From an uncultured bacterium (lineage in GTDB: Bacteria > Omnitrophota > Omnitrophia > Omnitrophales > Aquincolibacteriaceae): a stretch of DNA of 64,000 nucleotides. The DNA lies in NCBI GenBank assembly GCA_964434115.1, contig CAYSSX010000003.1, positions 268,554-332,553 on the forward strand. Reading direction: 5' to 3'. Under the pieces are notes generated by a model. It searched no databases. It had not been told where the DNA came from and saw only the letters and a program-made list of their open reading frames with translations. Positions 1-64,000 of the stretch are shown here, piece by piece; position 1 is the first letter of the stretch, and every line of letters starts with the position of its first letter. The position numbers and the translations under genes are program-made.

Positions 1-1
1 G

Positions 2-1015
2 GTCACAGGGAATCCGGTTTTGATGAAACCTGCCGAGCAGTCCGCGTTTCTGGCTTGGCATGTTTGTAAGATTTACCGTGGAGCCGGAATTCCGGAGGGG
101 GTTGTGCAGTTTTTGCCCGGCAGGGGAGAAGAAGCCGGAGACGCTTTGGTCCGCCACCCGGATGTTGCCGTGATTGCCTTTACCGGTTCGCGGGAAACAG
201 GGCTTTCGATTTTGTCCGCAGGCAATGAAAAAGCAGCTACGCAGAAGCTTGTTAAAAAATTTCTTGTGGAAATGGGCGGAAAAAACCCCGCGGTGGTGGA
301 TGCCTCCGCGGATTTTGATCTCGCGGTTCCTGCGGTTCTTCAATCGGCTTTCGGCTATGCGGGGCAGAAGTGTTCGGCGCTTTCCCGGCTTTATGTAGTG
401 GCGGAGGCTTATGATGAATTTTTGAAGCGGCTTGCCGGAGCGGCCCGGGAATTTTCTTTGGGATCCCCGCTTGATCCCGCGAGTTCTTTGGGTCCCGTGA
501 TTGATGAGGCGGCCCGGCAAAAAATCCAAAGTTATATCGATCTGGGCAAAAAGGAAGGGCGTGTTCTTTTTGAAGGAGTTCTTCCTCCCGGGCTGCAGGG
601 GCCTTACCTGGCGCCTATTATTTTTTCGGATCTTCCGGAAACCTCCCGGCTTTTGAGAGAAGAAATTTTTGGTCCGGTTTTGTGCGTGATCCGGGCGCGG
701 GATTTTACCGAGGCCTTAAAACTTGCAGGGAACAGTGAGTATGCCTTAACGGCCGGGGTGTACAGCCGGACGCCGTCGCATTTGGAGATGGCCCGCAGGG
801 CCGAGTTTGCCGGGAATCTTTACCTGAACCGGGGACAGACCGGTGCGGTTGTGGGCCGACAGCCTTTTGGCGGATTTAAACTTTCCGGAGGCGGCACCAA
901 GGCCGGCGGAGTGGACTATCTCAGGGAATTTTATTTTTCGAGAACTGTTTCGGAAAATGTCTCGCGCCACGGTTTTGCGCCGCTTCGCGATGAATCAGGA
1001 AAAGAAGTTAAATAA
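2..1015 (+). CDS. 1-pyrroline-5-carboxylate (L-glutamate gamma-semialdehyde) dehydrogenase, C-terminal ~330 aa; 5' end lies outside the window
   Basis: ALDH superfamily motifs: catalytic Glu in 'EMGGKNPAVVD' and catalytic Cys in 'GQKCSA'. The C-terminal 'QPFGGFKLSGGGTKAGGVDYL' matches the RocA/PruA-type P5C dehydrogenase signature (FGGFKMSGTDSKAGGPDYL). The ORF runs to the window edge in frame. Confidence 0.75.
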   Translation, partial: VTGNPVLMKPAEQSAFLAWHVCKIYRGAGIPEGVVQFLPGRGEEAGDALVRHPDVAVIAFTGSRETGLSILSAGNEKAATQKLVKKFLVEMGGKNPAVVDASADFDLAVPAVLQSAFGYAGQKCSALSRLYVVAEAYDEFLKRLAGAAREFSLGSPLDPASSLGPVIDEAARQKIQSYIDLGKKEGRVLFEGVLPPGLQGPYLAPIIFSDLPETSRLLREEIFGPVLCVIRARDFTEALKLAGNSEYALTAGVYSRTPSHLEMARRAEFAGNLYLNRGQTGAVVGRQPFGGFKLSGGGTKAGGVDYLREFYFSRTVSENVSRHGFAPLRDESGKEVK

Positions 1016-1766
1016 GGGAAAGTCCGCCGTCCGCGATAATCGTCTGCCCGACAATCCACGCGGATTCAGGCATGACAAGAAACTTGACGATTCTTGCAAG
1101 ATCTTCTGGCTGGGCAATGCGCCCGGCGGGTGTGCGTTCAATGACTTTTTGGCGAAAGGAAGCATAGTCCGGAAAGAATTTGAGGGCATCCGTTTCTACA
1201 AGCCCGCCTGAGACCCCGTTGACGCGTATTTTTTTAGAGGCAAGCTCCACGGCAAGATAGCGTACCAGGCTTTCCACCGCAGCCTTTGAAACTCCGATGG
1301 CCCCGTAATTAGGGATAAATTGGCGCGCCCCAAGGCTTGAAAGCGCTATGACGGAACCTCCTCCGCGGCTTTCCATGGAAGGCAGGGCTTTTTGAACCAG
1401 AAGAAGAAAGGCCTTGGCATTGATATCAAGCGAAAGGTCCCACTGATTGGCTTTGAGCTTATGGGTGGGTTTGAAGGCGCCCATGGCCGCGTTATGGATC
1501 AGAATATCAATACCGCCTAAAGCCTGAAGCCCCTGATCCACAAGCGGTCCCAAGGCATCAGGGTCGCCCACGTTGGCTTGTACCGTGACAACCTTTGAAC
1601 CCAGCTTTTGAAGGTCTTCGGCGGTCTTTTTAGCCGCGTCTTCATCCCGGACATAATTGAGAATAATGTCTGCGCCGGCCCCTGCGAGCTCCAGGGCAAT
1701 CGCCCTGCCAATCCCGCGTGAGGCGCCTGTAATAAGGGCGACTTTGTTACTTAAAGGCCTGTTCAT
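1008..1766 (-). CDS. SDR-family enoyl-[ACP] reductase, FabL-like (NADPH-dependent)
   Basis: N-terminal 'KVALITGASRGIGRAIA' Rossmann motif. The catalytic Tyr/Lys spacing is Y-x6-K ('NYGAIGVSKAAV'), typical of FabI/FabL enoyl reductases rather than the Y-x3-K of FabG ketoreductases. The C-terminal 'GGLVETDALKFFP...IADGGLSLI' resembles Bacillus FabL. The first ATG is at 1766; the ORF-track start at 1802 is a TTG. Confidence 0.65.
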   Translation of the reverse strand: MNRPLSNKVALITGASRGIGRAIALELAGAGADIILNYVRDEDAAKKTAEDLQKLGSKVVTVQANVGDPDALGPLVDQGLQALGGIDILIHNAAMGAFKPTHKLKANQWDLSLDINAKAFLLLVQKALPSMESRGGGSVIALSSLGARQFIPNYGAIGVSKAAVESLVRYLAVELASKKIRVNGVSGGLVETDALKFFPDYASFRQKVIERTPAGRIAQPEDLARIVKFLVMPESAWIVGQTIIADGGLSLI

Positions 1767-1831
1767 GGCCGAAAGCTTAGTAATGGAGGAGGTAAAAAGC
1801 AAACAAAAAAATATTCAGGCCTTAAGGGGTG

Positions 1832-1840
1832 TGTTATAAT
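1832..1840 (+). promoter_or_regulatory. Extended -10 promoter element (TGtTATAAT) in the divergent region upstream of the lipid-cluster operon
   Basis: 'gTGtTATAAT' at 1832-1840 lies ~40 nt upstream of the ATGATG start at 1880. No strong -35, which is consistent with an extended -10 promoter. Confidence 0.4.
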
Positions 1841-1879
1841 CCCCGACTCAAAACCCAGACCTGTCAGGCGTGCTGAGGC

Positions 1880-2521
1880 ATGATGATCCGGCAATGGCAA
1901 AGAAAAATCCTGGATTTTCTAGTCCGGCACCACCCGGCTCTTGGCTTGGAAGAGCGGGCGGAAGGTTTTGTTCAGCTTTTTGAAAAGGAATTGCCGAAGG
2001 AAAGCCTGATTCTGGATATCGGCGGAGGGTGGGGATTTTATCATGCTCCTCTTCTTGCGAGGGGACACAAGCACCTTGTGGTGGATGTGATAAAACCCGG
2101 GGTTCAAAAATGTCCCGTTGTGATTTATGACGGCAAGCGCCTCCCGTTCCCGGATCAAAGTTTTGATGTCAGTCTTTTTATTACGGTACTGCATCATATT
2201 CCTGATCCTGAGGCCGTGATTCGTGAAGCACTGAGGGTCACCCGTAAGCGTGTGATTGTGGTGGAAGACCTTTATCACCACGCGGCTGGCCGCTGGTGGA
2301 CCGTCCTGCGGGACCAGATTCTCAATGTAGAGTTCTTCGGACACCCTAAGAACTTTAAGACACGTGAGCAGTGGACAAGCCTTTTTCAAGACCTGGGCGG
2401 CTCGTTGAAGTTTCAGACCGAGGTTCAGACCTGGCTTTCCGGATTCCAGATTTTAAACGGGGTTTTTGTTTTTGATGTGGCCGGCTGTAGAAGTCCCCGC
2501 GAAATTTTGCAGCACGTTTAG
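1880..2521 (+). CDS. Class I SAM-dependent methyltransferase
   Basis: 'LILDIGGGWGFY' glycine-rich SAM-binding motif I; 'VDVIK...YDGKRLPFPDQSFDVSLFITVLHHIPDPEAVIREALRVTRKRVIVVED' is a typical Methyltransf_11/25 core. Confidence 0.6.
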   Translation: MMIRQWQRKILDFLVRHHPALGLEERAEGFVQLFEKELPKESLILDIGGGWGFYHAPLLARGHKHLVVDVIKPGVQKCPVVIYDGKRLPFPDQSFDVSLFITVLHHIPDPEAVIREALRVTRKRVIVVEDLYHHAAGRWWTVLRDQILNVEFFGHPKNFKTREQWTSLFQDLGGSLKFQTEVQTWLSGFQILNGVFVFDVAGCRSPREILQHV

Positions 2522-2538
2522 CAAAAAAGGGTCTTGAT

Positions 2539-2955
2539 ATGGAAGAGCTGCCGCAGACGGTGAACCTTGGCGTGCTTGGAAAAGCCCAAGCCGAGTATCT
2601 TCCTGACGGTAAAGGAATGAAAGCCTCGGGGCGTATTCCCGAAGACCTTGAATGCTTTCAGGATCATTTTCCAGGATTTCCGGTACTGCCGGGCGTTTTG
2701 GCTGTTGAGATTCAACGAAAACTGCGTGATTTTTTCTTTCAAACGAAGGCTCTTCCCGGAGCAGGGGATGAGTTTCGTGAAATAAGAGCTGTTAAATTCG
2801 CTTCTTTTTTAAGACCTGGTGATCCCTGGGAATTTCAGGGCGAAGTGAAAACCGGGCCGGGCGGAGAGAAGGTCTGGAAAGGCCGTCTTTCTTCCGGAGG
2901 CCGCCTTTCAGCGGCTTGTGAACTGGCGTTCGGCGCTCCTGCGCCGGCCGCCTAA
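2539..2955 (+). CDS. FabZ-like 3-hydroxyacyl-ACP dehydratase (hot-dog fold, catalytic His present)
   Basis: 'FQDHFPGFPVLPGVLAVEIQ' matches the FabZ active-site motif (HFPxxPVMPGVL...E). Size 138 aa. Confidence 0.7.
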   Translation: MEELPQTVNLGVLGKAQAEYLPDGKGMKASGRIPEDLECFQDHFPGFPVLPGVLAVEIQRKLRDFFFQTKALPGAGDEFREIRAVKFASFLRPGDPWEFQGEVKTGPGGEKVWKGRLSSGGRLSAACELAFGAPAPAA

Positions 2956-2966
2956 GAACGAGGAGG

Positions 2967-3374
2967 ATGATCGACCTCATGGATAAACAAATTTTTGAAA
3001 AAATTCAGGAAACTTTGGCAAGCGCGCTTGGCGTCGAAAAGACGGAAGTAACGCCGGAAGCATCGCTCACACGTGATCTCGGAGCGGAGTCTATTGACTT
3101 CATCGATATTATTTTCCGGCTTGAGAAGACTTTTGACATTAAGATCCCGAGCGGAGAACTTTTTCCCGGGAATGTTCTGAATAACGAGCGTTTTGTCTCG
3201 GCTGGCCGCGTGACCGATGCCGGGCTTGAGGAGCTGAAAATCCGGATGCCCTATCTTGATGTGGAAACCTTTTCCAAGGATCCCCAGATTTCCAAATTGG
3301 CTGAAGCCTTCACAGTCCAAATGGTGATTAACTATATCCGGGATCGTCTTGCCAAGGAAGCCCCCAAGGCCTGA
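2967..3374 (+). CDS. Acyl carrier protein with a ~45-aa insertion between helix II and helix IV
   Basis: 'TRDLGAESIDFIDIIFRLEKTF' carries the phosphopantetheine-attachment Ser motif (DSL-like 'AESID') followed by helix II. At 135 aa it is unusually long for an ACP. A GAGGAGG Shine-Dalgarno precedes it; the alternative ATG at 2979 cannot be excluded. Confidence 0.7.
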   Translation: MIDLMDKQIFEKIQETLASALGVEKTEVTPEASLTRDLGAESIDFIDIIFRLEKTFDIKIPSGELFPGNVLNNERFVSAGRVTDAGLEELKIRMPYLDVETFSKDPQISKLAEAFTVQMVINYIRDRLAKEAPKA

Positions 3375-3375
3375 G

Positions 3376-3759
3376 ATGAAACTCGCAGGTCTCGGCATCG
3401 ATGTGCTGTCGATTTCGAGGGCTGAAAAGTTTCTCGCTCACCGGACCCGGGAGTCTCTTTCGCGCGTCCTTTGCCCTTCCGAGCAAAAGTTTTTTGCCAA
3501 ACGTCTTTCCGTCCTTCAATTCGCCAAAATATTTACGGCCAAAGAAGCCTTCTTTAAGGCTTCACAAATGCCTCCTTCCGGACTTTATGGCTTTTCCGAG
3601 CTTGAGGTAAAGCTCTTGCCTCAGGAGCGTTTTGAGATAAAATGGCTTCGACCTGCGGGTCTGAAGAAAGGCCCCAAAGCCTGCGGCTGCCATTTTGTGA
3701 GCCCTGGATATGTTGGAGCGCAAGTCATTCTCTGGACGCCCTTTTCGGACGTCCTCTAA
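3376..3759 (+). CDS. acpS: Holo-[ACP] synthase (4'-phosphopantetheinyl transferase, AcpS type)
   Basis: N-terminal 'MKLAGLGIDVLSISRAEKF' matches the AcpS 'GIGxDIVEIxRI' motif. Size ~127 aa. The ATG is 1 nt after the ACP stop, so the two are translationally coupled. Confidence 0.7.
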   Translation: MKLAGLGIDVLSISRAEKFLAHRTRESLSRVLCPSEQKFFAKRLSVLQFAKIFTAKEAFFKASQMPPSGLYGFSELEVKLLPQERFEIKWLRPAGLKKGPKACGCHFVSPGYVGAQVILWTPFSDVL

Positions 3760-3800
3760 CCTGGCGGCTTACCGCCCTTCATACCGTTTGTTGATTCCGG

Positions 3801-4259
3801 ATGCGATGGATTTTGCTTGATGAAGTTGTGGAAGTCCGCGAAGGGGATTCTGCCCTGACTCGCGCCCGTGTCCCCGCCGCCCCTTTCAGTGTTGAAGTCC
3901 TCCTTCTTGAAATGATGGCCCAGACGGGGGGGCTTCTTCTCGGCGCGTCCCATAATTTTCAAAACGACGTGGTTTTTGGGAAAGTCGAAAGCGCTGTTTT
4001 CCAGGGACCCTTTGCTCAAGGCGCTCCGCTTGAAATCTCTGCTGTATCCAAAGAAAGCCGCGAAGAAGGGGGCTGGTTCGAAGCCTGGGTCAGCTCTTCG
4101 GGAAAAGTGCTGGCTGAAAGCCGCTTCTTTCTTGCCAATGCAGGACGCTTGATGCCGGAGCAGAACGTCTCGGTGACTTTTCCGGAACCCTTTCTGCAGC
4201 ATTTCCGTGTCCGTGAAAAAGTAAAACGTGCCGCCGGTTCTTCTCAGGGTGACTTGTGA
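3801..4259 (+). CDS. Hot-dog fold dehydratase-like protein lacking the canonical catalytic His (probable partner subunit of the FabZ-like protein)
   Basis: 'VEVLLLEMMAQTGGLL' resembles the FabZ/FabA central helix, but the HxxxxPxxPG motif is replaced by 'RVPAAPFS'. Comparable to the ApeI/ApeP pair in aryl-polyene clusters. The stop overlaps the next gene's GTG start (GTGA). Confidence 0.5.
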   Translation: MRWILLDEVVEVREGDSALTRARVPAAPFSVEVLLLEMMAQTGGLLLGASHNFQNDVVFGKVESAVFQGPFAQGAPLEISAVSKESREEGGWFEAWVSSSGKVLAESRFFLANAGRLMPEQNVSVTFPEPFLQHFRVREKVKRAAGSSQGDL

Positions 4260-5527
4260 CCGGGCGCCGGCGTGTTGTGATTACAGGTCTGGGTGTTATC
4301 ACCGCCTGCGGGAACGGGTGGAAAGCTTACTGGGAAAATGCACGCCAGGGTCAAAGCGTTCTGGCTCCTTCACGGGAAATATTTCCAGGGGCACACCCCG
4401 TGCGCCTGCTCGGTGAAATTTCCGGATTCACTCCCGGAGAATTGATCAAGGCACGAAAGTCGATCAAGGTGATGTCCCGGGATATTCAATTTGCCGTCGC
4501 GGCAAGTTCTCTTGCCATGCAGGACGCTGGTCTTTCTGCAGAACAGCTGGAGCTTGACCGCTCGGGTGTCTCCATCGGCGCGGTTGCCCCGATCAATAAT
4601 GACCTGGATGAAATCGGAGCCGGAATTTTTAAAGGCTTTGATACTGAAGGGCGTTTGCACATGAGCCGCTTTGGCAAGGACGGTATTCCTGCGCTTTTTC
4701 CTCTCTGGTTCCTCAAATATATTCCCAACATGCCGGCCTGCCATGTTTCCATTGCGCATGGGTTCAGGGGGCCCAACAACACTCTGAGTACCTCGGTCGC
4801 GGCTGGCCTTCAGGCGCTTGGAGAGGCTGCCCGGGTGATTGAGCGCGATGACGCGGACTGCATGCTGGCCGGAGGAACGGATTCAGAAACCAACCCGCTC
4901 GGTCTGTCGCGTTTTGAAATGCTGGGGCTTTTATCCCGGCGAACCGAACTGACGGCGCCTTTTGACGCGGCCTCCGATGGATTATTTCCCGGCGAAGGCG
5001 CGGGCGTTCACGTTTTGGAAAGTCTTGCGCACGCCAAGGACCGGGGCGCGCGCATTTACGCGGAGATTACAGGCTATGGGTCTTCGGGAGACGGAGATCA
5101 TGACCCTCTGAACCCTCAAGATTTTTCAGGCCGCTTTCGGGCCATGAAACAAGCCTTGAAAGACGCCCAGCTTGAGTTCGCGGACGTGGATGCTGTTTTT
5201 GCCTGCGGATCCGGCATTCCCGCGCATGATCGATTGGAAGCGCAGGCGCTTAAAGCCTTGGGAGCGCCGAAGCTTGTTACTTTTTTGAAACCCGTGGCAG
5301 GGCATTTAATGTCCGCTTCGGGCGCGGTTGAAACAGCTGCCGCCTGCGCGGCCCTGCAGGAAGGCCTTTTGCCGCCGGCTGCGGGATTCAAAAAATTCGC
5401 GGAAGACTGTGAGCTGCCTTTGATTCCGGCCCCGAGAGACGCAGCGATTGAGACCGTCATGGTCAATGCGTTTGGTTTGAGCGGCCAGAATGTTTCGCTG
5501 ATTCTTAAAAAATTTTCCGGAGTTTAA
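4256..5527 (+). CDS. Beta-ketoacyl synthase family protein lacking the catalytic Cys and first His (chain-length-factor-like KS partner)
   Basis: Full-length FabF-like thiolase fold ('VVITGLGVITACGNGW', 'DADCMLAGG', 'KPVAGHLMSASGAVE'). At the active-site position FabF 'ATACTSG' reads 'STSVAAG' (Cys to Val). FabF 'NAHGTST' reads 'FACGSGI' (first His lost). The Lys and second His are retained. GTG start. Confidence 0.75.
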   Translation: MTGRRRVVITGLGVITACGNGWKAYWENARQGQSVLAPSREIFPGAHPVRLLGEISGFTPGELIKARKSIKVMSRDIQFAVAASSLAMQDAGLSAEQLELDRSGVSIGAVAPINNDLDEIGAGIFKGFDTEGRLHMSRFGKDGIPALFPLWFLKYIPNMPACHVSIAHGFRGPNNTLSTSVAAGLQALGEAARVIERDDADCMLAGGTDSETNPLGLSRFEMLGLLSRRTELTAPFDAASDGLFPGEGAGVHVLESLAHAKDRGARIYAEITGYGSSGDGDHDPLNPQDFSGRFRAMKQALKDAQLEFADVDAVFACGSGIPAHDRLEAQALKALGAPKLVTFLKPVAGHLMSASGAVETAAACAALQEGLLPPAAGFKKFAEDCELPLIPAPRDAAIETVMVNAFGLSGQNVSLILKKFSGV

Positions 5528-5528
5528 A

Positions 5529-6821
5529 GTGAATTCCAAACGAAGAGTCGTCATTACGGGGTTTGGATCCGTGTCGCCTTTGGGGCTTTCCACAAACGAG
5601 TTGTGGGAAAATCTTAAGGCTGGGCGTTCGGGGATTAAACGCATTTCACTTTTTGAAGCGGAAGGGTTTCCGGTTCAGATCGCCGGAGAAGTCAAAGGCT
5701 TTGACGCGGAAAAATTTTCCCGCGCAGATCCGGCTCTTCAGCATGCCGGAAGGGGAACACTCTTCGCGCTTCAGGCCGCCGAGGAAGCCGTGGCTATGTC
5801 CGGACTGAGCTTTAATCAGGGGAACCCGGAGAGGATTGGGATCTTTTTTGGAGCGGGAGATAACGGGAATAATTTTCCGGGATTTTGCCGTTCGCTTTAC
5901 GAAGCAAGAAATCCTTCCTCCGGGCATGTGGGCTTTACCGGATATATTGAGGCGGCTTCCAGAAATCTGAAAAGTTTTGAAGAACTGGGAATCCAGCCTT
6001 CCAGGACGCTCGCGCATTTGGCGGCGCGCTTTGGGGTTCAAGGCCCGGTCGCCAACACGATTACAGCTTGCGCAGCCTCTTCCCAGGCCATTGGGGAGGG
6101 CTCAGAATGGATTCGCCGGGGAGATGCGGATGTGGTGATTTCGGGCGGTACTCACGCGATGGTTTACCCGCTGGCTTTAACCGGATTCAGTCTTCTGACA
6201 GCCCTTTCTCCGAGAAACTCAGAACCAGAGCGAGCCTCCCGGCCTTTTGATAAAAACCGAGACGGATTTGTGATCGCGGAAGGTGCCGGCGTTGTCATTC
6301 TTGAAGAGCTGGAGCATGCCCTGAAGAGAAAAGCGCCCATTTTGGGGGAGCTTGCCGGTTATGGCTCCACGGGAGACGCTTACCGCATGACCGATATGGA
6401 TCCGGAAGGCAAAGGTGCCTGCCGGGCCATGGAGATAGCCCTTCGGAAAGGGGGGCTTTCCCCCTCAGAAATCGGCTATATTAACGCCCATGGAACGGCG
6501 ACCCAGGTCAATGATGCAATTGAAACACTTGTCATTAAGAAGGTTATGGGCGAGAATGCACCCCGGATTCCGGTTAGTTCCATCAAGTCCATGTTAGGGC
6601 ACATGATTGCCGCGGCCGGAGCTGTCGAGCTTATCGCGTGCCTTTTGGCCATCCGCGATCAGCTTCTTCCTCCGACCATCAATTACGAAGAGCCGGATCC
6701 TGCCTGTGATCTTGATTATGTACCGAATAAGGCGCGCGAAGCTAAAGTGGACGCCGCGCTTTCAAATTCTTTTGGTTTTGGCGGTCAAAATATCTGTTTG
6801 GCGGTGAAACGTTATGGCTGA
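5529..6821 (+). CDS. Beta-ketoacyl-[ACP] synthase (FabF/KAS II family, catalytically intact)
   Basis: Active-site Cys in 'ITACAASSQAIG'; His in 'NAHGTATQVND'; Lys and His in 'SIKSMLGHMIAAAGAVE'; C-terminal 'NSFGFGGQN'. GTG start 1 nt after the previous stop. Confidence 0.85.
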   Translation: MNSKRRVVITGFGSVSPLGLSTNELWENLKAGRSGIKRISLFEAEGFPVQIAGEVKGFDAEKFSRADPALQHAGRGTLFALQAAEEAVAMSGLSFNQGNPERIGIFFGAGDNGNNFPGFCRSLYEARNPSSGHVGFTGYIEAASRNLKSFEELGIQPSRTLAHLAARFGVQGPVANTITACAASSQAIGEGSEWIRRGDADVVISGGTHAMVYPLALTGFSLLTALSPRNSEPERASRPFDKNRDGFVIAEGAGVVILEELEHALKRKAPILGELAGYGSTGDAYRMTDMDPEGKGACRAMEIALRKGGLSPSEIGYINAHGTATQVNDAIETLVIKKVMGENAPRIPVSSIKSMLGHMIAAAGAVELIACLLAIRDQLLPPTINYEEPDPACDLDYVPNKAREAKVDAALSNSFGFGGQNICLAVKRYG

Positions 6822-7914
6822 AACAAAAAATCTTTTTATTACCGGTGTGACAGGGACCCTGGGCAAGGAATTGATCCGGGAACTTTTGCGCACAACCAAT
6901 GACCGTCTGGTGGTCCTGATCCGAGGGAAGAACCGTCTTTCCGCGGAAGACCGGCTCCGTAAAATTCTGAGTCTTCAAGGTTTGGAAGCGGAAGCAGGCC
7001 AGCGGATTCAAGCCGTTGAAGGCGACATTACCCAGCCTGGCTTTGGGCTTGCCCCGGAAGTCCGGGACCGCTTGATTCGTGAGACCGACCGGTTCTTCCA
7101 CATCGCGGCTTTGACGGCGCTGAATGGAAGCCGCGAAGATTGTTTCCGCATTAATCTTGGAGGAACTCTTGAGGCCTTGAAGCTTGCCTGGAGATTTTAC
7201 CGTGAAGGAAAATTGGAGCGGTTTTTTTACTTCAGCACGGCCTATGTCGCGGGAAGCCTTCAGACCTATTGTTCAAAAGAAAACAGCCTTCCTGAACAGC
7301 CGGCGCATGCGAACTTCTATGAGTCCAGCAAATATGAATCTGAAAAGCGCGTTCGCGAAGCCTTGGCAGAGGGGCTGCCCGTGACGATTTTCCGCCCCAG
7401 TATCGTGGTGGGCAATTCCGTGACTGGTGAGACCTCGGAATTTAATGTGATTTACCCGTTCCTTAAACTGTTTGCACACCGCATCATCACTGCGCTTCCT
7501 TCCCGCGTGGAGAATTCTTTCAATATTGTGCCGATCGACTTTGTGATCCGCGCCGCGCTTGAAATCGCTTCCCATGAGGACTCTGTCGGGAAAGGGTACC
7601 ACCTGGTCACCCAGAACCCCCCGACGATTGAGCTTCTTCTCGAAGTGGCCCGGCAGGAGTACCCTCAGATTCCGGCGATTGAAGTGATTGACCCTAAGGA
7701 TTTTGACCGGTCAGCGCTTTCGCCCCAGGAACAATTTGTTTATGACATGATGACGCCTTATTTGGGCTATCTAAACGATAATCTTACCTTTGAAACTACG
7801 CAGACAGAGGCCGCCCTGGCCGGAACAGGCGTGGAGTTTCCCAAAACCGACGGCGATTTTCTGCGGAGGCTTTTGGCGTATGCCGTGGATGCGGGTTACC
7901 TGGTGGTTTCCTAA
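6814..7914 (+). CDS. Stand-alone thioester reductase / fatty acyl-ACP(CoA) reductase (NAD-binding_4, 'male sterility' family)
   Basis: 'LFITGVTGTLGKELIREL' (TGxTGxLG Rossmann) and 'YESSKYESEK' (YxxxK) in the arrangement typical of NRPS/PKS terminal reductase domains and fatty acyl reductases. The start ATG overlaps the KS stop (ATGGCTGA). Confidence 0.7.
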   Translation: MAETKNLFITGVTGTLGKELIRELLRTTNDRLVVLIRGKNRLSAEDRLRKILSLQGLEAEAGQRIQAVEGDITQPGFGLAPEVRDRLIRETDRFFHIAALTALNGSREDCFRINLGGTLEALKLAWRFYREGKLERFFYFSTAYVAGSLQTYCSKENSLPEQPAHANFYESSKYESEKRVREALAEGLPVTIFRPSIVVGNSVTGETSEFNVIYPFLKLFAHRIITALPSRVENSFNIVPIDFVIRAALEIASHEDSVGKGYHLVTQNPPTIELLLEVARQEYPQIPAIEVIDPKDFDRSALSPQEQFVYDMMTPYLGYLNDNLTFETTQTEAALAGTGVEFPKTDGDFLRRLLAYAVDAGYLVVS

Positions 7915-9086
7915 CGCCAAACGGTTTGCTTGCGCGTGAAAGCCATGCGCGCGGCGTCCAGAAGTATTCCTGCGATGATGGCGGCCGCCAGAACGTGAAG
8001 CCATGCGAACCGGCGCGGCCCCCGGATAATTTCATACGCCTTCCAAGCCGTTGCCAGAATAATTCCTGCCGTAAACAGCGCCAAAGCCCATGACGTTTGA
8101 GGATACGCCCCGCCCGCGGGAAACCCTGTCAGCATGAGACCGATCCAGACAAAAGGGATGACGGAAAACAAAACGAGGCTTGAAGCCCTTGCCAGCAAGG
8201 GCAGTGTTTTGCGCTCAAATGAATGGAGGTAAATCCTTCTCCATCCCCGCCAGATGGCCCCGAAAGAATCGTACATCCTTGTTCCAAAGAAATCTGTTCC
8301 AATAGCCACCGCGCAGGGGAGCCCCGCCTCTTTGGCTTTTTTAAAGAGCGCGAAGTCTTCCAGAAACTCGGCCTTTACGGCAGCGTGCCCGCCCGTTTTT
8401 TCATACACCGACCGGTGCATCAGCAGATACTGTCCGTTTCCAAAATAAATTTTTTGCTCGGGGTCATTCACTTTTTCAACAGGAAACCATAGGCCCATCA
8501 AAGCCATGGCAACCGGCTGCAGGACTATTTCCCAAAAACCGCTGGCAAGGCACCGGGGAAGAAGTGTCAGCATCAAGGCCCCTCTTTTTTCCATGAGCCC
8601 GAGCGAGGCCCGGAGCGATTCCGGCTCATGCCGCGTGTCTGCATCCGTGAAAAGAAGCCATTCGCCTTGCGCGTAAGGGGCCCCAAAGGCAAGCGCGTGA
8701 TTTTTTCCGGTCCAGCCCGCAGGGGCAGGGGGGGAATTCAAGTAACTCAGCCGGGAGGCCCCTCGATCCGTCCCAGGATTCCCGGCGGGGCGTGCACCCA
8801 AAGCGAGGAGAATTTCTTCCGTACGGTCCGTCGAGTTGTCATTGATGACGAGGATTTCAAAATCCGGGTAATCGATAGCCAGCAGGCCTTCAACGCACAT
8901 CCGGATATTGCTTTCTTCGTTTTTTGCGGGAACGAGAATCGAAACTTTATTCCGCCCTCCCGAAAGAATGCCGTTACTTAATCGTGGCGCCCGGAAAAGA
9001 GTGACAAGGGCGCAGACGGAGCGGTTGATCCACACGGCCGCTGATGTCAAAAAGAAAATGAGGACGGGGTCAGGAGTTATTTTCAT
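7911..9086 (-). CDS. Membrane-anchored family 2 glycosyltransferase
   Basis: 'VSILVPAKNEESNI...ILVINDNSTDRTEEIL' GT-A N-terminal motif; 'LLFTDADTRHEP' DxD motif; hydrophobic C-terminal segments. Convergent with the reductase gene; the stops overlap by 4 nt. Confidence 0.7.
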   Translation of the reverse strand: MKITPDPVLIFFLTSAAVWINRSVCALVTLFRAPRLSNGILSGGRNKVSILVPAKNEESNIRMCVEGLLAIDYPDFEILVINDNSTDRTEEILLALGARPAGNPGTDRGASRLSYLNSPPAPAGWTGKNHALAFGAPYAQGEWLLFTDADTRHEPESLRASLGLMEKRGALMLTLLPRCLASGFWEIVLQPVAMALMGLWFPVEKVNDPEQKIYFGNGQYLLMHRSVYEKTGGHAAVKAEFLEDFALFKKAKEAGLPCAVAIGTDFFGTRMYDSFGAIWRGWRRIYLHSFERKTLPLLARASSLVLFSVIPFVWIGLMLTGFPAGGAYPQTSWALALFTAGIILATAWKAYEIIRGPRRFAWLHVLAAAIIAGILLDAARMAFTRKQTVWR

Positions 9087-9166
9087 AGCGGCACAGCATA
9101 ACCTAATCTTAGAACAGTGAAAAACTTTATTTCCGGATCTCTGACCGCTGACACTGAGGATTTTTT

Positions 9167-11506
9167 TTGTTAAAATATTTTTCCATGCCGCACCTATTTC
9201 GAAGACTTGCCCAGATTGTTCTTGTCAGCCGCTGGCCCCTTTTGCTGGGGCTTGGGATCATCACCCTTATCTGCGGATTTAAAGCGGTTCAGCTTCAGAT
9301 TGACCCCACGGTTGAGATGATGCTTGCCAAAAACACCAAAGAATACCGCGATTACGACGCCTACCGCACGACTTACGGGAGCGACTCGATTATTTTGGCG
9401 GCGATGGCCACGGACAATGTCTTTACGCCAACCAACCTTGCACTTTTAAAACGCGTCACGGAAGCCTGTCTGAAGTTTGAACAAGTGGAAAGCGTTCTCA
9501 GTCTTCCCGTAGTTTCCGATATCCGCCATAAAAGGTTCGGCGTGAAAATTGTTCCCGCCCTTGAAGGGGTGATGGAGGGGAGCCGCCCGATGGATGAGGC
9601 TCGCAGCGATATCCTCTCGAACGAACTTTATCTTAACAATCTCGTTTCCCATGACGGAAAGACCGCGAATTTAATCATTCGCGTGAAAACCTCCAAGGAC
9701 AAGGAAAGCGGGGTTCTGATCGAACATCTGAAGGCCATTTTCCGGACCGAGGAAAAACACGGCGGGGTTAAATTTTATATGGCAGGCGCCCCCGTCGAGC
9801 AGTATGAATTTGTAAGGCTTATCCGTAAAGACCAGTTCACTTTTGTCCCGATGATTACGGCGTTTTTAATCGCGGCGACCTTTTTATTTTACCGGAGCAT
9901 TCCGTGCGTCATCCTGGCCCTTTCCAAAGTCTTTGTCACGCTGGCCTGGACTTTTGGTTCTATTGCCTTCTTTGGGCAGGAACTGAATCTCGTCACCTCT
10001 CTTCTTGCGCCGGTTCTTATGATCATCACGGTGGTGAACTCCATTCATTTTATGAATTTGTTTTTTGATATCCGCGCGCATCATCCCAGCCTGCGGATGT
10101 CCGTTGTTTTGACCATGGAACAGCTGGGGCTTCCGAGCCTGCTCACGCACGCCACGACGGTGCTGGGTTTTCTTTCCTTGGCCTTGGACAGTGTTCCCGC
10201 GATCCGGAGTTTTGGTCTCTTTGCCGCGCTTGGGTCTTTTTACTCTTTTCTGGTTGCGATGCTTTTGACACCCGTACTGCTTTTGTCCCTTCCCTACAGA
10301 GCGAGACCCCGTGATTTCAATGACCGGCATTTTTTTAACAAGATCCTTGTGGGGTTCCTTGAGAAGCTTGAACACCGGTGGAAGTGGGTGATTCTGGCCA
10401 TTGTTGTTGTTTCCGTGGCTTTTTCGGCGGCGGGAATTAAAAAACTCAATGTGGATACGAATATCGTCAAGCAGCTGAAGCCCGATTCTCCGCTCGCCGT
10501 TTCTACGCGATTCATCGACGAGCATATTTTGGGCGTTTACACGCTGGGGTTTGTTCTCAGAACGCGTGACGGTTCGACGATCGTGAATCAGGAAACCCTG
10601 AAGCGCCTGGATGCTTTTAAAACCTTTCTTGAACAGATGCCTGAAATTTCAAACGTGAACAGCATCACGACGCTGATTAAAAGAATTCACCTTGCCCGCA
10701 AGCAGAGTCCCGAGGCCTACGTCATTCCGGGACAGGTAGACTTGGAAAGATACTTTAAAGGGATTACCGCTGACGATAACCCTGAAACCTGGAGCATGAT
10801 GTCGCGGGATTTGAAGGAGGTCCGCCTTCAGGCCCAGATGAAAGCGGTCGGAACCCGGGAGGGGAAGCTTGTCGAAAAAAAGGCCCGCGCCTATATGCAG
10901 AAAAAACTTTCGCCCTATTTTGAGACCCTGATGACGGGCCATGTGGTGCTTCTCGGCAGAATGGCTGAGAATCTTGTCCATTCGCAGATGATGAGTTTTG
11001 GTTTTGCCTTTGCGTCTATTTTTCTGGTCATTGCCTTGATCTTCCGCTCTCTTAAAATGGGGCTCCTTGCGGCAGTGCCCAACATTGTTCCGATTCTTTT
11101 GACCTATGGCATTATGGGATTCCTTCATGTTGAGCTTTCCACCTCAACCGCGATGATCTCAAGTATTGTGCTGGGACTTGTCGTAGACTCCTCTATCCGG
11201 TTTTTGCACCGCTTCCAGCTGGAGTTTGAAAAAAGAGGCCATTATCTTCAGGCGCTGCACCATACCTACCGGAATACGGGGCAAGCCATGTTCATTTCAA
11301 CCTTGATTCTGGTGGTGGGGTTTGGAACCAGTGTTTTCGCCGGTTTCCGTCCCACGATTCAGTTTGGGGTTTTGACAAGCCTAACTATTTTTCTATCCAT
11401 GATTTGCACACTTCTCGTTCTTCCGGTTCTGGTGGTGATGACCCGGCCTTTTGGCCGGCAGCGGCTTTTCCGGAAGCAGAAAGAAGGGGCCGACCCGTTT
11501 CGTTGA
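9167..11506 (+). CDS. MMPL-family RND-type lipid exporter
   Basis: 779 aa with two hydrophobic blocks, each followed by a large soluble loop (MMPL/HpnN-like architecture). TTG start at 9167 with GAGGA 6 nt upstream; the alternative ATG is at 9185. Confidence 0.8.
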   Translation: MLKYFSMPHLFRRLAQIVLVSRWPLLLGLGIITLICGFKAVQLQIDPTVEMMLAKNTKEYRDYDAYRTTYGSDSIILAAMATDNVFTPTNLALLKRVTEACLKFEQVESVLSLPVVSDIRHKRFGVKIVPALEGVMEGSRPMDEARSDILSNELYLNNLVSHDGKTANLIIRVKTSKDKESGVLIEHLKAIFRTEEKHGGVKFYMAGAPVEQYEFVRLIRKDQFTFVPMITAFLIAATFLFYRSIPCVILALSKVFVTLAWTFGSIAFFGQELNLVTSLLAPVLMIITVVNSIHFMNLFFDIRAHHPSLRMSVVLTMEQLGLPSLLTHATTVLGFLSLALDSVPAIRSFGLFAALGSFYSFLVAMLLTPVLLLSLPYRARPRDFNDRHFFNKILVGFLEKLEHRWKWVILAIVVVSVAFSAAGIKKLNVDTNIVKQLKPDSPLAVSTRFIDEHILGVYTLGFVLRTRDGSTIVNQETLKRLDAFKTFLEQMPEISNVNSITTLIKRIHLARKQSPEAYVIPGQVDLERYFKGITADDNPETWSMMSRDLKEVRLQAQMKAVGTREGKLVEKKARAYMQKKLSPYFETLMTGHVVLLGRMAENLVHSQMMSFGFAFASIFLVIALIFRSLKMGLLAAVPNIVPILLTYGIMGFLHVELSTSTAMISSIVLGLVVDSSIRFLHRFQLEFEKRGHYLQALHHTYRNTGQAMFISTLILVVGFGTSVFAGFRPTIQFGVLTSLTIFLSMICTLLVLPVLVVMTRPFGRQRLFRKQKEGADPFR

Positions 11507-11583
11507 CAGTTTCTCCCTCCCCGTACTATAATCCCCTCTATTTATTTTTCTTAAGTCGTTAAAAATCAAGGGTCTAGGAACTT

Positions 11584-12999
11584 ATGGAAAAACTGCTTAC
11601 CCCGTACGGCGGGCGTTTTCTGCCTAAAGAAGCCGTCTCCTCCATCATCGAAAATTTTCAAGAAGGCCGGAAGGTCCGAACCGCGGGCCGGCTGATGGCC
11701 AAACGTATTATGGGTAAAAGCGCTTTTTTTGATTTAAAGGACGAGTTTGCGCGGATGCAGCTTTATGTGAAAAAGGATATTGTCGGTGATGCTCTTTTTG
11801 AGGAGATTCTGGGGCTTTCGCTTGGGGATATTGCGGGCATTGAAGGCGAGCTGTTTGTTTCCAAGGCCGGTGAAAAAACTATCCGGGTTGAAAAGCTGAC
11901 GCTTCTTTCCAAAATTGTCCGGACGCTACCGGAAAAGTGGCATGGCCTGAAAGATGTTGAAACCCGCTACCGGCATCGCTACGTGGATCTGATTGTCAAT
12001 GATGATGTCCGTAAGACGTTTAAGGCGCGCAGCCAAATTCTCCGGGATATCCGGCGTTTCCTTGATGAACGCGGTTTCATGGAAGTGGAAACGCCCATGA
12101 TGCAGCCGATTCCCGGGGGCGCCCGCGCGAAGCCTTTCGAGACGCACCACAATTCTTTAGGGATTGACCTCTACTTGCGCGTGGCCCCTGAACTTTACTT
12201 AAAGCGTCTTCTTGTGGGCGGGTTTGAAAAGGTTTATGAGATCAACCGCAATTTCCGCAACGAAGGCATTTCGGTCCGGCACAACCCTGAGTTCACGATG
12301 CTGGAACTCTATGAGGCTTATGCTGATTACCATGACATGATGGCCATTACCGAAGAGCTGATCGCGGGGCTGGTGTTTGCCCTTCATGGGACTTATGAAA
12401 TTCCTTTTGGGGATAAAACGATCAATTACAAAACCCCCTGGAAGAGAATCAGTTTTTATGACGCGCTCAAGGAAAGCACAGGGATGGATTTCCGGACCTG
12501 CGATGTTCGTAAGGCGGCTCGCGAGCTGCACGTGCCTTTTTCAGAAAAGGACGAAGACATTGATGTGCTCAATGAGGTCTTCGGCGAAAAAGTCGAGGCT
12601 TCGCTTTGGGATCCGACTTTTGTGATTGATTACCCGACAGTCATGACCCCCTTGGCCAAGGCCAAGGACGAGGACCCTTCTCTGGTCTACCGGTTTGAAC
12701 TTTTTGTGGCGCGCATGGAAATCGCCAATGCCTTTTCAGAGCTGAACGATCCGCATGTTCAGCGGCAGCGCCTTGAAGAACAGCGCAAAATGATTGGCGA
12801 GCATAAGGAAATCGATGAAGACTTTCTTACGGCCCTTGAGTATGCCATGCCTTCCGCGGGCGGTCTTGGGATCGGAATTGACCGCCTTGTGATGTTGTTA
12901 ACCAATCAAAGCTCGATCCGGGACGTTATTTTATTCCCCCAGATGAAACCCGAATCGGGAGCCCCTAAAAAAATCGAAAACGAAGAATCGGTTTCGTAA
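11584..12999 (+). CDS. lysS: Lysine--tRNA ligase (class II)
   Basis: '[23 protein letters not shown]' OK-fold anticodon-binding region; '[16 protein letters not shown]' motif 2; '[16 protein letters not shown]' motif 3. Confidence 0.9.
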
Positions 13000-13030
13000 A
13001 CCAGCTTGTTAAAAATCCGGAATTACGATT

Positions 13031-14332
13031 ATGGGTTTTGAATCCTTTATCGCGATGAAACATTTACGTGCCCGCCGCCAGACAGGGTTTATTTCCCTCA
13101 TCACGGTCATTTCCGTGCTGGGTGTGGGGGTGGGAGTCATGGCCCTTATCGTGGTGATGGCCGTGATGAGCGGTTTTGACCGGGAGCTCAAATCAAAGAT
13201 CGTGAATGTCCAGCCGCATCTGCGCATCGAGAAAGTCGGCGGTCTGGACAACGTGGATGCTGAAATTGAAAAAATCAAAGAGCATGGCATTCAGGGAATT
13301 AAAACACTTTCCGCCTACATCGAAGGGCAGGGGATTCTCCGCTCCAGCGCAAACGCGACAGGTGTTCTGGTGAAGGGGATGGATACTGAGCGCGAAGACA
13401 TGGGCGTCTATCAGCAGCACATGATTTTCGGAATGCTGGACCTGACTTCCCAGCAGGTCTCGACCACGCACCGGAAAATGCTCTTTTTCAAAGAAACGAG
13501 AGAGGAAAGCCTGGGGGGGGTTGTGATCGGGGAAACCCTTGCCGACCTTCTTCAGGTCAGAATCGGTGATCGCGTGGATTTGATTTCACCCTTCAAGGAT
13601 CCGGGCAATAACCTTCTGGCGGTCCGCGCGGAAAGCCGGACTTTTCTTGTCAAAGGAATTTTCCGCGTGGGGATGAATGACTTTGACACCTCGCTTGCGC
13701 TCATCAGTCTTCACGAGGCCCAGAATGTTTACCGGATGGGAACCCGGGTTTCGGGGATCAGCCTGCGGTTCAACGACGTGGATGACGCCCAGAAGTGGAA
13801 ATATTTTCTGCAGAGTTACTTTACACCGGACTACTATCTCCGGTCATGGTACGACATGAACCATAATTTTTTTCAGGCCCTGAAAGTGGAGAAGTCGGTG
13901 ATGACCATTCTTCTCGCGCTTATCATTCTTGTCGCGGCATTCAATATTGTGTCCACCTTGATCATGATCGTCATGGAGAAGACCAAGGACATCGGTATCC
14001 TGAGAGCACTCGGGGCCACTAGCGCGAGCATCCGCCGGATTTTTATGATGGAAGGGTTCAGTGTCGGAGTTTTTGGCGTGGCCTTTGGTGCTGGCGCCGG
14101 TCTGCTGTTGGCTTTTAACCTTAATCCGGTGTCGGATTTTCTTAAACAAACCACGGGGCTTGAGGTTTTTCCAAGCGACATTTACTTCTTTGACAAAATT
14201 CCCGCGGAAGTCCATGCCCCCGATGTGGTGGTTGTAGTGGCCTTTGCCATGCTTGCTTCGATCCTTGCCGGTATTTATCCCGCCGGACGTGCGGCTGCGC
14301 TGGATCCCGTGGAGGCCCTGCGTTATGAGTAG
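13031..14332 (+). CDS. lolE: Lipoprotein-releasing system permease (LolC/LolE, FtsX/MacB family)
   Basis: N-terminal 'AMKHLRARRQTGFISLITVISVLGVGVGVMALIVVMAVMSGF' is a typical LolC/E start; large periplasmic domain; C-terminal FtsX-like 4-TM region. Confidence 0.8.
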   Translation: MGFESFIAMKHLRARRQTGFISLITVISVLGVGVGVMALIVVMAVMSGFDRELKSKIVNVQPHLRIEKVGGLDNVDAEIEKIKEHGIQGIKTLSAYIEGQGILRSSANATGVLVKGMDTEREDMGVYQQHMIFGMLDLTSQQVSTTHRKMLFFKETREESLGGVVIGETLADLLQVRIGDRVDLISPFKDPGNNLLAVRAESRTFLVKGIFRVGMNDFDTSLALISLHEAQNVYRMGTRVSGISLRFNDVDDAQKWKYFLQSYFTPDYYLRSWYDMNHNFFQALKVEKSVMTILLALIILVAAFNIVSTLIMIVMEKTKDIGILRALGATSASIRRIFMMEGFSVGVFGVAFGAGAGLLLAFNLNPVSDFLKQTTGLEVFPSDIYFFDKIPAEVHAPDVVVVVAFAMLASILAGIYPAGRAAALDPVEALRYE

Positions 14333-15038
14333 CCAGCCGCGCGAACTTTTCAGTGTGTTCAATGTGACGAGAGAATACGACATGCCGACCGGAACCCTTT
14401 GTGTTTTGAAAGGGATCAATTTTTCTCTTGCGCGGGGGGATATGGCGTTTGTCGTAGGCCGTTCCGGTTCCGGTAAATCGACTTTTCTTCACCTGCTGGG
14501 CGGCTTGGATCAGCCGAGCGGCGGAAAAATTCTTTTTGAAGGCGAAGATATGACCGAGATGAGCGAAAAGGAGCTTTCCCGGATCCGTAACCGCCGCATT
14601 GGACTGGTCTTTCAGTTTTATCATCTTTTGCCGGAACTCACGCTGTTTGAAAATGTCCTGCTTCCGAGTTTGATCGCGGGAAAGCCCAACCCTAAATGGG
14701 CTAAAGAATGTTTGAGAAAAGTAAAACTGTACAGCCGCGCTGAGCATTATCCGGCGGAGTTGTCGGGCGGAGAGAAACAGAGGGCTGCGATGGCCCGGGC
14801 GCTCGTCAACCGACCGTCCGTGGTGCTCTGCGATGAACCGACGGGAAACCTTGATGTGGAGACTGCCGCGTCCGTCGTGTCTTTGATGGAAGATTTGAAC
14901 CGGCGCGAGGGGATCGCCTTTGTGGTGGTCACGCATGACGAATCCATGGCTGCGCGGCATGAACAGGTTTACCGGATCACGGACGGTGTCCTGCTTCGAC
15001 GGGACACAAGACAAGTCAATATTTCACGCATTTCTTAA
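14325..15038 (+). CDS. lolD: Lipoprotein-releasing system ATP-binding protein
   Basis: Walker A 'GRSGSGKST', ABC signature 'LSGGEKQRAAMARAL', Walker B 'VVLCDEPTGNLD'. ATG at 14325 overlaps the lolE stop. Confidence 0.85.
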   Translation: MSSQPRELFSVFNVTREYDMPTGTLCVLKGINFSLARGDMAFVVGRSGSGKSTFLHLLGGLDQPSGGKILFEGEDMTEMSEKELSRIRNRRIGLVFQFYHLLPELTLFENVLLPSLIAGKPNPKWAKECLRKVKLYSRAEHYPAELSGGEKQRAAMARALVNRPSVVLCDEPTGNLDVETAASVVSLMEDLNRREGIAFVVVTHDESMAARHEQVYRITDGVLLRRDTRQVNISRIS

Positions 15039-15137
15039 TCTTTGATATTCGGAGCTGACCTATCCTTTTGATCCGGCCCAGCCGGTTTCTTCAGGCCCTG
15101 CGCCCTCCGGAACAAATTTAAATTACAGGAGAGAAGT

Positions 15138-16034
15138 ATGGAACTTCAGATTTACATCGACGGGAAATGGTACCCCAAGAGTGAAGCCAAAATTTCAGTC
15201 TTTGATCACGGACTCCTTTATGGCGACGGTGTCTTTGAGGGGATCCGTACCTACAAGGGCCTGGTCTTCAAGCTTCAGGAGCATTTGGACCGTCTCTGGG
15301 AATCGGCGCATACGCTTATGATCCGGATCCCGATGACGCAGAAAGAAATGCAGAAGGCTATTGTTGATACGCTTAAACGGAACAAGTTCATGGACGGCTA
15401 CATCCGGGTTGTGGTCACCCGCGGGGTGGGCGATTTGGGGCTGGATCCAGCCAAATGCAAGGTCGCTTCTGTTTTCATCATTACCGACAAGATCGCGCTT
15501 TATCCCGAGGCCTTTTACAGCGAGGGACTGCAGATTGTGACCGTGCCGACGGTGCGCAATTTCCCGGAAGCGGTCAGCCCGGCAGTGAAGAGTTTGAACT
15601 ACCTCAACAATATTCTCGCCAAAATTGAAGCCAAAAATTCCGGCTGCGTCGAGGCCCTTATGCTGAATCACCAGGGGTATGTCGCGGAGTGCTCAGGGGA
15701 CAACGTTTTTATGGTCAAGGCCGAAGGGCGGAGTAAAAAACCAGTGCTGATGACGCCCCCGGTTTATCTGGGCTCGCTCAACGGAATTACGCGCGGGGCA
15801 ATCATTGAAGTGGCTGCTCAGAAAAAAATCGAATTCCGTGAGCAGGTTCTGACACGGCATGATCTTTTCAACGCCGACGAAGTTTTTTTGACAGGGACTG
15901 CGGCGGAAGTGATTCCAGTTGTGAAAATCGACGGACGGGAAATTGCCTCCGGAAAGCCCGGTCCAATCACGCTTCGTCTTCGCCAAGGGTTCCAGGCGCT
16001 GACTGCAAAAGACGGCGTCCGGTACAAGGTTTAA
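15138..16034 (+). CDS. ilvE: Branched-chain amino acid aminotransferase (class IV PLP enzyme)
   Basis: 'HGLLYGDGVFEGIRTY' and 'EVFLTGTAAEVIPV' class-IV aminotransferase motifs; closer to IlvE than to D-alanine aminotransferase. Confidence 0.7.
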   Translation: MELQIYIDGKWYPKSEAKISVFDHGLLYGDGVFEGIRTYKGLVFKLQEHLDRLWESAHTLMIRIPMTQKEMQKAIVDTLKRNKFMDGYIRVVVTRGVGDLGLDPAKCKVASVFIITDKIALYPEAFYSEGLQIVTVPTVRNFPEAVSPAVKSLNYLNNILAKIEAKNSGCVEALMLNHQGYVAECSGDNVFMVKAEGRSKKPVLMTPPVYLGSLNGITRGAIIEVAAQKKIEFREQVLTRHDLFNADEVFLTGTAAEVIPVVKIDGREIASGKPGPITLRLRQGFQALTAKDGVRYKV

Positions 16035-16042
16035 ACGGGCCT

Positions 16043-16561
16043 ATGATTTGTAATATTTGCGGTAATCAGGAAGCAACCCTTCATCTGACCGAGATTGTTC
16101 AGGATCAGATGCTGGAAGTCCATTTGTGCGAGGCCTGTGCCCAGGAGAAAGGGACTGATTTTAAAACCCACTTTCAACTAGGGGATCTTTTGGGCGGGCT
16201 TTCAGCGGCCGCGGGCAGCCCGCTTCCAGGGACAGCGGTTCCTCCGGCCGCGCAGTGCACGGAGTGCGGTATGACCTATGAGGAGTTTGCGAAAACAGGG
16301 CGGTTAGGCTGCGCGTCCTGCTATCAAGGGCTTTCTAAAATTCTGCTGCCTTTGATCAAACGTGTGCAGCGCTCCACGCACCACGTAGGAAAACAGCCGG
16401 CGCGCCTTTCGACCCCGGAAAAAGCGGCCTACGACCTAAGGCTTCTGCAGGAACGCTTGCGTAAAAGCGTCGAACTGGAAGCTTTTGAAGATGCGGCCCG
16501 GATCCGTGATGAAATCAAAGAGATGGAACATAAAACCCAAAAGGGTAAAAAGAAAAAATGA
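16043..16561 (+). CDS. mcsA: McsA (activator of protein arginine kinase; zinc-finger plus UVR domain)
   Basis: 'MICNICGNQEATLHLTEI...EVHLCEACAQEKG' and 'CTECGMTYEEFAKTGRLGCASCYQ' zinc-finger pairs plus the C-terminal UVR motif 'LEAFEDAARIRDEIKEME'. Collinear with B. subtilis McsA. Confidence 0.8.
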   Translation: MICNICGNQEATLHLTEIVQDQMLEVHLCEACAQEKGTDFKTHFQLGDLLGGLSAAAGSPLPGTAVPPAAQCTECGMTYEEFAKTGRLGCASCYQGLSKILLPLIKRVQRSTHHVGKQPARLSTPEKAAYDLRLLQERLRKSVELEAFEDAARIRDEIKEMEHKTQKGKKKK

Positions 16562-17622
16562 ATTCTCTCGACGCATTGATTAAAAAACCGGTGGAGTGGC
16601 TCAAAACCGAAGGCCCTTTGGGCGATGTCGTGGTCAGTTCCCGCCTCCGCCTTGCCCGCAACATCTCCGGGTTTCCGTTTCATCAAAAACTTTCACCCGG
16701 GCAGCGCCATGAAATCGTCGCCCTTGTGGAAGCTGCGGTGAAAAAAAATGCGGCTTTTAAAGAGTCCCACTTCTTGCTGTCTTCCGAGTTGACGGAACTT
16801 GACCGGCAATTCCTTTTGGAGCGCCATTTAATCAGCCGTGAGCACGCGGAGGAACGCGCCGAAAATGCAGTCCTTATTTCCCCGGACGAAGGGGTCAGCG
16901 TGATGGTTCTGGAAGAGGACCACCTGCGCCTTCAGTCTTTCCAGCCCGGGCTGAATCTGATGCAGGCCTGGAAGCTGGTCAGCCGCGTGGATGATGACCT
17001 GGAGAAGAAAATCTCATACTCCTTCAGTTTGAATCTGGGGTATTTGACCGCCTGCCCAACGAATGTGGGAACAGGGCTTAGGGCGTCGGGGATGCTGCAC
17101 CTTCCCGGATTGGTGCTTACCAAGCAGGTGCATAAAGTTCTCCAGGCTTTGGCCAAGTTGAATGTCGCCGCCCGGGGTTTGTACGGGGAAGGTACTCAAG
17201 CCACGGGAAATCTTTTCCAGTTTTCAAATCAGATGACCTTGGGGCAGCGTGAGGATGAGATTATTGACAACCTTGAGCGTGTTATTCATCAGGTCGTTGA
17301 CCATGAAAAGGAAGCCCGCGCTCATCTGGTCCAAAAAAAGCAGGCCAAGTTTGAAGACCAGATCTGGCGCGCGCTTGGAACTCTAAAGTCAGCCCGCATC
17401 ATCTCTTCTTCGGAAGCGACTCAGCTTTTGTCGCTGGTTCAACTGGGTGCGAACACAGGGCTTGTAAAAACCTCGTTAACCCGTTCGGACCTTAACTTGC
17501 TTTTTCTTCTGATTCAGCCCGCGCATCTGCAGAAGGCGTCCGGGGCAGGTTTGAGCGCCGGGGAGCGGGATGAGGCCCGGGCCCGTCTTATTCGGGAGAA
17601 ACTTTCGGGAATTACGCTTTAG
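16558..17622 (+). CDS. mcsB: Protein arginine kinase McsB (ATP:guanido phosphotransferase family)
   Basis: 'CPTNVGTGLRASGMLHLPGL' phosphagen-kinase active-site signature. Overlaps the mcsA stop. Confidence 0.85.
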   Translation: MNSLDALIKKPVEWLKTEGPLGDVVVSSRLRLARNISGFPFHQKLSPGQRHEIVALVEAAVKKNAAFKESHFLLSSELTELDRQFLLERHLISREHAEERAENAVLISPDEGVSVMVLEEDHLRLQSFQPGLNLMQAWKLVSRVDDDLEKKISYSFSLNLGYLTACPTNVGTGLRASGMLHLPGLVLTKQVHKVLQALAKLNVAARGLYGEGTQATGNLFQFSNQMTLGQREDEIIDNLERVIHQVVDHEKEARAHLVQKKQAKFEDQIWRALGTLKSARIISSSEATQLLSLVQLGANTGLVKTSLTRSDLNLLFLLIQPAHLQKASGAGLSAGERDEARARLIREKLSGITL

Positions 17623-17728
17623 GTAGTCAATGGTTTGCCGGAAAAGTCGAAAATTAGAGGATGGCAGTAACAGGGTTAGTTTAACGAAATTATCATATCC
17701 GATATTGTTTTAACCGCGGAGGTTTGCG

Positions 17729-20200
17729 ATGTTTGACCGTTTCACTGAAAGAGCGAGAAAAGTCATTATCCTGGCAAAAGAAGAAGCCAAGCGTTTTAAC
17801 CACGATTACATCGGCACCGAGCATATCCTGCTTGGTTTGATCAAGGAAGGCGAAAGCGTTGCCGCGGCCGTTCTTCAAAACCTCGGCCTTTCACTGGATA
17901 CGATCCGGCTGGAAGTTGAAAAGCTGGTTCAATTCGGCCCAGCCACGATTGTTTCGGGAGATATTCCCTTCACCCCCAAAGCCAAGAAGGTCATTGAACT
18001 GGCTATGGATGAAGCCCGGCGTCTCGGGCACAACTACATCGGCACGGAGCACCTTCTTTTGGGTTTGATCAAGGAAGGCGAGGGCGTTGCCAGCCACGTG
18101 CTTATGAATGTGGGGCTGGATTTGAATAAAGTCCGTGCGGAAGTGATCAAGCTTCTAGGCTCTTCCACCCCCAGCGGTTCTTCAGGTCAGGGCGGCCCGG
18201 GCGCAAGCGGAGGCGGGGGTTCTTCTGTCGGCAGCGCGGGAAAAGGAAAAGCGAAAACACCCGCACTGGATGCCTTTGGCCGGGATCTATCCCAGATGGC
18301 CAGGGAAGGCAAATTGGATCCTGTGGTGAACCGTCAGGAAGAAATCGAACGCGTGATTCAGATTCTGGCGCGCCGCACCAAAAACAACCCTGTTTTGCTT
18401 GGAGAAGCGGGTGTGGGTAAAACCGCGATTGTAGAAGGTCTTGCTCAGCGCATTATCACGGGCGATGTTCCGGAAATCCTGCTCGACAAGAGGATTGTGG
18501 TGCTGGATCTGGCTTTGATGGTGGCCGGAACAAAATACCGCGGTCAATTTGAAGAGCGTATCAAAGCGGTTATGGATGAAATCCGCCGTTCGGACAATGT
18601 CATGGTGTTTATTGATGAAATTCACACCTTGGTGGGAGCCGGAGGAGCGGAAGGCGCAATCGATGCCTCGAATATTTTGAAACCCGCGCTTTCCCGCGGC
18701 GAAATTCAGTGCATCGGAGCCACGACACTTGATGAATACCGCAAATACATTGAGAAGGATGCCGCGCTGGCCCGCCGTTTTCAGACGATTATGGTGGATC
18801 CGCCGTCAGTCGATGAAGCCATCCAGATTTTAAAAGGTCTTCGCGACAAATATGAAGCCCACCATCGCGTAAAAATTCTCGATGAAGCCATTGAAGCGGC
18901 TGTGAAGCTTTCGGAACGTTACATCAGCGGGCGCTACCTTCCGGATAAGGCCATTGACCTTATCGACGAAGCCGCCAGCCGCGCGCGTCTTTCGATGACA
19001 ACGATGCCGAAGGATCTGAAAAAACTGGAATCCGAAATCGAAGCCTTTAAACGCGAGAAAGAAGCCGCGATCAAGGCGCAGGATTTTGAGAAAGCCGCCA
19101 AACTTCGTGACGATGAGCGCAAGGCAAAAGAAGAATTGCTTAACGTCAAGAAACGCTGGAAGGAATCTAAATCCGAGGTTGAGGTTCAGGTCACGGAAGA
19201 GGACATTGCCAATATCGTCGCAAAGTGGACAGGCGTTCCTCTTGCCCGGCTTGAAGAAAAAGAAACGTCCCGCCTTCTTCGCATGGAGGAGGAACTTCAT
19301 AAAAGGGTGATCGGCCAGGATGAAGCGATCCGCGCGATTTCGCACGCGGTGCGCCGTTCCCGTTCCGGTCTCCGCAACCCCCGCCGCCCGATCGGGACTT
19401 TTATTTTCCTCGGTCCTACAGGCGTGGGTAAAACCCTTTTGGCGCGCGCTCTGGCTGAATTCATGTTCGGCGACGGCGATGCGGTGATTGTTGTGGACTG
19501 CTCGGAATACGGAGAAAAATTCAACGTTTCCCGCCTTGTCGGAGCGCCTCCGGGATACGTGGGCTACGAAGAAGGCGGTCAGCTGACGGAAAAAGTCCGC
19601 CGCCGTCCCTACTCGGTTGTGCTTTTTGACGAAATCGAAAAAGCCCATCCCGACGTCTTCAATATCCTCCTTCAATTGATGGAAGAAGGACGGTTGACGG
19701 ATTCTTTCGGACGCAAGGTGGATTTCCGCAACACGGTGATCATCATGACATCGAACGTCGGTGCAGATCTTGTGCAGAAAAGCAGCATGGGATTTATTGA
19801 GAAAAAAGTGGAAATCGACTACGAAGCCTTGAAGCGCCGCCTGCTGGATGAAATCAAGCGTGCTTTCAGGCCCGAGTTCCTCAATCGTATTGATGACACC
19901 ATCGTGTTTCACCCGCTGGTTCGTCAGGATCTTGAGCAGATTATTGGTTTTGAGCTCAAAGAGGTCAAAGACAGGCTCAAGGAAAAGAACATGGAGCTTG
20001 TCCTGAGTCCGGAGGCGATCAAGTTTTTGATCGATAAAGGCTATGACCCTGTTTTTGGCGCCCGGCCGCTCAAGAGAACACTCCAGAAGTATCTTGAGAA
20101 TGTTCTTGCCGAAGACATTCTCTCCGGAAAATTCCAGGAAGGTGACAAAATCAAGGCGGAACTTCGCGGCGATATTGTGACTTTCGAAAAGGCGAGCTGA
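17729..20200 (+). CDS. clpC: ATP-dependent Clp protease ATP-binding subunit ClpC
   Basis: Duplicated Clp_N repeats ('ERARKVIILAKEEAKRFNHDYIGTEHILLGLIKEG' twice). Two AAA+ modules ('GEAGVGKTAIVEGLA', 'FLGPTGVGKT'). UVR-like middle domain. A Gly/Ser-rich linker is inserted after the N-domain. GGAGG Shine-Dalgarno. Confidence 0.9.
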   Translation: MFDRFTERARKVIILAKEEAKRFNHDYIGTEHILLGLIKEGESVAAAVLQNLGLSLDTIRLEVEKLVQFGPATIVSGDIPFTPKAKKVIELAMDEARRLGHNYIGTEHLLLGLIKEGEGVASHVLMNVGLDLNKVRAEVIKLLGSSTPSGSSGQGGPGASGGGGSSVGSAGKGKAKTPALDAFGRDLSQMAREGKLDPVVNRQEEIERVIQILARRTKNNPVLLGEAGVGKTAIVEGLAQRIITGDVPEILLDKRIVVLDLALMVAGTKYRGQFEERIKAVMDEIRRSDNVMVFIDEIHTLVGAGGAEGAIDASNILKPALSRGEIQCIGATTLDEYRKYIEKDAALARRFQTIMVDPPSVDEAIQILKGLRDKYEAHHRVKILDEAIEAAVKLSERYISGRYLPDKAIDLIDEAASRARLSMTTMPKDLKKLESEIEAFKREKEAAIKAQDFEKAAKLRDDERKAKEELLNVKKRWKESKSEVEVQVTEEDIANIVAKWTGVPLARLEEKETSRLLRMEEELHKRVIGQDEAIRAISHAVRRSRSGLRNPRRPIGTFIFLGPTGVGKTLLARALAEFMFGDGDAVIVVDCSEYGEKFNVSRLVGAPPGYVGYEEGGQLTEKVRRRPYSVVLFDEIEKAHPDVFNILLQLMEEGRLTDSFGRKVDFRNTVIIMTSNVGADLVQKSSMGFIEKKVEIDYEALKRRLLDEIKRAFRPEFLNRIDDTIVFHPLVRQDLEQIIGFELKEVKDRLKEKNMELVLSPEAIKFLIDKGYDPVFGARPLKRTLQKYLENVLAEDILSGKFQEGDKIKAELRGDIVTFEKAS

Positions 20201-20305
20201 AGAGTTTTTAGAGAAGCGGATAATTTTTTGAAAACGCAGCTTTGTTAGGCTGCCACCGCTCTCGATCGATCAGCCCACAACAGGGGTTCCCCGGCGGAAA
20301 GAGTT

Positions 20306-21121
20306 TTGAAAACAACCTACGCTGTCTTGAGAAAATTAGTGCCTGTCCGAACGGCCATTCAAACCGTGGGTGTCATGGCCATTGAGCTTTCGCGCCATGC
20401 CGGCGGATTGAGCATTCTCCTGCAGGATACTCTCCGGACACTTTTCAAAACCAAACTCAAGTGGGATTTGACGCTCGATCAGATGTACAAAATCGGCGTG
20501 ACTTCACTGCCTCTGGTTTCGATGACCGCCCTTTTCACCGGAATGGTTTTGGCTCTCCAATCGGCTTACCAGCTGCGTCTTTTTGCGGCCGAGCAATTCA
20601 TTGCCGACCTTGTGGCTATGTCCATCACCCGTGAGCTTGGCCCTGTGCTTACCGCCATGGTCGTGGCCGGACGTGTGGGCGCTTCTATGGCGGCGGAGCT
20701 TGGCACCATGAAAGTGACTGAGCAGATTGACGCTATGAAAGTGCTGGCCGTAGACCCTATCCGTTACCTTGTTGTGCCGCGTTTTGTGGCCGCGTTTTTC
20801 ATGCTCTTTCTCCTGACGGTTTACGCAGACACCATCGGTATGCTGGGCGGCTACCTGATTTCGGTTTTTAAGCTGGGCATGAGTTCCCATCAGTACATCA
20901 CGCGCAGCGCGACGGTTTTGATCGTTAAAGATGTGATGACGGGGTTGATCAAGGCCTTTGTTTTCGGAGGCATTATCGCGGTGGTGGGATGCTATTTTGG
21001 ATTTCGTGCTACCGGGGGTGCTGAAGGTGTTGGCCGTGCCACAACGCTTGCCGTGGTGGCGGCTCTTGTCCTTGTGATCGCATCCGATGCGCTGTTTACA
21101 GCGTTTTTTTATTTCTTTTAA
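20306..21121 (+). CDS. mlaE: Mla/Mce-type ABC transporter permease
   Basis: 271 aa polytopic membrane protein with the MlaE-like conserved 'LGPVLTAMVVAGRVGASMAAELGTMKVTEQIDAM'. TTG start. Confidence 0.8.
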   Translation: MKTTYAVLRKLVPVRTAIQTVGVMAIELSRHAGGLSILLQDTLRTLFKTKLKWDLTLDQMYKIGVTSLPLVSMTALFTGMVLALQSAYQLRLFAAEQFIADLVAMSITRELGPVLTAMVVAGRVGASMAAELGTMKVTEQIDAMKVLAVDPIRYLVVPRFVAAFFMLFLLTVYADTIGMLGGYLISVFKLGMSSHQYITRSATVLIVKDVMTGLIKAFVFGGIIAVVGCYFGFRATGGAEGVGRATTLAVVAALVLVIASDALFTAFFYFF

Positions 21122-21165
21122 GCAAGGATTTTTTTGCCCCCGGAAGACGGAAACGCTGAAAAATT

Positions 21166-21930
21166 ATGATTGAAATTCGTGATCTTCACAAGTGGTTTGG
21201 CAGTCAGCATGTTTTGAAGGGCGTTAATCTTGAGATTCGTAATGGGGAAACGATTGTCATTATTGGGCAGTCAGGCTGCGGGAAAAGCGTACTTTTAAAA
21301 CATATCGTCGGATTACTGGATCCCGACCAGGGAACCGTCATGATTGACGGGACGGATATTTTTAGCCTGCCAGCGCATGAAATGAATGAGTTCCGCCCTA
21401 AGCTGGGAATGCTTTTTCAGGGCGCCGCTCTTTTTGACTCGTTGACGGTGCAGGAAAACGTAGGGTTCGCGCTTTATGAAAATTCGAAGCTTTCAGAGTC
21501 AGAAATTCGAAACAAAGTCCGTGAAAAGCTGGGGATGGTGGGTCTCGCGGGCGTTGAGGAAAAAATGCCCGCCGCACTTTCCGGAGGAATGAAAAAGCGA
21601 GTGGGTCTTGCCCGGGCCATTTGCAACGAGCCCAAAATTATTCTTTATGATGAACCGACAACGGGGTTGGACCCGATCAATTCGGACGTTATTAACCAAT
21701 TGATCCTGCGGATGCAGGCGAAGCTGAAAGTCACTTCGATTGTGGTGACCCACGACATGACCAGTGCTTTTAAAGTTGGAAACCGGATCGCGATGCTTTA
21801 TCAGGGCGTCCTCATCGGCATCGGAACACCGGATGAAATCAAAAAATCTGATAACCCGGTCATCCGGCAGTTTATAAGCGGATCGGCCGAAGGTCCCATT
21901 AAGCAGGACCGGGACTCTTCGAACATCTGA
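21166..21930 (+). CDS. mlaF: Mla-type ABC transporter ATP-binding protein
   Basis: Walker A 'GQSGCGKS', signature 'LSGGMKKRVGLARAI', Walker B 'ILYDEPTTGLD'. Confidence 0.8.
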   Translation: MIEIRDLHKWFGSQHVLKGVNLEIRNGETIVIIGQSGCGKSVLLKHIVGLLDPDQGTVMIDGTDIFSLPAHEMNEFRPKLGMLFQGAALFDSLTVQENVGFALYENSKLSESEIRNKVREKLGMVGLAGVEEKMPAALSGGMKKRVGLARAICNEPKIILYDEPTTGLDPINSDVINQLILRMQAKLKVTSIVVTHDMTSAFKVGNRIAMLYQGVLIGIGTPDEIKKSDNPVIRQFISGSAEGPIKQDRDSSNI

Positions 21931-21962
21931 ACCTTTTTAGATCAAAGAACAGGCAGGGAGCA

Positions 21963-22763
21963 ATGAAAAAGCAGCGCAACGAAGTGATGGTTGGAATGTT
22001 TGTCATCGTGGGTTTTATTGTTTTGACGCTGACCCTGTTTTTTGTCAGCGGTGTCTACCTTTTCCGGCCCGGCTATAAGATCAGCGCGATGTATGAATAC
22101 GTCAGCATTCTGGATAAAGGTGCTCCTGTGCGTATGGCCGGGGTTCGCATCGGCGAAGTGGATAAGGTCGATTTGATTTTTGACCCGAATCTCGGCCGCA
22201 CACGCGTCAAAATTACGCTTTTTATCAACAATGGCGTCGAGATCCGTGAGAACTATAAATTTTATATCCGGGGCACGCACATTTTGAGTGAACCGCATAT
22301 TGAAATTTCTCCGGTAGAGGGAAATGCTCCGATGCTGAAAGCGGGCACTGTTCTGGAAGGTGAAAACCCCGTGCCCCTTGAGGAGCTCATTGAAAAGGCC
22401 CATGCGATCGCGTCCCATCTTGAATCTGTTCTAGGCAGTTTCCGCAATGCCGTGGGTGCTGATGACAATGGCCAGACGCTCAAAAGCCTGCTCATCAACA
22501 TGGAAAAGCTCACAGGCTCTCTCAGTAAGGTGATGGAGGGTTCTGAGACGGACATGAAAGACACGCTCCAAAACCTTCACGATTCCTCGGAAGCGATGAA
22601 TCAGATTTTAAGCAAGGTTGAGTCGGGAGAAGGATCCGCAGGGAAACTTCTCATGACCGACGATCTTCACAATGAACTTCTCGCTTTTGTGAAGGAAATC
22701 AAGACCCACCCCTGGCGGTTGATGAAGAAAGACGGGGGCGGCAAGTTTCTCGGGCTTTTTTAG
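21963..22763 (+). CDS. mlaD: MCE-domain periplasmic substrate-binding protein
   Basis: N-terminal TM anchor 'VMVGMFVIVGFIVLTLTLFF' followed by an MCE domain ('YVSILDKGAPVRMAGVRIGEV'); coiled-coil C-terminal extension. Confidence 0.75.
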   Translation: MKKQRNEVMVGMFVIVGFIVLTLTLFFVSGVYLFRPGYKISAMYEYVSILDKGAPVRMAGVRIGEVDKVDLIFDPNLGRTRVKITLFINNGVEIRENYKFYIRGTHILSEPHIEISPVEGNAPMLKAGTVLEGENPVPLEELIEKAHAIASHLESVLGSFRNAVGADDNGQTLKSLLINMEKLTGSLSKVMEGSETDMKDTLQNLHDSSEAMNQILSKVESGEGSAGKLLMTDDLHNELLAFVKEIKTHPWRLMKKDGGGKFLGLF

Positions 22764-22908
22764 TTTTGACGGATTTTTTTGGCCAGGTAGTGAGGCTTTT
22801 TAAATAGTGTCTTAAGCAAGTCCATAGATGTTTTTTATTTTTTAAGAGGGCGCATGTTTTTTCATTCTTTTCATTTTCATGATTTTTTCACATTGAGGAG
22901 TTCTTCAT

Positions 22909-24009
22909 ATGATCCTTGTCATCCGGATTTTATTCATTCTGGGCTGCGGTCTTTACACTTATTATTCGGACAATCCCTGGTTTCACAGTCTTCAGCTTTC
23001 GGATCTTCCGCTGGTCCGGGGGGGCATCGGGCTTCTTCTCGGAACACTCATTGTCTCCATCGACATCTTCTTTAAGCGTTTCACGGTCCGCAATATCCTC
23101 TCCATCATTATCGGAGCGGCGCTCGGCCTGCTGGTTCACAAACTGCTGATGTCCGTTATGGTGGCCCTGGATTTTCCGGTGGACGCTCTCAAGCAGTTCG
23201 GCGCTTCCACGGCGATTATCTTTACCTATCTTGGGATTGTGACCATTCTCCGGGGGCAGGACGAGTTTACCCTGATCATTCCCTTTGTGAAGCTTGATAC
23301 CAAGGGATCCGGCGAAGAGCTTATTTTAGTTGATACCAGTGTGATCATTGACGGCCGCATCGCGGACATCTGTGAAACCCATTTCCTGACCGGGAAACTG
23401 ATTCTTCCGCGCTTTGTTCTGAAAGAGCTGCAGTTGATTTCGGATTCTTCAGACCCGCTTAAACGCAACCGCGGCCGCCGAGGACTCGACATTTTGAACC
23501 GCATCAAGAGCAACCCCAATGTTCAAGTGAAAATCAATGAAATGGATTTCCCGGAATTCAATACCGTGGATGCCAAGCTTGTGAAGATGGGGCAGGTTCT
23601 CAATGCCAAGGTATTTACCAACGACTACAACCTGAACAAGGTTGCGGAGCTGCAAGGCGTCAAGGTTCTCAATATTAATGAGCTGGCCAATGCCCTGAAG
23701 CCCATCGTGATGCCTGGGGAATTGATGCAGGTCAAGATTTTGAAAGAGGGAAAAGAACCCGATCAGGGTGTCGCGTATCTTGATGACGGAACAATGGTTG
23801 TCGTGGATAACGGCCGCCGCCGCATGGGGCAGACTCTCAGCGTCACGATCACCAGCGTTCTCCAGACTCAAGCCGGGCGCATGATTTTCGCGCGACTGTC
23901 AGATGATTCTGACGGCGGAGGAGATAGAAACCGCGGGCGTTCACCCAGACAAGACGAACTGCGGGCGCAGTCACCGGCGGGCGATTCAGGCGCGTCCAAA
24001 CACGTCTGA
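22909..24009 (+). CDS. yacL: Membrane-anchored PIN plus TRAM domain protein (YacL-like)
   Basis: Three or four N-terminal TM helices. PIN domain '[17 protein letters not shown]...[10 protein letters not shown]'. C-terminal TRAM-like '[24 protein letters not shown]', then an acidic/Gly-rich tail. Sits upstream of ispDF, as in Bacillus. Confidence 0.65.
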
Positions 24010-24010
24010 C

Positions 24011-25231
24011 ATGGAACGCGTTTCCCTGATTATCGCGGGCGGCGGTTCCGGTGAAAGGTTCCGCAAAGCGCTTGAAAACCGCGGACGGTTAAAGGGAGCT
24101 TCAAAAAAAGCTTCCAAGGTTTTTGTCGACCTGGCGGGCAAACCGGTTTTAGTGCATGCCTTGCTGGCGCTTAAAAAAGTTCCGGCCATCCGCGAAATTA
24201 TTTTAGCGGTTCCCTCGGCAGCTGTCGCTGAGACCCGGGGCCTGTTAAAACTTCAAGGCCTCTCAGACGTCAGCGTTACCGCGGGCGGAGCAACCCGCGC
24301 TGAATCAGTGCTCAAAGCCTTGAAGAAAACAAATCCCAAAAGTGTCTGGGTCCTGGTGCATGACGGTGCGCGGCCTCTGATTGCCCCTGAGTCGGTTCGA
24401 AAGCTGATGCGTGAAGCCCGGGGGGCGGATGCCGCGGTTCTGGCGTCTCCGATTGCCGCGACTGTGAAGCAGGTCAACGTCAGAACTTTCGGAATCGAAA
24501 GAACGCTCGATCGAAATGTTTTATTTGCTGCAGAAACACCCCAGTTTGCGCGGCGCAGCCTGCTGATGAAAGCGTATGAAACTCTCCCAAACGCACTCCA
24601 GGCTACCGACGAAGCATCGCTGGTAGAGGCCGTGGGCGGCAGGGTCAGAATCGTGACTCATGACGCCTGGAACCCCAAAATTACGACGCTTCAGGATTTT
24701 GATCTGGCGGAAGCTTATTTGCGCGGGAGGGAAACTGTGGAAACCAGAACCGGTCTTGGCCGTGACACTCACCGGCTTGTGAAGGGCAGAAAGTTTTGGC
24801 TCGGCGGTCTTAAGATCCCGCATACCCTGGGCCCTCTTGGGCATTCCGACGGGGACGCGCTTTTGCACGCCATCGTGGACGCTATTCTGGGCGGTCTTTG
24901 TAAAGGTGATATTGGGGATTGGTTCAGCGACAAAAGTCCTCAATTCAAAGGCATGTCGAGTTCCAAATTCGTTGAAGCTGTTATGAAGGAAGCTTTGAAG
25001 GACGGCTGGAAACCTGTTCATGTGGATACGGTGGTGACATTGGAACGCCCGAAACTGGGGCCGTACAAAAGAAAAATGGCCGCCAAAATCGGGTCCCTTC
25101 TGGGGTTGAAAGAGGATGCTGTGTCGGTGAAGGCAAAAACAGCGGAAGGGTTAGGCGCCGAGGGATCAGGTCTGGCTGTCACCGCAGAGGCGCTTGTCAC
25201 CATGGTTCGTTCAACGGAAAGAGCCGTTTGA
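24011..25231 (+). CDS. ispDF: Bifunctional 2-C-methyl-D-erythritol 4-phosphate cytidylyltransferase / 2-C-methyl-D-erythritol 2,4-cyclodiphosphate synthase
   Basis: N-terminal IspD half ('VSLIIAGGGSGERF', 'VLVHDGARPLI'). C-terminal IspF half ('GHSDGDALLHAIVDAILGG', 'VDTVVTLERPKL'). ATG immediately after the yacL stop. Confidence 0.85.
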   Translation: MERVSLIIAGGGSGERFRKALENRGRLKGASKKASKVFVDLAGKPVLVHALLALKKVPAIREIILAVPSAAVAETRGLLKLQGLSDVSVTAGGATRAESVLKALKKTNPKSVWVLVHDGARPLIAPESVRKLMREARGADAAVLASPIAATVKQVNVRTFGIERTLDRNVLFAAETPQFARRSLLMKAYETLPNALQATDEASLVEAVGGRVRIVTHDAWNPKITTLQDFDLAEAYLRGRETVETRTGLGRDTHRLVKGRKFWLGGLKIPHTLGPLGHSDGDALLHAIVDAILGGLCKGDIGDWFSDKSPQFKGMSSSKFVEAVMKEALKDGWKPVHVDTVVTLERPKLGPYKRKMAAKIGSLLGLKEDAVSVKAKTAEGLGAEGSGLAVTAEALVTMVRSTERAV

Positions 25232-25581
25232 AAATGAGCTTTTTTAGAAATCTAAGGACATTGCTCACTTTGCTGATTTTGAGCCCGGCTTTGGGCTTTG
25301 CCTCGGGAGGTTTTTTGGGGGATCAGGGCACGAGCCGAGGCCCGTCCGAAGAGACGCTCGAAAAGTGTTTCCTGTTTCCGGACCCCGGCATGCGCAGCGG
25401 CTGCCTTATCGATATTTCGGTCAAAGAGAAAGATGTTTTGAATTGTGACCTTATTGAAATCCCCGGGATGGTCCATGACTGCATTGATCAGGTGGCGGCC
25501 GTAACGGCAATTACCGATGACAAATGCAAGATCATGAATGAAAAGTTTCGGGATCATTGCCGGCGAGCCATACGCCGTTAG
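25228..25581 (+). CDS. Hypothetical small secreted Cys-rich protein (signal peptide, 6 Cys)
   Basis: N-terminal 'MKMSFFRNLRTLLTLLILSPALGFASG' signal-like sequence; six cysteines in ~85 mature residues. Start overlaps the ispDF stop. No recognisable family. Confidence 0.4.
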   Translation: MKMSFFRNLRTLLTLLILSPALGFASGGFLGDQGTSRGPSEETLEKCFLFPDPGMRSGCLIDISVKEKDVLNCDLIEIPGMVHDCIDQVAAVTAITDDKCKIMNEKFRDHCRRAIRR

Positions 25582-25625
25582 GCAAACACGTGCAAGAGCA
25601 TTCTTAAAAGATTGAGGAACAAGAA

Positions 25626-27050
25626 ATGATCAGAGTGAGATTTGCGCCGTCGCCGACAGGTTACATTCACCTTGGAAATGTCCGCACGGCTCTTTTTAAC
25701 TACCTTTTTGCAAAAAACCAGGGCGGAAAATTTATCCTCCGTGTTGAAGACACGGATCTTGAACGCTCCAAGCCGGAATACCGGGAAGCGTTGATGGAAG
25801 ATCTCCGCTGGATGGGCATTCAGTGGGATGAAGGCCCTGAGGCGGGAGGCTCTTTCGGTCCGTATCTTCAGTCCGAGCGGCTTTCTATTTATAAGACCTA
25901 TGTGGATAAATTGCTTGCTGAAGGAAAGGCTTATTACTGTTACGTCACTGAAGAAGAGACCGAGGAATCCAAAAGGCTGGCCCGACTCGAGAAGCGGCCG
26001 CCGCGTTTTGATAACCGCGGCCGTCATTTTTCGGCGCAGGAAATCGAAGCGCGGAAGGCCCGGGGAATTAAACCCACCATCCGTTTCAGGGTCGAAGATC
26101 CCCAGGTTATCCTGCATGACCTTGTCCGTGGAGAGGTGCATTTTAATCTCGATGACATGGTCGGTGATTTCGTGATTGTCCGAGCGGATGGTTCCCCGAC
26201 TTTTCATCTTGCGGTCTGCATTGATGACGGGCTTATGAAGGTTTCGCACGTGATCCGCGGTGAAGATCATCTCTCCAATACTCCCAAACATATTTTGCTT
26301 CTGCGTGCCATGGGGTTTGAACCGCCCCAGTACGGACACCTTGCGCTTATTCATGGTCCGGGCGGTGAACCTCTCTCGAAACGTTTGGGAGATGTTTCGG
26401 TGCGCGAGTTTCGCCGTAAGGGCTACCTGCCTTACGGTTTGGCCAACTATATCGCGCTTCTGGGCTGGTCTCCGGGCGAAAACCGAGAAATCATGTCATG
26501 GCAGGAATTGCAGAGCCTCTTCAGTCTGGACCGCGTGAACAAGGCCCCATCGATTTACGACCCCCATAAGCTTGATTGGCTGAACGGGGAGCATCTCCGC
26601 CGTTTGACGGCCGAAGAATTTTCAGTAAAGGCCTTCGCCTTTTTAAAATCCGGCGGTTTTACAAAAGGAATCGATGAGACGCTTCTTGCCAAGGTTTTGC
26701 CGGTCTTTCAGGACAACATTGAACGTTTTGATCAATTGCCTGAAAAACTTACATTTCTTGCGGATGATTTTTCTTATGAGAACAAGGCCTGGCTTGAAAG
26801 CCCGGAAGGCCGTGAAGTCTGCGGGGCCGCGCTTCAAGTGCTTCCTTCTCTCGCTGGCGAAGGCGAAGCTTTGTATGAGAATTTTGTAAATGCGCTGAAG
26901 CCGAAGGTGAAGGCAAAGGGCAAGAATCTTTTTATGCCGATCCGCATGGCTCTTACCGGCCGTGAACACGGACCTGAAATGAAGCGTCTTTTTCCGGTTC
27001 TTGGTCTTGACCGCGCAAAAGCACGCTTTGAAAAAGCAGAAAAATGCTGA
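25626..27050 (+). CDS. gltX: Glutamate--tRNA ligase
   Basis: 'RFAPSPTGYIHLGNVRTAL' HIGH region; 'KLSKR'-type 'EPLSKRLGD' KMSKS motif. Confidence 0.9.
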   Translation: MIRVRFAPSPTGYIHLGNVRTALFNYLFAKNQGGKFILRVEDTDLERSKPEYREALMEDLRWMGIQWDEGPEAGGSFGPYLQSERLSIYKTYVDKLLAEGKAYYCYVTEEETEESKRLARLEKRPPRFDNRGRHFSAQEIEARKARGIKPTIRFRVEDPQVILHDLVRGEVHFNLDDMVGDFVIVRADGSPTFHLAVCIDDGLMKVSHVIRGEDHLSNTPKHILLLRAMGFEPPQYGHLALIHGPGGEPLSKRLGDVSVREFRRKGYLPYGLANYIALLGWSPGENREIMSWQELQSLFSLDRVNKAPSIYDPHKLDWLNGEHLRRLTAEEFSVKAFAFLKSGGFTKGIDETLLAKVLPVFQDNIERFDQLPEKLTFLADDFSYENKAWLESPEGREVCGAALQVLPSLAGEGEALYENFVNALKPKVKAKGKNLFMPIRMALTGREHGPEMKRLFPVLGLDRAKARFEKAEKC

Positions 27051-28537
27051 GAGTCTTTTTGAGCGATATGCCGATCCGATTCTTCAATACACTAACCAAC
27101 AAGCTGGATGAGTTCCAGCCGATCCGCGAGGGCAAGGTGGGGATGTACACCTGCGGCCCGACCGTCTACGACTACGCGCATATTGGAAATTTCCGGGCGT
27201 TTGTGTTTGAGGATTTACTCAGGCGTTTTCTTGAAGCTTCAGGATATGAGGTTTTTCATGTCGGAAATATCACCGATGTCGATGATAAAACCATTGCGGG
27301 TGCGAACCGCGAAGGCCTGGGGCTGGAGGATTATACGGCGAAGTATATCCTGGCATTCAATGAAGACCTCAACACGCTCAATTGCCTGGCTCCGCATGAA
27401 CAGCCTCGCGCAACGCGGAAGATTCCTGAAATGCAGGCCCTGATTCAGAAACTTATCGCGAAGGGCGTTGCGTACACTTCCGAAGGCTCGGTGTATTACC
27501 GGGTCGCTCAATTTCCCGGATATGGCAAGCTGTCCAAGAAGAAACTCGAGATGAACGTTGTGGGAGCCAGTGAACGTGTGGAATCTGACGAGTATGAAAG
27601 CAAGGAGCAGGCGTCCGATTTTGTTCTGTGGAAAGCGGCCAAGGAAGGGGAGCCTTCCTGGGATTCTCCCTGGGGCAAGGGGCGTCCCGGCTGGCACATT
27701 GAATGTTCCGCTATGAGTATGGAATGCCTGGGGCCGAGTTTTGACATTCACGCGGGCGGCGAGGATCTGATTTTCCCGCATCACGAAAACGAGATCGCCC
27801 AGTCGGAAGGCGCGACCGGCGTTCAGTTCGTGAACTACTGGCTGCACTGTAAATTTCTCCTTGTAGAAGGCGAAAAGATGTCGAAGTCAAAAGGGAATTT
27901 TTATACGCTCCGTGACCTTCTGGCCAAGGGCCATGACCCCATGGCTATCCGCTGCGCCTTGCTCGCGACTCATTACAGGGCCTCTCTTAATTTCACGTTT
28001 GACGGCCTTAAGGATGCGGGAGAGCTCATCCGTAAGCTGGATGAATGTTTCTGGCAGTGCCTGAGCCGGAAAGGGCAGTCGCGGCAGGGGGGCTATGATG
28101 CCGGACATGACAAGGTGGTTCTCGGCGAATGCCTCGATGATATTCAGAAATGGCTTTCAGATGACTTGAATGTTTCCGCCGCGCTTGCGGACGTCCTCGA
28201 CGGAATTAAAGTGATCAATACCCAGCTCGCGCTTCGCGGAGAAACCGAAATGAACGATGAAGCCCTTGATCTTGCCCTTGATTTTTTGAAGATGATTGAC
28301 AGGATTTTTGGTTTTGATGTGACGGCCGTGCAGGATATTCCCCAAGAGGTTGTTCTTTTAATGGAAGAGCGCACAGAGGTCCGGCGCCAGGTTGCATCGG
28401 ACAAATCAAATAAGACTCTGTGGGCAAAATCCGACGAACTTCGCAATCAGATTCAGGCTTTGGGCTGGATGGTGAAGGATGGAAAACCAGGCGAACTTTC
28501 GACGCTGAAGAAAAAACGGCGGACATGGGACGTATGA
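27044..28537 (+). CDS. cysS: Cysteine--tRNA ligase
   Basis: 'MYTCGPTVYDYAHIGNFR' HIGH motif; 'KMSKSKGN' KMSKS motif; Zn-binding Cys residues. The start may be the internal ATG at 27068. Confidence 0.9.
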   Translation: MLRVFLSDMPIRFFNTLTNKLDEFQPIREGKVGMYTCGPTVYDYAHIGNFRAFVFEDLLRRFLEASGYEVFHVGNITDVDDKTIAGANREGLGLEDYTAKYILAFNEDLNTLNCLAPHEQPRATRKIPEMQALIQKLIAKGVAYTSEGSVYYRVAQFPGYGKLSKKKLEMNVVGASERVESDEYESKEQASDFVLWKAAKEGEPSWDSPWGKGRPGWHIECSAMSMECLGPSFDIHAGGEDLIFPHHENEIAQSEGATGVQFVNYWLHCKFLLVEGEKMSKSKGNFYTLRDLLAKGHDPMAIRCALLATHYRASLNFTFDGLKDAGELIRKLDECFWQCLSRKGQSRQGGYDAGHDKVVLGECLDDIQKWLSDDLNVSAALADVLDGIKVINTQLALRGETEMNDEALDLALDFLKMIDRIFGFDVTAVQDIPQEVVLLMEERTEVRRQVASDKSNKTLWAKSDELRNQIQALGWMVKDGKPGELSTLKKKRRTWDV

Positions 28538-29151
28538 AAAAAGGATTGTTTATTACTTTTGAAGGGACGGAAGGCGGTGGAAAGAGCACTCAGATCCGCA
28601 AAACTGCAGCGTTTCTCCGCAAAAAAGGCCGGAAGGTGCTTTTGCTTCGTGAGCCGGGCGGCACACGCGTGAGCGAGGCTATCCGTACCGTTCTTTTGGA
28701 TCCGCAAAACAAGGGAATGGTATCCGAAGCTGAGCTTCTTCTTTACTTGGCCGCGCGTGCTCAGCTGGTACGCGAGAAAATCATACCCGCCTTGGCAAAA
28801 GGCATGGCCGTGATCCTTGACCGTTTCGAAGATTCCACTTTTGCTTATCAGGGCTACGGACGCGGGCTTCCTATGAAGGCGATTGAGACCGTGAGCCGTC
28901 TCTGGGTTCGCGGCGGCCTTTCACCGGATTTGACCATCATCCTTGATATTGATCCCGCCCGGGGCATGGCCAGGGGCGGCCGCCATGACCGGATGGAAAA
29001 GGAATCGATCAAGTTTCACCGCCGGGTACGGCAGGGCTTTCTTTCCATTGCGCGCAAGAACCCGAAGCGTTATGCGGTCGTGGACGCTGCGCTTACAATC
29101 CAAGAAGTTTCCAAATGTGTCCAGGAAAGGGTTCTGAATGTCCTTCGCTAA
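28525..29151 (+). CDS. tmk: Thymidylate kinase
   Basis: 'GLFITFEGTEGGGKSTQ' P-loop; 'LLLREPGGT' and the DRFEDS lid region. The start is chosen as the ATG that overlaps the cysS end. Confidence 0.85.
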   Translation: MGRMKKGLFITFEGTEGGGKSTQIRKTAAFLRKKGRKVLLLREPGGTRVSEAIRTVLLDPQNKGMVSEAELLLYLAARAQLVREKIIPALAKGMAVILDRFEDSTFAYQGYGRGLPMKAIETVSRLWVRGGLSPDLTIILDIDPARGMARGGRHDRMEKESIKFHRRVRQGFLSIARKNPKRYAVVDAALTIQEVSKCVQERVLNVLR

Positions 29152-29974
29152 TCTCCAAGGGCAGGATGAGGCCGTGCGCATTCTCCGCATGCATGTGGAA
29201 AAGAAGCGGCTTGCGCATACCTATCTTTTTACGGGAGGTACCCAGGAAATCCAGGAAGCTTTGGCTGCCGGGTTTGCCTGTGCGCTGAATGATTCCTTGG
29301 CTTGGGAGGGTTCAGCCGGAGATACACCGATTTCAAAAAGAATTCTCGAGCGCAACCACCCGGATGTGAAATGGGTTGGGGAAGATCCCAAGGTCCGCAC
29401 CATCAAAATTGATGAGGTGAGGGAGGTTCTCGCAGCCTGCGCGCTTTCACCCTTTGAGGCCAAGTGGAAAGTTTTTAACATTTGCCGGGCTGAACGCATG
29501 ACCGTGGACTCGCAAAACCTTCTTCTTAAGACGCTTGAAGAACCGCCTGCCCACTCTGTCTTCTGCCTGCTTGTGGAAAGCAAGGATGCGCTGCTTGAAA
29601 CCATACGCTCACGTTCTTTTGAAATCCGTTTGAAGCCTGGCGTTGACCGCATGCAGGCGCCGCTCTCGGAGTTGAAGCCGTCGGGCTTAGGCGAAAAACG
29701 GTGGGATGATTTTTTTGAAGAGTATCAAGGCACGCCGAAGGACCAGCTTTTTCAGCTTTTTGACAGCCTGCTTTTTTATTTTCGAAAGCTGATGGTTGAA
29801 ACCGCGGGTGCTCCGGAATCGTCGGTTTATCAGCCTGCCTGGCTTGAAGCGATAGATATTATTTATGAAACCAAAGACGCTTTAGACTCGAATGTGAATC
29901 AAAAGCTCGCGCTGACGCGGCTTGCGATGCGCCTGAAGCGGACACTTCCCAATCCTGACATGTTAAAGGTTTAA
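29138..29974 (+). CDS. holB: DNA polymerase III delta-prime subunit
   Basis: 'QGQDEAVRILRMHVEKKRLAHTYLFTG' is a typical HolB N-terminus; clamp-loader AAA+-like fold lacking an intact Walker A. Downstream of tmk, as in many bacteria. Confidence 0.7.
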   Translation: MSFANLQGQDEAVRILRMHVEKKRLAHTYLFTGGTQEIQEALAAGFACALNDSLAWEGSAGDTPISKRILERNHPDVKWVGEDPKVRTIKIDEVREVLAACALSPFEAKWKVFNICRAERMTVDSQNLLLKTLEEPPAHSVFCLLVESKDALLETIRSRSFEIRLKPGVDRMQAPLSELKPSGLGEKRWDDFFEEYQGTPKDQLFQLFDSLLFYFRKLMVETAGAPESSVYQPAWLEAIDIIYETKDALDSNVNQKLALTRLAMRLKRTLPNPDMLKV

Positions 29975-29975
29975 T

Positions 29976-31541
29976 ATGGCGCCCAAATCTGAAAAAACGA
30001 TCTACATTACAACACCGCTTTATTACGTAAACGCGAAACCTCACATCGGGCATGCTTACACGAATGTCTTATGCGATACCTTTACCCGGTATTTCCGCTG
30101 GACCGGAAAAAAAGTTTTCTTTCTAACGGGGACTGATGAACACGGCACGAAGATCGAAAAAACCGCGCGGGAATATAAAGAAGAGCCCCGCGACTACGTT
30201 GACCGTATGGTTCCGATGTTCAAAGAATTGTGGCGTCTGCTGGGAATTGACTACGATGATTTTATCCGCACCACGGAAGACCGCCATAAAGAGGAAGTAA
30301 AAAATATTCTTCTTAAGCTGGAAGCCAGCGGTGATATTTACAAGTCGGAATACAAAGGCTGGTACTGCACGCCCTGTGAAACATTCTGGACCAGCCTTCA
30401 GCTGGTGGACGGTAAATGTCCGGACTGCGGCCGCGAAGTTCAGGAGTTGAGCGAGAATAATTACTTCTTCAAACTGTCAAAATATCAGACCTGGCTTCTG
30501 GATTACATCAACACGCATCCCGAGTTCATTCTCCCAGAGATACGGCGCAATGAAATTCTCGGGTTCCTCAAGGAACCGCTGGAAGACCTTTGCATTACAC
30601 GCCCCAAGGCGCGGCTTCAGTGGGGAATCGAATATCCCAATTCACCGGATCATGTTGTCTACGTCTGGTTTGATGCGCTTATTAATTACATCAGCGCTAT
30701 TGGCGTGACCACGGACCCTAAACAGTTTAATGCTCTTTGGCCTGCGGACCTTCATCTGGTGGGAAAGGATATTCTCCGCCAGCATACGGTTTATTGGCCG
30801 ATTATGCTCAAGGCCTGCGGCTTGGAAATGCCAAAAAGTGTTTTGGCTCACGGCTGGTGGACCCTTTCTGGTGCCAAAGTTTCAAAGTCGCGCGGCAATA
30901 TTGTGGATCCTGTCGTGCTTTGCCGTGTTTACGGTGTGGACGCTTTCCGTTACTTCATGCTCAGGGAAGTGAAAGTGGGTTCGGATGGGGCTTTTTCAGA
31001 AGACCTTTTACGCCAGCGTTATTCAAGCGATCTGGCCAATGATCTTGGGAACCTGTGGTTCCGTGTGGCCTCGATGATGGAGAAGTATTTTTCCTCTGAA
31101 ATGCCGGAAGCGGAGGGCGTGCGTGAAGAGCCGCTGGTGATTCAGACCTTTGCCCTTTGGGATCAAGTGAATGAATCGATGCGCCGCTATGATCCGCAAA
31201 CCGCCCTCGATGCCGTGTGGGCGGTCATAACGAGTGCGAATCAGTTTGTGGAAGAGAAGAAACCCTGGGTGCTGGCCAAAGATCCTGCGAAAAAGCCTGA
31301 ATTGGCCCGCACGCTTGCCGCCCTCGCGGAAGCGCTGGCGCATATTGCCGTGATCCTGATTGCATTTCTGCCGGACACGTCCAAGAAAATTTTAAACCGC
31401 ATTAAACTGGACCCTACGGTTTTGTTTCCGGATGCGGCCTCTTTTCAGAAGTTTCTGGTTGCGCCGGGAACTGTCTTGGAACGCGGGGACGCGCTTTTTC
31501 CGCGCCTTGAAGATGAGAAGGAAGAGACGGCAAAAAACTGA
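29976..31541 (+). CDS. metG: Methionine--tRNA ligase (short form, no C-terminal dimerisation domain)
   Basis: 'YITTPLYYVNAKPHIGHAYT' HIGH region; 'CPDCGREV' zinc knuckle; 'KVSKSRGN' KMSKS motif. Confidence 0.9.
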   Translation: MAPKSEKTIYITTPLYYVNAKPHIGHAYTNVLCDTFTRYFRWTGKKVFFLTGTDEHGTKIEKTAREYKEEPRDYVDRMVPMFKELWRLLGIDYDDFIRTTEDRHKEEVKNILLKLEASGDIYKSEYKGWYCTPCETFWTSLQLVDGKCPDCGREVQELSENNYFFKLSKYQTWLLDYINTHPEFILPEIRRNEILGFLKEPLEDLCITRPKARLQWGIEYPNSPDHVVYVWFDALINYISAIGVTTDPKQFNALWPADLHLVGKDILRQHTVYWPIMLKACGLEMPKSVLAHGWWTLSGAKVSKSRGNIVDPVVLCRVYGVDAFRYFMLREVKVGSDGAFSEDLLRQRYSSDLANDLGNLWFRVASMMEKYFSSEMPEAEGVREEPLVIQTFALWDQVNESMRRYDPQTALDAVWAVITSANQFVEEKKPWVLAKDPAKKPELARTLAALAEALAHIAVILIAFLPDTSKKILNRIKLDPTVLFPDAASFQKFLVAPGTVLERGDALFPRLEDEKEETAKN

Positions 31542-31543
31542 TC

Positions 31544-32311
31544 ATGGGCCTCGTTGATACCCACGCGCATCTTTATTTTCCGGATTATGACGAAGACCGT
31601 GACGCTGTTTTAAGCCGGGCTTTCGAGGCGGGTGTTGAAGCCCTTATCAATGTCGGAACAGACCTTGAGAGTTCCCGGAAATGCCTTGAGCTGGCGAAAT
31701 CCCATCCCGCTCTCTATGCCTCAGCCGGCGTACACCCCAATGATTCGAGAGATGTCCCCGAAACCGCTTATTCGGAAATCGAGGAACTGCTGAAAGAACC
31801 CCGTATGGTTGCGATTGGGGAAGTGGGGCTTGATTTCTACAGGGAGCATTCCCCCCATGAGACCCAGAAGGCCGTGTTCCGGCGTTTCATTCGTATGCAT
31901 CTGGAAACAGGCAAGCCGCTCATCATTCATTGCCGGGATGCTTATGAGGCACTCGCGCAGGTGCTTCGTGAAGAATCACAGGTTTTGTACAAAGGCGTGA
32001 TCCACTGCTTTTCATCGGACAAAGAAACCATGTTTCCTCTTCTGGATCTCGGATTTTATATTTCTTTCGCGGGTCCGCTGACGTACAAAAAAAACGAAGC
32101 TCTTCGGGACGCCTGCAAAGCTTGTCCTGAAGACCGCCTTCTTTTTGAAACAGACGCCCCGTTTCTTTCACCCCAAACCGTCCGCGGCAAGCGGAATGAA
32201 TCGGGGTATATGGTTGAGACGGTCCGGCTTGCTGCAGAAATCCGTGGAATACCCTATGAAACGCTTATGGAAAGGACGACGGCCAATGCGCGCCGTCTTT
32301 TTTGCTTATGA
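31544..32311 (+). CDS. tatD: TatD-family metal-dependent deoxyribonuclease
   Basis: 'LVDTHAHLYF' and 'IGEVGLDFY' TatD motifs. Follows metG, a conserved linkage. Confidence 0.85.
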   Translation: MGLVDTHAHLYFPDYDEDRDAVLSRAFEAGVEALINVGTDLESSRKCLELAKSHPALYASAGVHPNDSRDVPETAYSEIEELLKEPRMVAIGEVGLDFYREHSPHETQKAVFRRFIRMHLETGKPLIIHCRDAYEALAQVLREESQVLYKGVIHCFSSDKETMFPLLDLGFYISFAGPLTYKKNEALRDACKACPEDRLLFETDAPFLSPQTVRGKRNESGYMVETVRLAAEIRGIPYETLMERTTANARRLFCL

Positions 32312-33408
32312 TCCGTGACGCGATCGATTTTTTTAAGCGGGAGAAGGCTTTTACGCTTCTTTCGATGGTTGTTTTGGCCGCCTATCTGTGGGTGATGATT
32401 CATGGCAAGCCCACGGAAGGGATGCAAAACCCGCAGCCGGATGCTTTTCAGCGCGCCCAGCAGACGACACCTGCCTCTTCTTCGGGGTCGGGTCAGGATG
32501 TGATGAAGGACGAGGTGGCCGCTCTCCAGAAATTGATCAAAGAAAATCCCCGGGCCGCGGGACTTTTGACCCTTATTGTTTTTTGCGTGGCCGGTTTTTT
32601 TACGGTTGGGCTGATTGTTAACCTTACGCTGGTCTTCAACCCGGCCTGGCGGCAAAGCTGGAATCTCGGTGTTTATGATCTGGATAAAACCGACTGGAAG
32701 CCGTCCATGCTTTTTAAGGTCGTCATTTTTTTTCTGGCCGCCAGCTTTGGTTTAAACGTTTTTCTGGTGGCTCTCCAGAAGTTTGTATTCCCGGATTTCT
32801 CCATTAATTTGATCCTGCTGATTCAGACCACGATTGTGGATTTTCTCTGCCTTTACTTTATGGTCTATGTGATCCGGCAGAATGGCGGAAAGGCGAAAGA
32901 CCTGGGGTTCCGTGTCCCTCCCCGCGGAGTGTTTGCGGAGATGGTGATGGGCATGATCGGATACCTGGGAGTTTTTCCCATATTTGTCGCAGTCTTGATT
33001 TTTTTGGCGTTTATAGCCCATTTGTTCGCTTACCAGCCTCCGGCTCATCCGCTTGTCAATATTCTCCTGGAAAAAGGGGAGGGATCCCGGTGGATGATTT
33101 ATTATTCGGTGGTTCTTGCCACTATCATTGCACCGTTTCTGGAGGAAATTTTTTTCCGGGGCTTTTGCTACACGCTTTTTAAGAAAAAAGCGGGTCCCGG
33201 CGCCGCCATGGTTTTAAGTTCCGCCTTATTCGCCGTCATTCATCAGAACCTGTTCGCCTTTTGGCCTATTTTTGTTCTCGGAATGGCGCTTTCGTATATT
33301 TATGAGAAGCGCGGCTCCCTGATTGCCCCCATCACTCTCCATCTTTTTCACAACTCGATTTTTATTTTCTATTTTTTTCTGGCCAAAGAGGCGCTGGGCG
33401 GCAAGTGA
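32302..33408 (+). CDS. CPBP (CAAX) family intramembrane metalloprotease with an N-terminal membrane domain
   Basis: 'FLEEIFFRGF' (EExxxR motif 1) and 'FAVIHQ' (HxxxH/N motif) in a polytopic membrane protein. Confidence 0.65.
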   Translation: MLMIRDAIDFFKREKAFTLLSMVVLAAYLWVMIHGKPTEGMQNPQPDAFQRAQQTTPASSSGSGQDVMKDEVAALQKLIKENPRAAGLLTLIVFCVAGFFTVGLIVNLTLVFNPAWRQSWNLGVYDLDKTDWKPSMLFKVVIFFLAASFGLNVFLVALQKFVFPDFSINLILLIQTTIVDFLCLYFMVYVIRQNGGKAKDLGFRVPPRGVFAEMVMGMIGYLGVFPIFVAVLIFLAFIAHLFAYQPPAHPLVNILLEKGEGSRWMIYYSVVLATIIAPFLEEIFFRGFCYTLFKKKAGPGAAMVLSSALFAVIHQNLFAFWPIFVLGMALSYIYEKRGSLIAPITLHLFHNSIFIFYFFLAKEALGGK

Positions 33409-34334
33409 AAAGCGAATTCAGCCTCATCGAATGGATACGCAGCAAGGCTCCCGCACCCCGCTCGGGACTCGGTATTGGCGATGATGCCGCCCTGCTTCCT
33501 TTTTTCGGCAAAGGCGACAGGGTGGTCACCACGGACGCCATTGTTGAGGATGTGGATTTTTTAAGAAAAGAACTTTCTGCGGGACTGGCTGGGCGTAAGG
33601 CTTTGGCCGTGAATCTCAGCGACCTCGCGGCCATGGGAGCTGAACCGGAGTCTTTTGTCCTGACGCTCGGAATTCCGAAAAGCATGAAAACCCGCTGGGT
33701 TCAGGATTTTTGCCTGGGCGTTTTTTCTCTCGCCCGCCGTTACGGAGCCGCGTGTGTCGGAGGGGATCTTTCAGCGAGCCGCAATTTTTTTGCGTCGATC
33801 ACATTACTTGGTCGGATCAAAAGACGGAAAGCGGTTTTGAGAAGCGGTGCCCGCCCCGGTGATTCTATTTATGTCACCGGCCGCTTTGGAGGATCTATAT
33901 TAGGACATCATGCACGCTTTGAGCCGCGCCTTCGTGAGGGGGCTTTTTTGGCAGCCCGGATCCGTCCCTCATCGATGCTGGATGTTTCAGACGGCCTTGC
34001 TCAGGATTTGGAGCATCTCCTTAAGGCTTCCGCATGCGGCGCCTCCGTGGATCTCAGTTGTATCCCTATTTCCAAGGAAGCTGTGAAACTTGCGAGAGGG
34101 AAACCGGGTGAAGCTTTGCAGCACGCCTTGTCGGACGGGGAAGATTTTGAACTTCTTTTTTCCGTGCCGAACTCACGGAAAGAGGAGCTTGAAAGAACAT
34201 GGAAAAAGCTTTTTCCGAAAACCCCGTTGTCGCTCATCGGCAAGATGGAAAAGGGCCGGACGATCCGGTGGGAGCGGGATGGTAAATCCGCACGAGGGTT
34301 TAAGATTAAGAAGAAAGGGTATCAACACTTCTAA
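33405..34334 (+). CDS. thiL: Thiamine-monophosphate kinase
   Basis: 'GIGDDAALL' N-terminal motif; 'NLSDLAAMGAEP'; AIR synthase-related fold. Confidence 0.8.
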   Translation: MKSEFSLIEWIRSKAPAPRSGLGIGDDAALLPFFGKGDRVVTTDAIVEDVDFLRKELSAGLAGRKALAVNLSDLAAMGAEPESFVLTLGIPKSMKTRWVQDFCLGVFSLARRYGAACVGGDLSASRNFFASITLLGRIKRRKAVLRSGARPGDSIYVTGRFGGSILGHHARFEPRLREGAFLAARIRPSSMLDVSDGLAQDLEHLLKASACGASVDLSCIPISKEAVKLARGKPGEALQHALSDGEDFELLFSVPNSRKEELERTWKKLFPKTPLSLIGKMEKGRTIRWERDGKSARGFKIKKKGYQHF

Positions 34335-34336
34335 CT

Positions 34337-34771
34337 ATGAAGGAACAGTCGTTTGTAAGCCGCTCGCCGGAAGAGACTATGGCTTTTGCCGAAAAGTTAG
34401 CACATAGCATCAAACCTGGGGCTGTTTTGCTTTTGCACGGTGATTTAGGGTCTGGAAAAACGACTTTTGTGAAAGGCCTCGCGAGAGGCTTAGGGTTGAA
34501 GAATACCGCGGAAGTGAAGAGTCCGACTTTTGTTATCATGCATGTTTATAAAACGCGCGTACCGCTTTACCACTTTGATTTGTACCGCCTGGAAGGCGGC
34601 GCCGATCTCGAGGCCATTGGATTCCAGGATTTTTTAAATGATCCCTCAGCTATTGCCTGCGTGGAATGGGCTGAGCGCGCAGCGGGGAATGCTCCGCGTG
34701 CCAGTTACCGGTTTTACTTTGAAGTGACTCCGGGACGCCATAGAGCCATACGCTGGGTGAAACCGGAATGA
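34337..34771 (+). CDS. tsaE: tRNA threonylcarbamoyladenosine biosynthesis protein TsaE
   Basis: 'LLLHGDLGSGKTTFVKGLARGLG' P-loop; 'SPTFVIMHVY'. Confidence 0.8.
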   Translation: MKEQSFVSRSPEETMAFAEKLAHSIKPGAVLLLHGDLGSGKTTFVKGLARGLGLKNTAEVKSPTFVIMHVYKTRVPLYHFDLYRLEGGADLEAIGFQDFLNDPSAIACVEWAERAAGNAPRASYRFYFEVTPGRHRAIRWVKPE

Positions 34772-37620
34772 AAAGAGTTTGGCCGGACGCTGTCATTGCT
34801 GGTGCTCTGGTAACGATGTTTGCCGCTGCCGCCGGGTTGTCCGGCTGCAGCCTTAAAAAGGAACCCGAAAAAATGATGAAGCAGTCTTCTGAGGTTTTTG
34901 AGTTTGTGAAATCGGAAGGAGGGATTCAGGAATACCTCCTCAAGGCGAATGGGCTTCGTGTCCTTTTGTTTGAAGATCATTCGGCACCGGTGGCCGCGGT
35001 TATGATTACTTATGGAGCCGGCTCAAGGAATGAAGGCCCTGGAACAACCGGTTCGGCGCATATGCTGGAGCATATGATGTTCAAAGGGACCCAGGAGTAC
35101 CACAAAAGCCTTGGGACTCAAATTGCCCGCCTGCTTGAGAATTCGGGTGCCGAGATCAACGCAACCACCAGTTATGACAGCACGAATTATTATGAATTTT
35201 TGCCGAATGACAAGATTCCTTTGGCGTTGGATATTGAAGCCGCCCGGATGCGTGGAACCCTGCTCGACCCCGAGGATTTTGAACGCGAAAAAACCGTGAT
35301 TCAGAATGAACTTGAACGCTATTTCGATTCGCCGATGGCGGCCCTTTACAACGCCGTGTGGCAGAAGGCATTCACAAAGCACACCTATCATCATCCCGTG
35401 ATCGGCTGGCGCGAGGATGTTGCTGCCATGCCCGTAAAATCGCTCAAGCATTTTTATGATTTGTATTACCGGCCCGACCACGCCGTTCTCACGGTCGTGG
35501 GAAGTTTTGAGACACCGGCACTTCTTGACGAGATTGCCCGCCGGTTCTCTTTGGTTCCAAGATCTAATGAAAAGCTTCCCCCCGAGCCTGCCCCGGAACC
35601 TGTTCAGAACGAAAAGCGTAGTGTAGAAGTTCGGAAAGAGGAAGGTGCAGAGTATTTATTGATGGCGTTCAAATCCCCGGGAGCGATGCATCCGGATGCG
35701 GCGGCTTTGGACCTTCTTTCTGCCATTTTGACTTCCGGAAAAACCAGCCGGCTTTATCAAAAGCTGGTTCAATCAGGTCTCGCAGCCTCCGTTGAATCCT
35801 CCTCTTCCGGTACGCGCGACCCTGGCCTTTTTTCAGTCCTTGTCACGCTCTCATCCTCGAACCATGATGAGGTTGAAAAAGAGGTGATGGAAACTCTGGA
35901 GCAAATCCAAAGAGAGGGCGTTTCCACAGAAGAGTTAACCCGGGTTTTAAATCAGACCCGTGCGGCGGTTGCTTTTTCCCGGGACGGCGCTTTTTCCGTG
36001 GCGGGAGAGCTGGCCCAGGCCATCGGGATGGGGAACTGGAATCTTTTTACGGGATACCTGACTCGGGCGGAGCAAGTCACGCCCGGCGATTTAAAGCGGA
36101 TTGCGGCAGAATACCTCAGGCCTGAAAGACTGACCTCTGGAAAACTTTTTACCGGTTCAGGAGGAGCGTCAAATGGGACCGAAGCGGTTCGCCCTGGAAA
36201 AACAGGCATGCCTGGGGAACATAGTTCGGCGGATGAGGACGGAGTTCAGCCCGGAGATAAAACAAAAATGCCGGCGCGCGTAAAAAACCTTTTGGAGTCG
36301 CTCAGCGCATCAGGTTCAGCCACGCATTATGGCGAACAGGTGAAAACTTTTGATTCCGGGGGAGCAAAACTGCTGACGCTTAGGACCTCGGTCAAAAACA
36401 TTCTGGCCTTTTCCGGTTCTTTCCCTCGTGCGGGGACAGCTTATTCGCAGAACCCTGTTCTCGCCAAATTGACAGCTCAAATGCTTGATAAAGGCACGGC
36501 AGGTCGCCGGCCGCTTGAAATCGCGGAGCTTCTTGAATCCCGCGGGGCAGACGTTCATTTTGGAGCCGATGCCGAGTATGTCCGCTTTCAAGGCCGCTGT
36601 CTCAAGGCGGATACGGCCCTTGTTCTTAAGCTGATGATGGAGCAGCTTCAAAAACCCTTGTTTGATGCCGAGGAATTCCGGAAACTGAAGGAACGGGAAA
36701 AGGTCAATCTTCGTTACACGATGGCCTCAACCTCTTCTCAGGCTGCGAATGCTTTGATGCGGCGCGTTTTTCCTGCCGGCCATCCGTTGCGTCCTGCGGC
36801 GTATGAAGATCAGCTGAGCTGGCTTGAAAAAACGACCATTGAGGATATCCGGGAGTTTCACCGGACACATTATGGCCTTCAAAACCTTCGTTTTTCCGTT
36901 TCGGGTGATCTTGAAGCTCTTGAAATTCAAACTTTATTTTTAGAACTGTTGTCAGGCTGGCCCGCGCAATCGAGAGAGGCTTCAAGCGTACCGGTCATGG
37001 AGCTTCCGGATTCCGTTCAGTTTGAGAGTATCCGTCTTCCCGAAAAACAGAATGTCGACGTACTGATGGGCCACGCAGTCCCTATCACGCGCACCCACCC
37101 AGATTTTCTTCCCGCCTCTTTGGCCAACGCGGTGCTGGGCGGAGATTTTACAGCGCGCCTTTCTAACATTGTCAGGGACCGCTATGGTTTGACTTACGGG
37201 ATTCGTTCGGGACTTGTGGGGCTGAGTGAGAGACTGACCGGAGCCTGGGTTATTCACATGATTGTGAATGCTCCAGTCCTTGGTGAGGGGATTCAGAGAA
37301 CCTTTGAGCAGCTTGAGCTCTTTCAATCGCAAGGAATTACCAGAGAAGAATTGGAAGAAAAGAAAGAAAGTACTGTGGGGCAATTCAAGACCGGACTCGC
37401 GTCCACACAATCTTTGGCAGACCAGATTCTGCTTGCGGAAGAGCTCGGCCTTGGCGCCGGCTATCTGGATCGTTTTCCAAGCCTGGTAAAAGCGGTTTCG
37501 CTTGATCAAGCCAACAACGCAATACGCCGATACTTTCACCCGGAACAGCTTTTTGTGGTTGCCGCCGGAAGTCCGCCGCAAGGCAAAACGGATTTTGATT
37601 TTCCAAAGAAATCCGAGTAA
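34768..37620 (+). CDS. Large M16-family zinc peptidase (two fused M16 units), probable lipoprotein
   Basis: Lipobox 'AAAGLSGCS'; inverzincin motif 'HMLEHMMFKGT'; a second inactive M16-like half; low-complexity linker in the middle. 950 aa. Confidence 0.75.
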   Translation: MKRVWPDAVIAGALVTMFAAAAGLSGCSLKKEPEKMMKQSSEVFEFVKSEGGIQEYLLKANGLRVLLFEDHSAPVAAVMITYGAGSRNEGPGTTGSAHMLEHMMFKGTQEYHKSLGTQIARLLENSGAEINATTSYDSTNYYEFLPNDKIPLALDIEAARMRGTLLDPEDFEREKTVIQNELERYFDSPMAALYNAVWQKAFTKHTYHHPVIGWREDVAAMPVKSLKHFYDLYYRPDHAVLTVVGSFETPALLDEIARRFSLVPRSNEKLPPEPAPEPVQNEKRSVEVRKEEGAEYLLMAFKSPGAMHPDAAALDLLSAILTSGKTSRLYQKLVQSGLAASVESSSSGTRDPGLFSVLVTLSSSNHDEVEKEVMETLEQIQREGVSTEELTRVLNQTRAAVAFSRDGAFSVAGELAQAIGMGNWNLFTGYLTRAEQVTPGDLKRIAAEYLRPERLTSGKLFTGSGGASNGTEAVRPGKTGMPGEHSSADEDGVQPGDKTKMPARVKNLLESLSASGSATHYGEQVKTFDSGGAKLLTLRTSVKNILAFSGSFPRAGTAYSQNPVLAKLTAQMLDKGTAGRRPLEIAELLESRGADVHFGADAEYVRFQGRCLKADTALVLKLMMEQLQKPLFDAEEFRKLKEREKVNLRYTMASTSSQAANALMRRVFPAGHPLRPAAYEDQLSWLEKTTIEDIREFHRTHYGLQNLRFSVSGDLEALEIQTLFLELLSGWPAQSREASSVPVMELPDSVQFESIRLPEKQNVDVLMGHAVPITRTHPDFLPASLANAVLGGDFTARLSNIVRDRYGLTYGIRSGLVGLSERLTGAWVIHMIVNAPVLGEGIQRTFEQLELFQSQGITREELEEKKESTVGQFKTGLASTQSLADQILLAEELGLGAGYLDRFPSLVKAVSLDQANNAIRRYFHPEQLFVVAAGSPPQGKTDFDFPKKSE

Positions 37621-37744
37621 GCTTTATCAAATTAACTAAGCTGGCAAGGAGTGCGTTACGCGCAAGATACTGAATTACATTAAAGGCTTTAGCGAAAAGG
37701 GAAAGAAGTCATCGAGTACCCGCCAGGCTCCGCGTCTGAAGGCT

Positions 37745-38053
37745 ATGAACCTCATCAAGTTTACGCTTTCGGACGGCGTTTCCTACCAGAGTATTTCTAA
37801 TATCATAGATATTTCAGAAACCGGTTTGCAGTTCACCTGTTATGAAGAAATCCAGCCGGATCAGCCCATTAAGATGCTGGTCCATGTTCCGGACGCCTAT
37901 GAGGATATTCCTATCAAAGGGCGCTTGGTTTGGGTTAGAAAAAAGCCTGCGGCCCGGGGGATCTATGTTGCTGGAGTAAAGTTTCATGATCTGCCGGAAA
38001 AGAGCCTCGAAGTCATCCGCAATATGATCAAAGGTAAAATCCCTCGACGTTAG
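37745..38053 (+). CDS. PilZ-domain protein (stand-alone c-di-GMP receptor candidate)
   Basis: 102 aa. 'DISETGLQF' and 'VWVRKK...GIYVAGVKF' match the PilZ-domain DxSxxG and C-terminal beta-barrel pattern. The N-terminal RxxxR motif is not evident. Confidence 0.45.
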   Translation: MNLIKFTLSDGVSYQSISNIIDISETGLQFTCYEEIQPDQPIKMLVHVPDAYEDIPIKGRLVWVRKKPAARGIYVAGVKFHDLPEKSLEVIRNMIKGKIPRR

Positions 38054-38159
38054 TTATCCTAAACACATACTGTAAAACAAGTTAAGATTTTTAAATTTTA
38101 AAATTCTAAACTGGACTCAAAAAGTCTGATTAGTTACAATTGAAGAAGAGGAAAAGACT

Positions 38160-38615
38160 ATGAGATTCACGACAAGGACCGAATACGGGTTAGTTTGCCT
38201 GATCTATATGAGCAAGCATTCTGAACTTCCTTTTGATCCCATTACGATCAAAGAACTTGTGCTCGCAGAGCAGTTTTCTCTGACTTACACGGAAAAGATA
38301 ATGCAGACTTTGCGAACTGCAAATATCGTGACGGCCCAGCACGGAAAGCAGGGGGGCTATACTTTGGCCCGGCCAGCATCCCAGATTACGCTGCGTGAAA
38401 TTGTCGAGGCTCTTGAGGGAGCCACGTTCGAAATTTTTTGTAAACCGGAAGTCCGCGAAGAAATTATCTGTACTCATTTTCCGGCATGCGGAATTAAGCC
38501 CGTTTGGGAAAAGACAAAGAGCGTTCTTGACCAGCTTTATGACTCAATAACCCTTGAAATGATTGCGAAAAACGAGCTAGAATCCGCCTCCCTCAGCGGT
38601 ATTCCCAAGCCCTAA
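38160..38615 (+). CDS. Rrf2-family transcriptional regulator (IscR/SufR-like, Cys-ligand cluster present)
   Basis: N-terminal wHTH 'TRTEYGLVCLIYM...IKELVLAEQFSLTYTEKIMQTLRTANIV'; three Cys in 'CKPEVREEIICTHFPACG'. Immediately upstream of sufB. Confidence 0.7.
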   Translation: MRFTTRTEYGLVCLIYMSKHSELPFDPITIKELVLAEQFSLTYTEKIMQTLRTANIVTAQHGKQGGYTLARPASQITLREIVEALEGATFEIFCKPEVREEIICTHFPACGIKPVWEKTKSVLDQLYDSITLEMIAKNELESASLSGIPKP

Positions 38616-38669
38616 AGGCTTTTTTTCCCGGAATATAGGGAATTATCTAGTCCGAATTAGGATCCTGCC

Positions 38670-40121
38670 ATGACAGAAAAAAGCGTTCGAATAGAAGACT
38701 TAGTCAACCGCGATTACCAGTATGGGTTTCAAACCCAACTGGAGCCGGGGATGACTGTGCGCGGGCTTAATGAAGACACGATACGCCTTATTTCGGCGCA
38801 TAAAAAAGAACCCAAATTCATGCTGGATTACCGGCTGAAGGCCTATCGCCAATGGTTGAAAATGAAAGAACCTCGCTGGGCGCATGTTCATTACCCCAAA
38901 ATCAACTATCAGGACGTTATTTATTATTCTGAGCCTAAAGTCGCGCAGAAAAAACTGAACAGTTTAGACGAGGTTGATCCTGAACTGCGCCGCACGTTTG
39001 AAAAATTAGGCATTCCGTTGATTGAACAAAAAAAACTTGCCGGAGTGGCCGTGGATGCTATTTTTGACAGCGTCTCAGTGGCCACAACCTTTAAGGGAAA
39101 GCTGCGTGAAGTCGGCGTGATCTTTTGCTCGTTTTCTGAGGCGGTTCAAGAGCATCCGGAGCTAATTGAGAAGTATTTGAGCTCAGTGGTGCCGGTCACG
39201 GATAACTTTTTCGCGGCTTTGAACTCGGCTGTTTTTACGGACGGGTCCTTCGTGTATGTTCCTAAAGACACCCGCTGCCCCATGGAACTTTCCAGCTACT
39301 TTCGCATTAATACTGAAAATTCGGGACAATTTGAGCGGACTCTGATTATTTGCGAAGACAACAGTCAGGTCAGCTATCTCGAAGGATGCACGGCGCCTAA
39401 ATTTGATACGAACCAGCTTCATGCTGCGGTGGTCGAGCTGGTGGCGCATGATCATGCTGAGATTAAATACTCGACGGTCCAGAATTGGTATGCGGGCGAT
39501 CCCAAAACCGGAAAGGGAGGTATTTTTAATTTTGTGACCAAGCGGGGAAAATGCGCGGGACGGAACTCTAAAATTTCCTGGACCCAGGTTGAAACAGGTT
39601 CCGCAATCACCTGGAAATACCCCAGCTGCATTCTTGCCGGCGACAATTCGGTGGGTGAATTTTACTCTGTGGCTTTGACTACAGGCAAACAGCAGGCCGA
39701 TACGGGCACCAAAATGATTCATATCGGAAAAAACACCCGCAGTACGATTATTTCAAAAGGGATTTCCGCGGGTGAAGCGAACAACAACTACCGCGGACTC
39801 GTTCAGATCTCCAAAGGCGCATCGGGGGCAAGAAATTTTACGCAGTGTGATTCTCTCCTGATCGGTTCCCAATGCAGCGCTAATACTTTCCCTTACATTG
39901 ATCTCCAGAATGCCTCCTCTCAGGTGGAGCATGAAGCGACGACGTCCAGAGTCAGCGACGACCAGCTTTTCTATTTTCAGCAGCGGGGCATTTCCACCGA
40001 AGATGCCATGAGTTCGATCATTAATGGATTTTGCAAACAAGTGTTCCGGGAATTGCCCGGGGAATTTGCAGTCGAAGCTACTCAGCTTCTCGGGCTTAAG
40101 CTCGAGGGGACTGTCGGCTGA
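38670..40121 (+). CDS. sufB: Fe-S cluster assembly protein SufB
   Basis: Highly conserved SufB core ('[12 protein letters not shown]', '[16 protein letters not shown]', 'QNWYAGD'); 483 aa. Confidence 0.9.
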
Positions 40122-40142
40122 GAAGTTTAAGAGGAGAACGAA

Positions 40143-40883
40143 ATGCTTAAGATTAAAGGATTGAAGGCCCGTATTGCCGGCAATGATATTTTGCAGGGCA
40201 TTGACCTTGAAATTAAAGCGGGAGAAGTTCATGCCATTATGGGGCCGAATGGTTCGGGCAAAAGTACGCTTGCCAAGGTTCTTGCCGGCGACCCTGTGGT
40301 GGAAGTCACGGAGGGAGAAGTTCTGTTCCAGGGGAAGAACCTGCTTTCACTTGATCCAGAAGATCGTGCCCTGGCCGGAGTTTTTATGGCGTTTCAATAC
40401 CCTGTTGAAATTCCGGGCGTGAACAACGCGGCATTTTTGCGCATGGCGTATAACGCCAAACGCAAATCGCAGGGGCTTGAAGAAGCCGACCCTATTGAAT
40501 TTGATGAAATCCTGCGCGCAAAACGTGAAATCGTCGAAGTGACGGAAGAGTTTCTGGACCGTTCGGTAAACCACGGGTTTTCCGGCGGCGAAAAAAAGCG
40601 TAACGAGATCCTTCAGATGGCCGTGCTTGAGCCAAAGCTTGCGCTTTTGGATGAAACCGATTCCGGACTTGATGTGGATGCTCTCCGGGCAGTTTCCCGC
40701 GGCGTGAACCGGTTGAAAAGCAAAGAAAACGCAATGCTGCTTGTAACGCACTATCAGCGGCTTCTTGATTACATTGTTCCTGATTTTGTCCATGTTTTGG
40801 CCGGAGGCCGCATTATCCGCTCCGGTGATAAAAGTCTGGCGCTTGAAGTGGAGAAAAAAGGGTATGACTGGCTTTTATCCTAA
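40143..40883 (+). CDS. sufC: Fe-S cluster assembly ATPase SufC
   Basis: 'IMGPNGSGKSTL' Walker A; 'FSGGEKKRNEILQM' signature; 'LLDETDSGLDVDAL'. Confidence 0.9.
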   Translation: MLKIKGLKARIAGNDILQGIDLEIKAGEVHAIMGPNGSGKSTLAKVLAGDPVVEVTEGEVLFQGKNLLSLDPEDRALAGVFMAFQYPVEIPGVNNAAFLRMAYNAKRKSQGLEEADPIEFDEILRAKREIVEVTEEFLDRSVNHGFSGGEKKRNEILQMAVLEPKLALLDETDSGLDVDALRAVSRGVNRLKSKENAMLLVTHYQRLLDYIVPDFVHVLAGGRIIRSGDKSLALEVEKKGYDWLLS

Positions 40884-40907
40884 AAAAGATTTTTGGAGAA
40901 AACAGGT

Positions 40908-42218
40908 ATGAGCCCTGCGGCTGAACCTTCATCTTCTTCGTATGCGGAAAAAGTCCGCGGGTTGCGGGCCAAGGCGACCACTCTGCCCTGGATGGAGTCT
41001 CTTCGTGAGGATGCCTTGAAGGCCTTTGATGCCAAGGGATTTCCTGACCGGCATTGGGAGTCTTGGAAGTATTTTTCGCTGAATTCGATATTGGACACGT
41101 CTTTTCAGGCGCCTCGTCCTTTGACCTCAATAGACCGGACCGATTCTTTATTTAAAGACGCAAAATGCCGGATTGTTTTTGTGAATGGCCTTTTTTCCTC
41201 ACAGCTTTCTTCCTCGCCCCCGGAAGGAGTTGAGTTTTCTGAATTGGGAAGCGGGTTTTTCAATTCACCTGATTTGAAAGAGCGGCTTGGGCGCAATTTA
41301 CCTCAAGAGGAAAACCCGTTTTTCCTGATCAATACGTTTACCTTTGAGAGTGGAGCATTTATCCGCATTTCTAAAAACAAAATGGTGAGCGAACCGCTGC
41401 ATCTTTTTTTTCTCAGTGCTCCAGAGGGTGCGAACCCGGTAGCCTCAAACCCCAGAGTTTTGATTGTCTCGGAAGAAGGTTCCCAGGCTTCCGTTGTTTG
41501 CCATTATTATGGGCCGGGTGCCAATCCTTCTTTTGAAAATATGGCGGGGGAGATTTATTTAGACAGCAAGTCCAGGCTGCACTGGGTAAACCTCCAGAAT
41601 CAGGAAAAAGGGCATGGAACCTTGTTCTGTAACTTCAGAGCCTATCTTCAAAGTGATTCGAATTTGGAGATGGTGACTTTTAGCCGGGGAGGGGCCTTTA
41701 CACGGAATGAAATTCTGACTGAGCTTGAGGGCTCTGGTGCGGTTTGCAGCGTGAACGGACTTGCCGTTTTATCGGGGGAATCCAAGGTTTCAAACGAGAT
41801 CACCGCGAATCACCGGGCACCAGCCACCGCAAGCAGGCAGTTTTATAAAAACCTCCTGGATGACGCATCAGTTGCAGAGTTTAACAGCCTTGCGTATGTT
41901 TTCCCAGGTGCCCAGAAGTCGGATTCCAATCAGCTGAATAAAAATCTGCTCCTGTCTGATGATGCGCGTGTTTATTCCCGTCCCAAACTCAAGATTTATG
42001 CCGATGACGTTCAGGCGAGCCACGGCTCCGCGAATGGGCAAAGCGAAACGCAGGAGCTTTTTTATTTGAGGAGCCGGGGACTCGACCGCCGGACGGCACG
42101 GTTTGTTCTCGCCTTTGGGTTCGCAGAAGAAGTTTTGCAGCGTATTTCCCTTGTTCCTGTGCGCAAGCAGCTTGAAGAAATTGTTGAGACGGCTCTTGAA
42201 GCCATGATTCGTGAGTGA
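40908..42218 (+). CDS. sufD: Fe-S cluster assembly protein SufD
   Basis: SufB/SufD-family beta-helix C-terminus ('YADDVQASHGSANGQ...LFYLRSRGL'). Placed between sufC and sufS. ATG at 40908 has GGAG upstream; the ORF-track start is 40893. Confidence 0.75.
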   Translation: MSPAAEPSSSSYAEKVRGLRAKATTLPWMESLREDALKAFDAKGFPDRHWESWKYFSLNSILDTSFQAPRPLTSIDRTDSLFKDAKCRIVFVNGLFSSQLSSSPPEGVEFSELGSGFFNSPDLKERLGRNLPQEENPFFLINTFTFESGAFIRISKNKMVSEPLHLFFLSAPEGANPVASNPRVLIVSEEGSQASVVCHYYGPGANPSFENMAGEIYLDSKSRLHWVNLQNQEKGHGTLFCNFRAYLQSDSNLEMVTFSRGGAFTRNEILTELEGSGAVCSVNGLAVLSGESKVSNEITANHRAPATASRQFYKNLLDDASVAEFNSLAYVFPGAQKSDSNQLNKNLLLSDDARVYSRPKLKIYADDVQASHGSANGQSETQELFYLRSRGLDRRTARFVLAFGFAEEVLQRISLVPVRKQLEEIVETALEAMIRE

Positions 42219-43455
42219 GGCTATGTTGACGACAAAACCTTTGGATGTTGAGAAGGTCAGGAAAGATTTTCCGATTTTGGGGCGTCAGATGAACGGGCAT
42301 CCGCTTGTTTATCTGGACAACGCGGCCACAACGCAAAAGCCTTTGTGTGTCATTGAGCGCTTGGAACGGTTTTACCGTGAAGAATACGCGACCGTGCACC
42401 GGGGCGTTTACACCATCAGCCAGCGTGCTACTTGGGAATGTGATCAGGTGCGTGAAAAGTGCCGGCAGTTTTTAAACGCCAAAAAATCAGCGGAGATTGT
42501 TTTTGTCCGGGGCGCCACGGAAGCGATTAATCTCGTTGCCCACGGATATGGACGAAAATTTGTTAAAAAAGGGGATGAGGTCCTTGTTTCCGCGATTGAA
42601 CACCACGCCAACCTTGTTCCTTGGCAGATGCTTTGCGCGGAAAAAGAAGCGGTTCTAAAAGTGATCCCGGTCAATGATCAGGGCGAGCTTTGCCTTGAGG
42701 AGTACCGGAAAATGTTGAATCCACGGGTGAGGATCGTGGCCTTTACCCATATGTCGAATGCTTTGGGGACGATTAACCCGGTCAAGTTGATGACCCGGCT
42801 TGCTCATGAGGCAGGTGCTGTTGTCGTGGTGGATGGGGCTCAAGGCGTTGTCCACGAAAAAGTGGATGTTCAGGACACAGACTGCGATTTTTATTGTTTT
42901 TCAAGCCACAAGGTTTACGGTCCCACAGGCGTCGGGGTTCTTTATGGGAAATGGGCTCACCTGGATGTGATGGAACCCTATCAAACCGGCGGAGAAATGA
43001 TCGTGACTGTGACTTATGAGAAATCAACCTTTGCCAATCCTCCGCTGAAGTTTGAAGCAGGAACACCGGCGATTGCAGAAATCGTAGGCCTGGGCCCCGC
43101 CTTGGACTATCTAGAAGGTCTTGGCTGGAATGCGATTCATGCCCACGAAAAAGAACTTCTGGAAATTGCGACGAGGCGTCTATCTGAAATTCCGGGCCTC
43201 CGCATCATTGGAACCGCCAAAGAGAAGGCGGGCGTCGTATCTTTTGTTCTTCCCGATATTCACCCGCATGACATTGGGACGATCTTAGACCAGGAAGGTA
43301 TTGCCATTAGAACGGGCCATCATTGTGCGCAGCCTGTCATGAAGCGCTTTCAGGTCCCGGCAACCGCAAGGGCCTCTTTTGCGCTTTATAACAAAGAAGA
43401 CGAGATTGATGCTTTGGTGCGTGCTCTTGGAAAAGTGAGAGAGGTGTTTCGGTGA
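42211..43455 (+). CDS. sufS: Cysteine desulfurase SufS (class II aminotransferase fold)
   Basis: 'YLDNAATTQKP'; PLP-Lys 'FSSHKVYGPTGVGVLYG'; active-site Cys in 'RTGHHCAQP'. An alternative ATG start at 42223 is possible. Confidence 0.9.
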   Translation: MSEAMLTTKPLDVEKVRKDFPILGRQMNGHPLVYLDNAATTQKPLCVIERLERFYREEYATVHRGVYTISQRATWECDQVREKCRQFLNAKKSAEIVFVRGATEAINLVAHGYGRKFVKKGDEVLVSAIEHHANLVPWQMLCAEKEAVLKVIPVNDQGELCLEEYRKMLNPRVRIVAFTHMSNALGTINPVKLMTRLAHEAGAVVVVDGAQGVVHEKVDVQDTDCDFYCFSSHKVYGPTGVGVLYGKWAHLDVMEPYQTGGEMIVTVTYEKSTFANPPLKFEAGTPAIAEIVGLGPALDYLEGLGWNAIHAHEKELLEIATRRLSEIPGLRIIGTAKEKAGVVSFVLPDIHPHDIGTILDQEGIAIRTGHHCAQPVMKRFQVPATARASFALYNKEDEIDALVRALGKVREVFR

Positions 43456-43934
43456 TTCCTGAACCCCGTCTGAACAATCTTTATCAGGAAGTGATCCTTG
43501 ATCACAATAAGAAACCGCGTAACTTTAAAGTCCTGGAAACACCGACGAATTATTCGCACGGCGTAAACCCGCTTTGCGGTGATGATTATCATTTGTATCT
43601 TCAAATCGCTGATGGTGTGATTCAGGATGTGGGGTTTCAAGGCAATGGGTGTGCGATTTCCAAATCAAGCGCTTCCTTGCTGACCACTCTGGTTAAAGGT
43701 AAAACGCCGGAAGAGGCGGCAAAGCTTCAGGAAAGCGTCCTTTATCTTATGACGCATGATCAGGTGCCGGAGGCCTGCAAGAAGGAAGCTGGAAAAATGG
43801 TGATTTTTGAAGGTGTCCGGGAATTTCCGGTTCGTGTAAAATGTGCTACTTTGATTTGGCATGCTCTTCAGGATGCCTTAAATGACGCTTCTGGAAAGAA
43901 TTTGTCTTCCAACGCAGGAGAATCTCATGAGTGA
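43452..43934 (+). CDS. sufU: SufU/IscU-type Fe-S scaffold (sulfur acceptor)
   Basis: 'NPLCGDDYHLYL' and 'GNGCAISKSSASLLT' conserved Cys motifs. Confidence 0.8.
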   Translation: MIPEPRLNNLYQEVILDHNKKPRNFKVLETPTNYSHGVNPLCGDDYHLYLQIADGVIQDVGFQGNGCAISKSSASLLTTLVKGKTPEEAAKLQESVLYLMTHDQVPEACKKEAGKMVIFEGVREFPVRVKCATLIWHALQDALNDASGKNLSSNAGESHE

Positions 43935-44487
43935 AAACCAGGCCCTTCAAATTTCAATTCAATTGACGCCCAATCCGAATTCCTTGCAGTTTTGTGCCAA
44001 CCGGGAATTGGTTACGGGAGGGTCGTATAATTTCCCTGATTCGGAAAGTGCCAAAGGGTCACCGTTGGCGGAAGCCCTTTTTGGTTTAGGCAGCGTTTCC
44101 GGCGTTTTGATAGGACGTGATTTTGTGACCGTGACTAAAAAGCCAGAGCAGGAATGGTCAGTGATTGCGGCATCAATCTCGGAAGTTCTGAATAAAAGAC
44201 TTACGGCATCCGAGAAGCTGGTGGACGAATCTCAAACTAAGAAAAGCGACAGCCCTATCAGCGAAACAGAAATGCAGATCCGGCGTGTGATTGATGAGGA
44301 AATTCGTCCTGCCGTGGCACGGGACGGGGGAGATATTATTTTTGACAGCTACGAAGAAGGGATTGTCCGTCTTCGTTTGCAGGGAGCCTGCAGCTCATGC
44401 CCGAGTTCAATTATGACTTTAAAGATGGGAATTGAAAACCGCTTAAAGCAGGTGATCCCGGAAATCCGGGAAGTTGTGTCCGTTTAA
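43927..44487 (+). CDS. NifU/Nfu-type Fe-S cluster carrier (Nfu_N plus NifU C-terminal domain)
   Basis: C-terminal 'GGDIIFDSYEEGIVRLRLQGACSSCPSS' CxxC motif; N-terminal Nfu_N-like domain. Start at the ATG overlapping the sufU stop. Confidence 0.7.
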   Translation: MSENQALQISIQLTPNPNSLQFCANRELVTGGSYNFPDSESAKGSPLAEALFGLGSVSGVLIGRDFVTVTKKPEQEWSVIAASISEVLNKRLTASEKLVDESQTKKSDSPISETEMQIRRVIDEEIRPAVARDGGDIIFDSYEEGIVRLRLQGACSSCPSSIMTLKMGIENRLKQVIPEIREVVSV

Positions 44488-44822
44488 GACTCATTCCCTT
44501 CTTTGACGTATCGTTTTTCTGAAACCTGAACGCCATTTTGGAAAACAGCTTCTCCCGCCAATTTCCCATTCGGTGCATACCGCTTCATGGTCCCATGAAT
44601 TTTACCGTTTAGATAATTCGTTTCTGTGCGAGTGACACCGTCTTTGTAGAATGTGATAGCGCTCCCATTCAATTGGCCGTTTTTATAGGTCATTTCGCTT
44701 TTAACCGGGCCGCCTTTATAAAAGTGCGTTGTCTTGACGCCGTCCTTGACGGCTTCTTCCTTGCCGCATCCAGGGGCAGCGAAAATCATTAAAAGAACGA
44801 GAAAAGATAAAACGTGCTTCAC
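44484..44822 (-). CDS. MORN-repeat lipoprotein (YwqK-like)
   Basis: Lipobox 'FAAPGCG'; repeated 'YKNGQLNGSAITFYKDGV...NYLNGKIHGTMKRYAPNGKL' MORN-like repeats. Confidence 0.55.
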   Translation of the reverse strand: MKHVLSFLVLLMIFAAPGCGKEEAVKDGVKTTHFYKGGPVKSEMTYKNGQLNGSAITFYKDGVTRTETNYLNGKIHGTMKRYAPNGKLAGEAVFQNGVQVSEKRYVKEGNES

Positions 44823-44879
44823 GAGAACCTCCTAATGTTTTAGACAGATATAAGTGCATCGGCCAGCAGAGGGTTTTTT

Positions 44880-45842
44880 TTAGCGCGGTGATTCAGATGT
44901 TTCGGCAAAGTGATCTTTGAGAGAGGCTTCTTTCATGAGATGAAGATGCCAGGACATGAAGTAAAGCCGCTTTTTTCTTTCCGCTACTTTTTCGATCAGT
45001 GCTTTTTTCGCGTCATCTTGAAGAGATGCGGTTGAAGCATCCTTTTTGGAAGTGACATGAAAGACGGCAATTTTCCCACGGAAAGGTATAGGCTGAGAAA
45101 TTGCGTTTTCGGGAAGTTTTTGGAGTTCAAGAGCATAAGAGGTTTCAAGGTGCAGCGCGTCTGCAATCTCAGCTAGTGGAGCTTCCGCCAAAGAGATCAT
45201 TTTATCCTGGCTTGAAGCGGTTGCGGTTTTCCAGTCGTCGGGGGTTGCTGCCTTTGATGTGAAATCTTCGGCCTCTTTCAAGGTGTCAAAAATCATCCCT
45301 TCAACGCCAATGCGGGAGTTTTCCATGGTGTAAAACTGCTGGACCTCATCGTCTTTGGGGTCATCCAGAGGGACCTGGCTAATACCCTTGAGAAGTTTTT
45401 GGACGCGGATCACTTCCCGGAGCTGTTTCTCAAATTCCTGAGGTTCCATTTTGAGGTTTGACCGCAGCCAGCCGCGGTAAGCTTTGGGATCGGGGCTTGT
45501 AAAACCAAAGCTGGTTAACAGGCGTACCAGCTCATTGCGAACCTCATCGTCGGAGACCTGAAAGTTTTTGCGCTTGGCTTCCCGGGCATAGATCAGGTTT
45601 TGCCAGGCGACCTGGCGGAGGAGATCCGGATCCTTGGAAACATCCTGGCCGAATGAAAAGATTTGGGCGCCGCGGTAAAAAGAGTCAAATTCCTGAAAAG
45701 TCACGTGTTTTCCGAATACTTCCCCAGCGTACCGGCCTTTTTGCTGGGCTTGTGATCCGATGGACACAGCACCCCAGAGGGCAAAAGACAAAATAACGGT
45801 CCAAATAACGGTTTTGGTGTGAGTTCTCAAATAATTAAGCAT
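44880..45842 (-). CDS. Periplasmic chaperone with a SurA-N-like domain (PpiD/SurA family, no clear PPIase motif)
   Basis: N-terminal TM/signal 'TVIWTVILSFALWGAVSIG'; SurA_N-like helical domain ('VSDDEVRNELVRLL...', 'QEFEKQLREVIRVQKLL'). AGGAGG Shine-Dalgarno 8 nt upstream of the ATG at 45842. Confidence 0.5.
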   Translation of the reverse strand: MLNYLRTHTKTVIWTVILSFALWGAVSIGSQAQQKGRYAGEVFGKHVTFQEFDSFYRGAQIFSFGQDVSKDPDLLRQVAWQNLIYAREAKRKNFQVSDDEVRNELVRLLTSFGFTSPDPKAYRGWLRSNLKMEPQEFEKQLREVIRVQKLLKGISQVPLDDPKDDEVQQFYTMENSRIGVEGMIFDTLKEAEDFTSKAATPDDWKTATASSQDKMISLAEAPLAEIADALHLETSYALELQKLPENAISQPIPFRGKIAVFHVTSKKDASTASLQDDAKKALIEKVAERKKRLYFMSWHLHLMKEASLKDHFAETSESPR

Positions 45843-45934
45843 AAAGCCTCCTGAAAAGGAGGTTAAGCTAGCATACAACCCGGGGAATCACAAGCGAATC
45901 CAGGCTGGTTCAATAAATGACCTGGCATTGTGCA

Positions 45935-45963
45935 TTGACAAAAATCCGCGGTCTTTTTAATAT
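45935..45963 (+). promoter_or_regulatory. Sigma-70-type promoter (TTGACA-17-TAATAT) in the divergent region upstream of the guaB-like gene
   Basis: 'TTGACA aaaatccgcggtctttt TAATAT': perfect -35, 17-nt spacer, good -10. About 150 nt upstream of the ATG at 46111. Confidence 0.45.
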
Positions 45964-46110
45964 ACGCCAATGGAACCACTTTCAAAGCTCAAAAACCTCG
46001 AGCGAACTTATCCATCACACTTTTTTAGCATGATTTCGACACCGGAGATATTCGTGTCCCTGGTGCCGTTTTAAGGCCCTTCACCGGGTTTTTTGAAAGG
46101 AGTCAGTAGA

Positions 46111-47271
46111 ATGTCGGAATTTATCGGGCGTGACCGCAAAGCTCGCCGGGCGTATGGCTTTGATGAAATTGCTTTGGTCCCAGGAGATATTACCTTAAAC
46201 CCGGATGAGGTGAACATCAACCTCAAGATCGGTAAGCACACTTTTGATATTCCTTTCCTGGCTTCTGCCATGGATGGCGTTGTGGATCCCAAATTTGCTA
46301 TTGCGATGGGTAAGCTTGGAGGCGTTGCTGTTCTGAACCTTGAAGGTATCTATACCCGCTATGAAAACTACGAAGATATTTTGAATGAAATTTCCAATGC
46401 GACGGTAGAAAAGGCCACCCAGCTCGTTCAGAAGCTTTATGAAGAGCCCATCAAGAAGAAGCTGGTAACGCAAAGGATCAAGGAAATTAAAAAAGCAAAA
46501 GTCCCGTGTGTCGTGAGCAGTATTCCACAGCGGGCAGAGGAGTTCGGCAAGCTCGCAATTGAAGCGGGTGCGGATATTTTTGTGGTTCAATCCACAGTGA
46601 CCACAGTCCGGCATGAATCGAAAGCGTACAAGGTCGTGGACTTTAGCAAGTTTTGCAAGGACATGACGATCCCTGTCATTTTGGGTAATTGCGTGACTTA
46701 CAAAGTGGCGCTAGATCTTATGGATACAGGATGTGCCGGGCTTCTTGTCGGTATTGGTCCGGGATCCGCTTGCACGACACGCGGCGTTTTAGGGCTTGGA
46801 GTTCCTCAAGTCACCGCGATTGCGGATTGTGCGGCCGCTCGTGAAGTTTACTTTAAGAAAACAAAACGCTACGTCAACATTATCGCGGACGGCGGCATGT
46901 CCACCGGCGGGGACATTTGTAAATCCTTTGCCTGCGGCGCTGATGCTGTGATGGTGGGCTCTGCTTTTGCTAGAACCACAGAAGCCCCCGGGAAAGGCTT
47001 TCATTGGGGGATGGCGACACCGCATGCCAACCTTCCCCGCGGAACCCGCATTAAGGTCGGAACAACGGGATCCCTCGAGGAAATTCTTTTTGGTCCGGCG
47101 AAGCTGGACGATGGAACGCAGAACCTTGTTGGCGCACTTCGCACCTGCATGGGAAATATTGGGGTCCGGAACATCCGCGAAATGCAGCTTGCAGAAATTG
47201 TGATTGCTCCCGCCATCCGCACGGAAGGTAAACTTTTCCAATCCGCTCAACGAGTTGGAATGGGCAAATAA
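46111..47271 (+). CDS. guaB: IMP dehydrogenase / GMP reductase family protein without the CBS-pair insertion
   Basis: 'GIGPGSACTTRGVLGLGVPQ' IMPDH active-site Cys loop; 'IADGGMSTGGDICKSFACGADAVMVGS'. 386 aa with no CBS subdomain. AAAGGAG Shine-Dalgarno. Directly upstream of guaA. Confidence 0.75.
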   Translation: MSEFIGRDRKARRAYGFDEIALVPGDITLNPDEVNINLKIGKHTFDIPFLASAMDGVVDPKFAIAMGKLGGVAVLNLEGIYTRYENYEDILNEISNATVEKATQLVQKLYEEPIKKKLVTQRIKEIKKAKVPCVVSSIPQRAEEFGKLAIEAGADIFVVQSTVTTVRHESKAYKVVDFSKFCKDMTIPVILGNCVTYKVALDLMDTGCAGLLVGIGPGSACTTRGVLGLGVPQVTAIADCAAAREVYFKKTKRYVNIIADGGMSTGGDICKSFACGADAVMVGSAFARTTEAPGKGFHWGMATPHANLPRGTRIKVGTTGSLEEILFGPAKLDDGTQNLVGALRTCMGNIGVRNIREMQLAEIVIAPAIRTEGKLFQSAQRVGMGK

Positions 47272-47329
47272 AATAGCGAAGGGTGAAAAGTTTTTAGGGC
47301 GGTCGTGAATCCTCTTTTCACTAGGTTTT

Positions 47330-48868
47330 ATGAATGAAACTCTTGTAATTCTCGATTTTGGTTCTCAGGTCACGCAGCTTATTGCCCGTCGTGCCCGTGA
47401 GCACAAAGTCTACTCGGTAATTCTTCCGTACCACGCCTCGATCGAAAAAATACAATCTTACCAGCCCAAGGCGCTGATTCTTTCCGGTTCACCGGCCAAT
47501 GTGTATGGACCGAAGGCTCCGATTCCCGATAAAAGAATTTTCTCGCTTGGCCTCCCGATCCTCGGTATCTGCTATGGCCTTCAACTCATCGCCCAGGTTT
47601 TTGGCGGCAAGGTTCACAAATCCAAAAAGCGCGAGTACGGTTTTGCGGAGATGAGTGTGAAAAGGCCCGGGGGGTTGTTTACGGGACTTCCTAAAAAAAT
47701 AACCTGCTGGATGAGCCACGGTGACAAGCTTGATAAGCTTCCCCCAGGCTTTCAAAGTGTTGGCGTTACGGCGAATTCGCCTGTGGCAGCCGTGGTGAGT
47801 GATAAGCGGCGCATTTATGGAGTCCAGTTTCATCCGGAAGTTGCCCATACGCCGATGGGATCAAAGATTATCGGAAACTTTCTTTTTGAGATTTGTAATT
47901 TTCACGGCGACTGGACACCGAAATCTTTTATCAATGAGAGTATTAAAAAAATCCGTGCATTGGTGGGCCGTCAGCGTGTGGTCCTTGGCCTTTCCGGCGG
48001 CGTCGACTCATCCGTTGCAGGGCTGCTTTTGCACAAAGCCATCGGCAAGCAGCTTACCTGTATCTATGTCGACAATGGCCTCATGCGTTTAAATGAAACG
48101 CAGAGAATCAAAGAGACCTTCAAAGACCATTTCCATATGAACATCAAGTTTGTAGATGCCTCCCGGTATTTCCTGAAAGCCCTTAAAGGGGTCAGCGACC
48201 CGGAGCAGAAGAGAAAAATTATCGGGCGTGTTTTTGTCGAAACCTTTGACCGGGAAGCTAAAAAACTTGGCAAGGTTCCGTTTCTTGCTCAAGGGACACT
48301 TTACCCGGACGTGATCGAATCCGTTTCCGTTCACGGGGGACCCACAAGCGTGATTAAAAGTCATCACAATGTTGGCGGGCTGCCGAAAGGAATGAAGTTT
48401 AAACTCGTGGAGCCTTTGCGGGAACTTTTCAAAGATGAGGTCCGTAAAGTGGGTGCGGCGCTGGGTCTTAAAGAAGAGCTTGTGAAGCGGCATCCGTTTC
48501 CCGGGCCCGGTCTGGGAGTTCGCATCCTGGGCGATATTACAAAAGAACGGGCCGATATTCTTCGTGAAGCCGATCACATCGCCATTGATGAGATCCGGAA
48601 AGCAGGTCTGTATGACAAAATCTGGCAGGCTTTTGTGGTATTACTTCCTGTCAATAGTGTCGGGGTCATGGGGGATGAGCGAACCTATGAAAACGTCGCG
48701 GCGGTCCGTGCTGTCACTTCCACCGATGGTATGACCGCGGATTGGGCGCGAATCCCTGATCTCGTGCTCGCAAGGATTTCGAACCGTATTATCAATGAAG
48801 TGCGCGGTATCAACCGTGTATGCTACGACATCTCAAGCAAGCCGCCGGCCACGATTGAGTGGGAATAG
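47330..48868 (+). CDS. guaA: GMP synthase (glutamine-hydrolysing)
   Basis: N-terminal GATase-1 domain (catalytic 'GICYGLQL', 'HPE'); ATP-PPase 'SGGVDSSV' P-loop; C-terminal dimerisation domain ending 'IEWE'. Confidence 0.9.
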
Positions 48869-48917
48869 CAGTCTGCACGCTTTGCATCTTTTAAAAAATC
48901 TTTTCTGGAAGTAAAGC

Positions 48918-51900
48918 ATGCCTCACGCCGAATTCGTTCATCTGCATTGTCACACGCAATACAGCCTTCTCGACTCCACCTGCAAGGTCTATGACCTCGT
49001 CAAGCGAGCGGTAGAACTCAAATTTCCAGCTTTGGCAATGACGGACAATGGTAACCTCTTCGGAGCCATCGAATTTTATTCGTCAGCGATGAAGCAGGGG
49101 GTTAAGCCTATCATCGGTATGGCGGCTTATATGGCGCCCAGCTCCCGCTTTGAGAAACAAACGCACGGCATTAAAGAAGCGTCCTTTCACCTGACTTTAC
49201 TTGCCCGCAACGAGACTGGATACCGCAACCTGCTAAAACTCACGAGTGCGGGCTATCTCGAGGGTTTTTATTACAGACCCCGCCTCGATAAGGAACTTTT
49301 AGCGCAGTACTCGGAAGGACTTATTGGGTTGACGGGCGGTCTTCGCGGCGAGATTCCGCACTACATCCTTCATGAGCAGCCGGCCGAGGTCAAGCGTGCC
49401 CTTGGAGAGTATTCGGATATTTTCGGGAAAGAAAATTTCTTTTTTGAAATGATGGACCACAATCTGGAACCGGAGAAGCGGCTGATCGCGGAATATCTCC
49501 GCCTCTCAAAAGAAACGGGGATCGGCTATGTAGCGACCAATGCGGTCCGTTACATTCATCGCCAAGATGCTGCGGCGCACGATGCCCTTCTTTGTATTGG
49601 GCTCGGCGCCACGGTTGAAGAGCAGAACCGTTTCCGCTACGAAGGCGATCATTACTATCTAAAATCTGAACAGGAAATGGCGGCCAGTTTCAGGGAAATT
49701 CCGCGGGCACTTAAAAACACAGTCGAAATCGCCAATCGCTGCAATGTTGAATTTGATTTTAATAAAATACATCTGCCTCGTTTTGAGCCGCCCCAGGGTA
49801 AGACGCTAGACGCTTACCTCGAAGAACTTTGCCATCAATTTCTTTCCAAACGCCTCAATGGACAGATTCCTGAAAACTATGAAAGCCGTCTCCGGTATGA
49901 GCTCGGCGTTATTATTAAAATGGGATATACCGGGTATTTCCTCATTGTTTGGGACTTTATTCATTACGCAAAGCAGCAGGGAATCCCGGTAGGCCCTGGC
50001 CGCGGATCTGCGGCCGGAAGTCTCGTTGCTTATGCTCTGGGAATCACCGACATTGATCCCATTGTGCATGGCTTGATTTTTGAACGTTTTCTGAATCCTG
50101 AACGCGTAAGCATGCCTGATATCGATATCGACTTCTGCTATGAGCGGCGGGATGAAGTCATTGATTATGTGCGAAGAAAGTACGGTTCCGATAACGTGGC
50201 TCAGATTATTACTTTTGGAACCATGGCGGCAAAAGCTGCCATTCGTGACGTGGGCCGTGTTATGGGGTTTAGCTTTCAAGATACGGATCGCATTGCCAAG
50301 CTGATTCCCTTGGAGCTGAATATTACCCTGAAGCAGGCCATTGAAAAAGAACCCCAGCTTAAAGAGCTTATGGCGTCTGACCCTAAAGTGAACCGTTTGA
50401 TGGAGATGTCGAAGTCACTTGAAGGACTTGCCCGTCATGCTTCGACTCATGCTGCGGGCGTCGTTATATCCGATAAGCCGCTCACGGAGTATGTGGGGCT
50501 TTTTCGTGCCGGGGAACAGGTCTCTACTCAATTTACGATGAAGGATCTCGAAAAAATCGGTCTTCTCAAGATGGACTTTCTGGGCCTTAAAACCTTGACG
50601 ATGATTTTTCACACCCTTCAGATTCTTAAAAAAGCCAGAGGGATTGACCTCCATCTTGAAGATTTGAAACTGGATGACGTGAAAGCTTACGAAATGCTCG
50701 CCCGCGCAGAATCGGCCGGAGTGTTCCAGCTTGAAAGTTCGGGCATGCGGGACCTCCTCAAAAAAATGAAGCCGACCTGTTTTGATCATGTGGTCGCACT
50801 TCTCGCGCTCTATCGTCCGGGTCCGCTTGGCAGCGGCATGGTGGACGATTTCATTGAACGCATGCACAAACCCACCAGCATTAAATACGATCATCCGATC
50901 CTGGAACCGATTCTTAAGGAAACCTACGGCGTTATCCTTTATCAGGAACAGGTTATGAAAATCGTCAGCGATATGGCCGGATTCTCGCTTGCCAAAGCTG
51001 ATAATCTTCGCCGTGCTATCGGTAAAAAAATTCCAGAAGTCATGGAGCGTGAAAAGCAGGCTTTTGTGGAAGGTTCTGCAAAAAGCGGCGTTAAGAAAAC
51101 CATCGCGGAAAAAATTTGGAACCTGATTGATTATTTTTCAGGTTACGGTTTTAACAAGTCTCACTCCACGGCCTATGCGCTGATCTCATATCATACGGCT
51201 TATCTTAAAGCGCATTATCCTCTGGAGTTTATGACAGCCCTTCTCACGTCGGAAATGGGGAACACGGATAAAGTTGTCCGTTATATTGAAGAAAGCAAAA
51301 AAATGGGGATTCGTACTTTGCCGCCGTCTGTGAATGAAAGCTTTGCTGAATTCACATGCGCCGAAAACCACATTCGATTTGGCATGGCGGCGGTTAAGAA
51401 TGTAGGAACCACAGCCATTGATTCTATTTTGGAAGCGCGTAGGAAAGACGGCCCGTTTAAATCTTTCTTTGAATTTACGGAGAGAGTCGATTTGCGTGTT
51501 TGTAATCGCAAGGTGCTGGAAAGTTTAATCAAATGCGGCGCCTTCGACTGCTGGAATTTAAAGCGCGCTCAGCTCATGGCTTTGATTGACCGCGCCTTGG
51601 AGGCTGGGTCTACCCTTCAGAAAGACCGTACACGAGGGCAGCTGTCTTTTTTTGGGGGCAGTGCTGCGGCTGTGGAGGACTTTACGGAAGGGACGCAGGA
51701 CATTCCGGATATTCCCGAGTGGCCGGAAAGTCAGATGCTTGCCTACGAGCGGGAACTTCTTGGTTTTTATGTCACCTCGCACCCGCTTTCAAAATATGCT
51801 AAGCAGCTGGAAACGTATGCGACGGCATCGAGTGACCGCTTGTCCGAATTTGGCGACAATGAGGAAGTGACCCTTGGTGGTATCGTCGACTCTATTAAAG

Positions 51901-52358
51901 AACACTTCACTAAAAAAGGTGATCGCATGGCCTTTGTGGGGCTGCAGGATTTAAGCGGGACGCTGGAGGTTATCGTTTTCCCGGAAACCTATAAAGCCTC
52001 ACAGAGCCTGTTGCAAAAAGACAAAACTGTTTTTGTGCGAGGAAAAATCAACCTCCGCGATGATGCGCCCAAAGTTATTGCGGATGAAATTATTCCTTTG
52101 GATGAAGTGCAGAAAAGATTCACTAAAATGGTATCGATTGATTTGCAAACAGCCGGCCTTCGGCCCGAAGTTCTTCAAGAAATCAAACAGCTTCTGCTTC
52201 GCCATAAAGGCCTCACGCCTGTTTACTTGCGTTTTCGTGATCCGCAGGGAAAAACCGCAGTTTTGAATTCCGGAGACGAGTTAAAAGTTGAAACTTCGGA
52301 TGAACTCTTCCAGGAACTACACCGCCTTTTAGGCGAAGGCGCTGTAAAAGTTCGTTAA
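48918..52358 (+). CDS. dnaE: DNA polymerase III alpha subunit
   Basis: 1146 aa. PHP domain 'FVHLHCHTQYSLLDS'; polymerase core 'PDIDIDF'; OB-fold and C-terminal domains. Confidence 0.95.
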   Translation: MPHAEFVHLHCHTQYSLLDSTCKVYDLVKRAVELKFPALAMTDNGNLFGAIEFYSSAMKQGVKPIIGMAAYMAPSSRFEKQTHGIKEASFHLTLLARNETGYRNLLKLTSAGYLEGFYYRPRLDKELLAQYSEGLIGLTGGLRGEIPHYILHEQPAEVKRALGEYSDIFGKENFFFEMMDHNLEPEKRLIAEYLRLSKETGIGYVATNAVRYIHRQDAAAHDALLCIGLGATVEEQNRFRYEGDHYYLKSEQEMAASFREIPRALKNTVEIANRCNVEFDFNKIHLPRFEPPQGKTLDAYLEELCHQFLSKRLNGQIPENYESRLRYELGVIIKMGYTGYFLIVWDFIHYAKQQGIPVGPGRGSAAGSLVAYALGITDIDPIVHGLIFERFLNPERVSMPDIDIDFCYERRDEVIDYVRRKYGSDNVAQIITFGTMAAKAAIRDVGRVMGFSFQDTDRIAKLIPLELNITLKQAIEKEPQLKELMASDPKVNRLMEMSKSLEGLARHASTHAAGVVISDKPLTEYVGLFRAGEQVSTQFTMKDLEKIGLLKMDFLGLKTLTMIFHTLQILKKARGIDLHLEDLKLDDVKAYEMLARAESAGVFQLESSGMRDLLKKMKPTCFDHVVALLALYRPGPLGSGMVDDFIERMHKPTSIKYDHPILEPILKETYGVILYQEQVMKIVSDMAGFSLAKADNLRRAIGKKIPEVMEREKQAFVEGSAKSGVKKTIAEKIWNLIDYFSGYGFNKSHSTAYALISYHTAYLKAHYPLEFMTALLTSEMGNTDKVVRYIEESKKMGIRTLPPSVNESFAEFTCAENHIRFGMAAVKNVGTTAIDSILEARRKDGPFKSFFEFTERVDLRVCNRKVLESLIKCGAFDCWNLKRAQLMALIDRALEAGSTLQKDRTRGQLSFFGGSAAAVEDFTEGTQDIPDIPEWPESQMLAYERELLGFYVTSHPLSKYAKQLETYATASSDRLSEFGDNEEVTLGGIVDSIKEHFTKKGDRMAFVGLQDLSGTLEVIVFPETYKASQSLLQKDKTVFVRGKINLRDDAPKVIADEIIPLDEVQKRFTKMVSIDLQTAGLRPEVLQEIKQLLLRHKGLTPVYLRFRDPQGKTAVLNSGDELKVETSDELFQELHRLLGEGAVKVR

Positions 52359-52409
52359 AAAAAACTTCATTTTTTATAACTTAATGCCGTATCGTCATTT
52401 ATAGCAGAA

Positions 52410-52449
52410 AAGATGCTTGACAGAGGCGAAAGCATCTGTTAGCTTTTTT
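52410..52449 (+). terminator. Candidate intrinsic terminator after dnaE
   Basis: Perfect 8-bp inverted repeat 'agatgctt'(N11)'aagcatct' followed, after 6 nt, by a T7 run. Confidence 0.4.
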
Positions 52450-52520
52450 TGTGTATCTATAATGTTCTCAAGCATTTATAGAATGACCCGCCACACGGGC
52501 CACTAGAGGAGGTGAGGCGC

Positions 52521-52793
52521 GTGACCAAAAAAGATATTGTAATGAAAGTCTCTAACGAGACGAATCTCACGCAAATCGATGTTAAGAAAATTGTCCAGCG
52601 GACTCTTGATGTGATTCTCGAGAGTTTGGAACGTGGGGAGACGGTAGAACTTCGTAATTTCGGCGTTTTCAAAGTGAAAAGCCGCAGAGGCCGTCTTGGA
52701 AGGAACCCTCGTACCGGGCAGGAAGTCAGCGTCCCCGAAAAAAAAGTTGTCGTTTTCAAGCCGGGGCTAGTCATCAAGAATAAAATTAAATAA
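52521..52793 (+). CDS. hup: HU/IHF-family nucleoid-associated DNA-binding protein
   Basis: 'TKKDIV...VELRNFGVFKVKSRRGRLGRNPRTGQEVSVPEKKVVVFKPG' is a classic HU arm. GTG start at 52521 with AGGAGG 9 nt upstream; the ORF-track start at 52512 abuts the Shine-Dalgarno. Confidence 0.8.
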   Translation: MTKKDIVMKVSNETNLTQIDVKKIVQRTLDVILESLERGETVELRNFGVFKVKSRRGRLGRNPRTGQEVSVPEKKVVVFKPGLVIKNKIK

Positions 52794-52847
52794 GTAAGAA
52801 TTTTTCTGTGATGCCCCCGGCGGGGTTAAGAACAGAGGGAGGATCGA

Positions 52848-53090
52848 ATGCCGGATAAAGGTAAAGTGAAATGGTTTTCCAACGTCAAGGGGTATGGATT
52901 CCTGACCAAGGAAGGCTTTGACAAGGATATTTTCGCCCATTACTCGGCGATTCAAGCGGAGGGTTATAAGACCCTTGATCCGGATGAAGAGGTCGAGTTT
53001 GAAATTGTGGATGGCGAACGTGGACCGCAGGCAAAAAATATCGTTCGCACTAAGAAGGCTCAAAAAACTAAAGAAGGCGAAAAGGCCTAG
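52848..53090 (+). CDS. cspA: Cold-shock protein (CspA family)
   Basis: '[15 protein letters not shown]' RNP1 and 'IFAHYSAI' RNP2 motifs; GGGAGG Shine-Dalgarno. Confidence 0.9.
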
Positions 53091-53163
53091 ATCTCCCGCC
53101 CTCTTCATTGGATGTCTTCAAATGCTCTGGCTTCTTCCAGGGCATTTGTTTTTTTAAATCCTC

Positions 53164-53958
53164 ATGGAACAGTCATCCCGCCGGCTTCGGCGTTTTTATT
53201 CCCAGGACAAACTTCCTTCCGAATCGCAGGTTTTTTGTCTGCCCCCGGAAGAGTCCCGCCATCTCGGGCAAATTCTCCGGTTGAAACCCGGGGATTCCTG
53301 TCTTGTTCTTGATTCTCAAGGTGTTGAGGTTCAGGCTTCCTTTCGTGGGTTCAAACCCGATGGCCGGGCAGAACTTATGGTTGTTCGAAGACACGAAACG
53401 AAAGCCGTAACCTCCTGCCCTATCCGCATTTATCAAGCAATCCCAAAAGGGGTCAAATTCGAAACCCTTATACAGAAGGCCCAGGAAATTGGATTGTTAG
53501 CAGTGATTCCACTTGTTACGGAAAGAACCATTGTAAGAATTGACCCAAAAAAGGAATCCCCAAAAATGGTTCGCTGGCATAAAATAGCTGCCGAAGCTGC
53601 AAAGCAGTCGGGCTGCCGTACCGCCCTTGAAATAGCGTCCCCGATGTCTTTACCCGGGGCAATAGACTCACTGGGGCCAAAATCGATTGTCGCGGTTCTT
53701 CATCCTGTGGAATCGGCCATGCCGCTGAAGGTCTGGGCGGAACACTTGGCTGATCAGAAGGATAGTGTTTCTTTCGAGGCCATCAATCTTTTTATTGGTC
53801 CGGAAGGCGGTTTCTCACGCAGAGAAATAGAGTCGTTGGAAAAAGCGGCGGTTAAAAATCACTGGGGTTTTCACTTGATCGGTTTGGGCCCCTCGATTCT
53901 TAAGACAGATACCGCTTTTATCGGAATAGCGGCTTTTTTAAAATTCTGGCTTGAATAG
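53164..53958 (+). CDS. rsmE: 16S rRNA (uracil1498-N3)-methyltransferase RsmE
   Basis: 'RRFY...ESRHLGQILRLKPGD' PUA-like N-terminus; SPOUT C-terminus 'LFIGPEGGFSRREIE'. Confidence 0.75.
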   Translation: MEQSSRRLRRFYSQDKLPSESQVFCLPPEESRHLGQILRLKPGDSCLVLDSQGVEVQASFRGFKPDGRAELMVVRRHETKAVTSCPIRIYQAIPKGVKFETLIQKAQEIGLLAVIPLVTERTIVRIDPKKESPKMVRWHKIAAEAAKQSGCRTALEIASPMSLPGAIDSLGPKSIVAVLHPVESAMPLKVWAEHLADQKDSVSFEAINLFIGPEGGFSRREIESLEKAAVKNHWGFHLIGLGPSILKTDTAFIGIAAFLKFWLE

Positions 53959-53984
53959 TGTCCAACGGAGTCGGTTAATAGTTT

Positions 53985-55343
53985 ATGGAAAATGCTTTGA
54001 AAGAGCGTTTGGATCAGGCCAAGCGGGTTAAGTTCGTAACCCTGGGCTGCAAAGTCAATCAGTATGAAAGCCGGGGGATGCTTGAGTCTGTTGCGAAACA
54101 GGGGTTTCGTGAAGCCCTACCCGCTGAACGTGACTGTGAATTCGTGGTGATCAACACCTGCACTGTGACCGCCGACGCGGATAAAGAAAACCGCTACTGG
54201 ATCCGCCGCATGCGTAAGGAAAACCCTGCTGCAAAAATTGTGGTGACGGGCTGCTACGTGGAACGTAATCGTCCTGACGTAGAATCCATGGATGAAGTAG
54301 ACCTTGTTCTTTCCAATCATGACAAGGCGGATCTTGCGGGTCACCTTGAGGCCGGATGCGCGCTTCCAGCAGTGCAGGATGCGGAGGATGTCCGGCGTAA
54401 AAAAAACCAGTTTTCGCCGCTTGAAATATCCTCTTTTCAGGGCAATGGCAGGGCCTATGTAAAAATTCAGGACGGCTGCAACCATGCCTGTTCTTTTTGT
54501 AAAGTGGTGATGGTTCGGGGGCGTTCTCGAAGCCGGTCACTTCCCGATATTGTGAATGAAGTAAAACGCTTAAGTGACTCAGGGTACCGCGAAATTGTAT
54601 TTGCCGGCATTCAACTCGGGGCTTACGGCCTTGACTTGGAAAAGAGCAATGCGCTCTGCGAAGTTCTCGAGGCTTGTTGTGCTGTTGACGGTATTGACCG
54701 TCTAAGACTCAGTTCTATTGAACCCACGGATGTGCGCCCCGAACTCATAGCGGCACTTCGCGACATTCCCAAGTGCTGTGCCCATCTCCATATTCCCCTT
54801 CAAAGCGGGGACGATGAGGTCTTGAAAGGTATGAACCGCCGTTATGGGCGTGAGTTTTATATCGACCTTGCGGCGCGGCTCAAGGCGGCTATTCCGGATT
54901 TTTCTCTGACTCTCGATGTGATGGCAGGCTTTCCCGGGGAAACCGAAGAGGCTTTTCAAAATACGCTGAAACTCTTATACGCAGTGAATCCTTTAAAGTG
55001 CCATGTCTTCCCGTATTCCGCCCGTGAAGGGACACGCGCTTTCCGTTTTGAAAATAGCGTTCCCGCTGACGTGATCCGCCAACGCGTCAGAGATCTTATT
55101 GCTGCGGGGGATTCTTTGGGGCGTGCTGAACGAATCAAGTATGCGGGCCGGACATTTCCAGTGCTGGTCGAAAAGAAGCTGGAGCGGGGAGGTTTTGTTC
55201 AGGGATTGACCCACAACTATTTAAAAGTTTGTTTTCAAGGGAATGAACAAGATGTTGGAACAACGGTTCCTGTGGAGCTGATCAGCCTCGAAGGAGACGT
55301 TTTTTTAGGACGTCCTCAGCGTTTGGCCCACTCAGGCCTCTAA
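53985..55343 (+). CDS. Radical-SAM tRNA methylthiotransferase (MiaB/MtaB family)
   Basis: N-terminal MTTase Cys triad ('GCKVNQYES', 'NTCTV', 'GCYVE'); radical-SAM 'CNHACSFC'; C-terminal TRAM domain. Confidence 0.8.
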   Translation: MENALKERLDQAKRVKFVTLGCKVNQYESRGMLESVAKQGFREALPAERDCEFVVINTCTVTADADKENRYWIRRMRKENPAAKIVVTGCYVERNRPDVESMDEVDLVLSNHDKADLAGHLEAGCALPAVQDAEDVRRKKNQFSPLEISSFQGNGRAYVKIQDGCNHACSFCKVVMVRGRSRSRSLPDIVNEVKRLSDSGYREIVFAGIQLGAYGLDLEKSNALCEVLEACCAVDGIDRLRLSSIEPTDVRPELIAALRDIPKCCAHLHIPLQSGDDEVLKGMNRRYGREFYIDLAARLKAAIPDFSLTLDVMAGFPGETEEAFQNTLKLLYAVNPLKCHVFPYSAREGTRAFRFENSVPADVIRQRVRDLIAAGDSLGRAERIKYAGRTFPVLVEKKLERGGFVQGLTHNYLKVCFQGNEQDVGTTVPVELISLEGDVFLGRPQRLAHSGL

Positions 55344-55359
55344 ACTTTAGGAAAGTGAT

Positions 55360-55932
55360 ATGCTGGACTGGGTATTCGGATGGTTTGATAAGCTGGCCCA
55401 AACAGCTTTACTGCATTATCTGATTGAGCATTTTCAATGGGTGGATTGGTTTGCCGTGCTCTTTCTTGTTTTAGGCATCATCTACGGAATCCAAAATGGC
55501 CTCTTGGCCGAAGTCGCTGAAATTGGCCAGATTATGGCGGTCATTTACTTAACCTATGAATTTAATACAAAAGTTGAAAACTTTATTCGCAATTACGTTG
55601 ATTTTGTTCCGCATGACACGGTGAGAGCAACAGCTTTTATTGTGACTGGCGGTGTTCTTTGGGGAATAGCCGCGCTCATTTTTAAATTGCTGAGACGCTT
55701 TTTCCACGCACAGGTAGCTGCCCCGCTCCGCTATGCGGGAGGAGCTCTTCTGGGCGGTTTTCATCTCCTGATCATCTTCAGTTTCATTTGTCAGGCGATA
55801 CTGCTTCTTCCATACCGTCAGCCTAAAAAGGCCTTTGAAAGCGGAGCTTCATATTCCGGGCGATACATTGCGGATCTGGCGCCTAGAATCCACGATATGG
55901 TTTCCAGCCCAGAAAACATCGCATCACGCTGA
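55360..55932 (+). CDS. cvpA: CvpA-family membrane protein
   Basis: Four hydrophobic helices; the N-terminal 'DWFAVLFLVLGIIYGIQNGLLAEV' resembles CvpA. Confidence 0.6.
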   Translation: MLDWVFGWFDKLAQTALLHYLIEHFQWVDWFAVLFLVLGIIYGIQNGLLAEVAEIGQIMAVIYLTYEFNTKVENFIRNYVDFVPHDTVRATAFIVTGGVLWGIAALIFKLLRRFFHAQVAAPLRYAGGALLGGFHLLIIFSFICQAILLLPYRQPKKAFESGASYSGRYIADLAPRIHDMVSSPENIASR

Positions 55933-55986
55933 AACCCCGGATTTATTCTAAAAATCTTTTAAGTCATCGGACTACGGAAAGCTTAG

Positions 55987-57798
55987 ATGCGTTTTGACGA
56001 CAGAGTGGTTGATCAAGTCCAAACAGCTTGTGACATTGTAGATGTCATCTCGCAGGTTGTTCCTCTTAAAAAAGCCGGCCGGAATTTCAAAGGCCGCTGT
56101 CCTTTCCATGAAGAAAAAACCCCATCGTTTATGGTGAGTGCCGAAAAACAGATCTATCACTGTTTTGGCTGCGGCGCAGGGGGGAATGTTTTTGGCTTTC
56201 TTATGCAGTATGAGAATCTTAGTTTTCCGGAAGCGCTTCGCAGGCTTGCTGACCGGGCGCATATCCGCCTGCCCGAAAAATCCGAGGCCCGCCGTGAGGG
56301 ACAAAGTGAGCAAGAGAAAATTTACGAAATCTATCAAATCGCGGCTGATTATTACCGCGATCTTTTTTGGCATCCGGAGCAAGGAAAAACCGCGCGCGAT
56401 TACTTTGAGAAGCGGGGGTTCAGTCTGGATTTAGCCAAAGAGTTTCAGGTGGGCTGGGCGCCTGATGCCTGGAGAGGACTCTTTGAGCATTTGAGCAAGA
56501 AAGGGATGTCCGAGGCCTTTATTTTAAAGGCCCGTCTTATCAACCGCTCCGACAAGGGAAACGTTTATGATGTTTTCCGGGGGCGTCTCATGTTTCCAAT
56601 CCATAATCTTCAAGGCAAAGTGGTGGCTTTTGGCGGCCGGCTGGTCGCGGACTCGGAAGGCCCCAAGTATTTGAACTCGCCCGAAAACCCTATTTTTATA
56701 AAGCGGCGCGAATTATTTGGACTGCACAACGCGAAAAAATTTTTAAACCGGGAGTTTCCAAGGATTATTGTTTCCGAAGGCTATCTAGATCTTTTAAGAC
56801 TTTACGAAAAAGGTTTTAAAGCGTCCGTTGCAACTTTGGGAACGTCTTTGACGGAAGAGCATGTTGCGGTGCTTAAGCGCTTTGTGGAAGAGGCTGTTGT
56901 TGTTTATGACGGCGATAAGGCAGGGGAGGCCGCCTCTCTGCGCGGGCTTGAGGTGTTTCTTGAAGGAGGCTTAAACGTAAAGCTTGTTCGTTTGCCGGAG
57001 GGGTTTGATCCGGATGACTTTCTTTTAAAAAAGGGTGCCCCGGAGTTTCAAAAACTGCTGGATGGGGCACAGGATTTTTTTGATTACAAAATCGAAGTTC
57101 TCTTGAGGAAGTACAATCGTGCTGAGTCCGCAGGGCTTGTTAAAATCACAAACGAGTCACTGGAAACACTCGCGAAGGTCGAAAACCCAGTGCTTCTTGA
57201 CCGGTACTTCCGTAAGCTTGCGGGGATTCTTGGTGTCGAAGCGTCATCGCTCCGGCAAGAGTTGCAGCGGATACGCGGCCAGCAAAACCGTGGGGACGCA
57301 AGCGCAAGGAATGCTTCATCTTCTTCTGGTGTTCCAGCGGCAAATAAAGCCCGTCCGGTTCCGGGCAAAGCGGAAGCTGACGAAAGTTTGATTCTGGCGC
57401 TGCTTGTGGAAGAGCCCAAAAGCCGTGAAAGTGTCCTTGGTGAAATGCTTGAGGATGATTTTTCCCAGCCTGCGACTAAAGCGCTTTACCGGGAGATTGT
57501 CCTGCTTCAGCAGTCTGAAAGCTCCTGGGCCTGGCCGCAGGTTCTTAACAAGGTGCAGGATTCTGAGCTTCGGAACCGCCTTATCAGTTGGACTGCCGTT
57601 GAGTGGACCGGTGAAGACCGTCACCGGGCCCTTCAGGATTGTTTGGCCTCTTTGAAGAAGAAACGTCTGCAAAAAAGACTCGATAATCTCCGGTCTGAGA
57701 TCACAAGGGCGGAGGCGCTGGGGGATCAAGGCCTTGTTTTGACCTATACGACAGAATACCAAAGCCTATTACAGCAAATAAGATACAAAGATTTTTAA
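55987..57798 (+). CDS. dnaG: DNA primase
   Basis: Zinc-ribbon 'CPFHEEKTPSFMVSAEKQIYHCFGCGAGGNVFGF'; TOPRIM 'IIVSEGYLD...VYDGDKAGEAA'. Confidence 0.9.
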   Translation: MRFDDRVVDQVQTACDIVDVISQVVPLKKAGRNFKGRCPFHEEKTPSFMVSAEKQIYHCFGCGAGGNVFGFLMQYENLSFPEALRRLADRAHIRLPEKSEARREGQSEQEKIYEIYQIAADYYRDLFWHPEQGKTARDYFEKRGFSLDLAKEFQVGWAPDAWRGLFEHLSKKGMSEAFILKARLINRSDKGNVYDVFRGRLMFPIHNLQGKVVAFGGRLVADSEGPKYLNSPENPIFIKRRELFGLHNAKKFLNREFPRIIVSEGYLDLLRLYEKGFKASVATLGTSLTEEHVAVLKRFVEEAVVVYDGDKAGEAASLRGLEVFLEGGLNVKLVRLPEGFDPDDFLLKKGAPEFQKLLDGAQDFFDYKIEVLLRKYNRAESAGLVKITNESLETLAKVENPVLLDRYFRKLAGILGVEASSLRQELQRIRGQQNRGDASARNASSSSGVPAANKARPVPGKAEADESLILALLVEEPKSRESVLGEMLEDDFSQPATKALYREIVLLQQSESSWAWPQVLNKVQDSELRNRLISWTAVEWTGEDRHRALQDCLASLKKKRLQKRLDNLRSEITRAEALGDQGLVLTYTTEYQSLLQQIRYKDF

Positions 57799-57853
57799 CC
57801 ACCTCGCAGTTTTCCCTAGCGTAAACCCTGAAAGTCCCTATAATTGACGTTTT

Positions 57854-59581
57854 ATGAAAAAGCGTAAATCTCCATCAAAGGAATCCTCCGTGCCCGTTAA
57901 AGAAGAGAAGCCTAAGTCTAAATCTTCCGCAAAAAAGACCACGCATTTACCCAAACCCAAGAAAATCAAGCCTGGGGCCTTGCCGGCAGCTGCTCAAGCC
58001 AAAGAAAAGCCGGGAGCCGACGCATCGAAAAAAGGCGGAGATTTTTTTAATAAGCTCGTGGCGATCGGGAAAAAGCAGGGGTATCTAACAGAAGAGCAAA
58101 TTGAGCGGGTGCTTCCAGCGGGAACAAACCTTAAAGATGTTATAGCGAATCTTGAGGAAAGCGAAATCGAAGTTTACGGTACTCCGCCTGACCGGGAAAA
58201 AATGTCTCCCGATACCAGCAAAGACGATGAGCTTAAAAAAGAAAAGGCTGAATCCGAAAAGGAATTGATTAATGAGGATTACGGCCGCGTCCGCATGGAT
58301 GACCCTGTCCGCATGTATTTGCGCCAAATGGGGCAGATTCCTCTTCTTACGCGCGAAGAAGAAATTGCTTTGGCAAAGAAAATTGAAGATGCCGAAGAGG
58401 AACTGAAAAAAGCCTTTTACGAAACTAAAGCTGCCCGGCACGATGTGCTGGAACTGTCGAAGAAAATTCTTTCCGATGAAGTCAGCCTTGAATCTATTGT
58501 TGATGAGGATCAAGAGTCTACCAAGATTAATGTCACGAAGCAGAAGCTGAAGAATCTTGTCCGCAGGCTCCAGGGGTCGGCCAAGAGCGCGAATACTCCC
58601 GCCCTTCTTCTTGAGTTCAACCTAAGTATTGCGATCGTAGAGCAATGCATTGCCAACGTTCGGGAGAAACTCAATCGCCTCAAGCTCTTCGGAGAAGACA
58701 TCAAGAAGCTCCGCAAAAAGGCGGCTCGCGGGCAAATTGGAAAAATCGAAGACGAAGTCCGTCAGATCCAAAAAGAACTCGGTGAACCGGAAAAAAGAAT
58801 TCACGAGCATTTCAAGCTTATTACGAAGCGGGAAAGAGAACTTTCAAAAGCTAAGAAAGCCCTTGTCGCTGCAAATCTGCGTCTTGTGGTCAGCATCGCG
58901 AAAAAATACACCAATCGCGGATTGTCTTTTCTTGATTTGATTCAAGAAGGAAATATTGGTTTGATGAAAGCTGTTGATAAGTTTGAGTATAAGCGGGGGT
59001 ACAAGTTTTCTACTTACGCGACCTGGTGGATCCGCCAGGCGATTACTCGTTCTATTGCGGATCAGGCCCGAACGATTCGTATTCCGGTTCACATGATCGA
59101 GACGATCAACAAGTTTTTCCGCGCCTCTCGTCACCTTGTTCAGGAAACGGGCCGGGAACCTACTCCGGAAGAAGTTGCCCGCGTCATGAAGATGCCTGTA
59201 GAGAAGGTTAAAGGGATTTTGAAGATCGCTCAAGAGCCCATCAGCTTGCAGACCCCGATTGGCGATGAGGGGGATACAAGCTTTGGTGATTTTATTGAGG
59301 ATAAGTCGGCTGTTTCACCGGCCAATGCGACCGCGTATACCATGCTTAAAGAGCAGATGGATGATGTTCTGATGACGCTGACTGAACGCGAAGAGAAAGT
59401 CCTTCGGCTTCGCTTTGGTATTGGTGACGGCTATCCCCGGACTCTTGAAGAGGTTGGGCAGATGTTTAATGTAACACGTGAGCGTGTTCGTCAGATTGAA
59501 GCCAAGGCGCTGCGCAAACTCCGCCATCCGACACGTGCCCGCAAGTTGAAAAACTTCCTTGAGATCAAGCTGAGCGACTAA
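57854..59581 (+). CDS. rpoD: RNA polymerase sigma factor RpoD (sigma-70) with a Lys-rich N-terminal extension
   Basis: Region 1.2 '[11 protein letters not shown]'; region 2 '[38 protein letters not shown]'; region 4 '[29 protein letters not shown]'. Follows dnaG, as in the MMS operon. Confidence 0.95.
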
Positions 59582-59725
59582 AAACTGCGTCCGAAGCATT
59601 TTTTGAAGTTTGTGCTCCTATTGTCTTTCCGCGTTGCAATCCAGCCTGCGAACCTCTAAAATCCGCTCATTCCAGAGCAGATCCCGCACTCGAAATTTGT
59701 TTTAGGAAAGCCATTGAAACCTTTT

Positions 59726-59799
59726 GGGCCCGTAGCTCAGTCGGTTAGAGCAGGCGACTCATAATCGCTTGGTCCCTGGTTCAAGTCCAGGCGGGCCCA
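59726..59799 (+). tRNA. tRNA with CAT anticodon (Met or lysidine-modified Ile2)
   Basis: Cloverleaf: 7-bp acceptor stem gggcccg/cgggccc, D-arm gctc-agtcggtt-agagc, anticodon stem-loop ggcga-ctCATaa-tcgct, T-arm cctgg-ttcaagt-ccagg, discriminator A. CCA is not encoded. A T-run follows. Confidence 0.85.
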
Positions 59800-59846
59800 G
59801 CTTTTTTCTCAAGTTTTGGGACGTGAAGCCGTAACTTTAACACCCT

Positions 59847-59877
59847 GTGCAAAAAGACAATTTTGTATTTTTTGCAC
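59847..59877. repeat. 31-bp near-perfect palindrome (gtgcaaaaagacaa|ttttgtattttttgcac), candidate operator/enhancer
   Basis: Its reverse complement, gtgcaaaaaatacaaaattgtctttttgcac, differs from the forward sequence at 3 positions. Located ~80 nt upstream of a sigma-54-like element and ~115 nt upstream of the porin-like gene. Confidence 0.4.
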
Positions 59878-59927
59878 TTTTATGTTGCCTAAACAGCTTG
59901 ATATCCGTATTTTATGAGGCAGTTACT

Positions 59928-59943
59928 TGGCACGATAGTTGTT
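59928..59943 (+). promoter_or_regulatory. Candidate sigma-54 (-24/-12) promoter element TGGCACG-N4-TTGTT
   Basis: 'TGGCACGatagTTGtT' matches the RpoN consensus TGGCACG-N4-TTGCW except GC to GT at -12. About 50 nt upstream of the ATG at 59992, with an AGGGAGG Shine-Dalgarno in between. Confidence 0.3.
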
Positions 59944-59991
59944 TTTCATGGTTGCAGTATCGTTAATCATCAACTGACGTAGGGAGGAACT

Positions 59992-61281
59992 ATGAAAGAT
60001 TTAGCAACGAAATTTGCAGCATTTGTATGTTGCTTGATTCTTTCGGGCGCCGGTTCTGCAGCTGCAGAAGATATGGCCGCAATGAAAGAAGAAATGGCAA
60101 CGCTTAACCGGCAGATGAGCACCCTTGAGTCCAAGTTCGCCAGTCTCGAAAAGACCGGCTCGATCCCGACTTATGTGGCCACTTCAGCTGGTGAAGAAAA
60201 AAGCGGTATTCTGTCCGATATTAAATTGGATGGATATGCCGATGTGCAGTTTAACCAGAATTTGACTCGCTACGGCAATGCCGTTGCCAATGGAAATACG
60301 GGACGTATTTATGATACGGATCGTGACTCCTTCACAGTCAATGCCGTTGAGCTCGATTTTATCAAGGCAGCTAACCCTGAGGGCGGTGCGGGTTTCCGCG
60401 TCGACGTTCAAATGGGCGAAGATGCCCAGGTCACTAATGGTGACGGTGCAGCTACTGACAAGTTTGACCTCCAGCAGGCCTATATTGAATACAACCAGTC
60501 TCTTGCCTTCCTCGGAGACACGGATATAATTTCGGATGTTATTAACTTCAAAGCCGGACGTTTTGTGACATTAGCCGGAGCTGAAGTCATTGAGGGCCCA
60601 GACAACTGGAACATTTCACGTAGCTATGCCTTTGGTTTGGCGATTCCTTTCACGCACACAGGTGTTCGTTCTAACTTCAAATTGATCAAAGATTTCTTTG
60701 ATGTCTATTTTGGGGTTAACAACGGTTGGGATCTTGCGGTTGATAACAACACGGGAAAAACCTGGGAATTCGGTCTTGGGTATGCCCCGTTTGAAAAACT
60801 CTCGGTATTTCATGCTCTTTACTGGGGAAATGAGCAAATGGGTGCGGACGGTAGCGAAACGGGATCCGCCCGGTTCCTGCTTTCTAACGTTGCCACCTTC
60901 ACTGCCACGGAAAAACTTACCTTTAAGGGTGAGATTAACGTCGGCACCCAGCGCGACACAGGCATTAATGCTGGCATTCATAATGTTGAATGGCACTCTT
61001 ATGCCGCTTATGCGCGTTACCAGATGACGGACAAATGGGCAGCTGCCTATCGTGGTGAGCTTTTCCGCGATGATCAAGGTTTCCGGAGTTCTGGATCTGG
61101 GGCCGCATTTACAACCAACCCTCAGACGTTTTGGGAGAACACATTTACTCTTGAACGGCAGGTTGCAGAAAACTTAATTGCCCGTTTGGAATATCGCATT
61201 GATATTTCCAGAAATAAAGATGCTTTTGGAACCGACAAAGATGAGCAGACGATCGGTGCTCAGCTTCTCTATTTGATCTAA
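59992..61281 (+). CDS. Putative outer-membrane beta-barrel porin with an N-terminal coiled-coil (DcaP-like architecture)
   Basis: Signal peptide 'FAAFVCCLILSGAGSAAA'; coiled-coil 'MAAMKEEMATLNRQMSTLESKFASLEK'; thereafter alternating hydrophobic/polar beta-strand pattern rich in Y/F/W/G/N. Confidence 0.5.
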   Translation: MKDLATKFAAFVCCLILSGAGSAAAEDMAAMKEEMATLNRQMSTLESKFASLEKTGSIPTYVATSAGEEKSGILSDIKLDGYADVQFNQNLTRYGNAVANGNTGRIYDTDRDSFTVNAVELDFIKAANPEGGAGFRVDVQMGEDAQVTNGDGAATDKFDLQQAYIEYNQSLAFLGDTDIISDVINFKAGRFVTLAGAEVIEGPDNWNISRSYAFGLAIPFTHTGVRSNFKLIKDFFDVYFGVNNGWDLAVDNNTGKTWEFGLGYAPFEKLSVFHALYWGNEQMGADGSETGSARFLLSNVATFTATEKLTFKGEINVGTQRDTGINAGIHNVEWHSYAAYARYQMTDKWAAAYRGELFRDDQGFRSSGSGAAFTTNPQTFWENTFTLERQVAENLIARLEYRIDISRNKDAFGTDKDEQTIGAQLLYLI

Positions 61282-61304
61282 GTTTAAAAGCCTCTAAAAG
61301 AGTT

Positions 61305-61342
61305 AAAACCGCCCCGCTCAACCGAGCGGGGCGGTTTTGTCT
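61305..61342 (+). terminator. Rho-independent terminator after the porin-like gene
   Basis: 'aaaaccgccccgctc aacc gagcggggcggtttt' is a perfect GC-rich ~11-bp stem with flanking A/T arms, followed by TTTTGT. Confidence 0.75.
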
Positions 61343-61392
61343 TGACAGTCTTCTGGGCTCTTCATAAACTGTCGCCTCATTAACATAAGCTT

Positions 61393-61782
61393 ATGAAAAA
61401 CAAATCCCAAATCCTCAATTTTTTAATACTTATCCTCCCTGTTTCGATGCTGCTTTCTTCGTGTATGCATCGCTCTCAGAATTTCTATTTCGGAAACTAT
61501 TCAGAAGCTGAGCGCCTTTACGGAAAAGGGCAATATGAGAAGGCTATTGAGAAGTATCAAGCTTACCGGGATGAGAATCCGCAAGGGAACCTTGCGGTCA
61601 TAGCCGAGTATTATATGGCCAAGAGCTATCAAGCCATCGGCAAGAACGAAGAAGCTAAGGTGCACTATCAGGAAATCGTTAAAAGCCACCCTGACCTGGT
61701 ATGGGCTAACTTCTCTGAAACTCAACTTAAAGAGCTTTCCCAAAAGGCAGAGCCGCCTCCTCCAGCGAATCCTGCTGCTTGA
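61393..61782 (+). CDS. Small TPR-like lipoprotein
   Basis: Lipobox 'LLSSCM'; helical repeats 'AERLYGKGQYEKAIEKYQAY...AEYYMAKSYQAIGKNEEAKVHYQEIVKSHP' (TPR/YbgF-like); Pro-rich tail. Confidence 0.45.
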   Translation: MKNKSQILNFLILILPVSMLLSSCMHRSQNFYFGNYSEAERLYGKGQYEKAIEKYQAYRDENPQGNLAVIAEYYMAKSYQAIGKNEEAKVHYQEIVKSHPDLVWANFSETQLKELSQKAEPPPPANPAA

Positions 61783-61816
61783 TCTGCACGCAATCTTCTA
61801 ATACACTTTTTTAGCC

Positions 61817-62188
61817 GGAACTCCGGCGCTTGTGAACTCTCACGGATGACCGCGCATGAGCTTGCTCATGGGAGGAAAGTCCGGGCTTCCTAGAGCGGCG
61901 TAGTGGGTAACACCCATCCGGCCTTCGGGCCGAGGATTAGAGCCACAGAGACGAGTCTAACCTTAGTTAAATCAAGGTTGGGGTGAAACGGGCAATCTCT
62001 ACGCGAAGAAAGGCCAAATAGGGTGAGGTTATGAGGGCGGCTCGCCTTCGTTTCTTTGTAAAGAAGAAACGCTTCACCGGGTAGGCCGCAGGAGGTTTTA
62101 AGCAATTAAAGCCCCAGAGAGATGGTCATCCACCCTTAGGGGTGACAGAACCCGGCTTATAGCGGGGGTTCACAAGTCGCCGGATTCC
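61817..62188 (+). ncRNA. rnpB: RNase P RNA (bacterial type A)
   Basis: Conserved P4 strands 'GGAGGAAAGTCCGGGCT' (5' half) and 'ACAGAACCCGGCTTA' (3' half). 'GGGTGAAACGG'-like loop present. P1 pairing between 5' 'ggaactccggcgcttgtgaac' and 3' 'gttcacaagtcgccggattcc'. Length ~370 nt. Confidence 0.8.
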
Positions 62189-62191
62189 AGC

Positions 62192-62220
62192 TTGACATTG
62201 TCTCCTTGAGCTTGTAAACT
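62192..62220 (+). promoter_or_regulatory. Sigma-70-type promoter (TTGACA-17-TAAACT) for the pyr operon leader
   Basis: 'TTGACA ttgtctccttgagcttg TAAACT' lies immediately 3' of rnpB and ~150 nt upstream of pyrR. Confidence 0.45.
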
Positions 62221-62309
62221 CTCCAAGATTTTGCAGTGATTAATCCTTTTAAATTGATGCTGAGACATCGATAAAGGAAACCCTATGAGAGTAGTATCCG
62301 CAAAGTTAA

Positions 62310-63864
<1,555 letters not shown>

Positions 63865-63868
<4 letters not shown>

Positions 63869-63999
63869 ACCTTTTAATTAAATCGTCCCATATCGTAGAC
63901 CCAGCGACAAAAAAAGACGCTGTTTTGGATGTTCTTATAAAGAACGGAAAGGTTACGAAGATAGCTTCCAGCATTGAAGAAAAGGGTTGTGATGTTATG
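63865..63999 (+). CDS. pyrC: Dihydroorotase-like amidohydrolase, N-terminal 45 codons (continues beyond the window)
   Basis: The ATG overlaps the pyrB stop. '[11 protein letters not shown]...VLIKNGKV' is a typical dihydroorotase/amidohydrolase N-terminal beta-sandwich start. The assignment relies mainly on position after pyrB. Confidence 0.55.
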
Positions 64000-64000
64000 G

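Follow-up and report, generated by a model that had tools for sequence, protein, structure and literature searches.

A conserved gene block in Omnitrophota predicted to direct the synthesis of a sugar-capped envelope lipid

Within the 64,000-nucleotide window that we analyzed, from an uncultured member of the Omnitrophota, one block of eleven open reading frames encodes a candidate lipid assembly line (Table 1). A preliminary description had delimited these genes and assigned their domains. All eleven are real open reading frames at those coordinates, and Pfam and NCBIfam searches confirmed the domains. The spacing is as operon-like as had been claimed, with a gap of 1 nt between CLF and KS and overlaps of 4 nt (DH2/CLF) and 8 nt (KS/TR), while TR and the convergent GT2 overlap by 4 nt. 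The cluster contains neither a thioesterase nor an adenylating enzyme, and an enoyl reductase takes the place of the expected ketoreductase, both as first noted. No ketoreductase, malonyl transferase or initiating ketosynthase was found in or near the cluster, so the line needs enzymes encoded elsewhere.

Table 1. Genes of the block, with their occurrence in related Omnitrophota loci (present/observable; for AcpS, present/related loci)
Gene product	Coordinates	Strand	Features	Related loci
FabL-type NADPH enoyl-ACP reductase (SDR)	1008..1802	-	divergent from operon	12/16 (adjoining)
Class I SAM-dependent methyltransferase (MT)	1880..2521	+	operon gene 1; Pfam Methyltransf_11	17/17
FabZ/ApeI-like hot-dog dehydratase subunit, catalytic His present (DH1)	2539..2955	+	Pfam FabA	16/17
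Long ACP, 131 aa	2979..3374 (ORF open from 2967)	+	PP-binding; ~50-residue insertion before helix IV	18/18
AcpS-type holo-ACP synthase	3376..3759 (ORF open from 3349)	+	Pfam ACPS	17/20
Hot-dog subunit without catalytic His, presumed DH1 partner (DH2)	3801..4259	+	fold match	26/26
CLF-like ketosynthase homologue, triad lost (V-C-H)	4256..5527	+	Pfam ketoacyl-synt N and C	
Predicted active FabF-derived ketosynthase (KS; C-H-H)	5529..6821	+	NCBIfam, triad columns	16/16
Stand-alone thioester reductase (TR)	6814..7914	+	NAD_binding_4	15/15
Membrane GT2, HpnB/CruG/GT21-like	7911..9086	-	Glycos_transf_2; convergent with TR	12/13
HAE3/MMPL-family RND transporter, sterol-sensing-like domain	9167..11506	+	Pfam MMPL	4/8 (adjoining)

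Judged by sequence and phylogeny, the ketosynthase pair is FabF-derived. In a MAFFT alignment, the triad columns read C-H-H in KS and V-C-H in CLF, whose orthologues carry V, A or S in the catalytic Cys column. Thus, the reported loss of the catalytic Cys stands, but the residue in its place is Val rather than the Ser originally read. KS scores below the cutoff of the NCBIfam fabF model TIGR03150 (478.4 bits; cutoff 493.75) and above that of NF005589 (462.9 bits; cutoff 387). In a tree with ApeO and ApeR as the outgroup, KS forms a clade with 100% support whose sister is the Gemmataceae cluster KS (95.5%), and CLF forms its own clade (100%) that groups with the CLFs of Gemmataceae and of Thermodesulfobacteriota (98.5% support). 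The pair falls outside housekeeping FabF, and the triad is lost in one partner, which speaks against placing it among canonical FabF enzymes. The Gemmataceae and Thermodesulfobacteriota clusters, its closest relatives, have the same kind of ACP, ~130 aa long and bearing an insertion of ~50 residues, and the Gemmataceae cluster carries tailoring genes of its own, for an alpha/beta-hydrolase and a GH3-family enzyme. Anammox bacteria and Desulfotalea provided the first examples of FabF-derived KS/CLF clusters (PMC2649909; bioRxiv 10.64898/2026.05.19.726425), and the anammox heterodimer is functional and decarboxylates malonyl-ACP (bioRxiv 10.64898/2026.05.19.726425). The arrangement in Omnitrophota, with a triad-less CLF encoded upstream of KS, resembles anammox Cluster I.

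The carrier protein and the two dehydratase subunits also fit the preliminary description, which had reported an ACP with an insertion followed by AcpS, and a dehydratase pair in which one subunit lacks the catalytic His. The Pfam PP-binding match covers only residues 11–66 of the ACP, and the PDB alignment spans residues 10–64 and 115–128, leaving an insertion of ~50 residues (~65–114); the structural model (pLDDT 81.5) combines a canonical ACP core (TMt ~0.8) with an unmatched insert. AcpS (Pfam ACPS, 1.9e-12) follows directly, and in another locus (L082) it is likewise called as a 127-aa gene directly 3' of the ACP. A profile search recovered 1,007 representatives of the ACP (50%-identity) at E ≤ 1e-10. 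DH1 matches Pfam FabA (1.2e-6), with precomputed Pfam matches to the ApeI-like family PF22818, and its motif DHFPxFPVLPGVL..E is invariant across orthologues. DH2, for which the window's own protein gave no Pfam match and precomputed matches are faintly ApeP-like, is modelled confidently as a hot-dog fold (pLDDT 89.5), with its best fold match to FabZ (3d6x, 5e-8) and a further match to ApeP (6qsr_B, 2.7e-6); in its alignment the HF site lacks His, and the motif LEMMAQTGG is invariant. The SDR has B. subtilis FabL as its best PDB match (3oic; 6.9e-71, 242 bits, against 153 bits for the next best) and a Y-x6-K motif (NYGAIGVSK), and lies below the NCBIfam FabL cutoff (308.9 bits; cutoff 328).

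Among the remaining genes, the thioester reductase proposed earlier proved genuine: it matches NAD_binding_4 at 2e-54, in the PDB it is closest to the MxaA reductase domain (4u7w, 1.1e-32) and a PKS thioester reductase (8v1x), and its TGxTGxLG and YExSK motifs are invariant. MxaA is a 4-electron, alcohol-forming reductase. The sequence of GT2 (Glycos_transf_2, 2.5e-22; Glyco_transf_21, 9.3e-12), with hydrophobic N- and C-terminal segments, resembles those of membrane-lipid glycosylating enzymes such as CruG, HpnB and the GT21 ceramide glucosyltransferase family, with scores under the NCBIfam cutoffs for HpnB (132 bits) and CruG (109 bits); to our knowledge, HpnB has no proven function. MT (Methyltransf_11, 3.9e-14) has only generic PDB and NCBIfam matches. 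The transporter matches Pfam MMPL (7e-31) and Sterol-sensing (1.5e-7), scores 208 bits against the HAE3 model TIGR00921 (cutoff 351.9) and has a weak HpnN match.

The block is conserved well beyond this genome. We defined a related set of 29 loci labelled Omnitrophota, with a CLF at least 46% identical, and counted a gene only where the contig extends far enough to show it (Table 1). The order MT-DH1-ACP-AcpS-DH2-CLF-KS-TR with a convergent GT2 is kept across CLF identities of 47–78%, and the grouping of these genes exceeds chance. An orthologous specialized cluster is thus widespread, in keeping with the original proposal of a specialized type II FAS/PKS-like lipid cluster and not with a plain operon of housekeeping fab genes. 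The block has the GC content of its surroundings, shares the window with core and envelope genes (PutA, LysRS, LolC/D and MlaEFD) and follows SecA and Lnt in related loci; it lies within a core, syntenic housekeeping region. Some loci (L112, L113 and L117–L119) hold a second, ketoreductase-containing version of the cluster flanked by copies of GT2 (37–42% identical) and FabL (51–54%, with 48% in L126), which argues that both genes are part of the system.

These observations suggest, with about even confidence on our part, that the block is an operon inherited vertically within Omnitrophota and dedicated to an envelope glycolipid based on a reduced acyl chain. AcpS would load the long ACP, on which KS and the triad-less CLF would extend malonyl-derived units, or, by analogy with the anammox heterodimer, may start chains through malonyl-ACP decarboxylation. 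A ketoreductase encoded elsewhere (FabG) would reduce the beta-keto group, the presumed DH1/DH2 heterodimer would dehydrate the product and the neighboring FabL would reduce the enoyl intermediate, giving a largely saturated chain. TR would then release an aldehyde or alcohol from the ACP, GT2 would attach a sugar to the lipid, MT would add a methyl group and the HAE3/MMPL pump would move the product towards the outer membrane. The same logic underlies the accepted route to heterocyst glycolipids, which runs from KS/CLF, ACP, dehydratase, enoyl reductase and ketoreductase to a thioester reductase and a glycosyltransferase (PMC10569477); the Omnitrophota cluster differs in using discrete enzymes. 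Against this proposal, FabL may be a housekeeping reductase kept alongside by phylum-wide synteny, and MMPL adjoins the cluster in only half of the observable loci. Dehydratase pairs of the ApeI/ApeP kind are mainly known from systems that make polyenes, which would favor an unsaturated product.

A rather unlikely alternative is that the long ACP, AcpS, KS/CLF, DH1/DH2 and FabL are the main fatty acid synthase of the phylum, in an unusual heterodimeric format that feeds all membrane lipids, with TR, GT2, MT and MMPL as a co-transcribed branch diverting part of the acyl-ACP pool to an alcohol glycolipid. AcpS-type transferases are normally dedicated to primary fatty acid synthesis, and the transferase here is of that type. 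The core, syntenic location also fits, as does the ACP, which is much more conserved than its neighbors (69–90% identical across Omnitrophota among the matches listed, n = 120). Long ACPs also stand alone in housekeeping contexts (L168 and L169), and KS scores above the cutoff of the NCBIfam subfamily 'beta-ketoacyl-ACP synthase II'. The portions of the KO tables of Seymour et al. available to us list fabF (genomes 58 and 231), acpP and acpS once per genome, fabH in only 1/3 genomes and no enoyl-reductase KO, the last two of which are consistent with chain initiation by KS/CLF and a FabL that scores below threshold. However, the genomes in those portions are not tied to carriers of the present cluster, and they have a fabZ KO although DH1 lies far below the FabZ cutoffs, which points to a canonical FabZ encoded separately. 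The ACP, DH1 and FabL each score below their NCBIfam equivalog cutoffs, and the Gemmataceae relative has cluster-specific tailoring genes and presumably sits beside a normal fatty acid synthase. Together, the AcpS-type transferase, the adjoining FabL and these partial KO counts offer a hint that the cluster may also be the main synthase of the phylum.

We consider it unlikely that the cluster is an APE-like line, in which KS/CLF and an ApeI/ApeP-like pair would make a conjugated polyene with no enoyl-reduction step, TR would free a polyenal or polyenol for glycosylation and methylation into a pigment or antioxidant lipid, and FabL would be an unrelated housekeeping neighbor. A KS/CLF with a dehydratase heterodimer and no in-cluster enoyl reductase is typical of type II polyene synthases of the highly reducing kind, such as those for APE and ishigamide, and the Pfam likenesses of DH1 and DH2, the DH2 match to the ApeP structure and the two loci in which FabL does not adjoin the cluster (L081 and L001) agree with such a line. 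Yet linkage to FabL holds in 12/16 loci and recurs in the variant cluster, and the best fold match of DH2 is FabZ, not ApeP. The cluster also lacks a ketoreductase, whereas APE requires ApeQ, and has no aryl-starter ligase, LolA-like protein or acyltransferase, in addition to the missing thioesterase. The preliminary label of an APE/flexirubin-type cluster was not supported by BLASTP comparison with the E. coli CFT073 APE proteins: CLF had no match to ApeC (a 240-aa protein), MT none to ApeB and GT2 none to ApeJ, MMPL matched ApeM weakly (6.6e-6), and the dehydratases were only faintly similar to ApeI (DH1, E = 0.002) and ApeP (DH2, E = 0.034). We therefore reject identity with the APE cluster.

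Expressed 'ladderane' clusters have been reported from Omnitrophota MAGs in antiSMASH surveys (PMC9902471) and may be the present cluster, but a ladderane-type or Desulfotalea-type polyunsaturated hydrocarbon pathway, despite the Cluster I-like pair, is highly improbable and disfavored by gene content, since Pfam and NCBIfam revealed no radical-SAM enzyme or phytoene-desaturase homologue in the cluster, the anammox 'ladderane' pairs occupy a separate branch from the Omnitrophota pair and the Omnitrophota ACP is of a different type.

In summary, the gene content of this proposed glycolipid operon points to a product that is probably a sugar-capped fatty-alcohol lipid of the cell envelope. We found no published description of the cluster in the literature searched, and such a glycolipid, if made, would be a lipid that nobody has so far characterized.

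The block at 1008-11506 is a real gene cluster, specialised in architecture and strongly conserved. Every gene named in the preliminary description is confirmed by the ORF listing together with Pfam and NCBIfam profile searches. The spacing agrees with that description: there are two overlaps, of 4 and 8 nt, and a gap of a single nucleotide, and the thioester reductase and glycosyltransferase genes converge. According to Pfam, all of the enzymes are discrete single-domain proteins.

Genes of the cluster, the evidence for each assignment, and occurrence in 29 related loci labelled Omnitrophota (CLF at least 46% identical to that of the window), scored only where the contig extends far enough
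Gene	Position	Strand	Evidence	Present/observable loci
FabL-type enoyl-ACP reductase (FabL)	1008-1802	-	B. subtilis FabL 3oic, 6.9e-71, 242 bits (next best 153 bits)	12/16
Class I SAM methyltransferase (MT)	1880-2521	+	Pfam Methyltransf_11	17/17
FabZ/FabA-like hot-dog dehydratase subunit (DH1)	2539-2955	+	'DHFPxFPVLPGVL..E' invariant in 31 relatives	16/17
Long ACP	2979-3374	+	Canonical ACPs align at residues ~10-64 and ~115-128 only	18/18
AcpS-type PPTase (AcpS)	3376-3759	+	Pfam ACPS	17/20
Second dehydratase subunit (DH2)	3801-4259	+	AlphaFold model is a hot-dog, pLDDT 89.5; no Pfam match	26/26
Triad-less ketosynthase homologue (CLF)	4256-5527	+	Full-length ketosynthase homologue, triad V-C-H	
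Active ketosynthase (KS)	5529-6821	+	Full-length ketosynthase homologue, triad C-H-H	16/16
Stand-alone thioester reductase (TR)	6814-7914	+	NAD_binding_4 2e-54; MxaA reductase domain 1.1e-32	15/15
Membrane glycosyltransferase (GT2)	7911-9086	-	Glyco_transf_21 similarity; HpnB/CruG matches sub-threshold; hydrophobic termini	12/13
HAE3/MMPL transporter (MMPL)	9167-11506	+	Sterol-sensing-like domain	4/8

FabL carries 'NYGAIGVSK', with six residues between Tyr and Lys (Y-x6-K) as in enoyl reductases, where ketoreductases have three (Y-x3-K). In an alignment of its orthologues, DH2 lacks the catalytic His and retains an invariant 'LEMMAQTGG', and a fold search with the DH2 model ranked FabZs best, with ApeP (6qsr_B, 2.7e-6) and an anammox FabZ also listed. 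CLF orthologues have V/A/S, C/N and H/N at the three triad columns. In TR, the NAD(P)-binding and Y-x3-K motifs are intact, with 'TGxTGxLG' and 'YExSK' invariant in 17 sequences. We considered a BioC-like priming role for MT, by methylation of malonyl-ACP, but do not adopt it because the BioC match is no more than generic, at 23 bits where the cutoff is 185.

The occurrence of each gene across the related loci defines a conserved core with MT at one end and GT2 at the other. FabL accompanies this core in most cases, and the MMPL pump does so in roughly half of the loci. Among the matches listed, named homologues of CLF and the long ACP are almost all labelled Candidatus Omnitrophota or Omnitrophica. 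No second KS, ACP or SDR copy lies within the window, the remainder of which is core housekeeping sequence that encodes PutA, LysRS, LolC/D, McsB, ClpC, MlaEFD and IspDF, along with Glu-, Cys- and Met-tRNA synthetases, Suf, GuaBA, DnaE, DnaG, RpoD and PyrB. The GC content of the block matches that of its flanks and the region is syntenic core genome; on these grounds we rejected an origin as a horizontal island. Four loci (L083-L086) share the setting SecA-Lnt-aldo/keto reductase-(PutA)-FabL(-)-cluster-LysRS-LolCD; L086 has no PutA in this SecA-to-LolCD setting, and the far end lies beyond the available sequence in L086 and L084. Promoter and terminator scans of the window gave counts no higher than shuffled controls, except for one sigma-70 site before LysRS. 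This site (11503-11532), within the 77 nt that separate the MMPL stop codon from the start of LysRS, is a perfect consensus (TTGACA, 18 nt, TATAAT; 12/12), which suggests that LysRS has its own strong promoter and lies outside the cluster transcript.

Several features of the neighbourhood vary or extend this picture. An aldo/keto reductase of ~370 aa is conserved in related loci, immediately upstream of the cluster on its FabL side (2528-3640 in L083, 2708-3817 in L084, 2629-3747 in L085 and 5829-6941 in L086); it directly adjoins FabL in L086 and lies past the left end of the window. This enzyme could reduce the aldehyde released by TR to an alcohol. In one lineage, represented by L086, two extra genes (13656-16337) separate TR from GT2; one encodes a 313-aa membrane protein of the fatty-acid-desaturase family, the other a protein of 516 aa with no family match. 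Their presence hints that a saturated chain may be desaturated or hydroxylated. In one Omnitrophota contig, L081, a giant ORF (1-7423; 7,691 aa called, no Pfam match recorded) takes the place of PutA-FabL upstream of the cluster. Downstream in the window (16043-20200 and 20306-22763), a 172-aa unannotated ORF is followed by a McsB-type arginine kinase and ClpC and then by MlaE-MlaF-MlaD, a phospholipid transport set that, with LolCD in the window and Lnt in related loci, makes a second envelope-lipid trafficking system near the cluster.

In the predicted structure of the long ACP (pLDDT 81.5), the four-helix ACP core is retained and the insertion forms a small extra subdomain that follows the helix II/III region and precedes helix IV, modelled as short strands at residues ~73-78 and helices at 80-89, 95-98 and 104-110. 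A Foldseek search with this model found only ordinary ACPs of 70-95 residues (target TM ~0.8, query TM ~0.5), and thus no solved structure like the insertion. The insertion is as conserved as the core, with a mean column identity of 77% and several invariant columns. A profile search recovered 1,007 representatives at 50% identity with E<=1e-10, at least 150 of them with E<5e-25, and most of the latter align across the insertion; with some 1,000 such representatives, the long ACP is a large uncharacterised family and a new class of carrier protein. Lone copies also occur amid DNA-repair and translation genes (L168 10001-10408, L169 6470-6898), with no KS or DH within 10 kb, and in some lineages the long ACP may not be tied to a cluster. 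One 884-aa protein, P0304, has 11 separate matches to the N-terminal part of the long-ACP profile and looks like a tandem multi-ACP protein.

The gene content is consistent with a model in which AcpS would activate the long ACP and the KS/CLF pair would elongate the chain and possibly prime it too. A FabG encoded elsewhere would carry out beta-keto reduction in trans, DH1 (with its His) and DH2 (with a conserved Glu) would together form one asymmetric dehydratase, and FabL would saturate the enoyl intermediate. TR would then free the chain as an aldehyde or alcohol, the lipid-type GT2 would attach a sugar, MT would add a methyl group, and the RND pump would export the product. The preliminary description had pointed to a reductively released, possibly saturated or partly saturated envelope lipid, and this, with a probably saturated chain, remains the best available model. 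Gene identities, motifs and conserved linkage are established, whereas the protein complexes, the ketoreductase acting in trans, the degree of saturation, the acceptor of GT2, the target of MT and the nature of the product are inferred from them.

The same chemical logic, judged by gene functions rather than by sequence, is found in the heterocyst glycolipid pathway of the Nostocales (HglE/G/D/C/A/B, HglT). The Hgl enzymes form a multidomain type I-like PKS and the product is exported by DevBCA-TolC, whereas the window encodes discrete enzymes and an RND/MMPL pump. As outlined in PMC10569477, the heterocyst route assembles a long chain through KS, CLF, ACP, DH, ER and KR functions and then proceeds to a thioester reductase, which frees a fatty alcohol, and to a glycosyltransferase, which completes the envelope glycolipid.

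An alternative, which we consider unlikely, is that the core of the block is the primary fatty-acid synthase of Omnitrophota and not just an accessory line. The locus is core and syntenic, its PPTase is of the AcpS type, and its ACP is 69-90% identical across the Omnitrophota matches listed, far above the conservation of its neighbours. The KS also passes the cutoff of a FabF-subfamily model (NF005589; 462.9 against 387). It misses that of FabF itself (TIGR03150; 478.4, cutoff 493.75), and none of the NCBIfam equivalog cutoffs for housekeeping FabF, AcpP, FabZ and FabL is reached (best ACP model, 63.2 against 71; FabZ, 33 against 113; FabL, 308.9 against 328). Neither the window nor the +/-10 kb flanks of related loci encode FabH, FabD or FabG. 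Suggestive evidence comes from a survey of Omnitrophota genomes (Seymour et al. 2023, PMC10066038, supplementary file 6), where, among the KO rows listed, acpP and acpS occur once each in genomes 58, 231 and 221, fabF occurs once each in genomes 58 and 231, fabI, fabK, fabL and fabV do not appear for any of the three, and fabH appears in one only. This pattern, with no enoyl-reductase KO and scarce fabH, would fit a sub-threshold FabL as the sole enoyl reductase and a KS/CLF pair replacing FabH. However, a fabZ KO is present in these genomes, which cannot be tied to carriers of the cluster. In its fullest form, which strikes us as equally doubtful, the proposal is that Omnitrophota, and perhaps other lineages with a lone long ACP, would use as primary synthase a re-engineered type II system, built from a ~130-aa ACP with an extra subdomain, a dehydratase heterodimer with one His-bearing and one His-less subunit, a divergent FabL, and a KS/CLF heterodimer that would both initiate and elongate chains and so need no FabH; through reductive release, the operon would also direct acyl-ACP towards an outer-membrane lipid, a methylated alkyl glycoside.

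Returning to the cluster as a dedicated envelope-lipid line, we compared its proteins by BLASTP with those of the aryl polyene (APE) cluster of E. coli CFT073 (ApeA-R; L087 33727-48748), as the preliminary description had placed the block in an APE-type family. That label does not hold. The two clusters share a parts list (KS with an inactive partner, two-subunit hot-dog dehydratase, ACP, methyltransferase, GT2 and MMPL exporter), but the family is different. CLF (423 aa) has no match to ApeC (240 aa), MT and GT2 have no detectable similarity to ApeB and ApeJ, respectively, and MMPL is barely related to ApeM (6.6e-6). Sequence identity of the KS is 32% with ApeO and 35% with ApeR, and ketosynthases of the APE type form the outgroup in our neighbour-joining tree. 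Faint matches link DH1 to ApeI (E=0.002) and DH2 to ApeP (E=0.034); precomputed Pfam matches likewise describe DH1 as ApeI-like and DH2 as faintly ApeP-like, although FabZ outranks ApeP 6qsr_B in the DH2 fold search. Neither 1008-11506 nor the flanks of the related loci contain an ApeH-type aryl starter ligase, an ApeK thioesterase, an ApeQ ketoreductase or the LolA-like, DUF3261 and acyltransferase domains of APE clusters. The APE cluster, which has all of these (its acyl-ACP synthetase included), in turn lacks an enoyl reductase, a thioester reductase and AcpS. On the protein comparison with CFT073, we rejected APE as a family assignment.

We also rejected a ladderane assignment, on gene content and on the position of KS and CLF in the tree, despite a likeness to anammox Cluster I (amxACP, amxFabZ, amxFabF2/amxFabFmut; PDB 9s5h). 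In that cluster, an active FabF-derived KS and an upstream triad-less partner form a functional heterodimer that decarboxylates malonyl-ACP and can thereby start chains (bioRxiv 10.64898/2026.05.19.726425). The window similarly encodes a triad-less FabF homologue (V-C-H, against V-N-E in the anammox mutant subunit) just upstream of a discrete FabF-derived KS (C-H-H), in the order CLF then KS, as well as a dedicated ACP and a FabZ-like dehydratase. Anammox Cluster I, for its part, has no counterpart of the His-less second dehydratase, of TR, of MT or of the MMPL pump, and the insertion in the window ACP is different and much larger. Pfam and NCBIfam searches found no cobalamin (B12) radical-SAM gene or phytoene-desaturase homologue in the block, and across the window the radical-SAM family is represented solely by a MiaB-like housekeeping gene (53985-55343). 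The KS pairs from Brocadiaceae and Jettenia (L058, L064) branch by themselves, and the window pair is not orthologous to them by neighbour joining, the only tree method used. In Kuenenia and Desulfotalea psychrophila, Rattray et al. (PMC2649909) noted clusters of FAS-like genes that are syntenic, rich in fabF paralogues and equipped with a glycosyltransferase and a gene resembling phenylacetyl-CoA ligase, and whose product they did not identify; a glycosyltransferase and a PaaK-like ligase also occur together in L118, a variant cluster described below. A survey of Cariaco Basin MAGs (PMC9902471) names Omnitrophota, along with several further phyla outside the anammox group, as carriers of expressed 'ladderane' clusters called by antiSMASH. 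Those from Omnitrophota may include the present cluster and, if so, a ladderane product is unlikely by gene content.

Relatives of the system also occur in Gemmataceae, Thermodesulfobacteriota and unassigned metagenome contigs. A genome scan that used the CLF alone as query returned mostly housekeeping FabG-ACP-FabF loci from many phyla, and only L001, L027, L041 and L079 were informative. In Gemmataceae (L027), the order DH-KR-long ACP-DH-CLF-KS is followed by an alpha/beta-hydrolase and a GH3-family enzyme, and L041, from Thermodesulfobacteriota, combines a KR, a DH and a long ACP with as many as five KS genes. The variant cluster, with a CLF 40-45% identical to that of the window, extends over 2894-16918 in L118, with versions in L112, L113, L117 and L119, and also has the long ACP, DH1/DH2 and KS/CLF. 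Its GT2 is 37-42% identical to that of the window and its FabL 51-54% (L112, L113, L117-L119; 48% in L126), and in L118 a GT2 and a FabL of these matching types lie next to the cluster. The tailoring genes of L118 encode a hexapeptide transferase, a HAD phosphatase, a class III aminotransferase, a PaaK/DVU_1553-like ligase and an LPG-synthase-like membrane protein. Like the window, the uncharacterised L027-, L041- and L118-type clusters have an ACP of ~130 aa that includes the insertion and shows 40-51% identity along its whole length, a DH1/DH2 pair, and KS and CLF proteins that fall in common clades. Unlike the window, they have a FabG-type ketoreductase within the cluster and other release and tailoring genes; none has a clear TR orthologue (a weak TR-like match in L041 is 25% identical, E=2.4e-6) or a match to MT or MMPL.

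In the neighbour-joining tree of KS and CLF (200 bootstraps), Omnitrophota KS and Omnitrophota CLF proteins are each monophyletic with 100% support, the former being sister to the Gemmataceae cluster KS (95.5%), and the CLFs of all long-ACP clusters form one group (98.5%); housekeeping FabFs, anammox pairs and APE ketosynthases are placed elsewhere. The cluster is a novel variant among FabF-derived KS/CLF, type II FAS-like lipid clusters. The earlier suspicion that this gene combination had not been described stands, as we found no paper on it in the literature on Omnitrophota ketosynthase, FabF and Velamenicoccus fatty acids, and the literature searched gave no data on the lipid or envelope chemistry of the phylum.

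Omnitrophota are widespread, uncultured and mostly ultra-small bacteria. If the block were the main fatty-acid synthase of the phylum, it would represent a new architecture for bacterial FAS II. The conserved operon can be cloned and is a concrete candidate for the source of a signature envelope lipid, one that could double as an environmental biomarker.

Follow-up and report, generated by a model that had tools for sequence, protein, structure and literature searches.

Two adjacent FabF paralogues, KS1 (4256..5527, + strand, 423 aa) and KS2 (5529..6821, + strand, 430 aa), in the 64,000-nucleotide stretch of DNA that was analysed (the window) are likely to be the subunits of one heterodimeric condensing enzyme, encoded in a FAS-II-like cluster with a dedicated ACP; we infer the heterodimer, its part in determining chain length and the product. 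KS1 has a full-length FabF fold lacking the catalytic triad and is proposed as a CLF-like subunit. KS2 is a FabF-like ketosynthase with an intact Cys/His/Lys/His set and would be the catalytic subunit. Sequence comparison gives good support to the view that KS1 is a FabF paralogue of an inactive, CLF-like type that has an intact ketosynthase as its partner, and not a housekeeping FabF, because the two genes pair consistently, the Cys-less proteins form a fully supported clade, the two subunits co-diverge and the constraint on KS1 falls on an interface segment. In the synthesis of polyketides and aryl polyenes, chain length is determined by ketosynthase heterodimers with one active and one inactive subunit. 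Such heterodimers have been known since 2026 from the putative anammox ladderane pathway as well (bioRxiv 10.64898/2026.05.19.726425).

Both genes start with GTG. The GTG of KS1 overlaps the stop codon of the preceding ORF (GTGA), and the KS1-KS2 junction reads ...GGAGTTTAA A GTG..., which leaves a gap of 1 nt, with a Shine-Dalgarno-like GGAG motif 6 nt ahead of the KS2 start. The ATG of a thioester-reductase gene (6814) lies inside the 3' end of KS2 with an overlap of 8 nt. A sequence-only reading of this DNA had described the 1-nt spacing and both GTG starts, in agreement with the ORF table. It had also claimed that in KS1 Val replaces the nucleophile Cys and the first His is lost, with Lys and His of the second half-site still present, and that KS2 retains the full Cys/His/His set. 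KS1 was aligned to Thermus thermophilus FabF with HMMER and to Escherichia coli FabF with MAFFT, and the two alignments agree. LSTSVAAG falls on ATACTSG of FabF, so that Val181 occupies the nucleophile position where a proper alignment might have placed a Cys; FACGSGI falls on NAHGTST, with Cys317 at the first His; and LKPVAGH falls on TKSMTGH, with Lys345 and His350 retained. Alignment of KS2 to FabF confirmed the full catalytic set in the motifs ITACAAS, NAHGTAT and IKSMLGH. All these residue assignments were thus upheld. The loss of residues in KS1 is not a sequencing artefact, because the identical protein is encoded in an independent assembly (Logan SRR16481187) and the V-C-K-H combination recurs in KS1 of the nearest relative, locus L003 (77% identity). 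Against the fabF equivalog model TIGR03150 (cut-off 493.75 bits), KS1, without the triad, scored 299.4 bits and KS2, with the triad, 478.4 bits, just under the cut-off. The only model that KS2 passed was the broader PRK07314 FabF subfamily (462.9 bits, cut-off 387).

At least 579 candidate loci with a KS1 relative passed tblastn in species-representative genomes, and the best 80, mostly from Omnitrophota and Planctomycetota, were examined. A Cys-less protein was present in all 80 of these best-matching loci (of at least 579 candidates). In every related locus having both genes (53/53) the Cys-less ketosynthase lies directly upstream of a C-H-K-H ketosynthase, and therefore the pairing is not a matter of chance. 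In the tree the Cys-less proteins group together in a single clade spanning two phyla (bootstrap 100/100), and the partner ketosynthases in another (96/100). The pairwise-distance matrices of KS1 and KS2 are correlated (r = 0.95, 1378 pairs), with a mean p-distance of 0.52 for KS1 and 0.40 for KS2, indicating faster evolution of KS1. Weighing against the heterodimer, many Planctomycetota carry a related Cys-less gene on its own, with no adjoining partner. This solo branch of the KS1 clade has Asp/Glu substitutions, the same as those noted at Cys163 in FabF paralogues of planctomycetes (Rattray 2009, PMC2649909). A related cluster is found in the cultured planctomycete Kolteria novifilia Pan216.

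The most conserved 15-aa segment of the KS1 family comprises residues 149-163 (PLWFLKYIPNMPACH), with 94% conservation against a mean of 56% (n = 81). It aligns to SPFFVPSTIVNMVAG of FabF, a dimer-interface segment of that enzyme, and in the same alignment it corresponds to the helix-loop-helix region of the anammox protein amxFabFmut that carries Phe135 and Val139, which line the acyl tunnel of the partner in the anammox heterodimer (bioRxiv 10.64898/2026.05.19.726425). Conservation at positions 181, 317 and 350 is merely 31-36%, that of Lys345 99%. In the family alignment the constraint on KS1 is thus located on the FabF dimer-interface segment rather than on the catalytic triad. The helix-loop-helix region of both KS1 and KS2 has about 15 residues more than that of FabF. 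The predicted structure of KS1 is a complete FabF fold (pLDDT 86.6, TM 0.85 to FabFs) whose confidence falls only at this insertion, and the 35 structures nearest to it are without exception FabF. A decaying, functionless duplicate, as the lost catalytic residues and the faster evolution of KS1 might suggest, is contradicted by the intact reading frame, the Cys-less protein throughout the 80 best of at least 579 loci, the clade across two phyla, the conserved block and the confidently predicted full fold. This explanation was rejected as having hardly any probability.

The residues found at the former catalytic positions bear on whether KS1 might be an enzyme itself. Members of the family have S/A/V/T/E/D at the nucleophile position, N/C/S/A/H/T at the first His and H/N/F/Q/Y at the second, Ser-Asn-Lys-His being the commonest combination. 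KS1 could act as a malonyl-ACP decarboxylase/priming enzyme or as an acyltransferase, in a homodimer beside KS2, and use the Lys/His together with Cys317 (in most relatives, the Ser at the nucleophile position). Such an activity would fit the conservation of Lys345, the retention of His350 in the window protein, the position of Cys317, which judged from the FabF fold adjoins the nucleophile, and the Ser and Asn of most homologues, which recall Cys-to-Ser ketosynthase mutants reported to be still functional (Rattray 2009, PMC2649909). However, positions 181, 317 and 350 belong to the most variable of the family, unlike the pattern of a catalytic site, decarboxylation by FabF was reported to need both His residues (PMC2649909), and the anammox counterpart has no activity by itself. 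An independent enzymatic role is consequently considered unlikely, and KS1 is better regarded as the partner of KS2; given the Ser-Asn-Lys-His of most members, some KS1 relatives may have residual chemistry (decarboxylation, acyl transfer).

The sequence-only reading had taken the pair for a ketosynthase with an inactive CLF-like partner, distinct from housekeeping FabF, and this part is well supported by the 53 paired loci, the clade, the co-divergence and the constraint. Its assignment of the architecture to type II PKS or to ApeO/ApeC did not hold in detail, in view of gene order, size, adjacency and scores. Like KS1 and KS2, the KS-alpha/KS-beta pairs of type II PKS (actinorhodin 1TQY, AntD/E 6SMP, ishigamide Iga11/Iga12 6KXD) are encoded by adjacent translationally coupled genes, and one partner lacks the nucleophile. 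In place of the Cys, Gln is usual in aromatic CLFs, whereas KS1 has Val and Gln was never seen in its family. In KS/CLF systems bulky residues of the partner at the tunnel determine chain length, and the usual order is the KS gene ahead of the CLF gene (PMC9006962); in the window the inactive gene comes first. KS1 scored 237 bits with FabF, 159 bits with the actinorhodin KS and 141 bits with the actinorhodin CLF, and it is on these scores that its separation from KS-beta is based. A Pfam search found no cyclase/aromatase domains in the cluster. In contrast to type II PKS clusters, a FabL-like enoyl reductase is encoded in the window and implies that the chain is reduced. Membership of the type II PKS KS-alpha/CLF pairs was rejected on these grounds: scores that favour FabF, the reversed order, the missing cyclase/aromatase and the enoyl reductase.

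The aryl polyene proteins ApeO and ApeC resemble the proposed window pair in forming a heterodimer of a ketosynthase and an inactive partner, predicted in the case of the window. The Ape and window clusters have in common an ApeI-like dehydratase, a methyltransferase, a family 2 glycosyltransferase (GT2) and an MMPL exporter. However, ApeC is a half-size protein with a single thiolase half, and its gene does not adjoin that of ApeO (PMC8358021). In E. coli CFT073 the ApeO and ApeC genes (c1189/c1202; PDB 6QSP) are about 12 genes apart, and ApeC has 240 aa, against the 423 aa of KS1, which aligns to FabF over residues 5-419. In phmmer searches against the CFT073 Ape proteins, KS2 matched ApeO with 143 bits and the MMPL protein matched ApeM with 27 bits, a generic similarity; the GT2 and the methyltransferase gave no matches. 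Genes for ApeH (adenylating), ApeD (acyltransferase), ApeK (thioesterase), ApeR and LolA/LolB-like proteins were absent from 1-11.6 kb. The full-size KS1, the generic similarity and the missing accessory set led to rejection of aryl-polyene membership. KS-CLF-like pairs of Candidatus Omnitrophica and Planctomycetes have been catalogued as 'non-actinobacterial KS/CLF' and 'type II FAS-FAS' (Microb Genom 2023, PMC10132072). This catalogue and the planctomycete study (PMC2649909) provide lists and alignments without functional, cluster-level or evolutionary treatment of the KS1 family, and their entries are likened to KS1 by description. Literature searches for PDB 9S5H, for Omnitrophota with ketosynthase, and for KS/CLF with thioester reductase and glycosyltransferase found nothing.

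Judged by sequence, the closest studied analogue of KS1/KS2, and not an orthologue, is amxFabF2/amxFabFmut (amxFabFhet) of anammox bacteria. This is an obligate active heterodimer, driven by charge asymmetry, in which neither subunit is active alone; it is known from Kuenenia (kuste3605/3606) and Brocadia fulgida (PDB 9s5h chains B, C) (bioRxiv 10.64898/2026.05.19.726425). The comparison drew on two frameshifted long-read contigs and, for B. fulgida, on the sequences in PDB alignments. As in the window, the anammox pair consists of two full-length FabF paralogues with genes 1 nt apart, one having Cys/His/His and the other Val at the Cys position (the His residues of amxFabFmut are mutated); the inactive subunit is structurally nearest to canonical FabF; an ACP gene and a FabZ-like gene lie upstream; and the host phyla fall within one broad group. 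On the other hand, the anammox order is active-inactive and that of the window inactive-active, and the anammox proteins lack the helix-loop-helix insertion. The anammox loci L083 and L084 contain phytoene-dehydrogenase-like and B12-radical-SAM genes, in place of which the window cluster has the thioester reductase, GT2, MMPL transporter, methyltransferase and AcpS. The window ACP has 130 aa with an insertion and amxACP 90 aa without one, and amxFabZ retains the catalytic His where the second dehydratase-like protein of the window, DH2, has Arg. The published charge asymmetry was not reproduced from sequence net charge even for the anammox pair itself, so that net charge is uninformative here. 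In the tree amxFabFmut branches outside the KS1 clade, and its score with the KS1-family HMM (297 bits) is lower than that of canonical FabFs (386-400 bits). These placements, together with the order, the gene content, the ACP and the FabZ, speak against orthology of the pair to the anammox ladderane 'Cluster I' pair and against ladderane-like lipids as the product. The Val-bearing full-length partner, the 1-nt gap and the upstream ACP and FabZ-like genes would agree with it, as would antiSMASH 'ladderane' clusters in Omnitrophota and Planctomycetota (bioRxiv 10.1101/2022.12.20.521206), whose identity with the window cluster is conjecture. We regard this orthology as very improbable. Clusters of the KS1/KS2 type may be what mining tools label 'ladderane' outside anammox bacteria. 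KS1 and KS2 probably act as one heterodimer that belongs to a distinct lineage with a far wider distribution.

The left edge of the cluster is formed by a divergently transcribed FabL-like SDR, a probable enoyl-ACP reductase (1008..1802, - strand). It scored 308.9 bits with the NCBIfam FabL model (cut-off 328), its best PDB match was Bacillus subtilis FabL (3oic, 241.7 bits; next match 153), and it is found in most tier-1 loci. A class I SAM-dependent methyltransferase follows (1880..2521, +; Pfam Methyltransf_11/23/25), conserved in position across tier-1 loci, with weak matches only to named NCBIfam families (including BioC, 23 bits). DH1 (2539..2955, +) is a FabZ/ApeI-like hot-dog dehydratase (Pfam FabA; PF22818 ApeI-like) that keeps the catalytic His (DHFPGFP). 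The ACP of about 130 aa (2967..3374, gene call from 2979, +) has a PP-binding domain at residues 11-66 and a structured insertion of about 50 aa ahead of helix IV, which aligns only at residues 115-128. This insertion is conserved across Omnitrophota and Planctomycetota loci; the AF2 model has a pLDDT of 85, and ACPs in the PDB span only the four-helix core. The search for homologues found 1147, with 69-90% identity among the matches listed. An AcpS-type 4'-phosphopantetheinyl transferase (3349..3759, gene call from 3376, +; Pfam ACPS) stayed under the cut-off of all NCBIfam holo-ACP synthase models. DH2 (3801..4259, +) is a divergent FabZ-like hot-dog protein with weak FabZ matches, adjoining KS1 on its upstream side in tiers 1 and 2. 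In the alignment Arg replaces its FabZ catalytic His (ARVP vs GHFP), a position that varies across the family, and DH2 is possibly a non-catalytic partner of DH1. In comparisons of DH2 and the ACP with the PDB, the anammox FabZ and ACP were no special relatives.

Downstream of KS2 lies a stand-alone thioester reductase (6814..7914, +; Pfam NAD_binding_4, 184.9 bits), which scored 156.8 bits with TIGR01746, below cut-off; its best PDB matches were the MxaA terminal reductase (116.5 bits) and a type I PKS R domain. The GT2 (7911..9086, -; Pfam Glycos_transf_2), conserved in tier 1, is of the lipid-acceptor, HpnB/CruG-like type, with scores far under the NCBIfam cut-offs (HpnB 132 bits, CruG 109 bits). 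An MMPL/HAE3-family RND transporter, a probable exporter (9167..11506, +; Pfam MMPL; TIGR00921 HAE3 208 bits, under cut-off), forms the right edge and occurs in L003 and twelve further tier-1 loci, 13 related loci in all.

FabD, FabH and FabG were not found in the tier-1 cluster, and in this lineage the cluster has neither a ketoreductase nor a malonyl transferase nor a starter KS. The neighbouring genes are core genes (lysS, lolCDE-like, mla, aminoacyl-tRNA synthetases) without a shift in composition, and lysS is downstream of the cluster in the window and in one Omnitrophota contig. Together with the AcpS-type transferase, the FabL-type enoyl reductase, the identities among the listed ACP matches and the PRK07314 score of KS2, these surroundings might point to the main fatty-acid elongation machinery, with KS2, ACP and AcpS as housekeeping proteins and KS1 tuning bulk chain length. 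The missing FabD, FabH and FabG argue against this, as do the coupling of KS2 to a thioester reductase and its linkage to GT2 and MMPL, which suggest a released and modified product, the score of KS2 below the fabF equivalog cut-off, and Rhodopirellula baltica, in which just two of five fabB/F paralogues lack the active-site Cys (PMC2649909). Judged from the 64 kb of the window, a housekeeping role appears as improbable as an enzymatic KS1.

In the preferred heterodimer, KS2 would take the acyl chain and condense it with malonyl-ACP. KS1, unable to condense, would provide the second half of the dimer, close the acyl tunnel of KS2 with its extended helix-loop-helix segment and contribute part of the ACP docking surface. 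The pair is translationally coupled within the gene string DH2-KS1-KS2-thioester reductase. The cluster-encoded AcpS would prime the dedicated ACP, and DH1 (perhaps with DH2) and the FabL-like reductase would process the chain. Because the cluster lacks a ketoreductase, malonyl transferase and starter KS, housekeeping enzymes would have to complete the proposed pathway; the ketoreductase would probably be taken from the housekeeping FAS. The thioester reductase could release the chain as aldehyde or alcohol, GT2 could glycosylate it and the MMPL transporter could export it. The domain content suggests an exported fatty-alcohol glycoside as the product, which is a guess.

Omnitrophota are known almost entirely from metagenome-assembled genomes. 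The cluster that contains the pair is compact and conserved and combines an unusual ACP with a module for reductive release, glycosylation and export, which makes it a concrete candidate for an uncharacterised Omnitrophota envelope lipid. More tentatively, and as something possible rather than probable, the Cys-less clade may have a single origin that predates or spans the Omnitrophota/Planctomycetota split and is independent of the type II PKS CLF, ApeC and amxFabFmut, and may with the ACP, thioester reductase, GT2 and MMPL transporter make an exported fatty-alcohol glycolipid that is a core envelope component of Omnitrophota. KS1/KS2 would then represent yet another independent origin of a ketosynthase heterodimer with one active and one inactive subunit. 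The understanding of ketosynthase mechanism is unchanged by this finding.

Beyond the left edge, an aldehyde dehydrogenase gene (20-1015) was ruled out as a cluster member; it encodes a P5C dehydrogenase that is missing from most related loci. After the MMPL gene, the lysS promoter at 11503-11532 matches the sigma-70 consensus at 12 of 12 positions.

KS1, a FabF-like protein without the nucleophilic cysteine, and its intact downstream partner KS2 are encoded on the + strand at 4256-5527 (423 aa) and 5529-6821 (430 aa), respectively. In the ORF table both were found where the sequence-only reading had placed them, and its description of two GTG starts and a 1-nt gap was accurate, as one base lies between the stop of KS1 and the start of KS2. 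A GGAG motif is situated 6 nt 5' of the KS2 start. Besides this narrow gap, KS1 shares bases of its start codon with the stop of the ORF before it (GTGA), and the gene after KS2 begins 8 nt inside the KS2 3' end. The four genes are therefore translationally coupled.

Each of the two proteins contains two ketoacyl-synthase Pfam domains and aligns end to end with FabF structures. The catalytic residues were assigned with HMMER against T. thermophilus FabF and with MAFFT against E. coli FabF. Both alignments reproduced the pattern that had been read by eye: Val181 occupies the nucleophile position of KS1, no Cys being placed there, Cys317 replaces the first His, and the second half-site is intact (Lys345 and His350), while in KS2 all four residues are present. 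An identical KS1 is encoded by an independent assembly, and the same Val-Cys-Lys-His set was found in its nearest relative (77% identity). Sequencing error is excluded as the cause of the KS1 residue losses.

The relatives of KS1 were collected from a search of 5.8 billion proteins. The best 120 listed share 47-78% identity with KS1, the identical sequence aside, and the named ones among them are mostly from Omnitrophota MAGs. Among these 120 the residue in place of the nucleophile is Ser (88), Ala (28), Val (2), Thr (1) or, in one case, Cys; the first-His position is mostly Asn, and the Lys is invariant. A one-genome-per-species scan yielded at least 579 candidate loci with a KS1 relative, of which the best 80 were analysed and, together with one Omnitrophota metagenome contig, grouped in three tiers. 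In Tier 1, the Omnitrophota tier to which the window belongs, the order is FabL-like reductase (SDR, - strand), methyltransferase, dehydratase-like DH1, ACP, AcpS, dehydratase-like DH2, KS1, KS2, thioester reductase, glycosyltransferase (GT2, - strand) and MMPL exporter. In Tier 2, which comprises Planctomycetia MAGs, some Omnitrophota and also Kolteria novifilia Pan216, a cultured strain, the order is GT2 (-), SDR (-), DH1, SDR (+), ACP, DH2, KS1, KS2. Tier 3 consists of stand-alone Planctomycetota genes in which the Cys is replaced by Asp or Glu, as Rattray et al. 2009 had already seen in Rhodopirellula (PMC2649909). Wherever both genes were present (53/53 loci), the Cys-less protein was upstream and a Cys-His-Lys-His protein downstream. 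Many Planctomycetota (L051-L082) possess a Cys-less KS of the same clade with the 'PLW..LPNMPAC' block retained; no partner KS was found in the fetched contigs, which cover at most 10 kb on each side of these solo genes. In Planctomicrobium sp. SH668 (L076, 9974-11266) the solo KS lies beside housekeeping RecG, Sua5/LMW phosphatase and UbiD-like genes.

A neighbour-joining tree with 100 bootstraps was calculated over 425 columns for 66 sequences, among them few references and no aromatic CLF. The Cys-less proteins, solo Planctomycetota members included, all fell in a single clade (100/100) and all KS2-type partners in a second one (96/100); the grouping of these clades as sisters was weak (37/100). 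The distances of KS1 and of its partner were correlated with r = 0.95 (1378 locus pairs), with faster divergence in KS1 (mean p-distance 0.52 versus 0.40 for the partners), and within a locus KS1 and KS2 are only 33% identical. KS1/KS2 is an old pair that was inherited as a unit.

In the KS1 family (81 members) residues 149-163, 'PLWFLKYIPNMPACH', are the best-conserved stretch of 15 (94% versus a mean of 56%). Conservation is 31-36% at positions 181, 317 and 350, and 99% at Lys345. The 149-163 block aligns to 'SPFFVPSTIVNMVAG' of FabF and, in the same alignment, to the helix-loop-helix region of amxFabFmut, the inactive subunit of an anammox ketosynthase heterodimer. Phe135 and Val139 of this region line the tunnel of the active partner, and their mutation changes the substrate-length preference (bioRxiv 10.64898/2026.05.19.726425). 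Both KS1 and KS2 have about 15 extra residues here compared with FabF and the anammox proteins. The AlphaFold model of KS1 shows a complete FabF fold (pLDDT 86.6), to which canonical FabFs are the closest solved structures (TM 0.85). Its confidence drops only at the helix-loop-helix insertion; for comparison, the crystal of the anammox inactive subunit without its partner shows disorder in this motif (bioRxiv 10.64898/2026.05.19.726425). The constraint on KS1 is that expected for a non-catalytic subunit that shapes the pocket of its partner. The conservation pattern and the complete predicted fold argue against KS1 being a pseudogene, and also against its being an enzyme that acts independently. 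The CLF-like reading of KS1 is the best explanation and probably correct, from which we infer a KS1/KS2 heterodimer.

The nearest studied analogue of KS1/KS2 is the anammox heterodimer. Its subunits, amxFabF2 (active) and amxFabFmut, are two full-length FabF paralogues, the latter with Val at the Cys position; singly each is inactive, and together they crystallised as a heterodimer with malonyl-ACP decarboxylase activity that also produces acetoacetyl-ACP (bioRxiv 10.64898/2026.05.19.726425). Chains C and B of PDB 9s5h were confirmed as these proteins. The two anammox loci that were fetched contain, in this order, ACP, FabZ, active KS, inactive KS, phytoene-dehydrogenase-like and B12 radical SAM genes. 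The accessory set is unlike that of the window, and the order of the pair is active to inactive, whereas in the window it is inactive to active. amxFabF2 precedes amxFabFmut in L083 (6766-9241) and L084 (5859-8325), with a 1-nt gap in the latter. The preprint places amxFabFmut 'just upstream' of amxFabF2 (bioRxiv 10.64898/2026.05.19.726425), which reflects either loose wording or an opposite orientation convention. In addition, amxFabFmut falls outside the KS1 clade in the neighbour-joining tree, and its score with the HMM of the KS1 family (297 bits) is below those of ordinary FabFs (386-400 bits). With these differences in descent, gene order and accessory genes, the catalytic losses in KS1 and amxFabFmut therefore look independent.

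Of the interpretation originally proposed, the CLF-like inactive/active pair stands, but neither of the architectures named for it fits. ApeC is a half protein of 240 aa that is far from ApeO (PMC8358021), and the window proteins gave generic matches only to Ape proteins. KS1 is nearer to FabF (237 bits) than to aromatic type II PKS CLF (141 bits); in type II PKS the CLF gene comes after the KS gene (PMC9006962), and cyclases were absent from the window. A catalogue of 2023 includes Omnitrophica and Planctomycetes among the hosts of KS/CLF-like and 'FAS-FAS' pairs, with no deeper analysis (PMC10132072), and antiSMASH 'ladderane' calls in Omnitrophota/Planctomycetota were reported as unexplained (bioRxiv 10.1101/2022.12.20.521206). 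KS1/KS2 represents a separate, widespread lineage inside an uncharacterised lipid cluster.

Within this cluster, the SDR belongs to the FabL type of enoyl reductases (top PDB match B. subtilis FabL, 242 bits; runner-up 153). DH1 (2539-2955, +) has the FabZ catalytic His (DHFPGFP), and DH2 (3801-4259, +) has Arg in its place (ARVP) with the Glu present; across relatives this position of DH2 varies (H/K/R/Q/L). The sequences suggest an active/inactive dehydratase pair paralleling the KS pair. The ACP (2967-3374, +) is about 130 aa long versus the usual 78 or so. An insertion of about 50 aa follows helix II/III and precedes helix IV; its predicted structure consists of one beta-hairpin and three short helices (pLDDT 85). 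The insertion is kept in Omnitrophota and Planctomycetota loci and is covered by no ACP in PDB; 1147 ACP homologues were found, with 69-90% identity among those listed. An AcpS-type transferase gene comes after the ACP. The reductase after KS2 is akin to terminal thioester reductases such as MxaA, GT2 to the lipid-acceptor glycosyltransferases HpnB and CruG (scores far below cut-offs), and the transporter is of the MMPL/HAE3 type. On the simplest reading of this domain content, the acyl chain would be reduced, released as an aldehyde or alcohol, glycosylated and then exported. The methyltransferase (1880-2521, +) gave only weak matches to named families; one of these, at 23 bits, is BioC, which O-methylates malonyl-ACP, but a comparable role in capping a malonyl primer would be speculative. 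Less probably, the cluster would be the main elongation system of the organism.

A 12/12 sigma-70 consensus promoter (TTGACA, 18 nt, TATAAT; 11503-11532, +) directly 5' of lysS (11584-12999) marks the right border of the cluster. In L002, an Omnitrophota contig, lysS is likewise located downstream. At the window edge, the aldehyde dehydrogenase (20-1015, +) proved to be a fragment of L-glutamate gamma-semialdehyde (P5C) dehydrogenase, common only to the locus of the closest relative, and was rejected as a cluster member. Envelope and stress genes lie beside the cluster, encoding a LolC/E-like permease with an ABC ATPase (13031-15038), a McsA-like/McsB (arginine kinase)/ClpC operon (16043-20200) and MlaE/MlaF/MlaD-like proteins (20306-22763). 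Outside the cluster the window contains housekeeping genes, as well as a tRNA-Met (CAT; 59725-59801, +) and a class A RNase P RNA (61834-62175, +; 205.8 bits).

Follow-up and report, generated by a model that had tools for sequence, protein, structure and literature searches.

A candidate alkyl glycoside pathway in Omnitrophota: a conserved, FAS-like operon with a stand-alone thioester reductase beside a membrane glycosyltransferase

The polyketide synthases that make heterocyte glycolipids are multidomain enzymes. They carry KS, AT and KR domains, and the hgl islands of Nostocales that encode them supply KS, CLF, ACP, KR, DH, ER, thioester reductase, PPTase, glycosyltransferase and transporter functions for the synthesis of fatty-alcohol glycosides (PMC11804610; PMC10569477). 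In rhizobia, the cluster acpXL-fabZXL-fabF2XL-fabF1XL-adhA2XL-lpxXL yields a C26-C34 chain of the outer membrane (PMC11901934). Cluster I of anammox bacteria (KustE3603-3608) comprises amxACP, amxFabZ, an amxFabFmut/amxFabF2 heterodimer and a B12-radical SAM enzyme. Aryl polyene (APE) clusters are envelope-lipid clusters in which a methyltransferase, a GT2-like enzyme and an MMPL/RND exporter are encoded together with a heterodimeric dehydratase. These clusters, which occur in Gram-negative bacteria, use a type II KS/CLF (PMC8358021).

Here, we analysed a 64,000-nucleotide stretch of DNA from an uncultured member of Omnitrophota (the window) and found a locus that we read as part of a long-chain alkyl glycoside pathway shared across the phylum, similar to the heterocyte glycolipid system but made of type II parts; we put the probability of this reading at about 0.5. 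We found no paper on this locus in the literature. What the sequence establishes for the following genes is their domain identity, their catalytic residues, the structure of the operon and its conservation.

1008..1802, minus strand: FabL-type enoyl-ACP reductase, divergent from the operon (NCBIfam FabL, 2.1e-92)
1880..2521, plus strand: class I SAM methyltransferase, first operon gene (Methyltransf_11, 3.9e-14)
2539..2955, plus strand: DH1, FabZ/FabA-like hotdog dehydratase subunit with the catalytic His motif (FabA, 1.2e-6; FabZ, 4.8e-8)
2967..3374, plus strand: dedicated ACP, 135 aa (PP-binding, 1.1e-11, residues 11-66)
3349..3759, plus strand: AcpS-type 4'-phosphopantetheinyl transferase, PPTase (Pfam ACPS, 1.9e-12)
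3801..4259, plus strand: DH2, second FabZ-like hotdog protein, without the His motif (NCBIfam FabZ, 3.6e-7)
4256..5527, plus strand: CLF-like KS partner, FabF paralogue predicted to be catalytically dead (ketoacyl-synt N and C domains)
5529..6821, plus strand: ketosynthase (KS), FabF-like and predicted active (FabF/PRK07314 profiles, catalytic residues kept)
6814..7914, plus strand: thioester reductase (TR), last operon gene, 366 aa, NAD_binding_4, stand-alone
7911..9086, minus strand: membrane GT2, lipid-acceptor type, candidate head-group transferase (Glycos_transf_2, 2.5e-22)
9167..11506, plus strand: HAE3/MMPL-type RND transporter, candidate lipid exporter (MMPL, 7e-31, and a sterol-sensing domain)

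The eight plus-strand genes from the methyltransferase to TR form an operon in the order methyltransferase, dehydratase, ACP, PPTase, dehydratase, CLF, KS and TR. GT2 and RND are transcription units separate from it.

The first-pass annotation had named heterocyst glycolipid synthesis as the closest analogue, and the analogy is apt, as KS, CLF, ACP, DH, ER, thioester reductase, PPTase, glycosyltransferase and transporter are common to both systems (PMC11804610). The hgl island shares the logic of a nearly identical enzyme list, a glycosyltransferase acting on a fatty alcohol and a dedicated exporter (PMC11804610; PMC10569477), and it makes a lipid of the cell envelope, not an antibiotic, which we also propose for the window. 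The differences lie in the construction: the parts in the window are discrete and FabF/FabZ-derived, and the cluster contains no KR or AT. Its glycosyltransferase belongs to the membrane GT2s of the GT21/HpnB/CruG type and may differ from HglT, and its transporter is an RND pump as against an ABC system. The host belongs to an anaerobic, uncultured phylum of the PVC group in which the locus is core and apparently constitutive, whereas hgl expression is developmental.

The rhizobial cluster resembles the window in its dedicated ACP, dedicated FabZ and two tandem FabF paralogues (PMC11901934), and both do without a ketoreductase and a malonyl transferase. There, LpxXL transfers the chain onto lipid A, whereas the chain in the window would be released reductively and glycosylated. 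The APE clusters have a KS/CLF in common with the window, and likewise a paired dehydratase, a methyltransferase, a GT2-type enzyme and an RND exporter. Of their other components, the adenylating enzyme, the aryl starter, the second ACP, the dedicated KR and the thioesterase are missing from the window; it has TR in place of the thioesterase, an adjacent ER, and a KS scoring far below the APE-type model.

The locus is part of the core genome, and its conservation extends across Omnitrophota, with synteny in about 50 species amid housekeeping genes. The pairing of TR with both KS proteins recurs in these relatives: KS lies directly 5' of TR in 51 of 51 related loci, the two genes overlap in 41 of 47, and the methyltransferase, ACP, DH2, CLF and KS are all found in 38 of 39. 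The GT2 gene follows within 4 kb downstream of TR in 40 of 42 loci. The KS-TR-GT2 arrangement is not a chance juxtaposition. However, the surrounding housekeeping genes (SecA, Lnt, LysS, LolCD, IlvE, McsAB and ClpC) are equally syntenic, and conserved adjacency is therefore no proof of a link between TR and GT2 or RND.

The interval between TR and GT2 appears to be a site for lipid or head-group tailoring genes. Orthologous genes of the FA_desaturase family occupy it in L005, L008, L010 and L012. Two loci lack the usual GT2, and in one of them, L041, TR is followed by three B12-radical SAM genes and a different GT2. The best NCBIfam matches of these radical SAM proteins are HpnJ (two) and BchE (one), all below cut-off. 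In L044, L045, L049 and L058 the operon opens with further B12-radical SAM genes; three of these were scanned, and two have TIGR04072, “lipid biosynthesis B12/rSAM”, as their best match, far below cut-off. Radical SAM genes are missing from the window and from most loci.

TR has the motifs and the length of about 365 aa that had been ascribed to it. NAD_binding_4 (Pfam) covers the entire domain (2e-54, 184.9 bits), and the NCBIfam thioester-reductase domain TIGR01746 spans residues 7-363 (8.6e-46, below its curated cut-off). The motifs are TGVTGTLG at residues 10-17 and YESSK at residues 169-173; across the 25 homologues compared, T13, G14, L16, G17, S141, T142, Y169 and K173 are all invariant. 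The best solved relatives in the PDB are the MxaA R domain, which is the top match (1e-32), a PKS TR, carboxylic acid reductases and a fatty acyl-CoA reductase. The MxaA R domain has the same fold and catalytic residues and is fused to its own synthase, whereas TR in the window is a separate gene. Its ATG lies within the final KS codons, giving an 8-nt overlap (ATGGCTGA, 6814-6821), and the earlier description of a free-standing gene coupled to KS agrees with this. These features support the assignment of TR to the thioester-reductase/fatty-acyl-reductase family, and reductive release by TR is a well-supported prediction.

Outside Omnitrophota, the closest TRs are also stand-alone proteins, from Defluviicoccus (L055) and Bryobacterales (L059), with 46-48% identity over the full length (48% for the PKS-associated L055 protein). 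Both genes are directly 3' of a reducing type I PKS (KS-AT-DH-cMT-ER-KR-ACP), both are directly followed by a Sulfotransfer_3 gene, and in L059 an MMPL-LolA transporter is also encoded downstream. Such a PKS-TR-sulfotransferase order implies that the product is an alcohol to which a polar head group is added, and this context fits a similar product for the window, while the sulfotransferase could act on another hydroxyl instead. These systems, themselves uncharacterised, resemble the window in that a head-group enzyme comes after a stand-alone TR of the same fold and catalytic residues, and differ from it in having a type I synthase and a sulfotransferase in place of a type II module and GT2. 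The first-pass annotation had proposed an aldehyde or a primary alcohol as product; the context of these relatives favours the alcohol, although sequence does not decide between the two.

KS falls slightly short of the FabF equivalog (478.4 bits, cut-off 493.75) and exceeds the cut-off of subfamily PRK07314 (462.9 bits, cut-off 387). Against solved structures it scores 375 bits with FabF, 283 with act KS and 224 with Iga11, and it reaches 213 bits with the APE-type model PRK07103 (cut-off 445). Cys181, His321, His358 and Lys353 are kept in its orthologues wherever those columns align. CLF is 32% identical to KS and finds its best PDB matches in canonical FabF; its active-site Cys is Val, the position being S, A, V or F and never C or Q in 39 orthologues, and the first His is mostly Asn. 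KS is thus predicted to be active and CLF dead throughout the orthologues, and the dead partner probably sets the chain length. On these scores the pair derives from FabF, which makes the system FAS-like rather than PKS-like. The proposed type II assembly line therefore stands as regards its discrete parts, and does not stand as an accessory type II PKS, given the FabF-derived and FAS-like character, the FabL alongside and the core-genome position.

Anammox Cluster I also has a dead partner (Cys to Val) just upstream of a FabF-derived KS in a KS/CLF-like heterodimer. It is a FAS-like lipid cluster that includes an ACP and a FabZ of its own, and its B12-radical SAM enzyme has counterparts in some Omnitrophota relatives. 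It contains no TR, GT2 or methyltransferase; the window, in turn, has neither a phytoene-dehydrogenase homologue nor a radical SAM gene. The KS and CLF of the window score 375 and 237 bits with canonical FabF as compared to 308 and 142 bits with the chains of the heterodimer PDB 9s5h, which we suspect to be the anammox pair, and the two systems are therefore probably parallel inventions.

The ACP contains an insertion of about 50 residues ahead of helix IV (in alignments with PDB ACPs its residues 10-64 correspond to 3-57 and 115-128 to 62-75), and the insertion and the DLGAESID motif are retained in 34 sequences. The PPTase, found in 24 related loci, probably starts downstream of 3349. DH1 carries the motif DHFPGxPVLPGVL, conserved across 28 sequences, while DH2, present in 32 related loci, keeps LLLEMMAQTGG without HFPG, has no Pfam match and is probably the partner of DH1. 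The methyltransferase is present in 39 related loci; it has no NCBIfam equivalog above cut-off, and its PDB matches are generic only. The FabL product scores 308.9 bits against an equivalog cut-off of 328, matches the NADPH enoyl-ACP reductase PDB 3oic at 7e-71 (next-best match 6e-44) and bears the Y-x6-K motif NYGAIGVSK. It occupies the same position in 33 related loci. By these matches it is a true FabL enoyl reductase, which may be the housekeeping ER of the cell, shared with the pathway. The cluster has no KR, FabD or loading enzyme, and Pfam annotation of the window found no FabD, FabH or FabG.

GT2 adjoins TR as had been described, in convergent orientation with the stop codons overlapping at 7911-7914. 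Glyco_transf_21 (GT21) matches it at 45.2 bits, above the cut-off of 21.7, and the best NCBIfam matches are HpnB (2e-38) and CruG (2.3e-31), both under curated cut-offs; homologues are labelled chlorobactene glucosyltransferase or diaponeurosporenoate glycosyltransferase in JGI and Prokka annotation. It has DAD at residue 148 and at least three hydrophobic helices (8-26, 304-322 and 360-378), and its AlphaFold model (pLDDT 91.5) shows long helices at 7-32, 294-320, 330-353 and 358-384. GT2 thus appears to group with lipid-acceptor enzymes (GT21, HpnB, CruG/CruC and CrtQ-like), and not with dolichol-phosphate mannose synthase, the housekeeping identity that the first-pass annotation had set against its own proposal. 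We also rejected a polyprenyl-phosphate glycosyltransferase, as the family matches are of the lipid-acceptor type and Foldseek gave a TMq of 0.40 for GtrB/ArnC (best 0.61, hyaluronan synthases). It is gene position that suggests the functional link of TR with GT2 and the glycosylation.

The MMPL exporter expected after GT2 is the RND transporter at 9167-11506, which matches TIGR00921 HAE3 (1.9e-61, below cut-off) and HpnN (3e-22) and has at least 10 hydrophobic segments. Its gene is present in 17 of the 34 loci with enough downstream sequence. Its membership of the system is uncertain, and its role in export is likewise suggested by position.

In the pathway that we propose, we infer the substrate and product of each step. 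The operon would supply a dedicated carrier (the insertion-bearing ACP with its own AcpS-type PPTase), a FabF-derived heterodimer of active KS and dead partner, and a two-subunit FabZ-like dehydratase, while the housekeeping FAS would lend ketoreduction and malonyl transfer and the adjacent FabL would carry out enoyl reduction. A long, mostly saturated acyl chain would be built or extended on the dedicated ACP and tailored by the SAM methyltransferase, and in some lineages by a desaturase-family enzyme or B12-radical SAM enzymes. The KS-coupled TR would then use NAD(P)H to cleave the ACP thioester reductively, which would yield an aldehyde and most likely a primary alcohol. At the inner membrane, GT2, similar to the glycosyltransferases of ceramides, carotenoids and hopanoids, would add a sugar to the hydroxyl, and the HAE3 RND pump, where present, would carry the alkyl glycoside toward the outer envelope. 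The conserved gene set thus points to an undescribed envelope glycolipid of Omnitrophota on a reduced (alcohol) fatty chain.

A somewhat unlikely alternative is that the fatty aldehyde or alcohol enters another sink, such as alkyl-ether glycerolipids or wax-type lipids, with GT2 and RND unrelated neighbours by inherited gene order. The equal synteny of unrelated housekeeping genes, the convergent GT2, and the separately transcribed RND, lacking in half of the loci, agree with this, and a survey of 267 Omnitrophota MAGs reported homologues of the ether-lipid reductase “ElbD” in 93 (PMC11868695). Against an ether-lipid sink, no alkyl-DHAP synthase, AGPAT or other ether-lipid gene occurs among the annotated conserved neighbours, with unconserved ORFs sampled. 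We suspect that the “ElbD” matches of that survey are TRs of the window type. Anammox bacteria and Omnitrophota are fellow members of the PVC superphylum. In favour of such a sink, the ladderane alcohols of anammox bacteria are ether-bound (bioRxiv 10.64898/2026.05.19.726425). The alkyl glycoside reading is favoured by the GT2 family, which acts on lipid hydroxyl or carboxyl groups, by the persistence of GT2 beside TR despite intervening insertions, by the lipid-tailoring genes that accumulate in the gap, and by the different GT2 that substitutes in L041.

We consider it improbable that KS/CLF makes a specialised chain (polyunsaturated, polyene or remodelled) de novo from malonyl-ACP, with TR and GT2 finishing a pigment-like or specialised lipid. 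Highly reducing type II PKSs typically combine a KS/CLF heterodimer with paired hotdog dehydratases, and chains of this kind have been proposed for aryl-polyene clusters and for the anammox/Desulfotalea “ladderane-type” FabF-pair clusters. The anammox FabF2/FabFmut, alike in gene order and Cys-to-Val change, initiates via malonyl-ACP decarboxylation, and antiSMASH “ladderane” clusters are reported in Omnitrophota MAGs (PMC9902471). The operon-head radical SAM genes, the carotenoid labels on GT2 homologues and the missing KR point the same way. However, KS and CLF resemble FAS FabF far more than they do the act, Iga or APE-type KSs, a genuine enoyl reductase stands alongside in most loci, and the window annotation shows no enzyme for adenylation or an aryl starter, no thioesterase and no homologue of phytoene desaturase. 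The radical SAM genes have a restricted distribution and low scores, and the desaturase-family insertion suits a saturated substrate.

It is very improbable that the locus just represents the housekeeping type II fatty acid synthase and that the reductase has an unrelated role, even though KS is barely below the FabF cut-off, FabL, FabZ-like proteins, ACP and AcpS are FAS components, and the position is in the core genome: FabD, FabH and FabG are absent from the window annotation, the second KS is dead in every species, the 135-aa ACP with its insertion is not a canonical AcpP, and TR overlaps KS in most loci. One survey predicts fatty acid synthesis for Omnitrophota MAGs (PMC8542988), and the missing FAS genes would therefore probably lie elsewhere. 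Least probable, and close to refuted by family scores and KS coupling, is an NDP-sugar epimerase/dehydratase preparing the donor sugar for GT2, the identity against which the reductase call had to be weighed: TR has an extended SDR fold and weak matches to Epimerase (3e-16), GDP_Man_Dehyd, RmlD and HpnA, but it matches NAD_binding_4 far more strongly (184.9 as compared to 60 bits for Epimerase), reaches 18, 23 and 25 bits with GalE, RmlB and RmlD (cut-offs 224-365), has thioester and carboxylate reductases as its top solved homologues, is coupled to KS and not to GT2, and has relatives that come after PKS ACP domains.

The locus around the thioester reductase (TR) is better described as a phylum-wide, FAS-derived route to a reductively released lipid, which is probably an alkyl glycoside. 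Eight tightly packed genes on the forward strand form an operon of ~6 kb (~7.2 kb with the adjoining glycosyltransferase gene), in which TR is the last gene.

Features of the window
1880-2521, + strand: class I SAM methyltransferase (MT), first of the eight genes
2539-2955, + strand: FabZ-like dehydratase (DH1), His motif HFPG present
2967-3374, + strand: ACP, 135 aa
3349-3759, + strand: AcpS-type PPTase
3801-4259, + strand: second FabZ-like protein (DH2), without the His motif
4256-5527, + strand: ketosynthase paralogue (chain-length-factor-like, CLF), Val in place of the active-site Cys
5529-6821, + strand: intact ketosynthase (KS), directly before TR
6814-7914, + strand: TR, 366 aa, NAD_binding_4
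7911-9086, − strand: glycosyltransferase (GT2), GT2 domain with N- and C-terminal membrane helices
9167-11506, + strand: MMPL/HAE3 transporter (RND)
1008-1802, − strand: FabL enoyl-ACP reductase, upstream of the operon and divergent from it
20-1015: aldehyde dehydrogenase, truncated by the window start, C-terminal half of bifunctional PutA
16043-20200, 20306-22763, 13031-15038, 44880-45878 and 59992-61281: McsA/McsB/ClpC and diderm envelope genes

The top Pfam family of TR is NAD_binding_4 (PF07993; 2e-54, 184.9 bits, gathering score 20.1), and residues 9-247 pair with profile positions 1-257 of 258, the whole domain. The NCBIfam model TIGR01746 is matched end to end (residues 7-363 on 2-371 of 371; 8.6e-46), at 156.8 bits against an NCBI curated cut-off of 213.35; this model was presumably trained on domains fused to NRPSs and PKSs, which may be the cause of the shortfall. 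The second NCBIfam match is PRK07201, a 657-position “SDR family oxidoreductase” model. The first-pass annotation had recognized a terminal-reductase-like protein by its motifs and length, and these were confirmed: the Rossmann TGxTGxxG motif reads TGVTGTLG at residues 10-17, YESSK lies at residues 169-173, and the catalytic S141, T142, Y169 and K173 as well as T13, G14, L16 and G17 of the Rossmann motif are invariant among 25 homologues. In the PDB, TR is nearest to the terminal reductase domain of MxaA (1e-32) and to a type I PKS reductase (4e-29), with carboxylic acid reductases and one fatty acyl-CoA reductase behind them. The alternative that TR is an NDP-sugar epimerase or dehydratase was rejected, since the Epimerase family reaches only 3e-16 and 60 bits, far behind NAD_binding_4, and the NCBIfam models GalE (18.4 bits), RmlB (22.7) and RmlD (24.8) all stay well under their cut-offs. 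The proposed translational coupling of TR to KS also held, as the end of the KS gene contains the TR start in an 8-nt overlap, ATGGCTGA.

The first-pass annotation described the assembly line as type II; the discrete proteins bear this out, while their character is FAS-like (FabF-derived) and not PKS-like. In PDB searches, KS scored 375 bits with canonical FabF, 283 with the actinorhodin (act) KS and 224 with Iga11, and CLF scored 237 bits with canonical FabF. On the FabF equivalog model, KS reached 478 bits, short of the cut-off of 494. Because both proteins are closest to FabF, “type II assembly line” here means a FabF-derived KS with a CLF-like partner. The two adjacent genes encode proteins of 32% identity; the Cys-His-His-Lys set (C181, H321, H358 and Lys) is retained in all KS orthologues that align there, and the CLF active-site Cys position holds S, A, V or F in 39 of 39 orthologues, never Cys or Gln. 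In aromatic type II PKSs, the CLF active-site Gln serves decarboxylative priming; the lack of Gln in these CLF orthologues, together with the closer affinity of KS to FabF than to the act KS, rules out membership of that class. By analogy with the act, Iga and anammox pairs, we infer that KS and CLF form a heterodimer that controls chain length.

Profile scans of window positions 1-11600 found no KR, malonyl transferase, loading enzyme or thioesterase gene in the cluster. The FabL-like SDR was considered as the missing ketoreductase; its match to PDB 3oic (7e-71) and its Y-x6-K enoyl-reductase motif mark it as a true ER and rule this out. The truncated aldehyde dehydrogenase was likewise rejected as an oxidiser of the TR product, being part of PutA, which is not conserved at the locus and lies outside the lipid cluster (a full-length PutA copy of 980 aa in the related locus L002 matches PDB 5ur2 at 5e-224). 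The ACP carries an insertion of ~50 residues (65-114) that separates helix IV from the helix II/III region. This insertion is kept in all 34 Omnitrophota orthologues, with several of its residues conserved, and could serve KS/CLF or TR as a docking element. A promoter and terminator scan of positions 900-11700 gave no signal above chance apart from two promoter-like sites, a consensus one ahead of lysS and a 10-of-12 one ahead of the RND gene.

Homologues of TR with 55-74% identity number in the hundreds, nearly all from Candidatus Omnitrophota MAGs wherever the organism is named. We scanned GTDB species representatives with TR, which returned 80 loci, and mapped all window genes onto the neighbourhood of each (+/-10 kb). 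KS lies directly upstream of TR in 51 of 51 Omnitrophota-type loci, and the two genes overlap in 41 of 47. The full set of MT, ACP, DH2, CLF and KS occurs in 38 of the 39 loci with enough upstream sequence, GT2 follows within 4 kb downstream of TR in 40 of 42, and the RND gene was found in 17 of 34. The upstream flank (SecA, Lnt and often an aldo-keto reductase) and the downstream flank (LysS, LolC, LolD, IlvE, McsA, McsB, ClpC) are conserved as well, and the remainder of the window carries core genes (Mla, IspDF, several aminoacyl-tRNA synthetases, Suf, GuaAB, DnaE, DnaG, RpoD, PyrB). The conserved locus, its flanks and these surroundings indicate that the cluster is an ancient, vertically kept Omnitrophota trait and not a mobile secondary-metabolite island. 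Since the gene set is kept in ~50 sampled species amid core genes, an optional secondary metabolite is unlikely, and the locus probably specifies a basic envelope component. Conserved adjacency by itself is weak evidence that GT2 or RND cooperates with TR, because LysS next door is kept as well. Identity correlations between TR and its neighbours, calculated for co-inheritance, were uninformative, as identities to a single reference are saturated. Across ~50 species the order reads SecA, Lnt, (aldo-keto reductase), FabL, operon, GT2, (RND), LysS, LolC, LolD, IlvE, McsA, McsB, ClpC; this long-range order is kept between window positions 1-20200 and L002-L063 although the cluster proteins are only 50-60% identical.

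TR homologues in other gene contexts give independent evidence.

Genes at related loci in other genomes
L055 1781-13373; L059 2171-19322: PKS-TR clusters
L005 11073-12047; L008 9751-10842; L010 5428-6423; L012 3823-4764: FA_desaturase-family gene between TR and GT2
L044 3260-4894; L045 3304-4959; L049 3270-4877; L058 4019-5632: B12-radical SAM gene at the operon head
L041 11153-16703; L053 10329-11674: B12-radical SAM genes directly after TR

The closest relatives outside Omnitrophota (46-48% identity, full length) are also stand-alone proteins, found in MAGs of Defluviicoccus (L055) and Bryobacterales (L059), where TR directly follows a single reducing type I PKS of ~2600 aa with the order KS-AT-DH-cMT-ER-KR-ACP. 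A Sulfotransfer_3 gene comes directly after TR in L059 and one gene later, past a methyltransferase, in L055; these look like uncharacterised alkyl-sulfate lipid clusters. Since sulfotransferases require a hydroxyl, this TR clade, on the simplest reading, works in trans on an ACP thioester and yields a primary alcohol, to which a polar head group is added next. The corresponding position in Omnitrophota is occupied by GT2. The Bryobacterales cluster additionally contains an FMO, an SDR, a hydrolase and an MMPL-LolA fusion transporter; the contexts of TR homologues in Tautonia and Acidobacteriota loci (L046, L048, L061) were uninformative.

Further genes are inserted behind TR. Four loci carry a gene of the FA_desaturase family between TR and GT2, and in L041, one of the two loci without the usual GT2, three B12-radical SAM genes come after TR, together with a different GT2; HpnJ is the best NCBIfam model for two of the three and BchE for the third, in each case below cut-off. 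Given these inserts, the interval between TR and GT2 appears to behave as part of a lipid pathway. The FA_desaturase-family proteins are orthologous membrane proteins with 55-65% identity among the four loci; no NCBIfam subfamily fits them, and they could be desaturases or hydroxylases. HpnJ was the best model for most B12-radical SAM genes after TR, with up to 353 bits. In 13 loci of one Omnitrophota subgroup, the interval holds a gene for a small Lys/Ser-rich protein of ~117 aa with a signal-peptide-like N-terminus (for example, L019 11126-11485).

The GT2 gene is convergent with TR and the two stop codons overlap by four bases, as had been noted. The protein has an N-terminal TM helix, a GT-A domain with DAD at position 148, and C-terminal TM helices. 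Glyco_transf_21 (PF13506), the ceramide glucosyltransferase family, scores 45.2 bits (Pfam cut-off 21.7), and the best NCBIfam models are HpnB (132.4 bits, cut-off 379.25) and CruG, a carotenoid 2'-O-glycosyltransferase model (109.1 bits, cut-off 600). Both equivalog levels are missed widely, and GT2 is, as judged from these scores, a paralogous family of its own. More than 700 homologues were found, with database names such as “chlorobactene glucosyltransferase” and “diaponeurosporenoate glycosyltransferase”; the best 120 are almost all from Omnitrophota wherever the organism is named, and searches with CLF were saturated in the same way within the top 120, which left no context from beyond the phylum for either protein.

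The first-pass annotation had named a housekeeping enzyme such as dolichol-phosphate mannose synthase as the alternative for GT2. No DPMS, GtrB or ArnC-type family is among its NCBIfam matches, the PDB GtrB (sll0501) is matched only at E 0.004, and the predicted model (pLDDT 91.5) resembles hyaluronan synthase (Foldseek TMq 0.61) more than GtrB/ArnC (0.40), so a polyprenyl-phosphate glycosyltransferase was rejected. Since no structure from the CruC/CrtQ/HpnB/GT21 clade is in the PDB, the fold search places GT2 only among membrane-integrated GT2s. Based on the GT21, HpnB and CruG matches, the homologue names and the model resemblance, GT2 is not a dolichol- or undecaprenyl-phosphate sugar synthase; its place is in the lipid-acceptor clade (GT21, HpnB, CruG/CruC, CrtQ), with enzymes that glycosylate hydrophobic acceptors. 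The MMPL gene reported behind GT2 is also present: RND matches the MMPL domain in two stretches (107.8 bits, Pfam cut-off 20.5) and has at least 10 hydrophobic segments, where the family norm is ~12 TM helices, but misses the TIGR00921 (HAE3) subfamily cut-off (208 vs 351.9). The first-pass observation was thus correct in every particular, and the fatty alcohol glycoside pathway built on it, with reductive release, glycosylation by GT2 and MMPL export, survived both the epimerase and the mannose-synthase comparison.

In the proposed pathway, the cluster PPTase would make a dedicated holo-ACP, on which KS/CLF would build or elongate a chain with malonyl units; the DH1/DH2 pair would perform dehydration, and the remaining FAS steps would be left to the adjacent FabL and to FabG and FabD of the housekeeping FAS. 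The chain could be tailored by the methyltransferase and by lineage-specific enzymes before TR releases it as an aldehyde and probably an alcohol; GT2 would add a sugar, and the RND pump, where present, would export the glycoside. The identity of the product and the link between TR, GT2 and RND are inferences, and our confidence declines along the route. We place the probability of reductive release from the ACP by TR at roughly 0.8, regard glycosylation by GT2 as an even bet, and offer export by RND as a tentative assignment. The affinity to FabF, the ER next to the operon and the inserted desaturase-family genes favour a mostly saturated chain, though this is not settled. The most far-reaching version, in which the product is a non-glycerol (very-)long-chain alkyl glycoside made by FAS-derived KS/CLF and reductive release as a core envelope lipid of all Omnitrophota, seems to us rather unlikely. 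On that reading the lipid would match heterocyte glycolipids in a type II form, would be a chemotaxonomic biomarker for these uncultured, ultra-small cells in anoxic waters and aquifers, and might contribute to their unusual surface.

Among known systems, the heterocyte glycolipid (hgl) island is the functionally nearest by analogy; it comprises KS, CLF, ACP, KR, DH, ER, a thioester reductase, a PPTase, a fatty-alcohol GT and a transporter (PMC11804610; PMC10569477). The suggested parallel with heterocyst glycolipids stands at the level of function, while membership does not: the hgl island has PKS-type HglE/D/C proteins with AT and KR domains, HglT and the HgdBC/DevBCA exporter in a cyanobacterial host, whereas the Omnitrophota locus, an analogue, has discrete FAS-type proteins, an RND instead of an ABC pump, and a GT family set apart from HglT by description. 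In anammox Cluster I, a dead FabF (Cys to Val) lies upstream of an active FabF in a KS/CLF-like heterodimer, next to a special ACP, FabZ and a B12-radical SAM enzyme (bioRxiv 10.64898/2026.05.19.726425). The window shares this FabFmut-FabF2 gene order and the Cys-to-Val change but is without a radical SAM or phytoene-dehydrogenase gene, and a weakly TIGR04072-like gene occurs in four relatives, at the operon head (TIGR04072 was the weak best match in two of three scanned and a close second in the third). Such a Cluster I-like architecture probably explains the antiSMASH “ladderane” clusters reported in Omnitrophota (PMC9902471). The rhizobial acpXL-lpxXL cluster supplies the outer membrane with a very long chain (PMC11901934) and is a precedent for a module of a dedicated ACP, FabZ and tandem FabF. 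Aryl-polyene (APE) clusters share the overall theme; the PRK07103 score (212.9 bits, cut-off 445) speaks against membership, and no APE adenylating loading enzyme, pair of ACPs, dedicated KR or thioesterase is found at 1-11600.

Two different “3-oxoacyl-ACP synthase” chains (B and C) of the solved heterodimer PDB 9s5h, which we take to be possibly the anammox FabF2/FabFmut complex, were among the better matches to KS and CLF; neither protein shows a specific sequence affinity to it.

The locus is not described in the Omnitrophota genomics papers we examined, the supplements of one of them yielded no fab genes, and no paper that connects a thioester reductase to Omnitrophota emerged from the literature searched. 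In a type II PKS catalogue, Candidatus Omnitrophica appears only through its listed KS-CLF pairs (PMC10132072). A Black Sea lipid survey (PMC11868695) found 93 of 267 Omnitrophota MAGs to encode “ElbD” homologues, and we suspect that these are TR. A further preprint reports 176 complete Omnitrophota genomes (bioRxiv 10.64898/2026.06.07.730766). A contig search with TR returned only a 1.4-kb Logan contig.

These results concern the cell envelope of Omnitrophota, a large phylum of uncultured bacteria that occur widely and are mostly ultra-small. An alkyl glycoside, if it is the product, would offer geochemists a candidate phylum lipid biomarker. It would also represent a second, independent “reduce, then glycosylate” route, built from discrete FAS parts, and a tractable relative for the unsolved anammox FabF/FabFmut lipid clusters. 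As the operon is small, heterologous expression is feasible as a direct test. The same window places the McsA/McsB/ClpC protein-quality-control module, known mainly from Gram-positive bacteria, together with clearly diderm envelope genes (LolCD, MlaEFD and those for a SurA-like chaperone and an OmpL-like porin).
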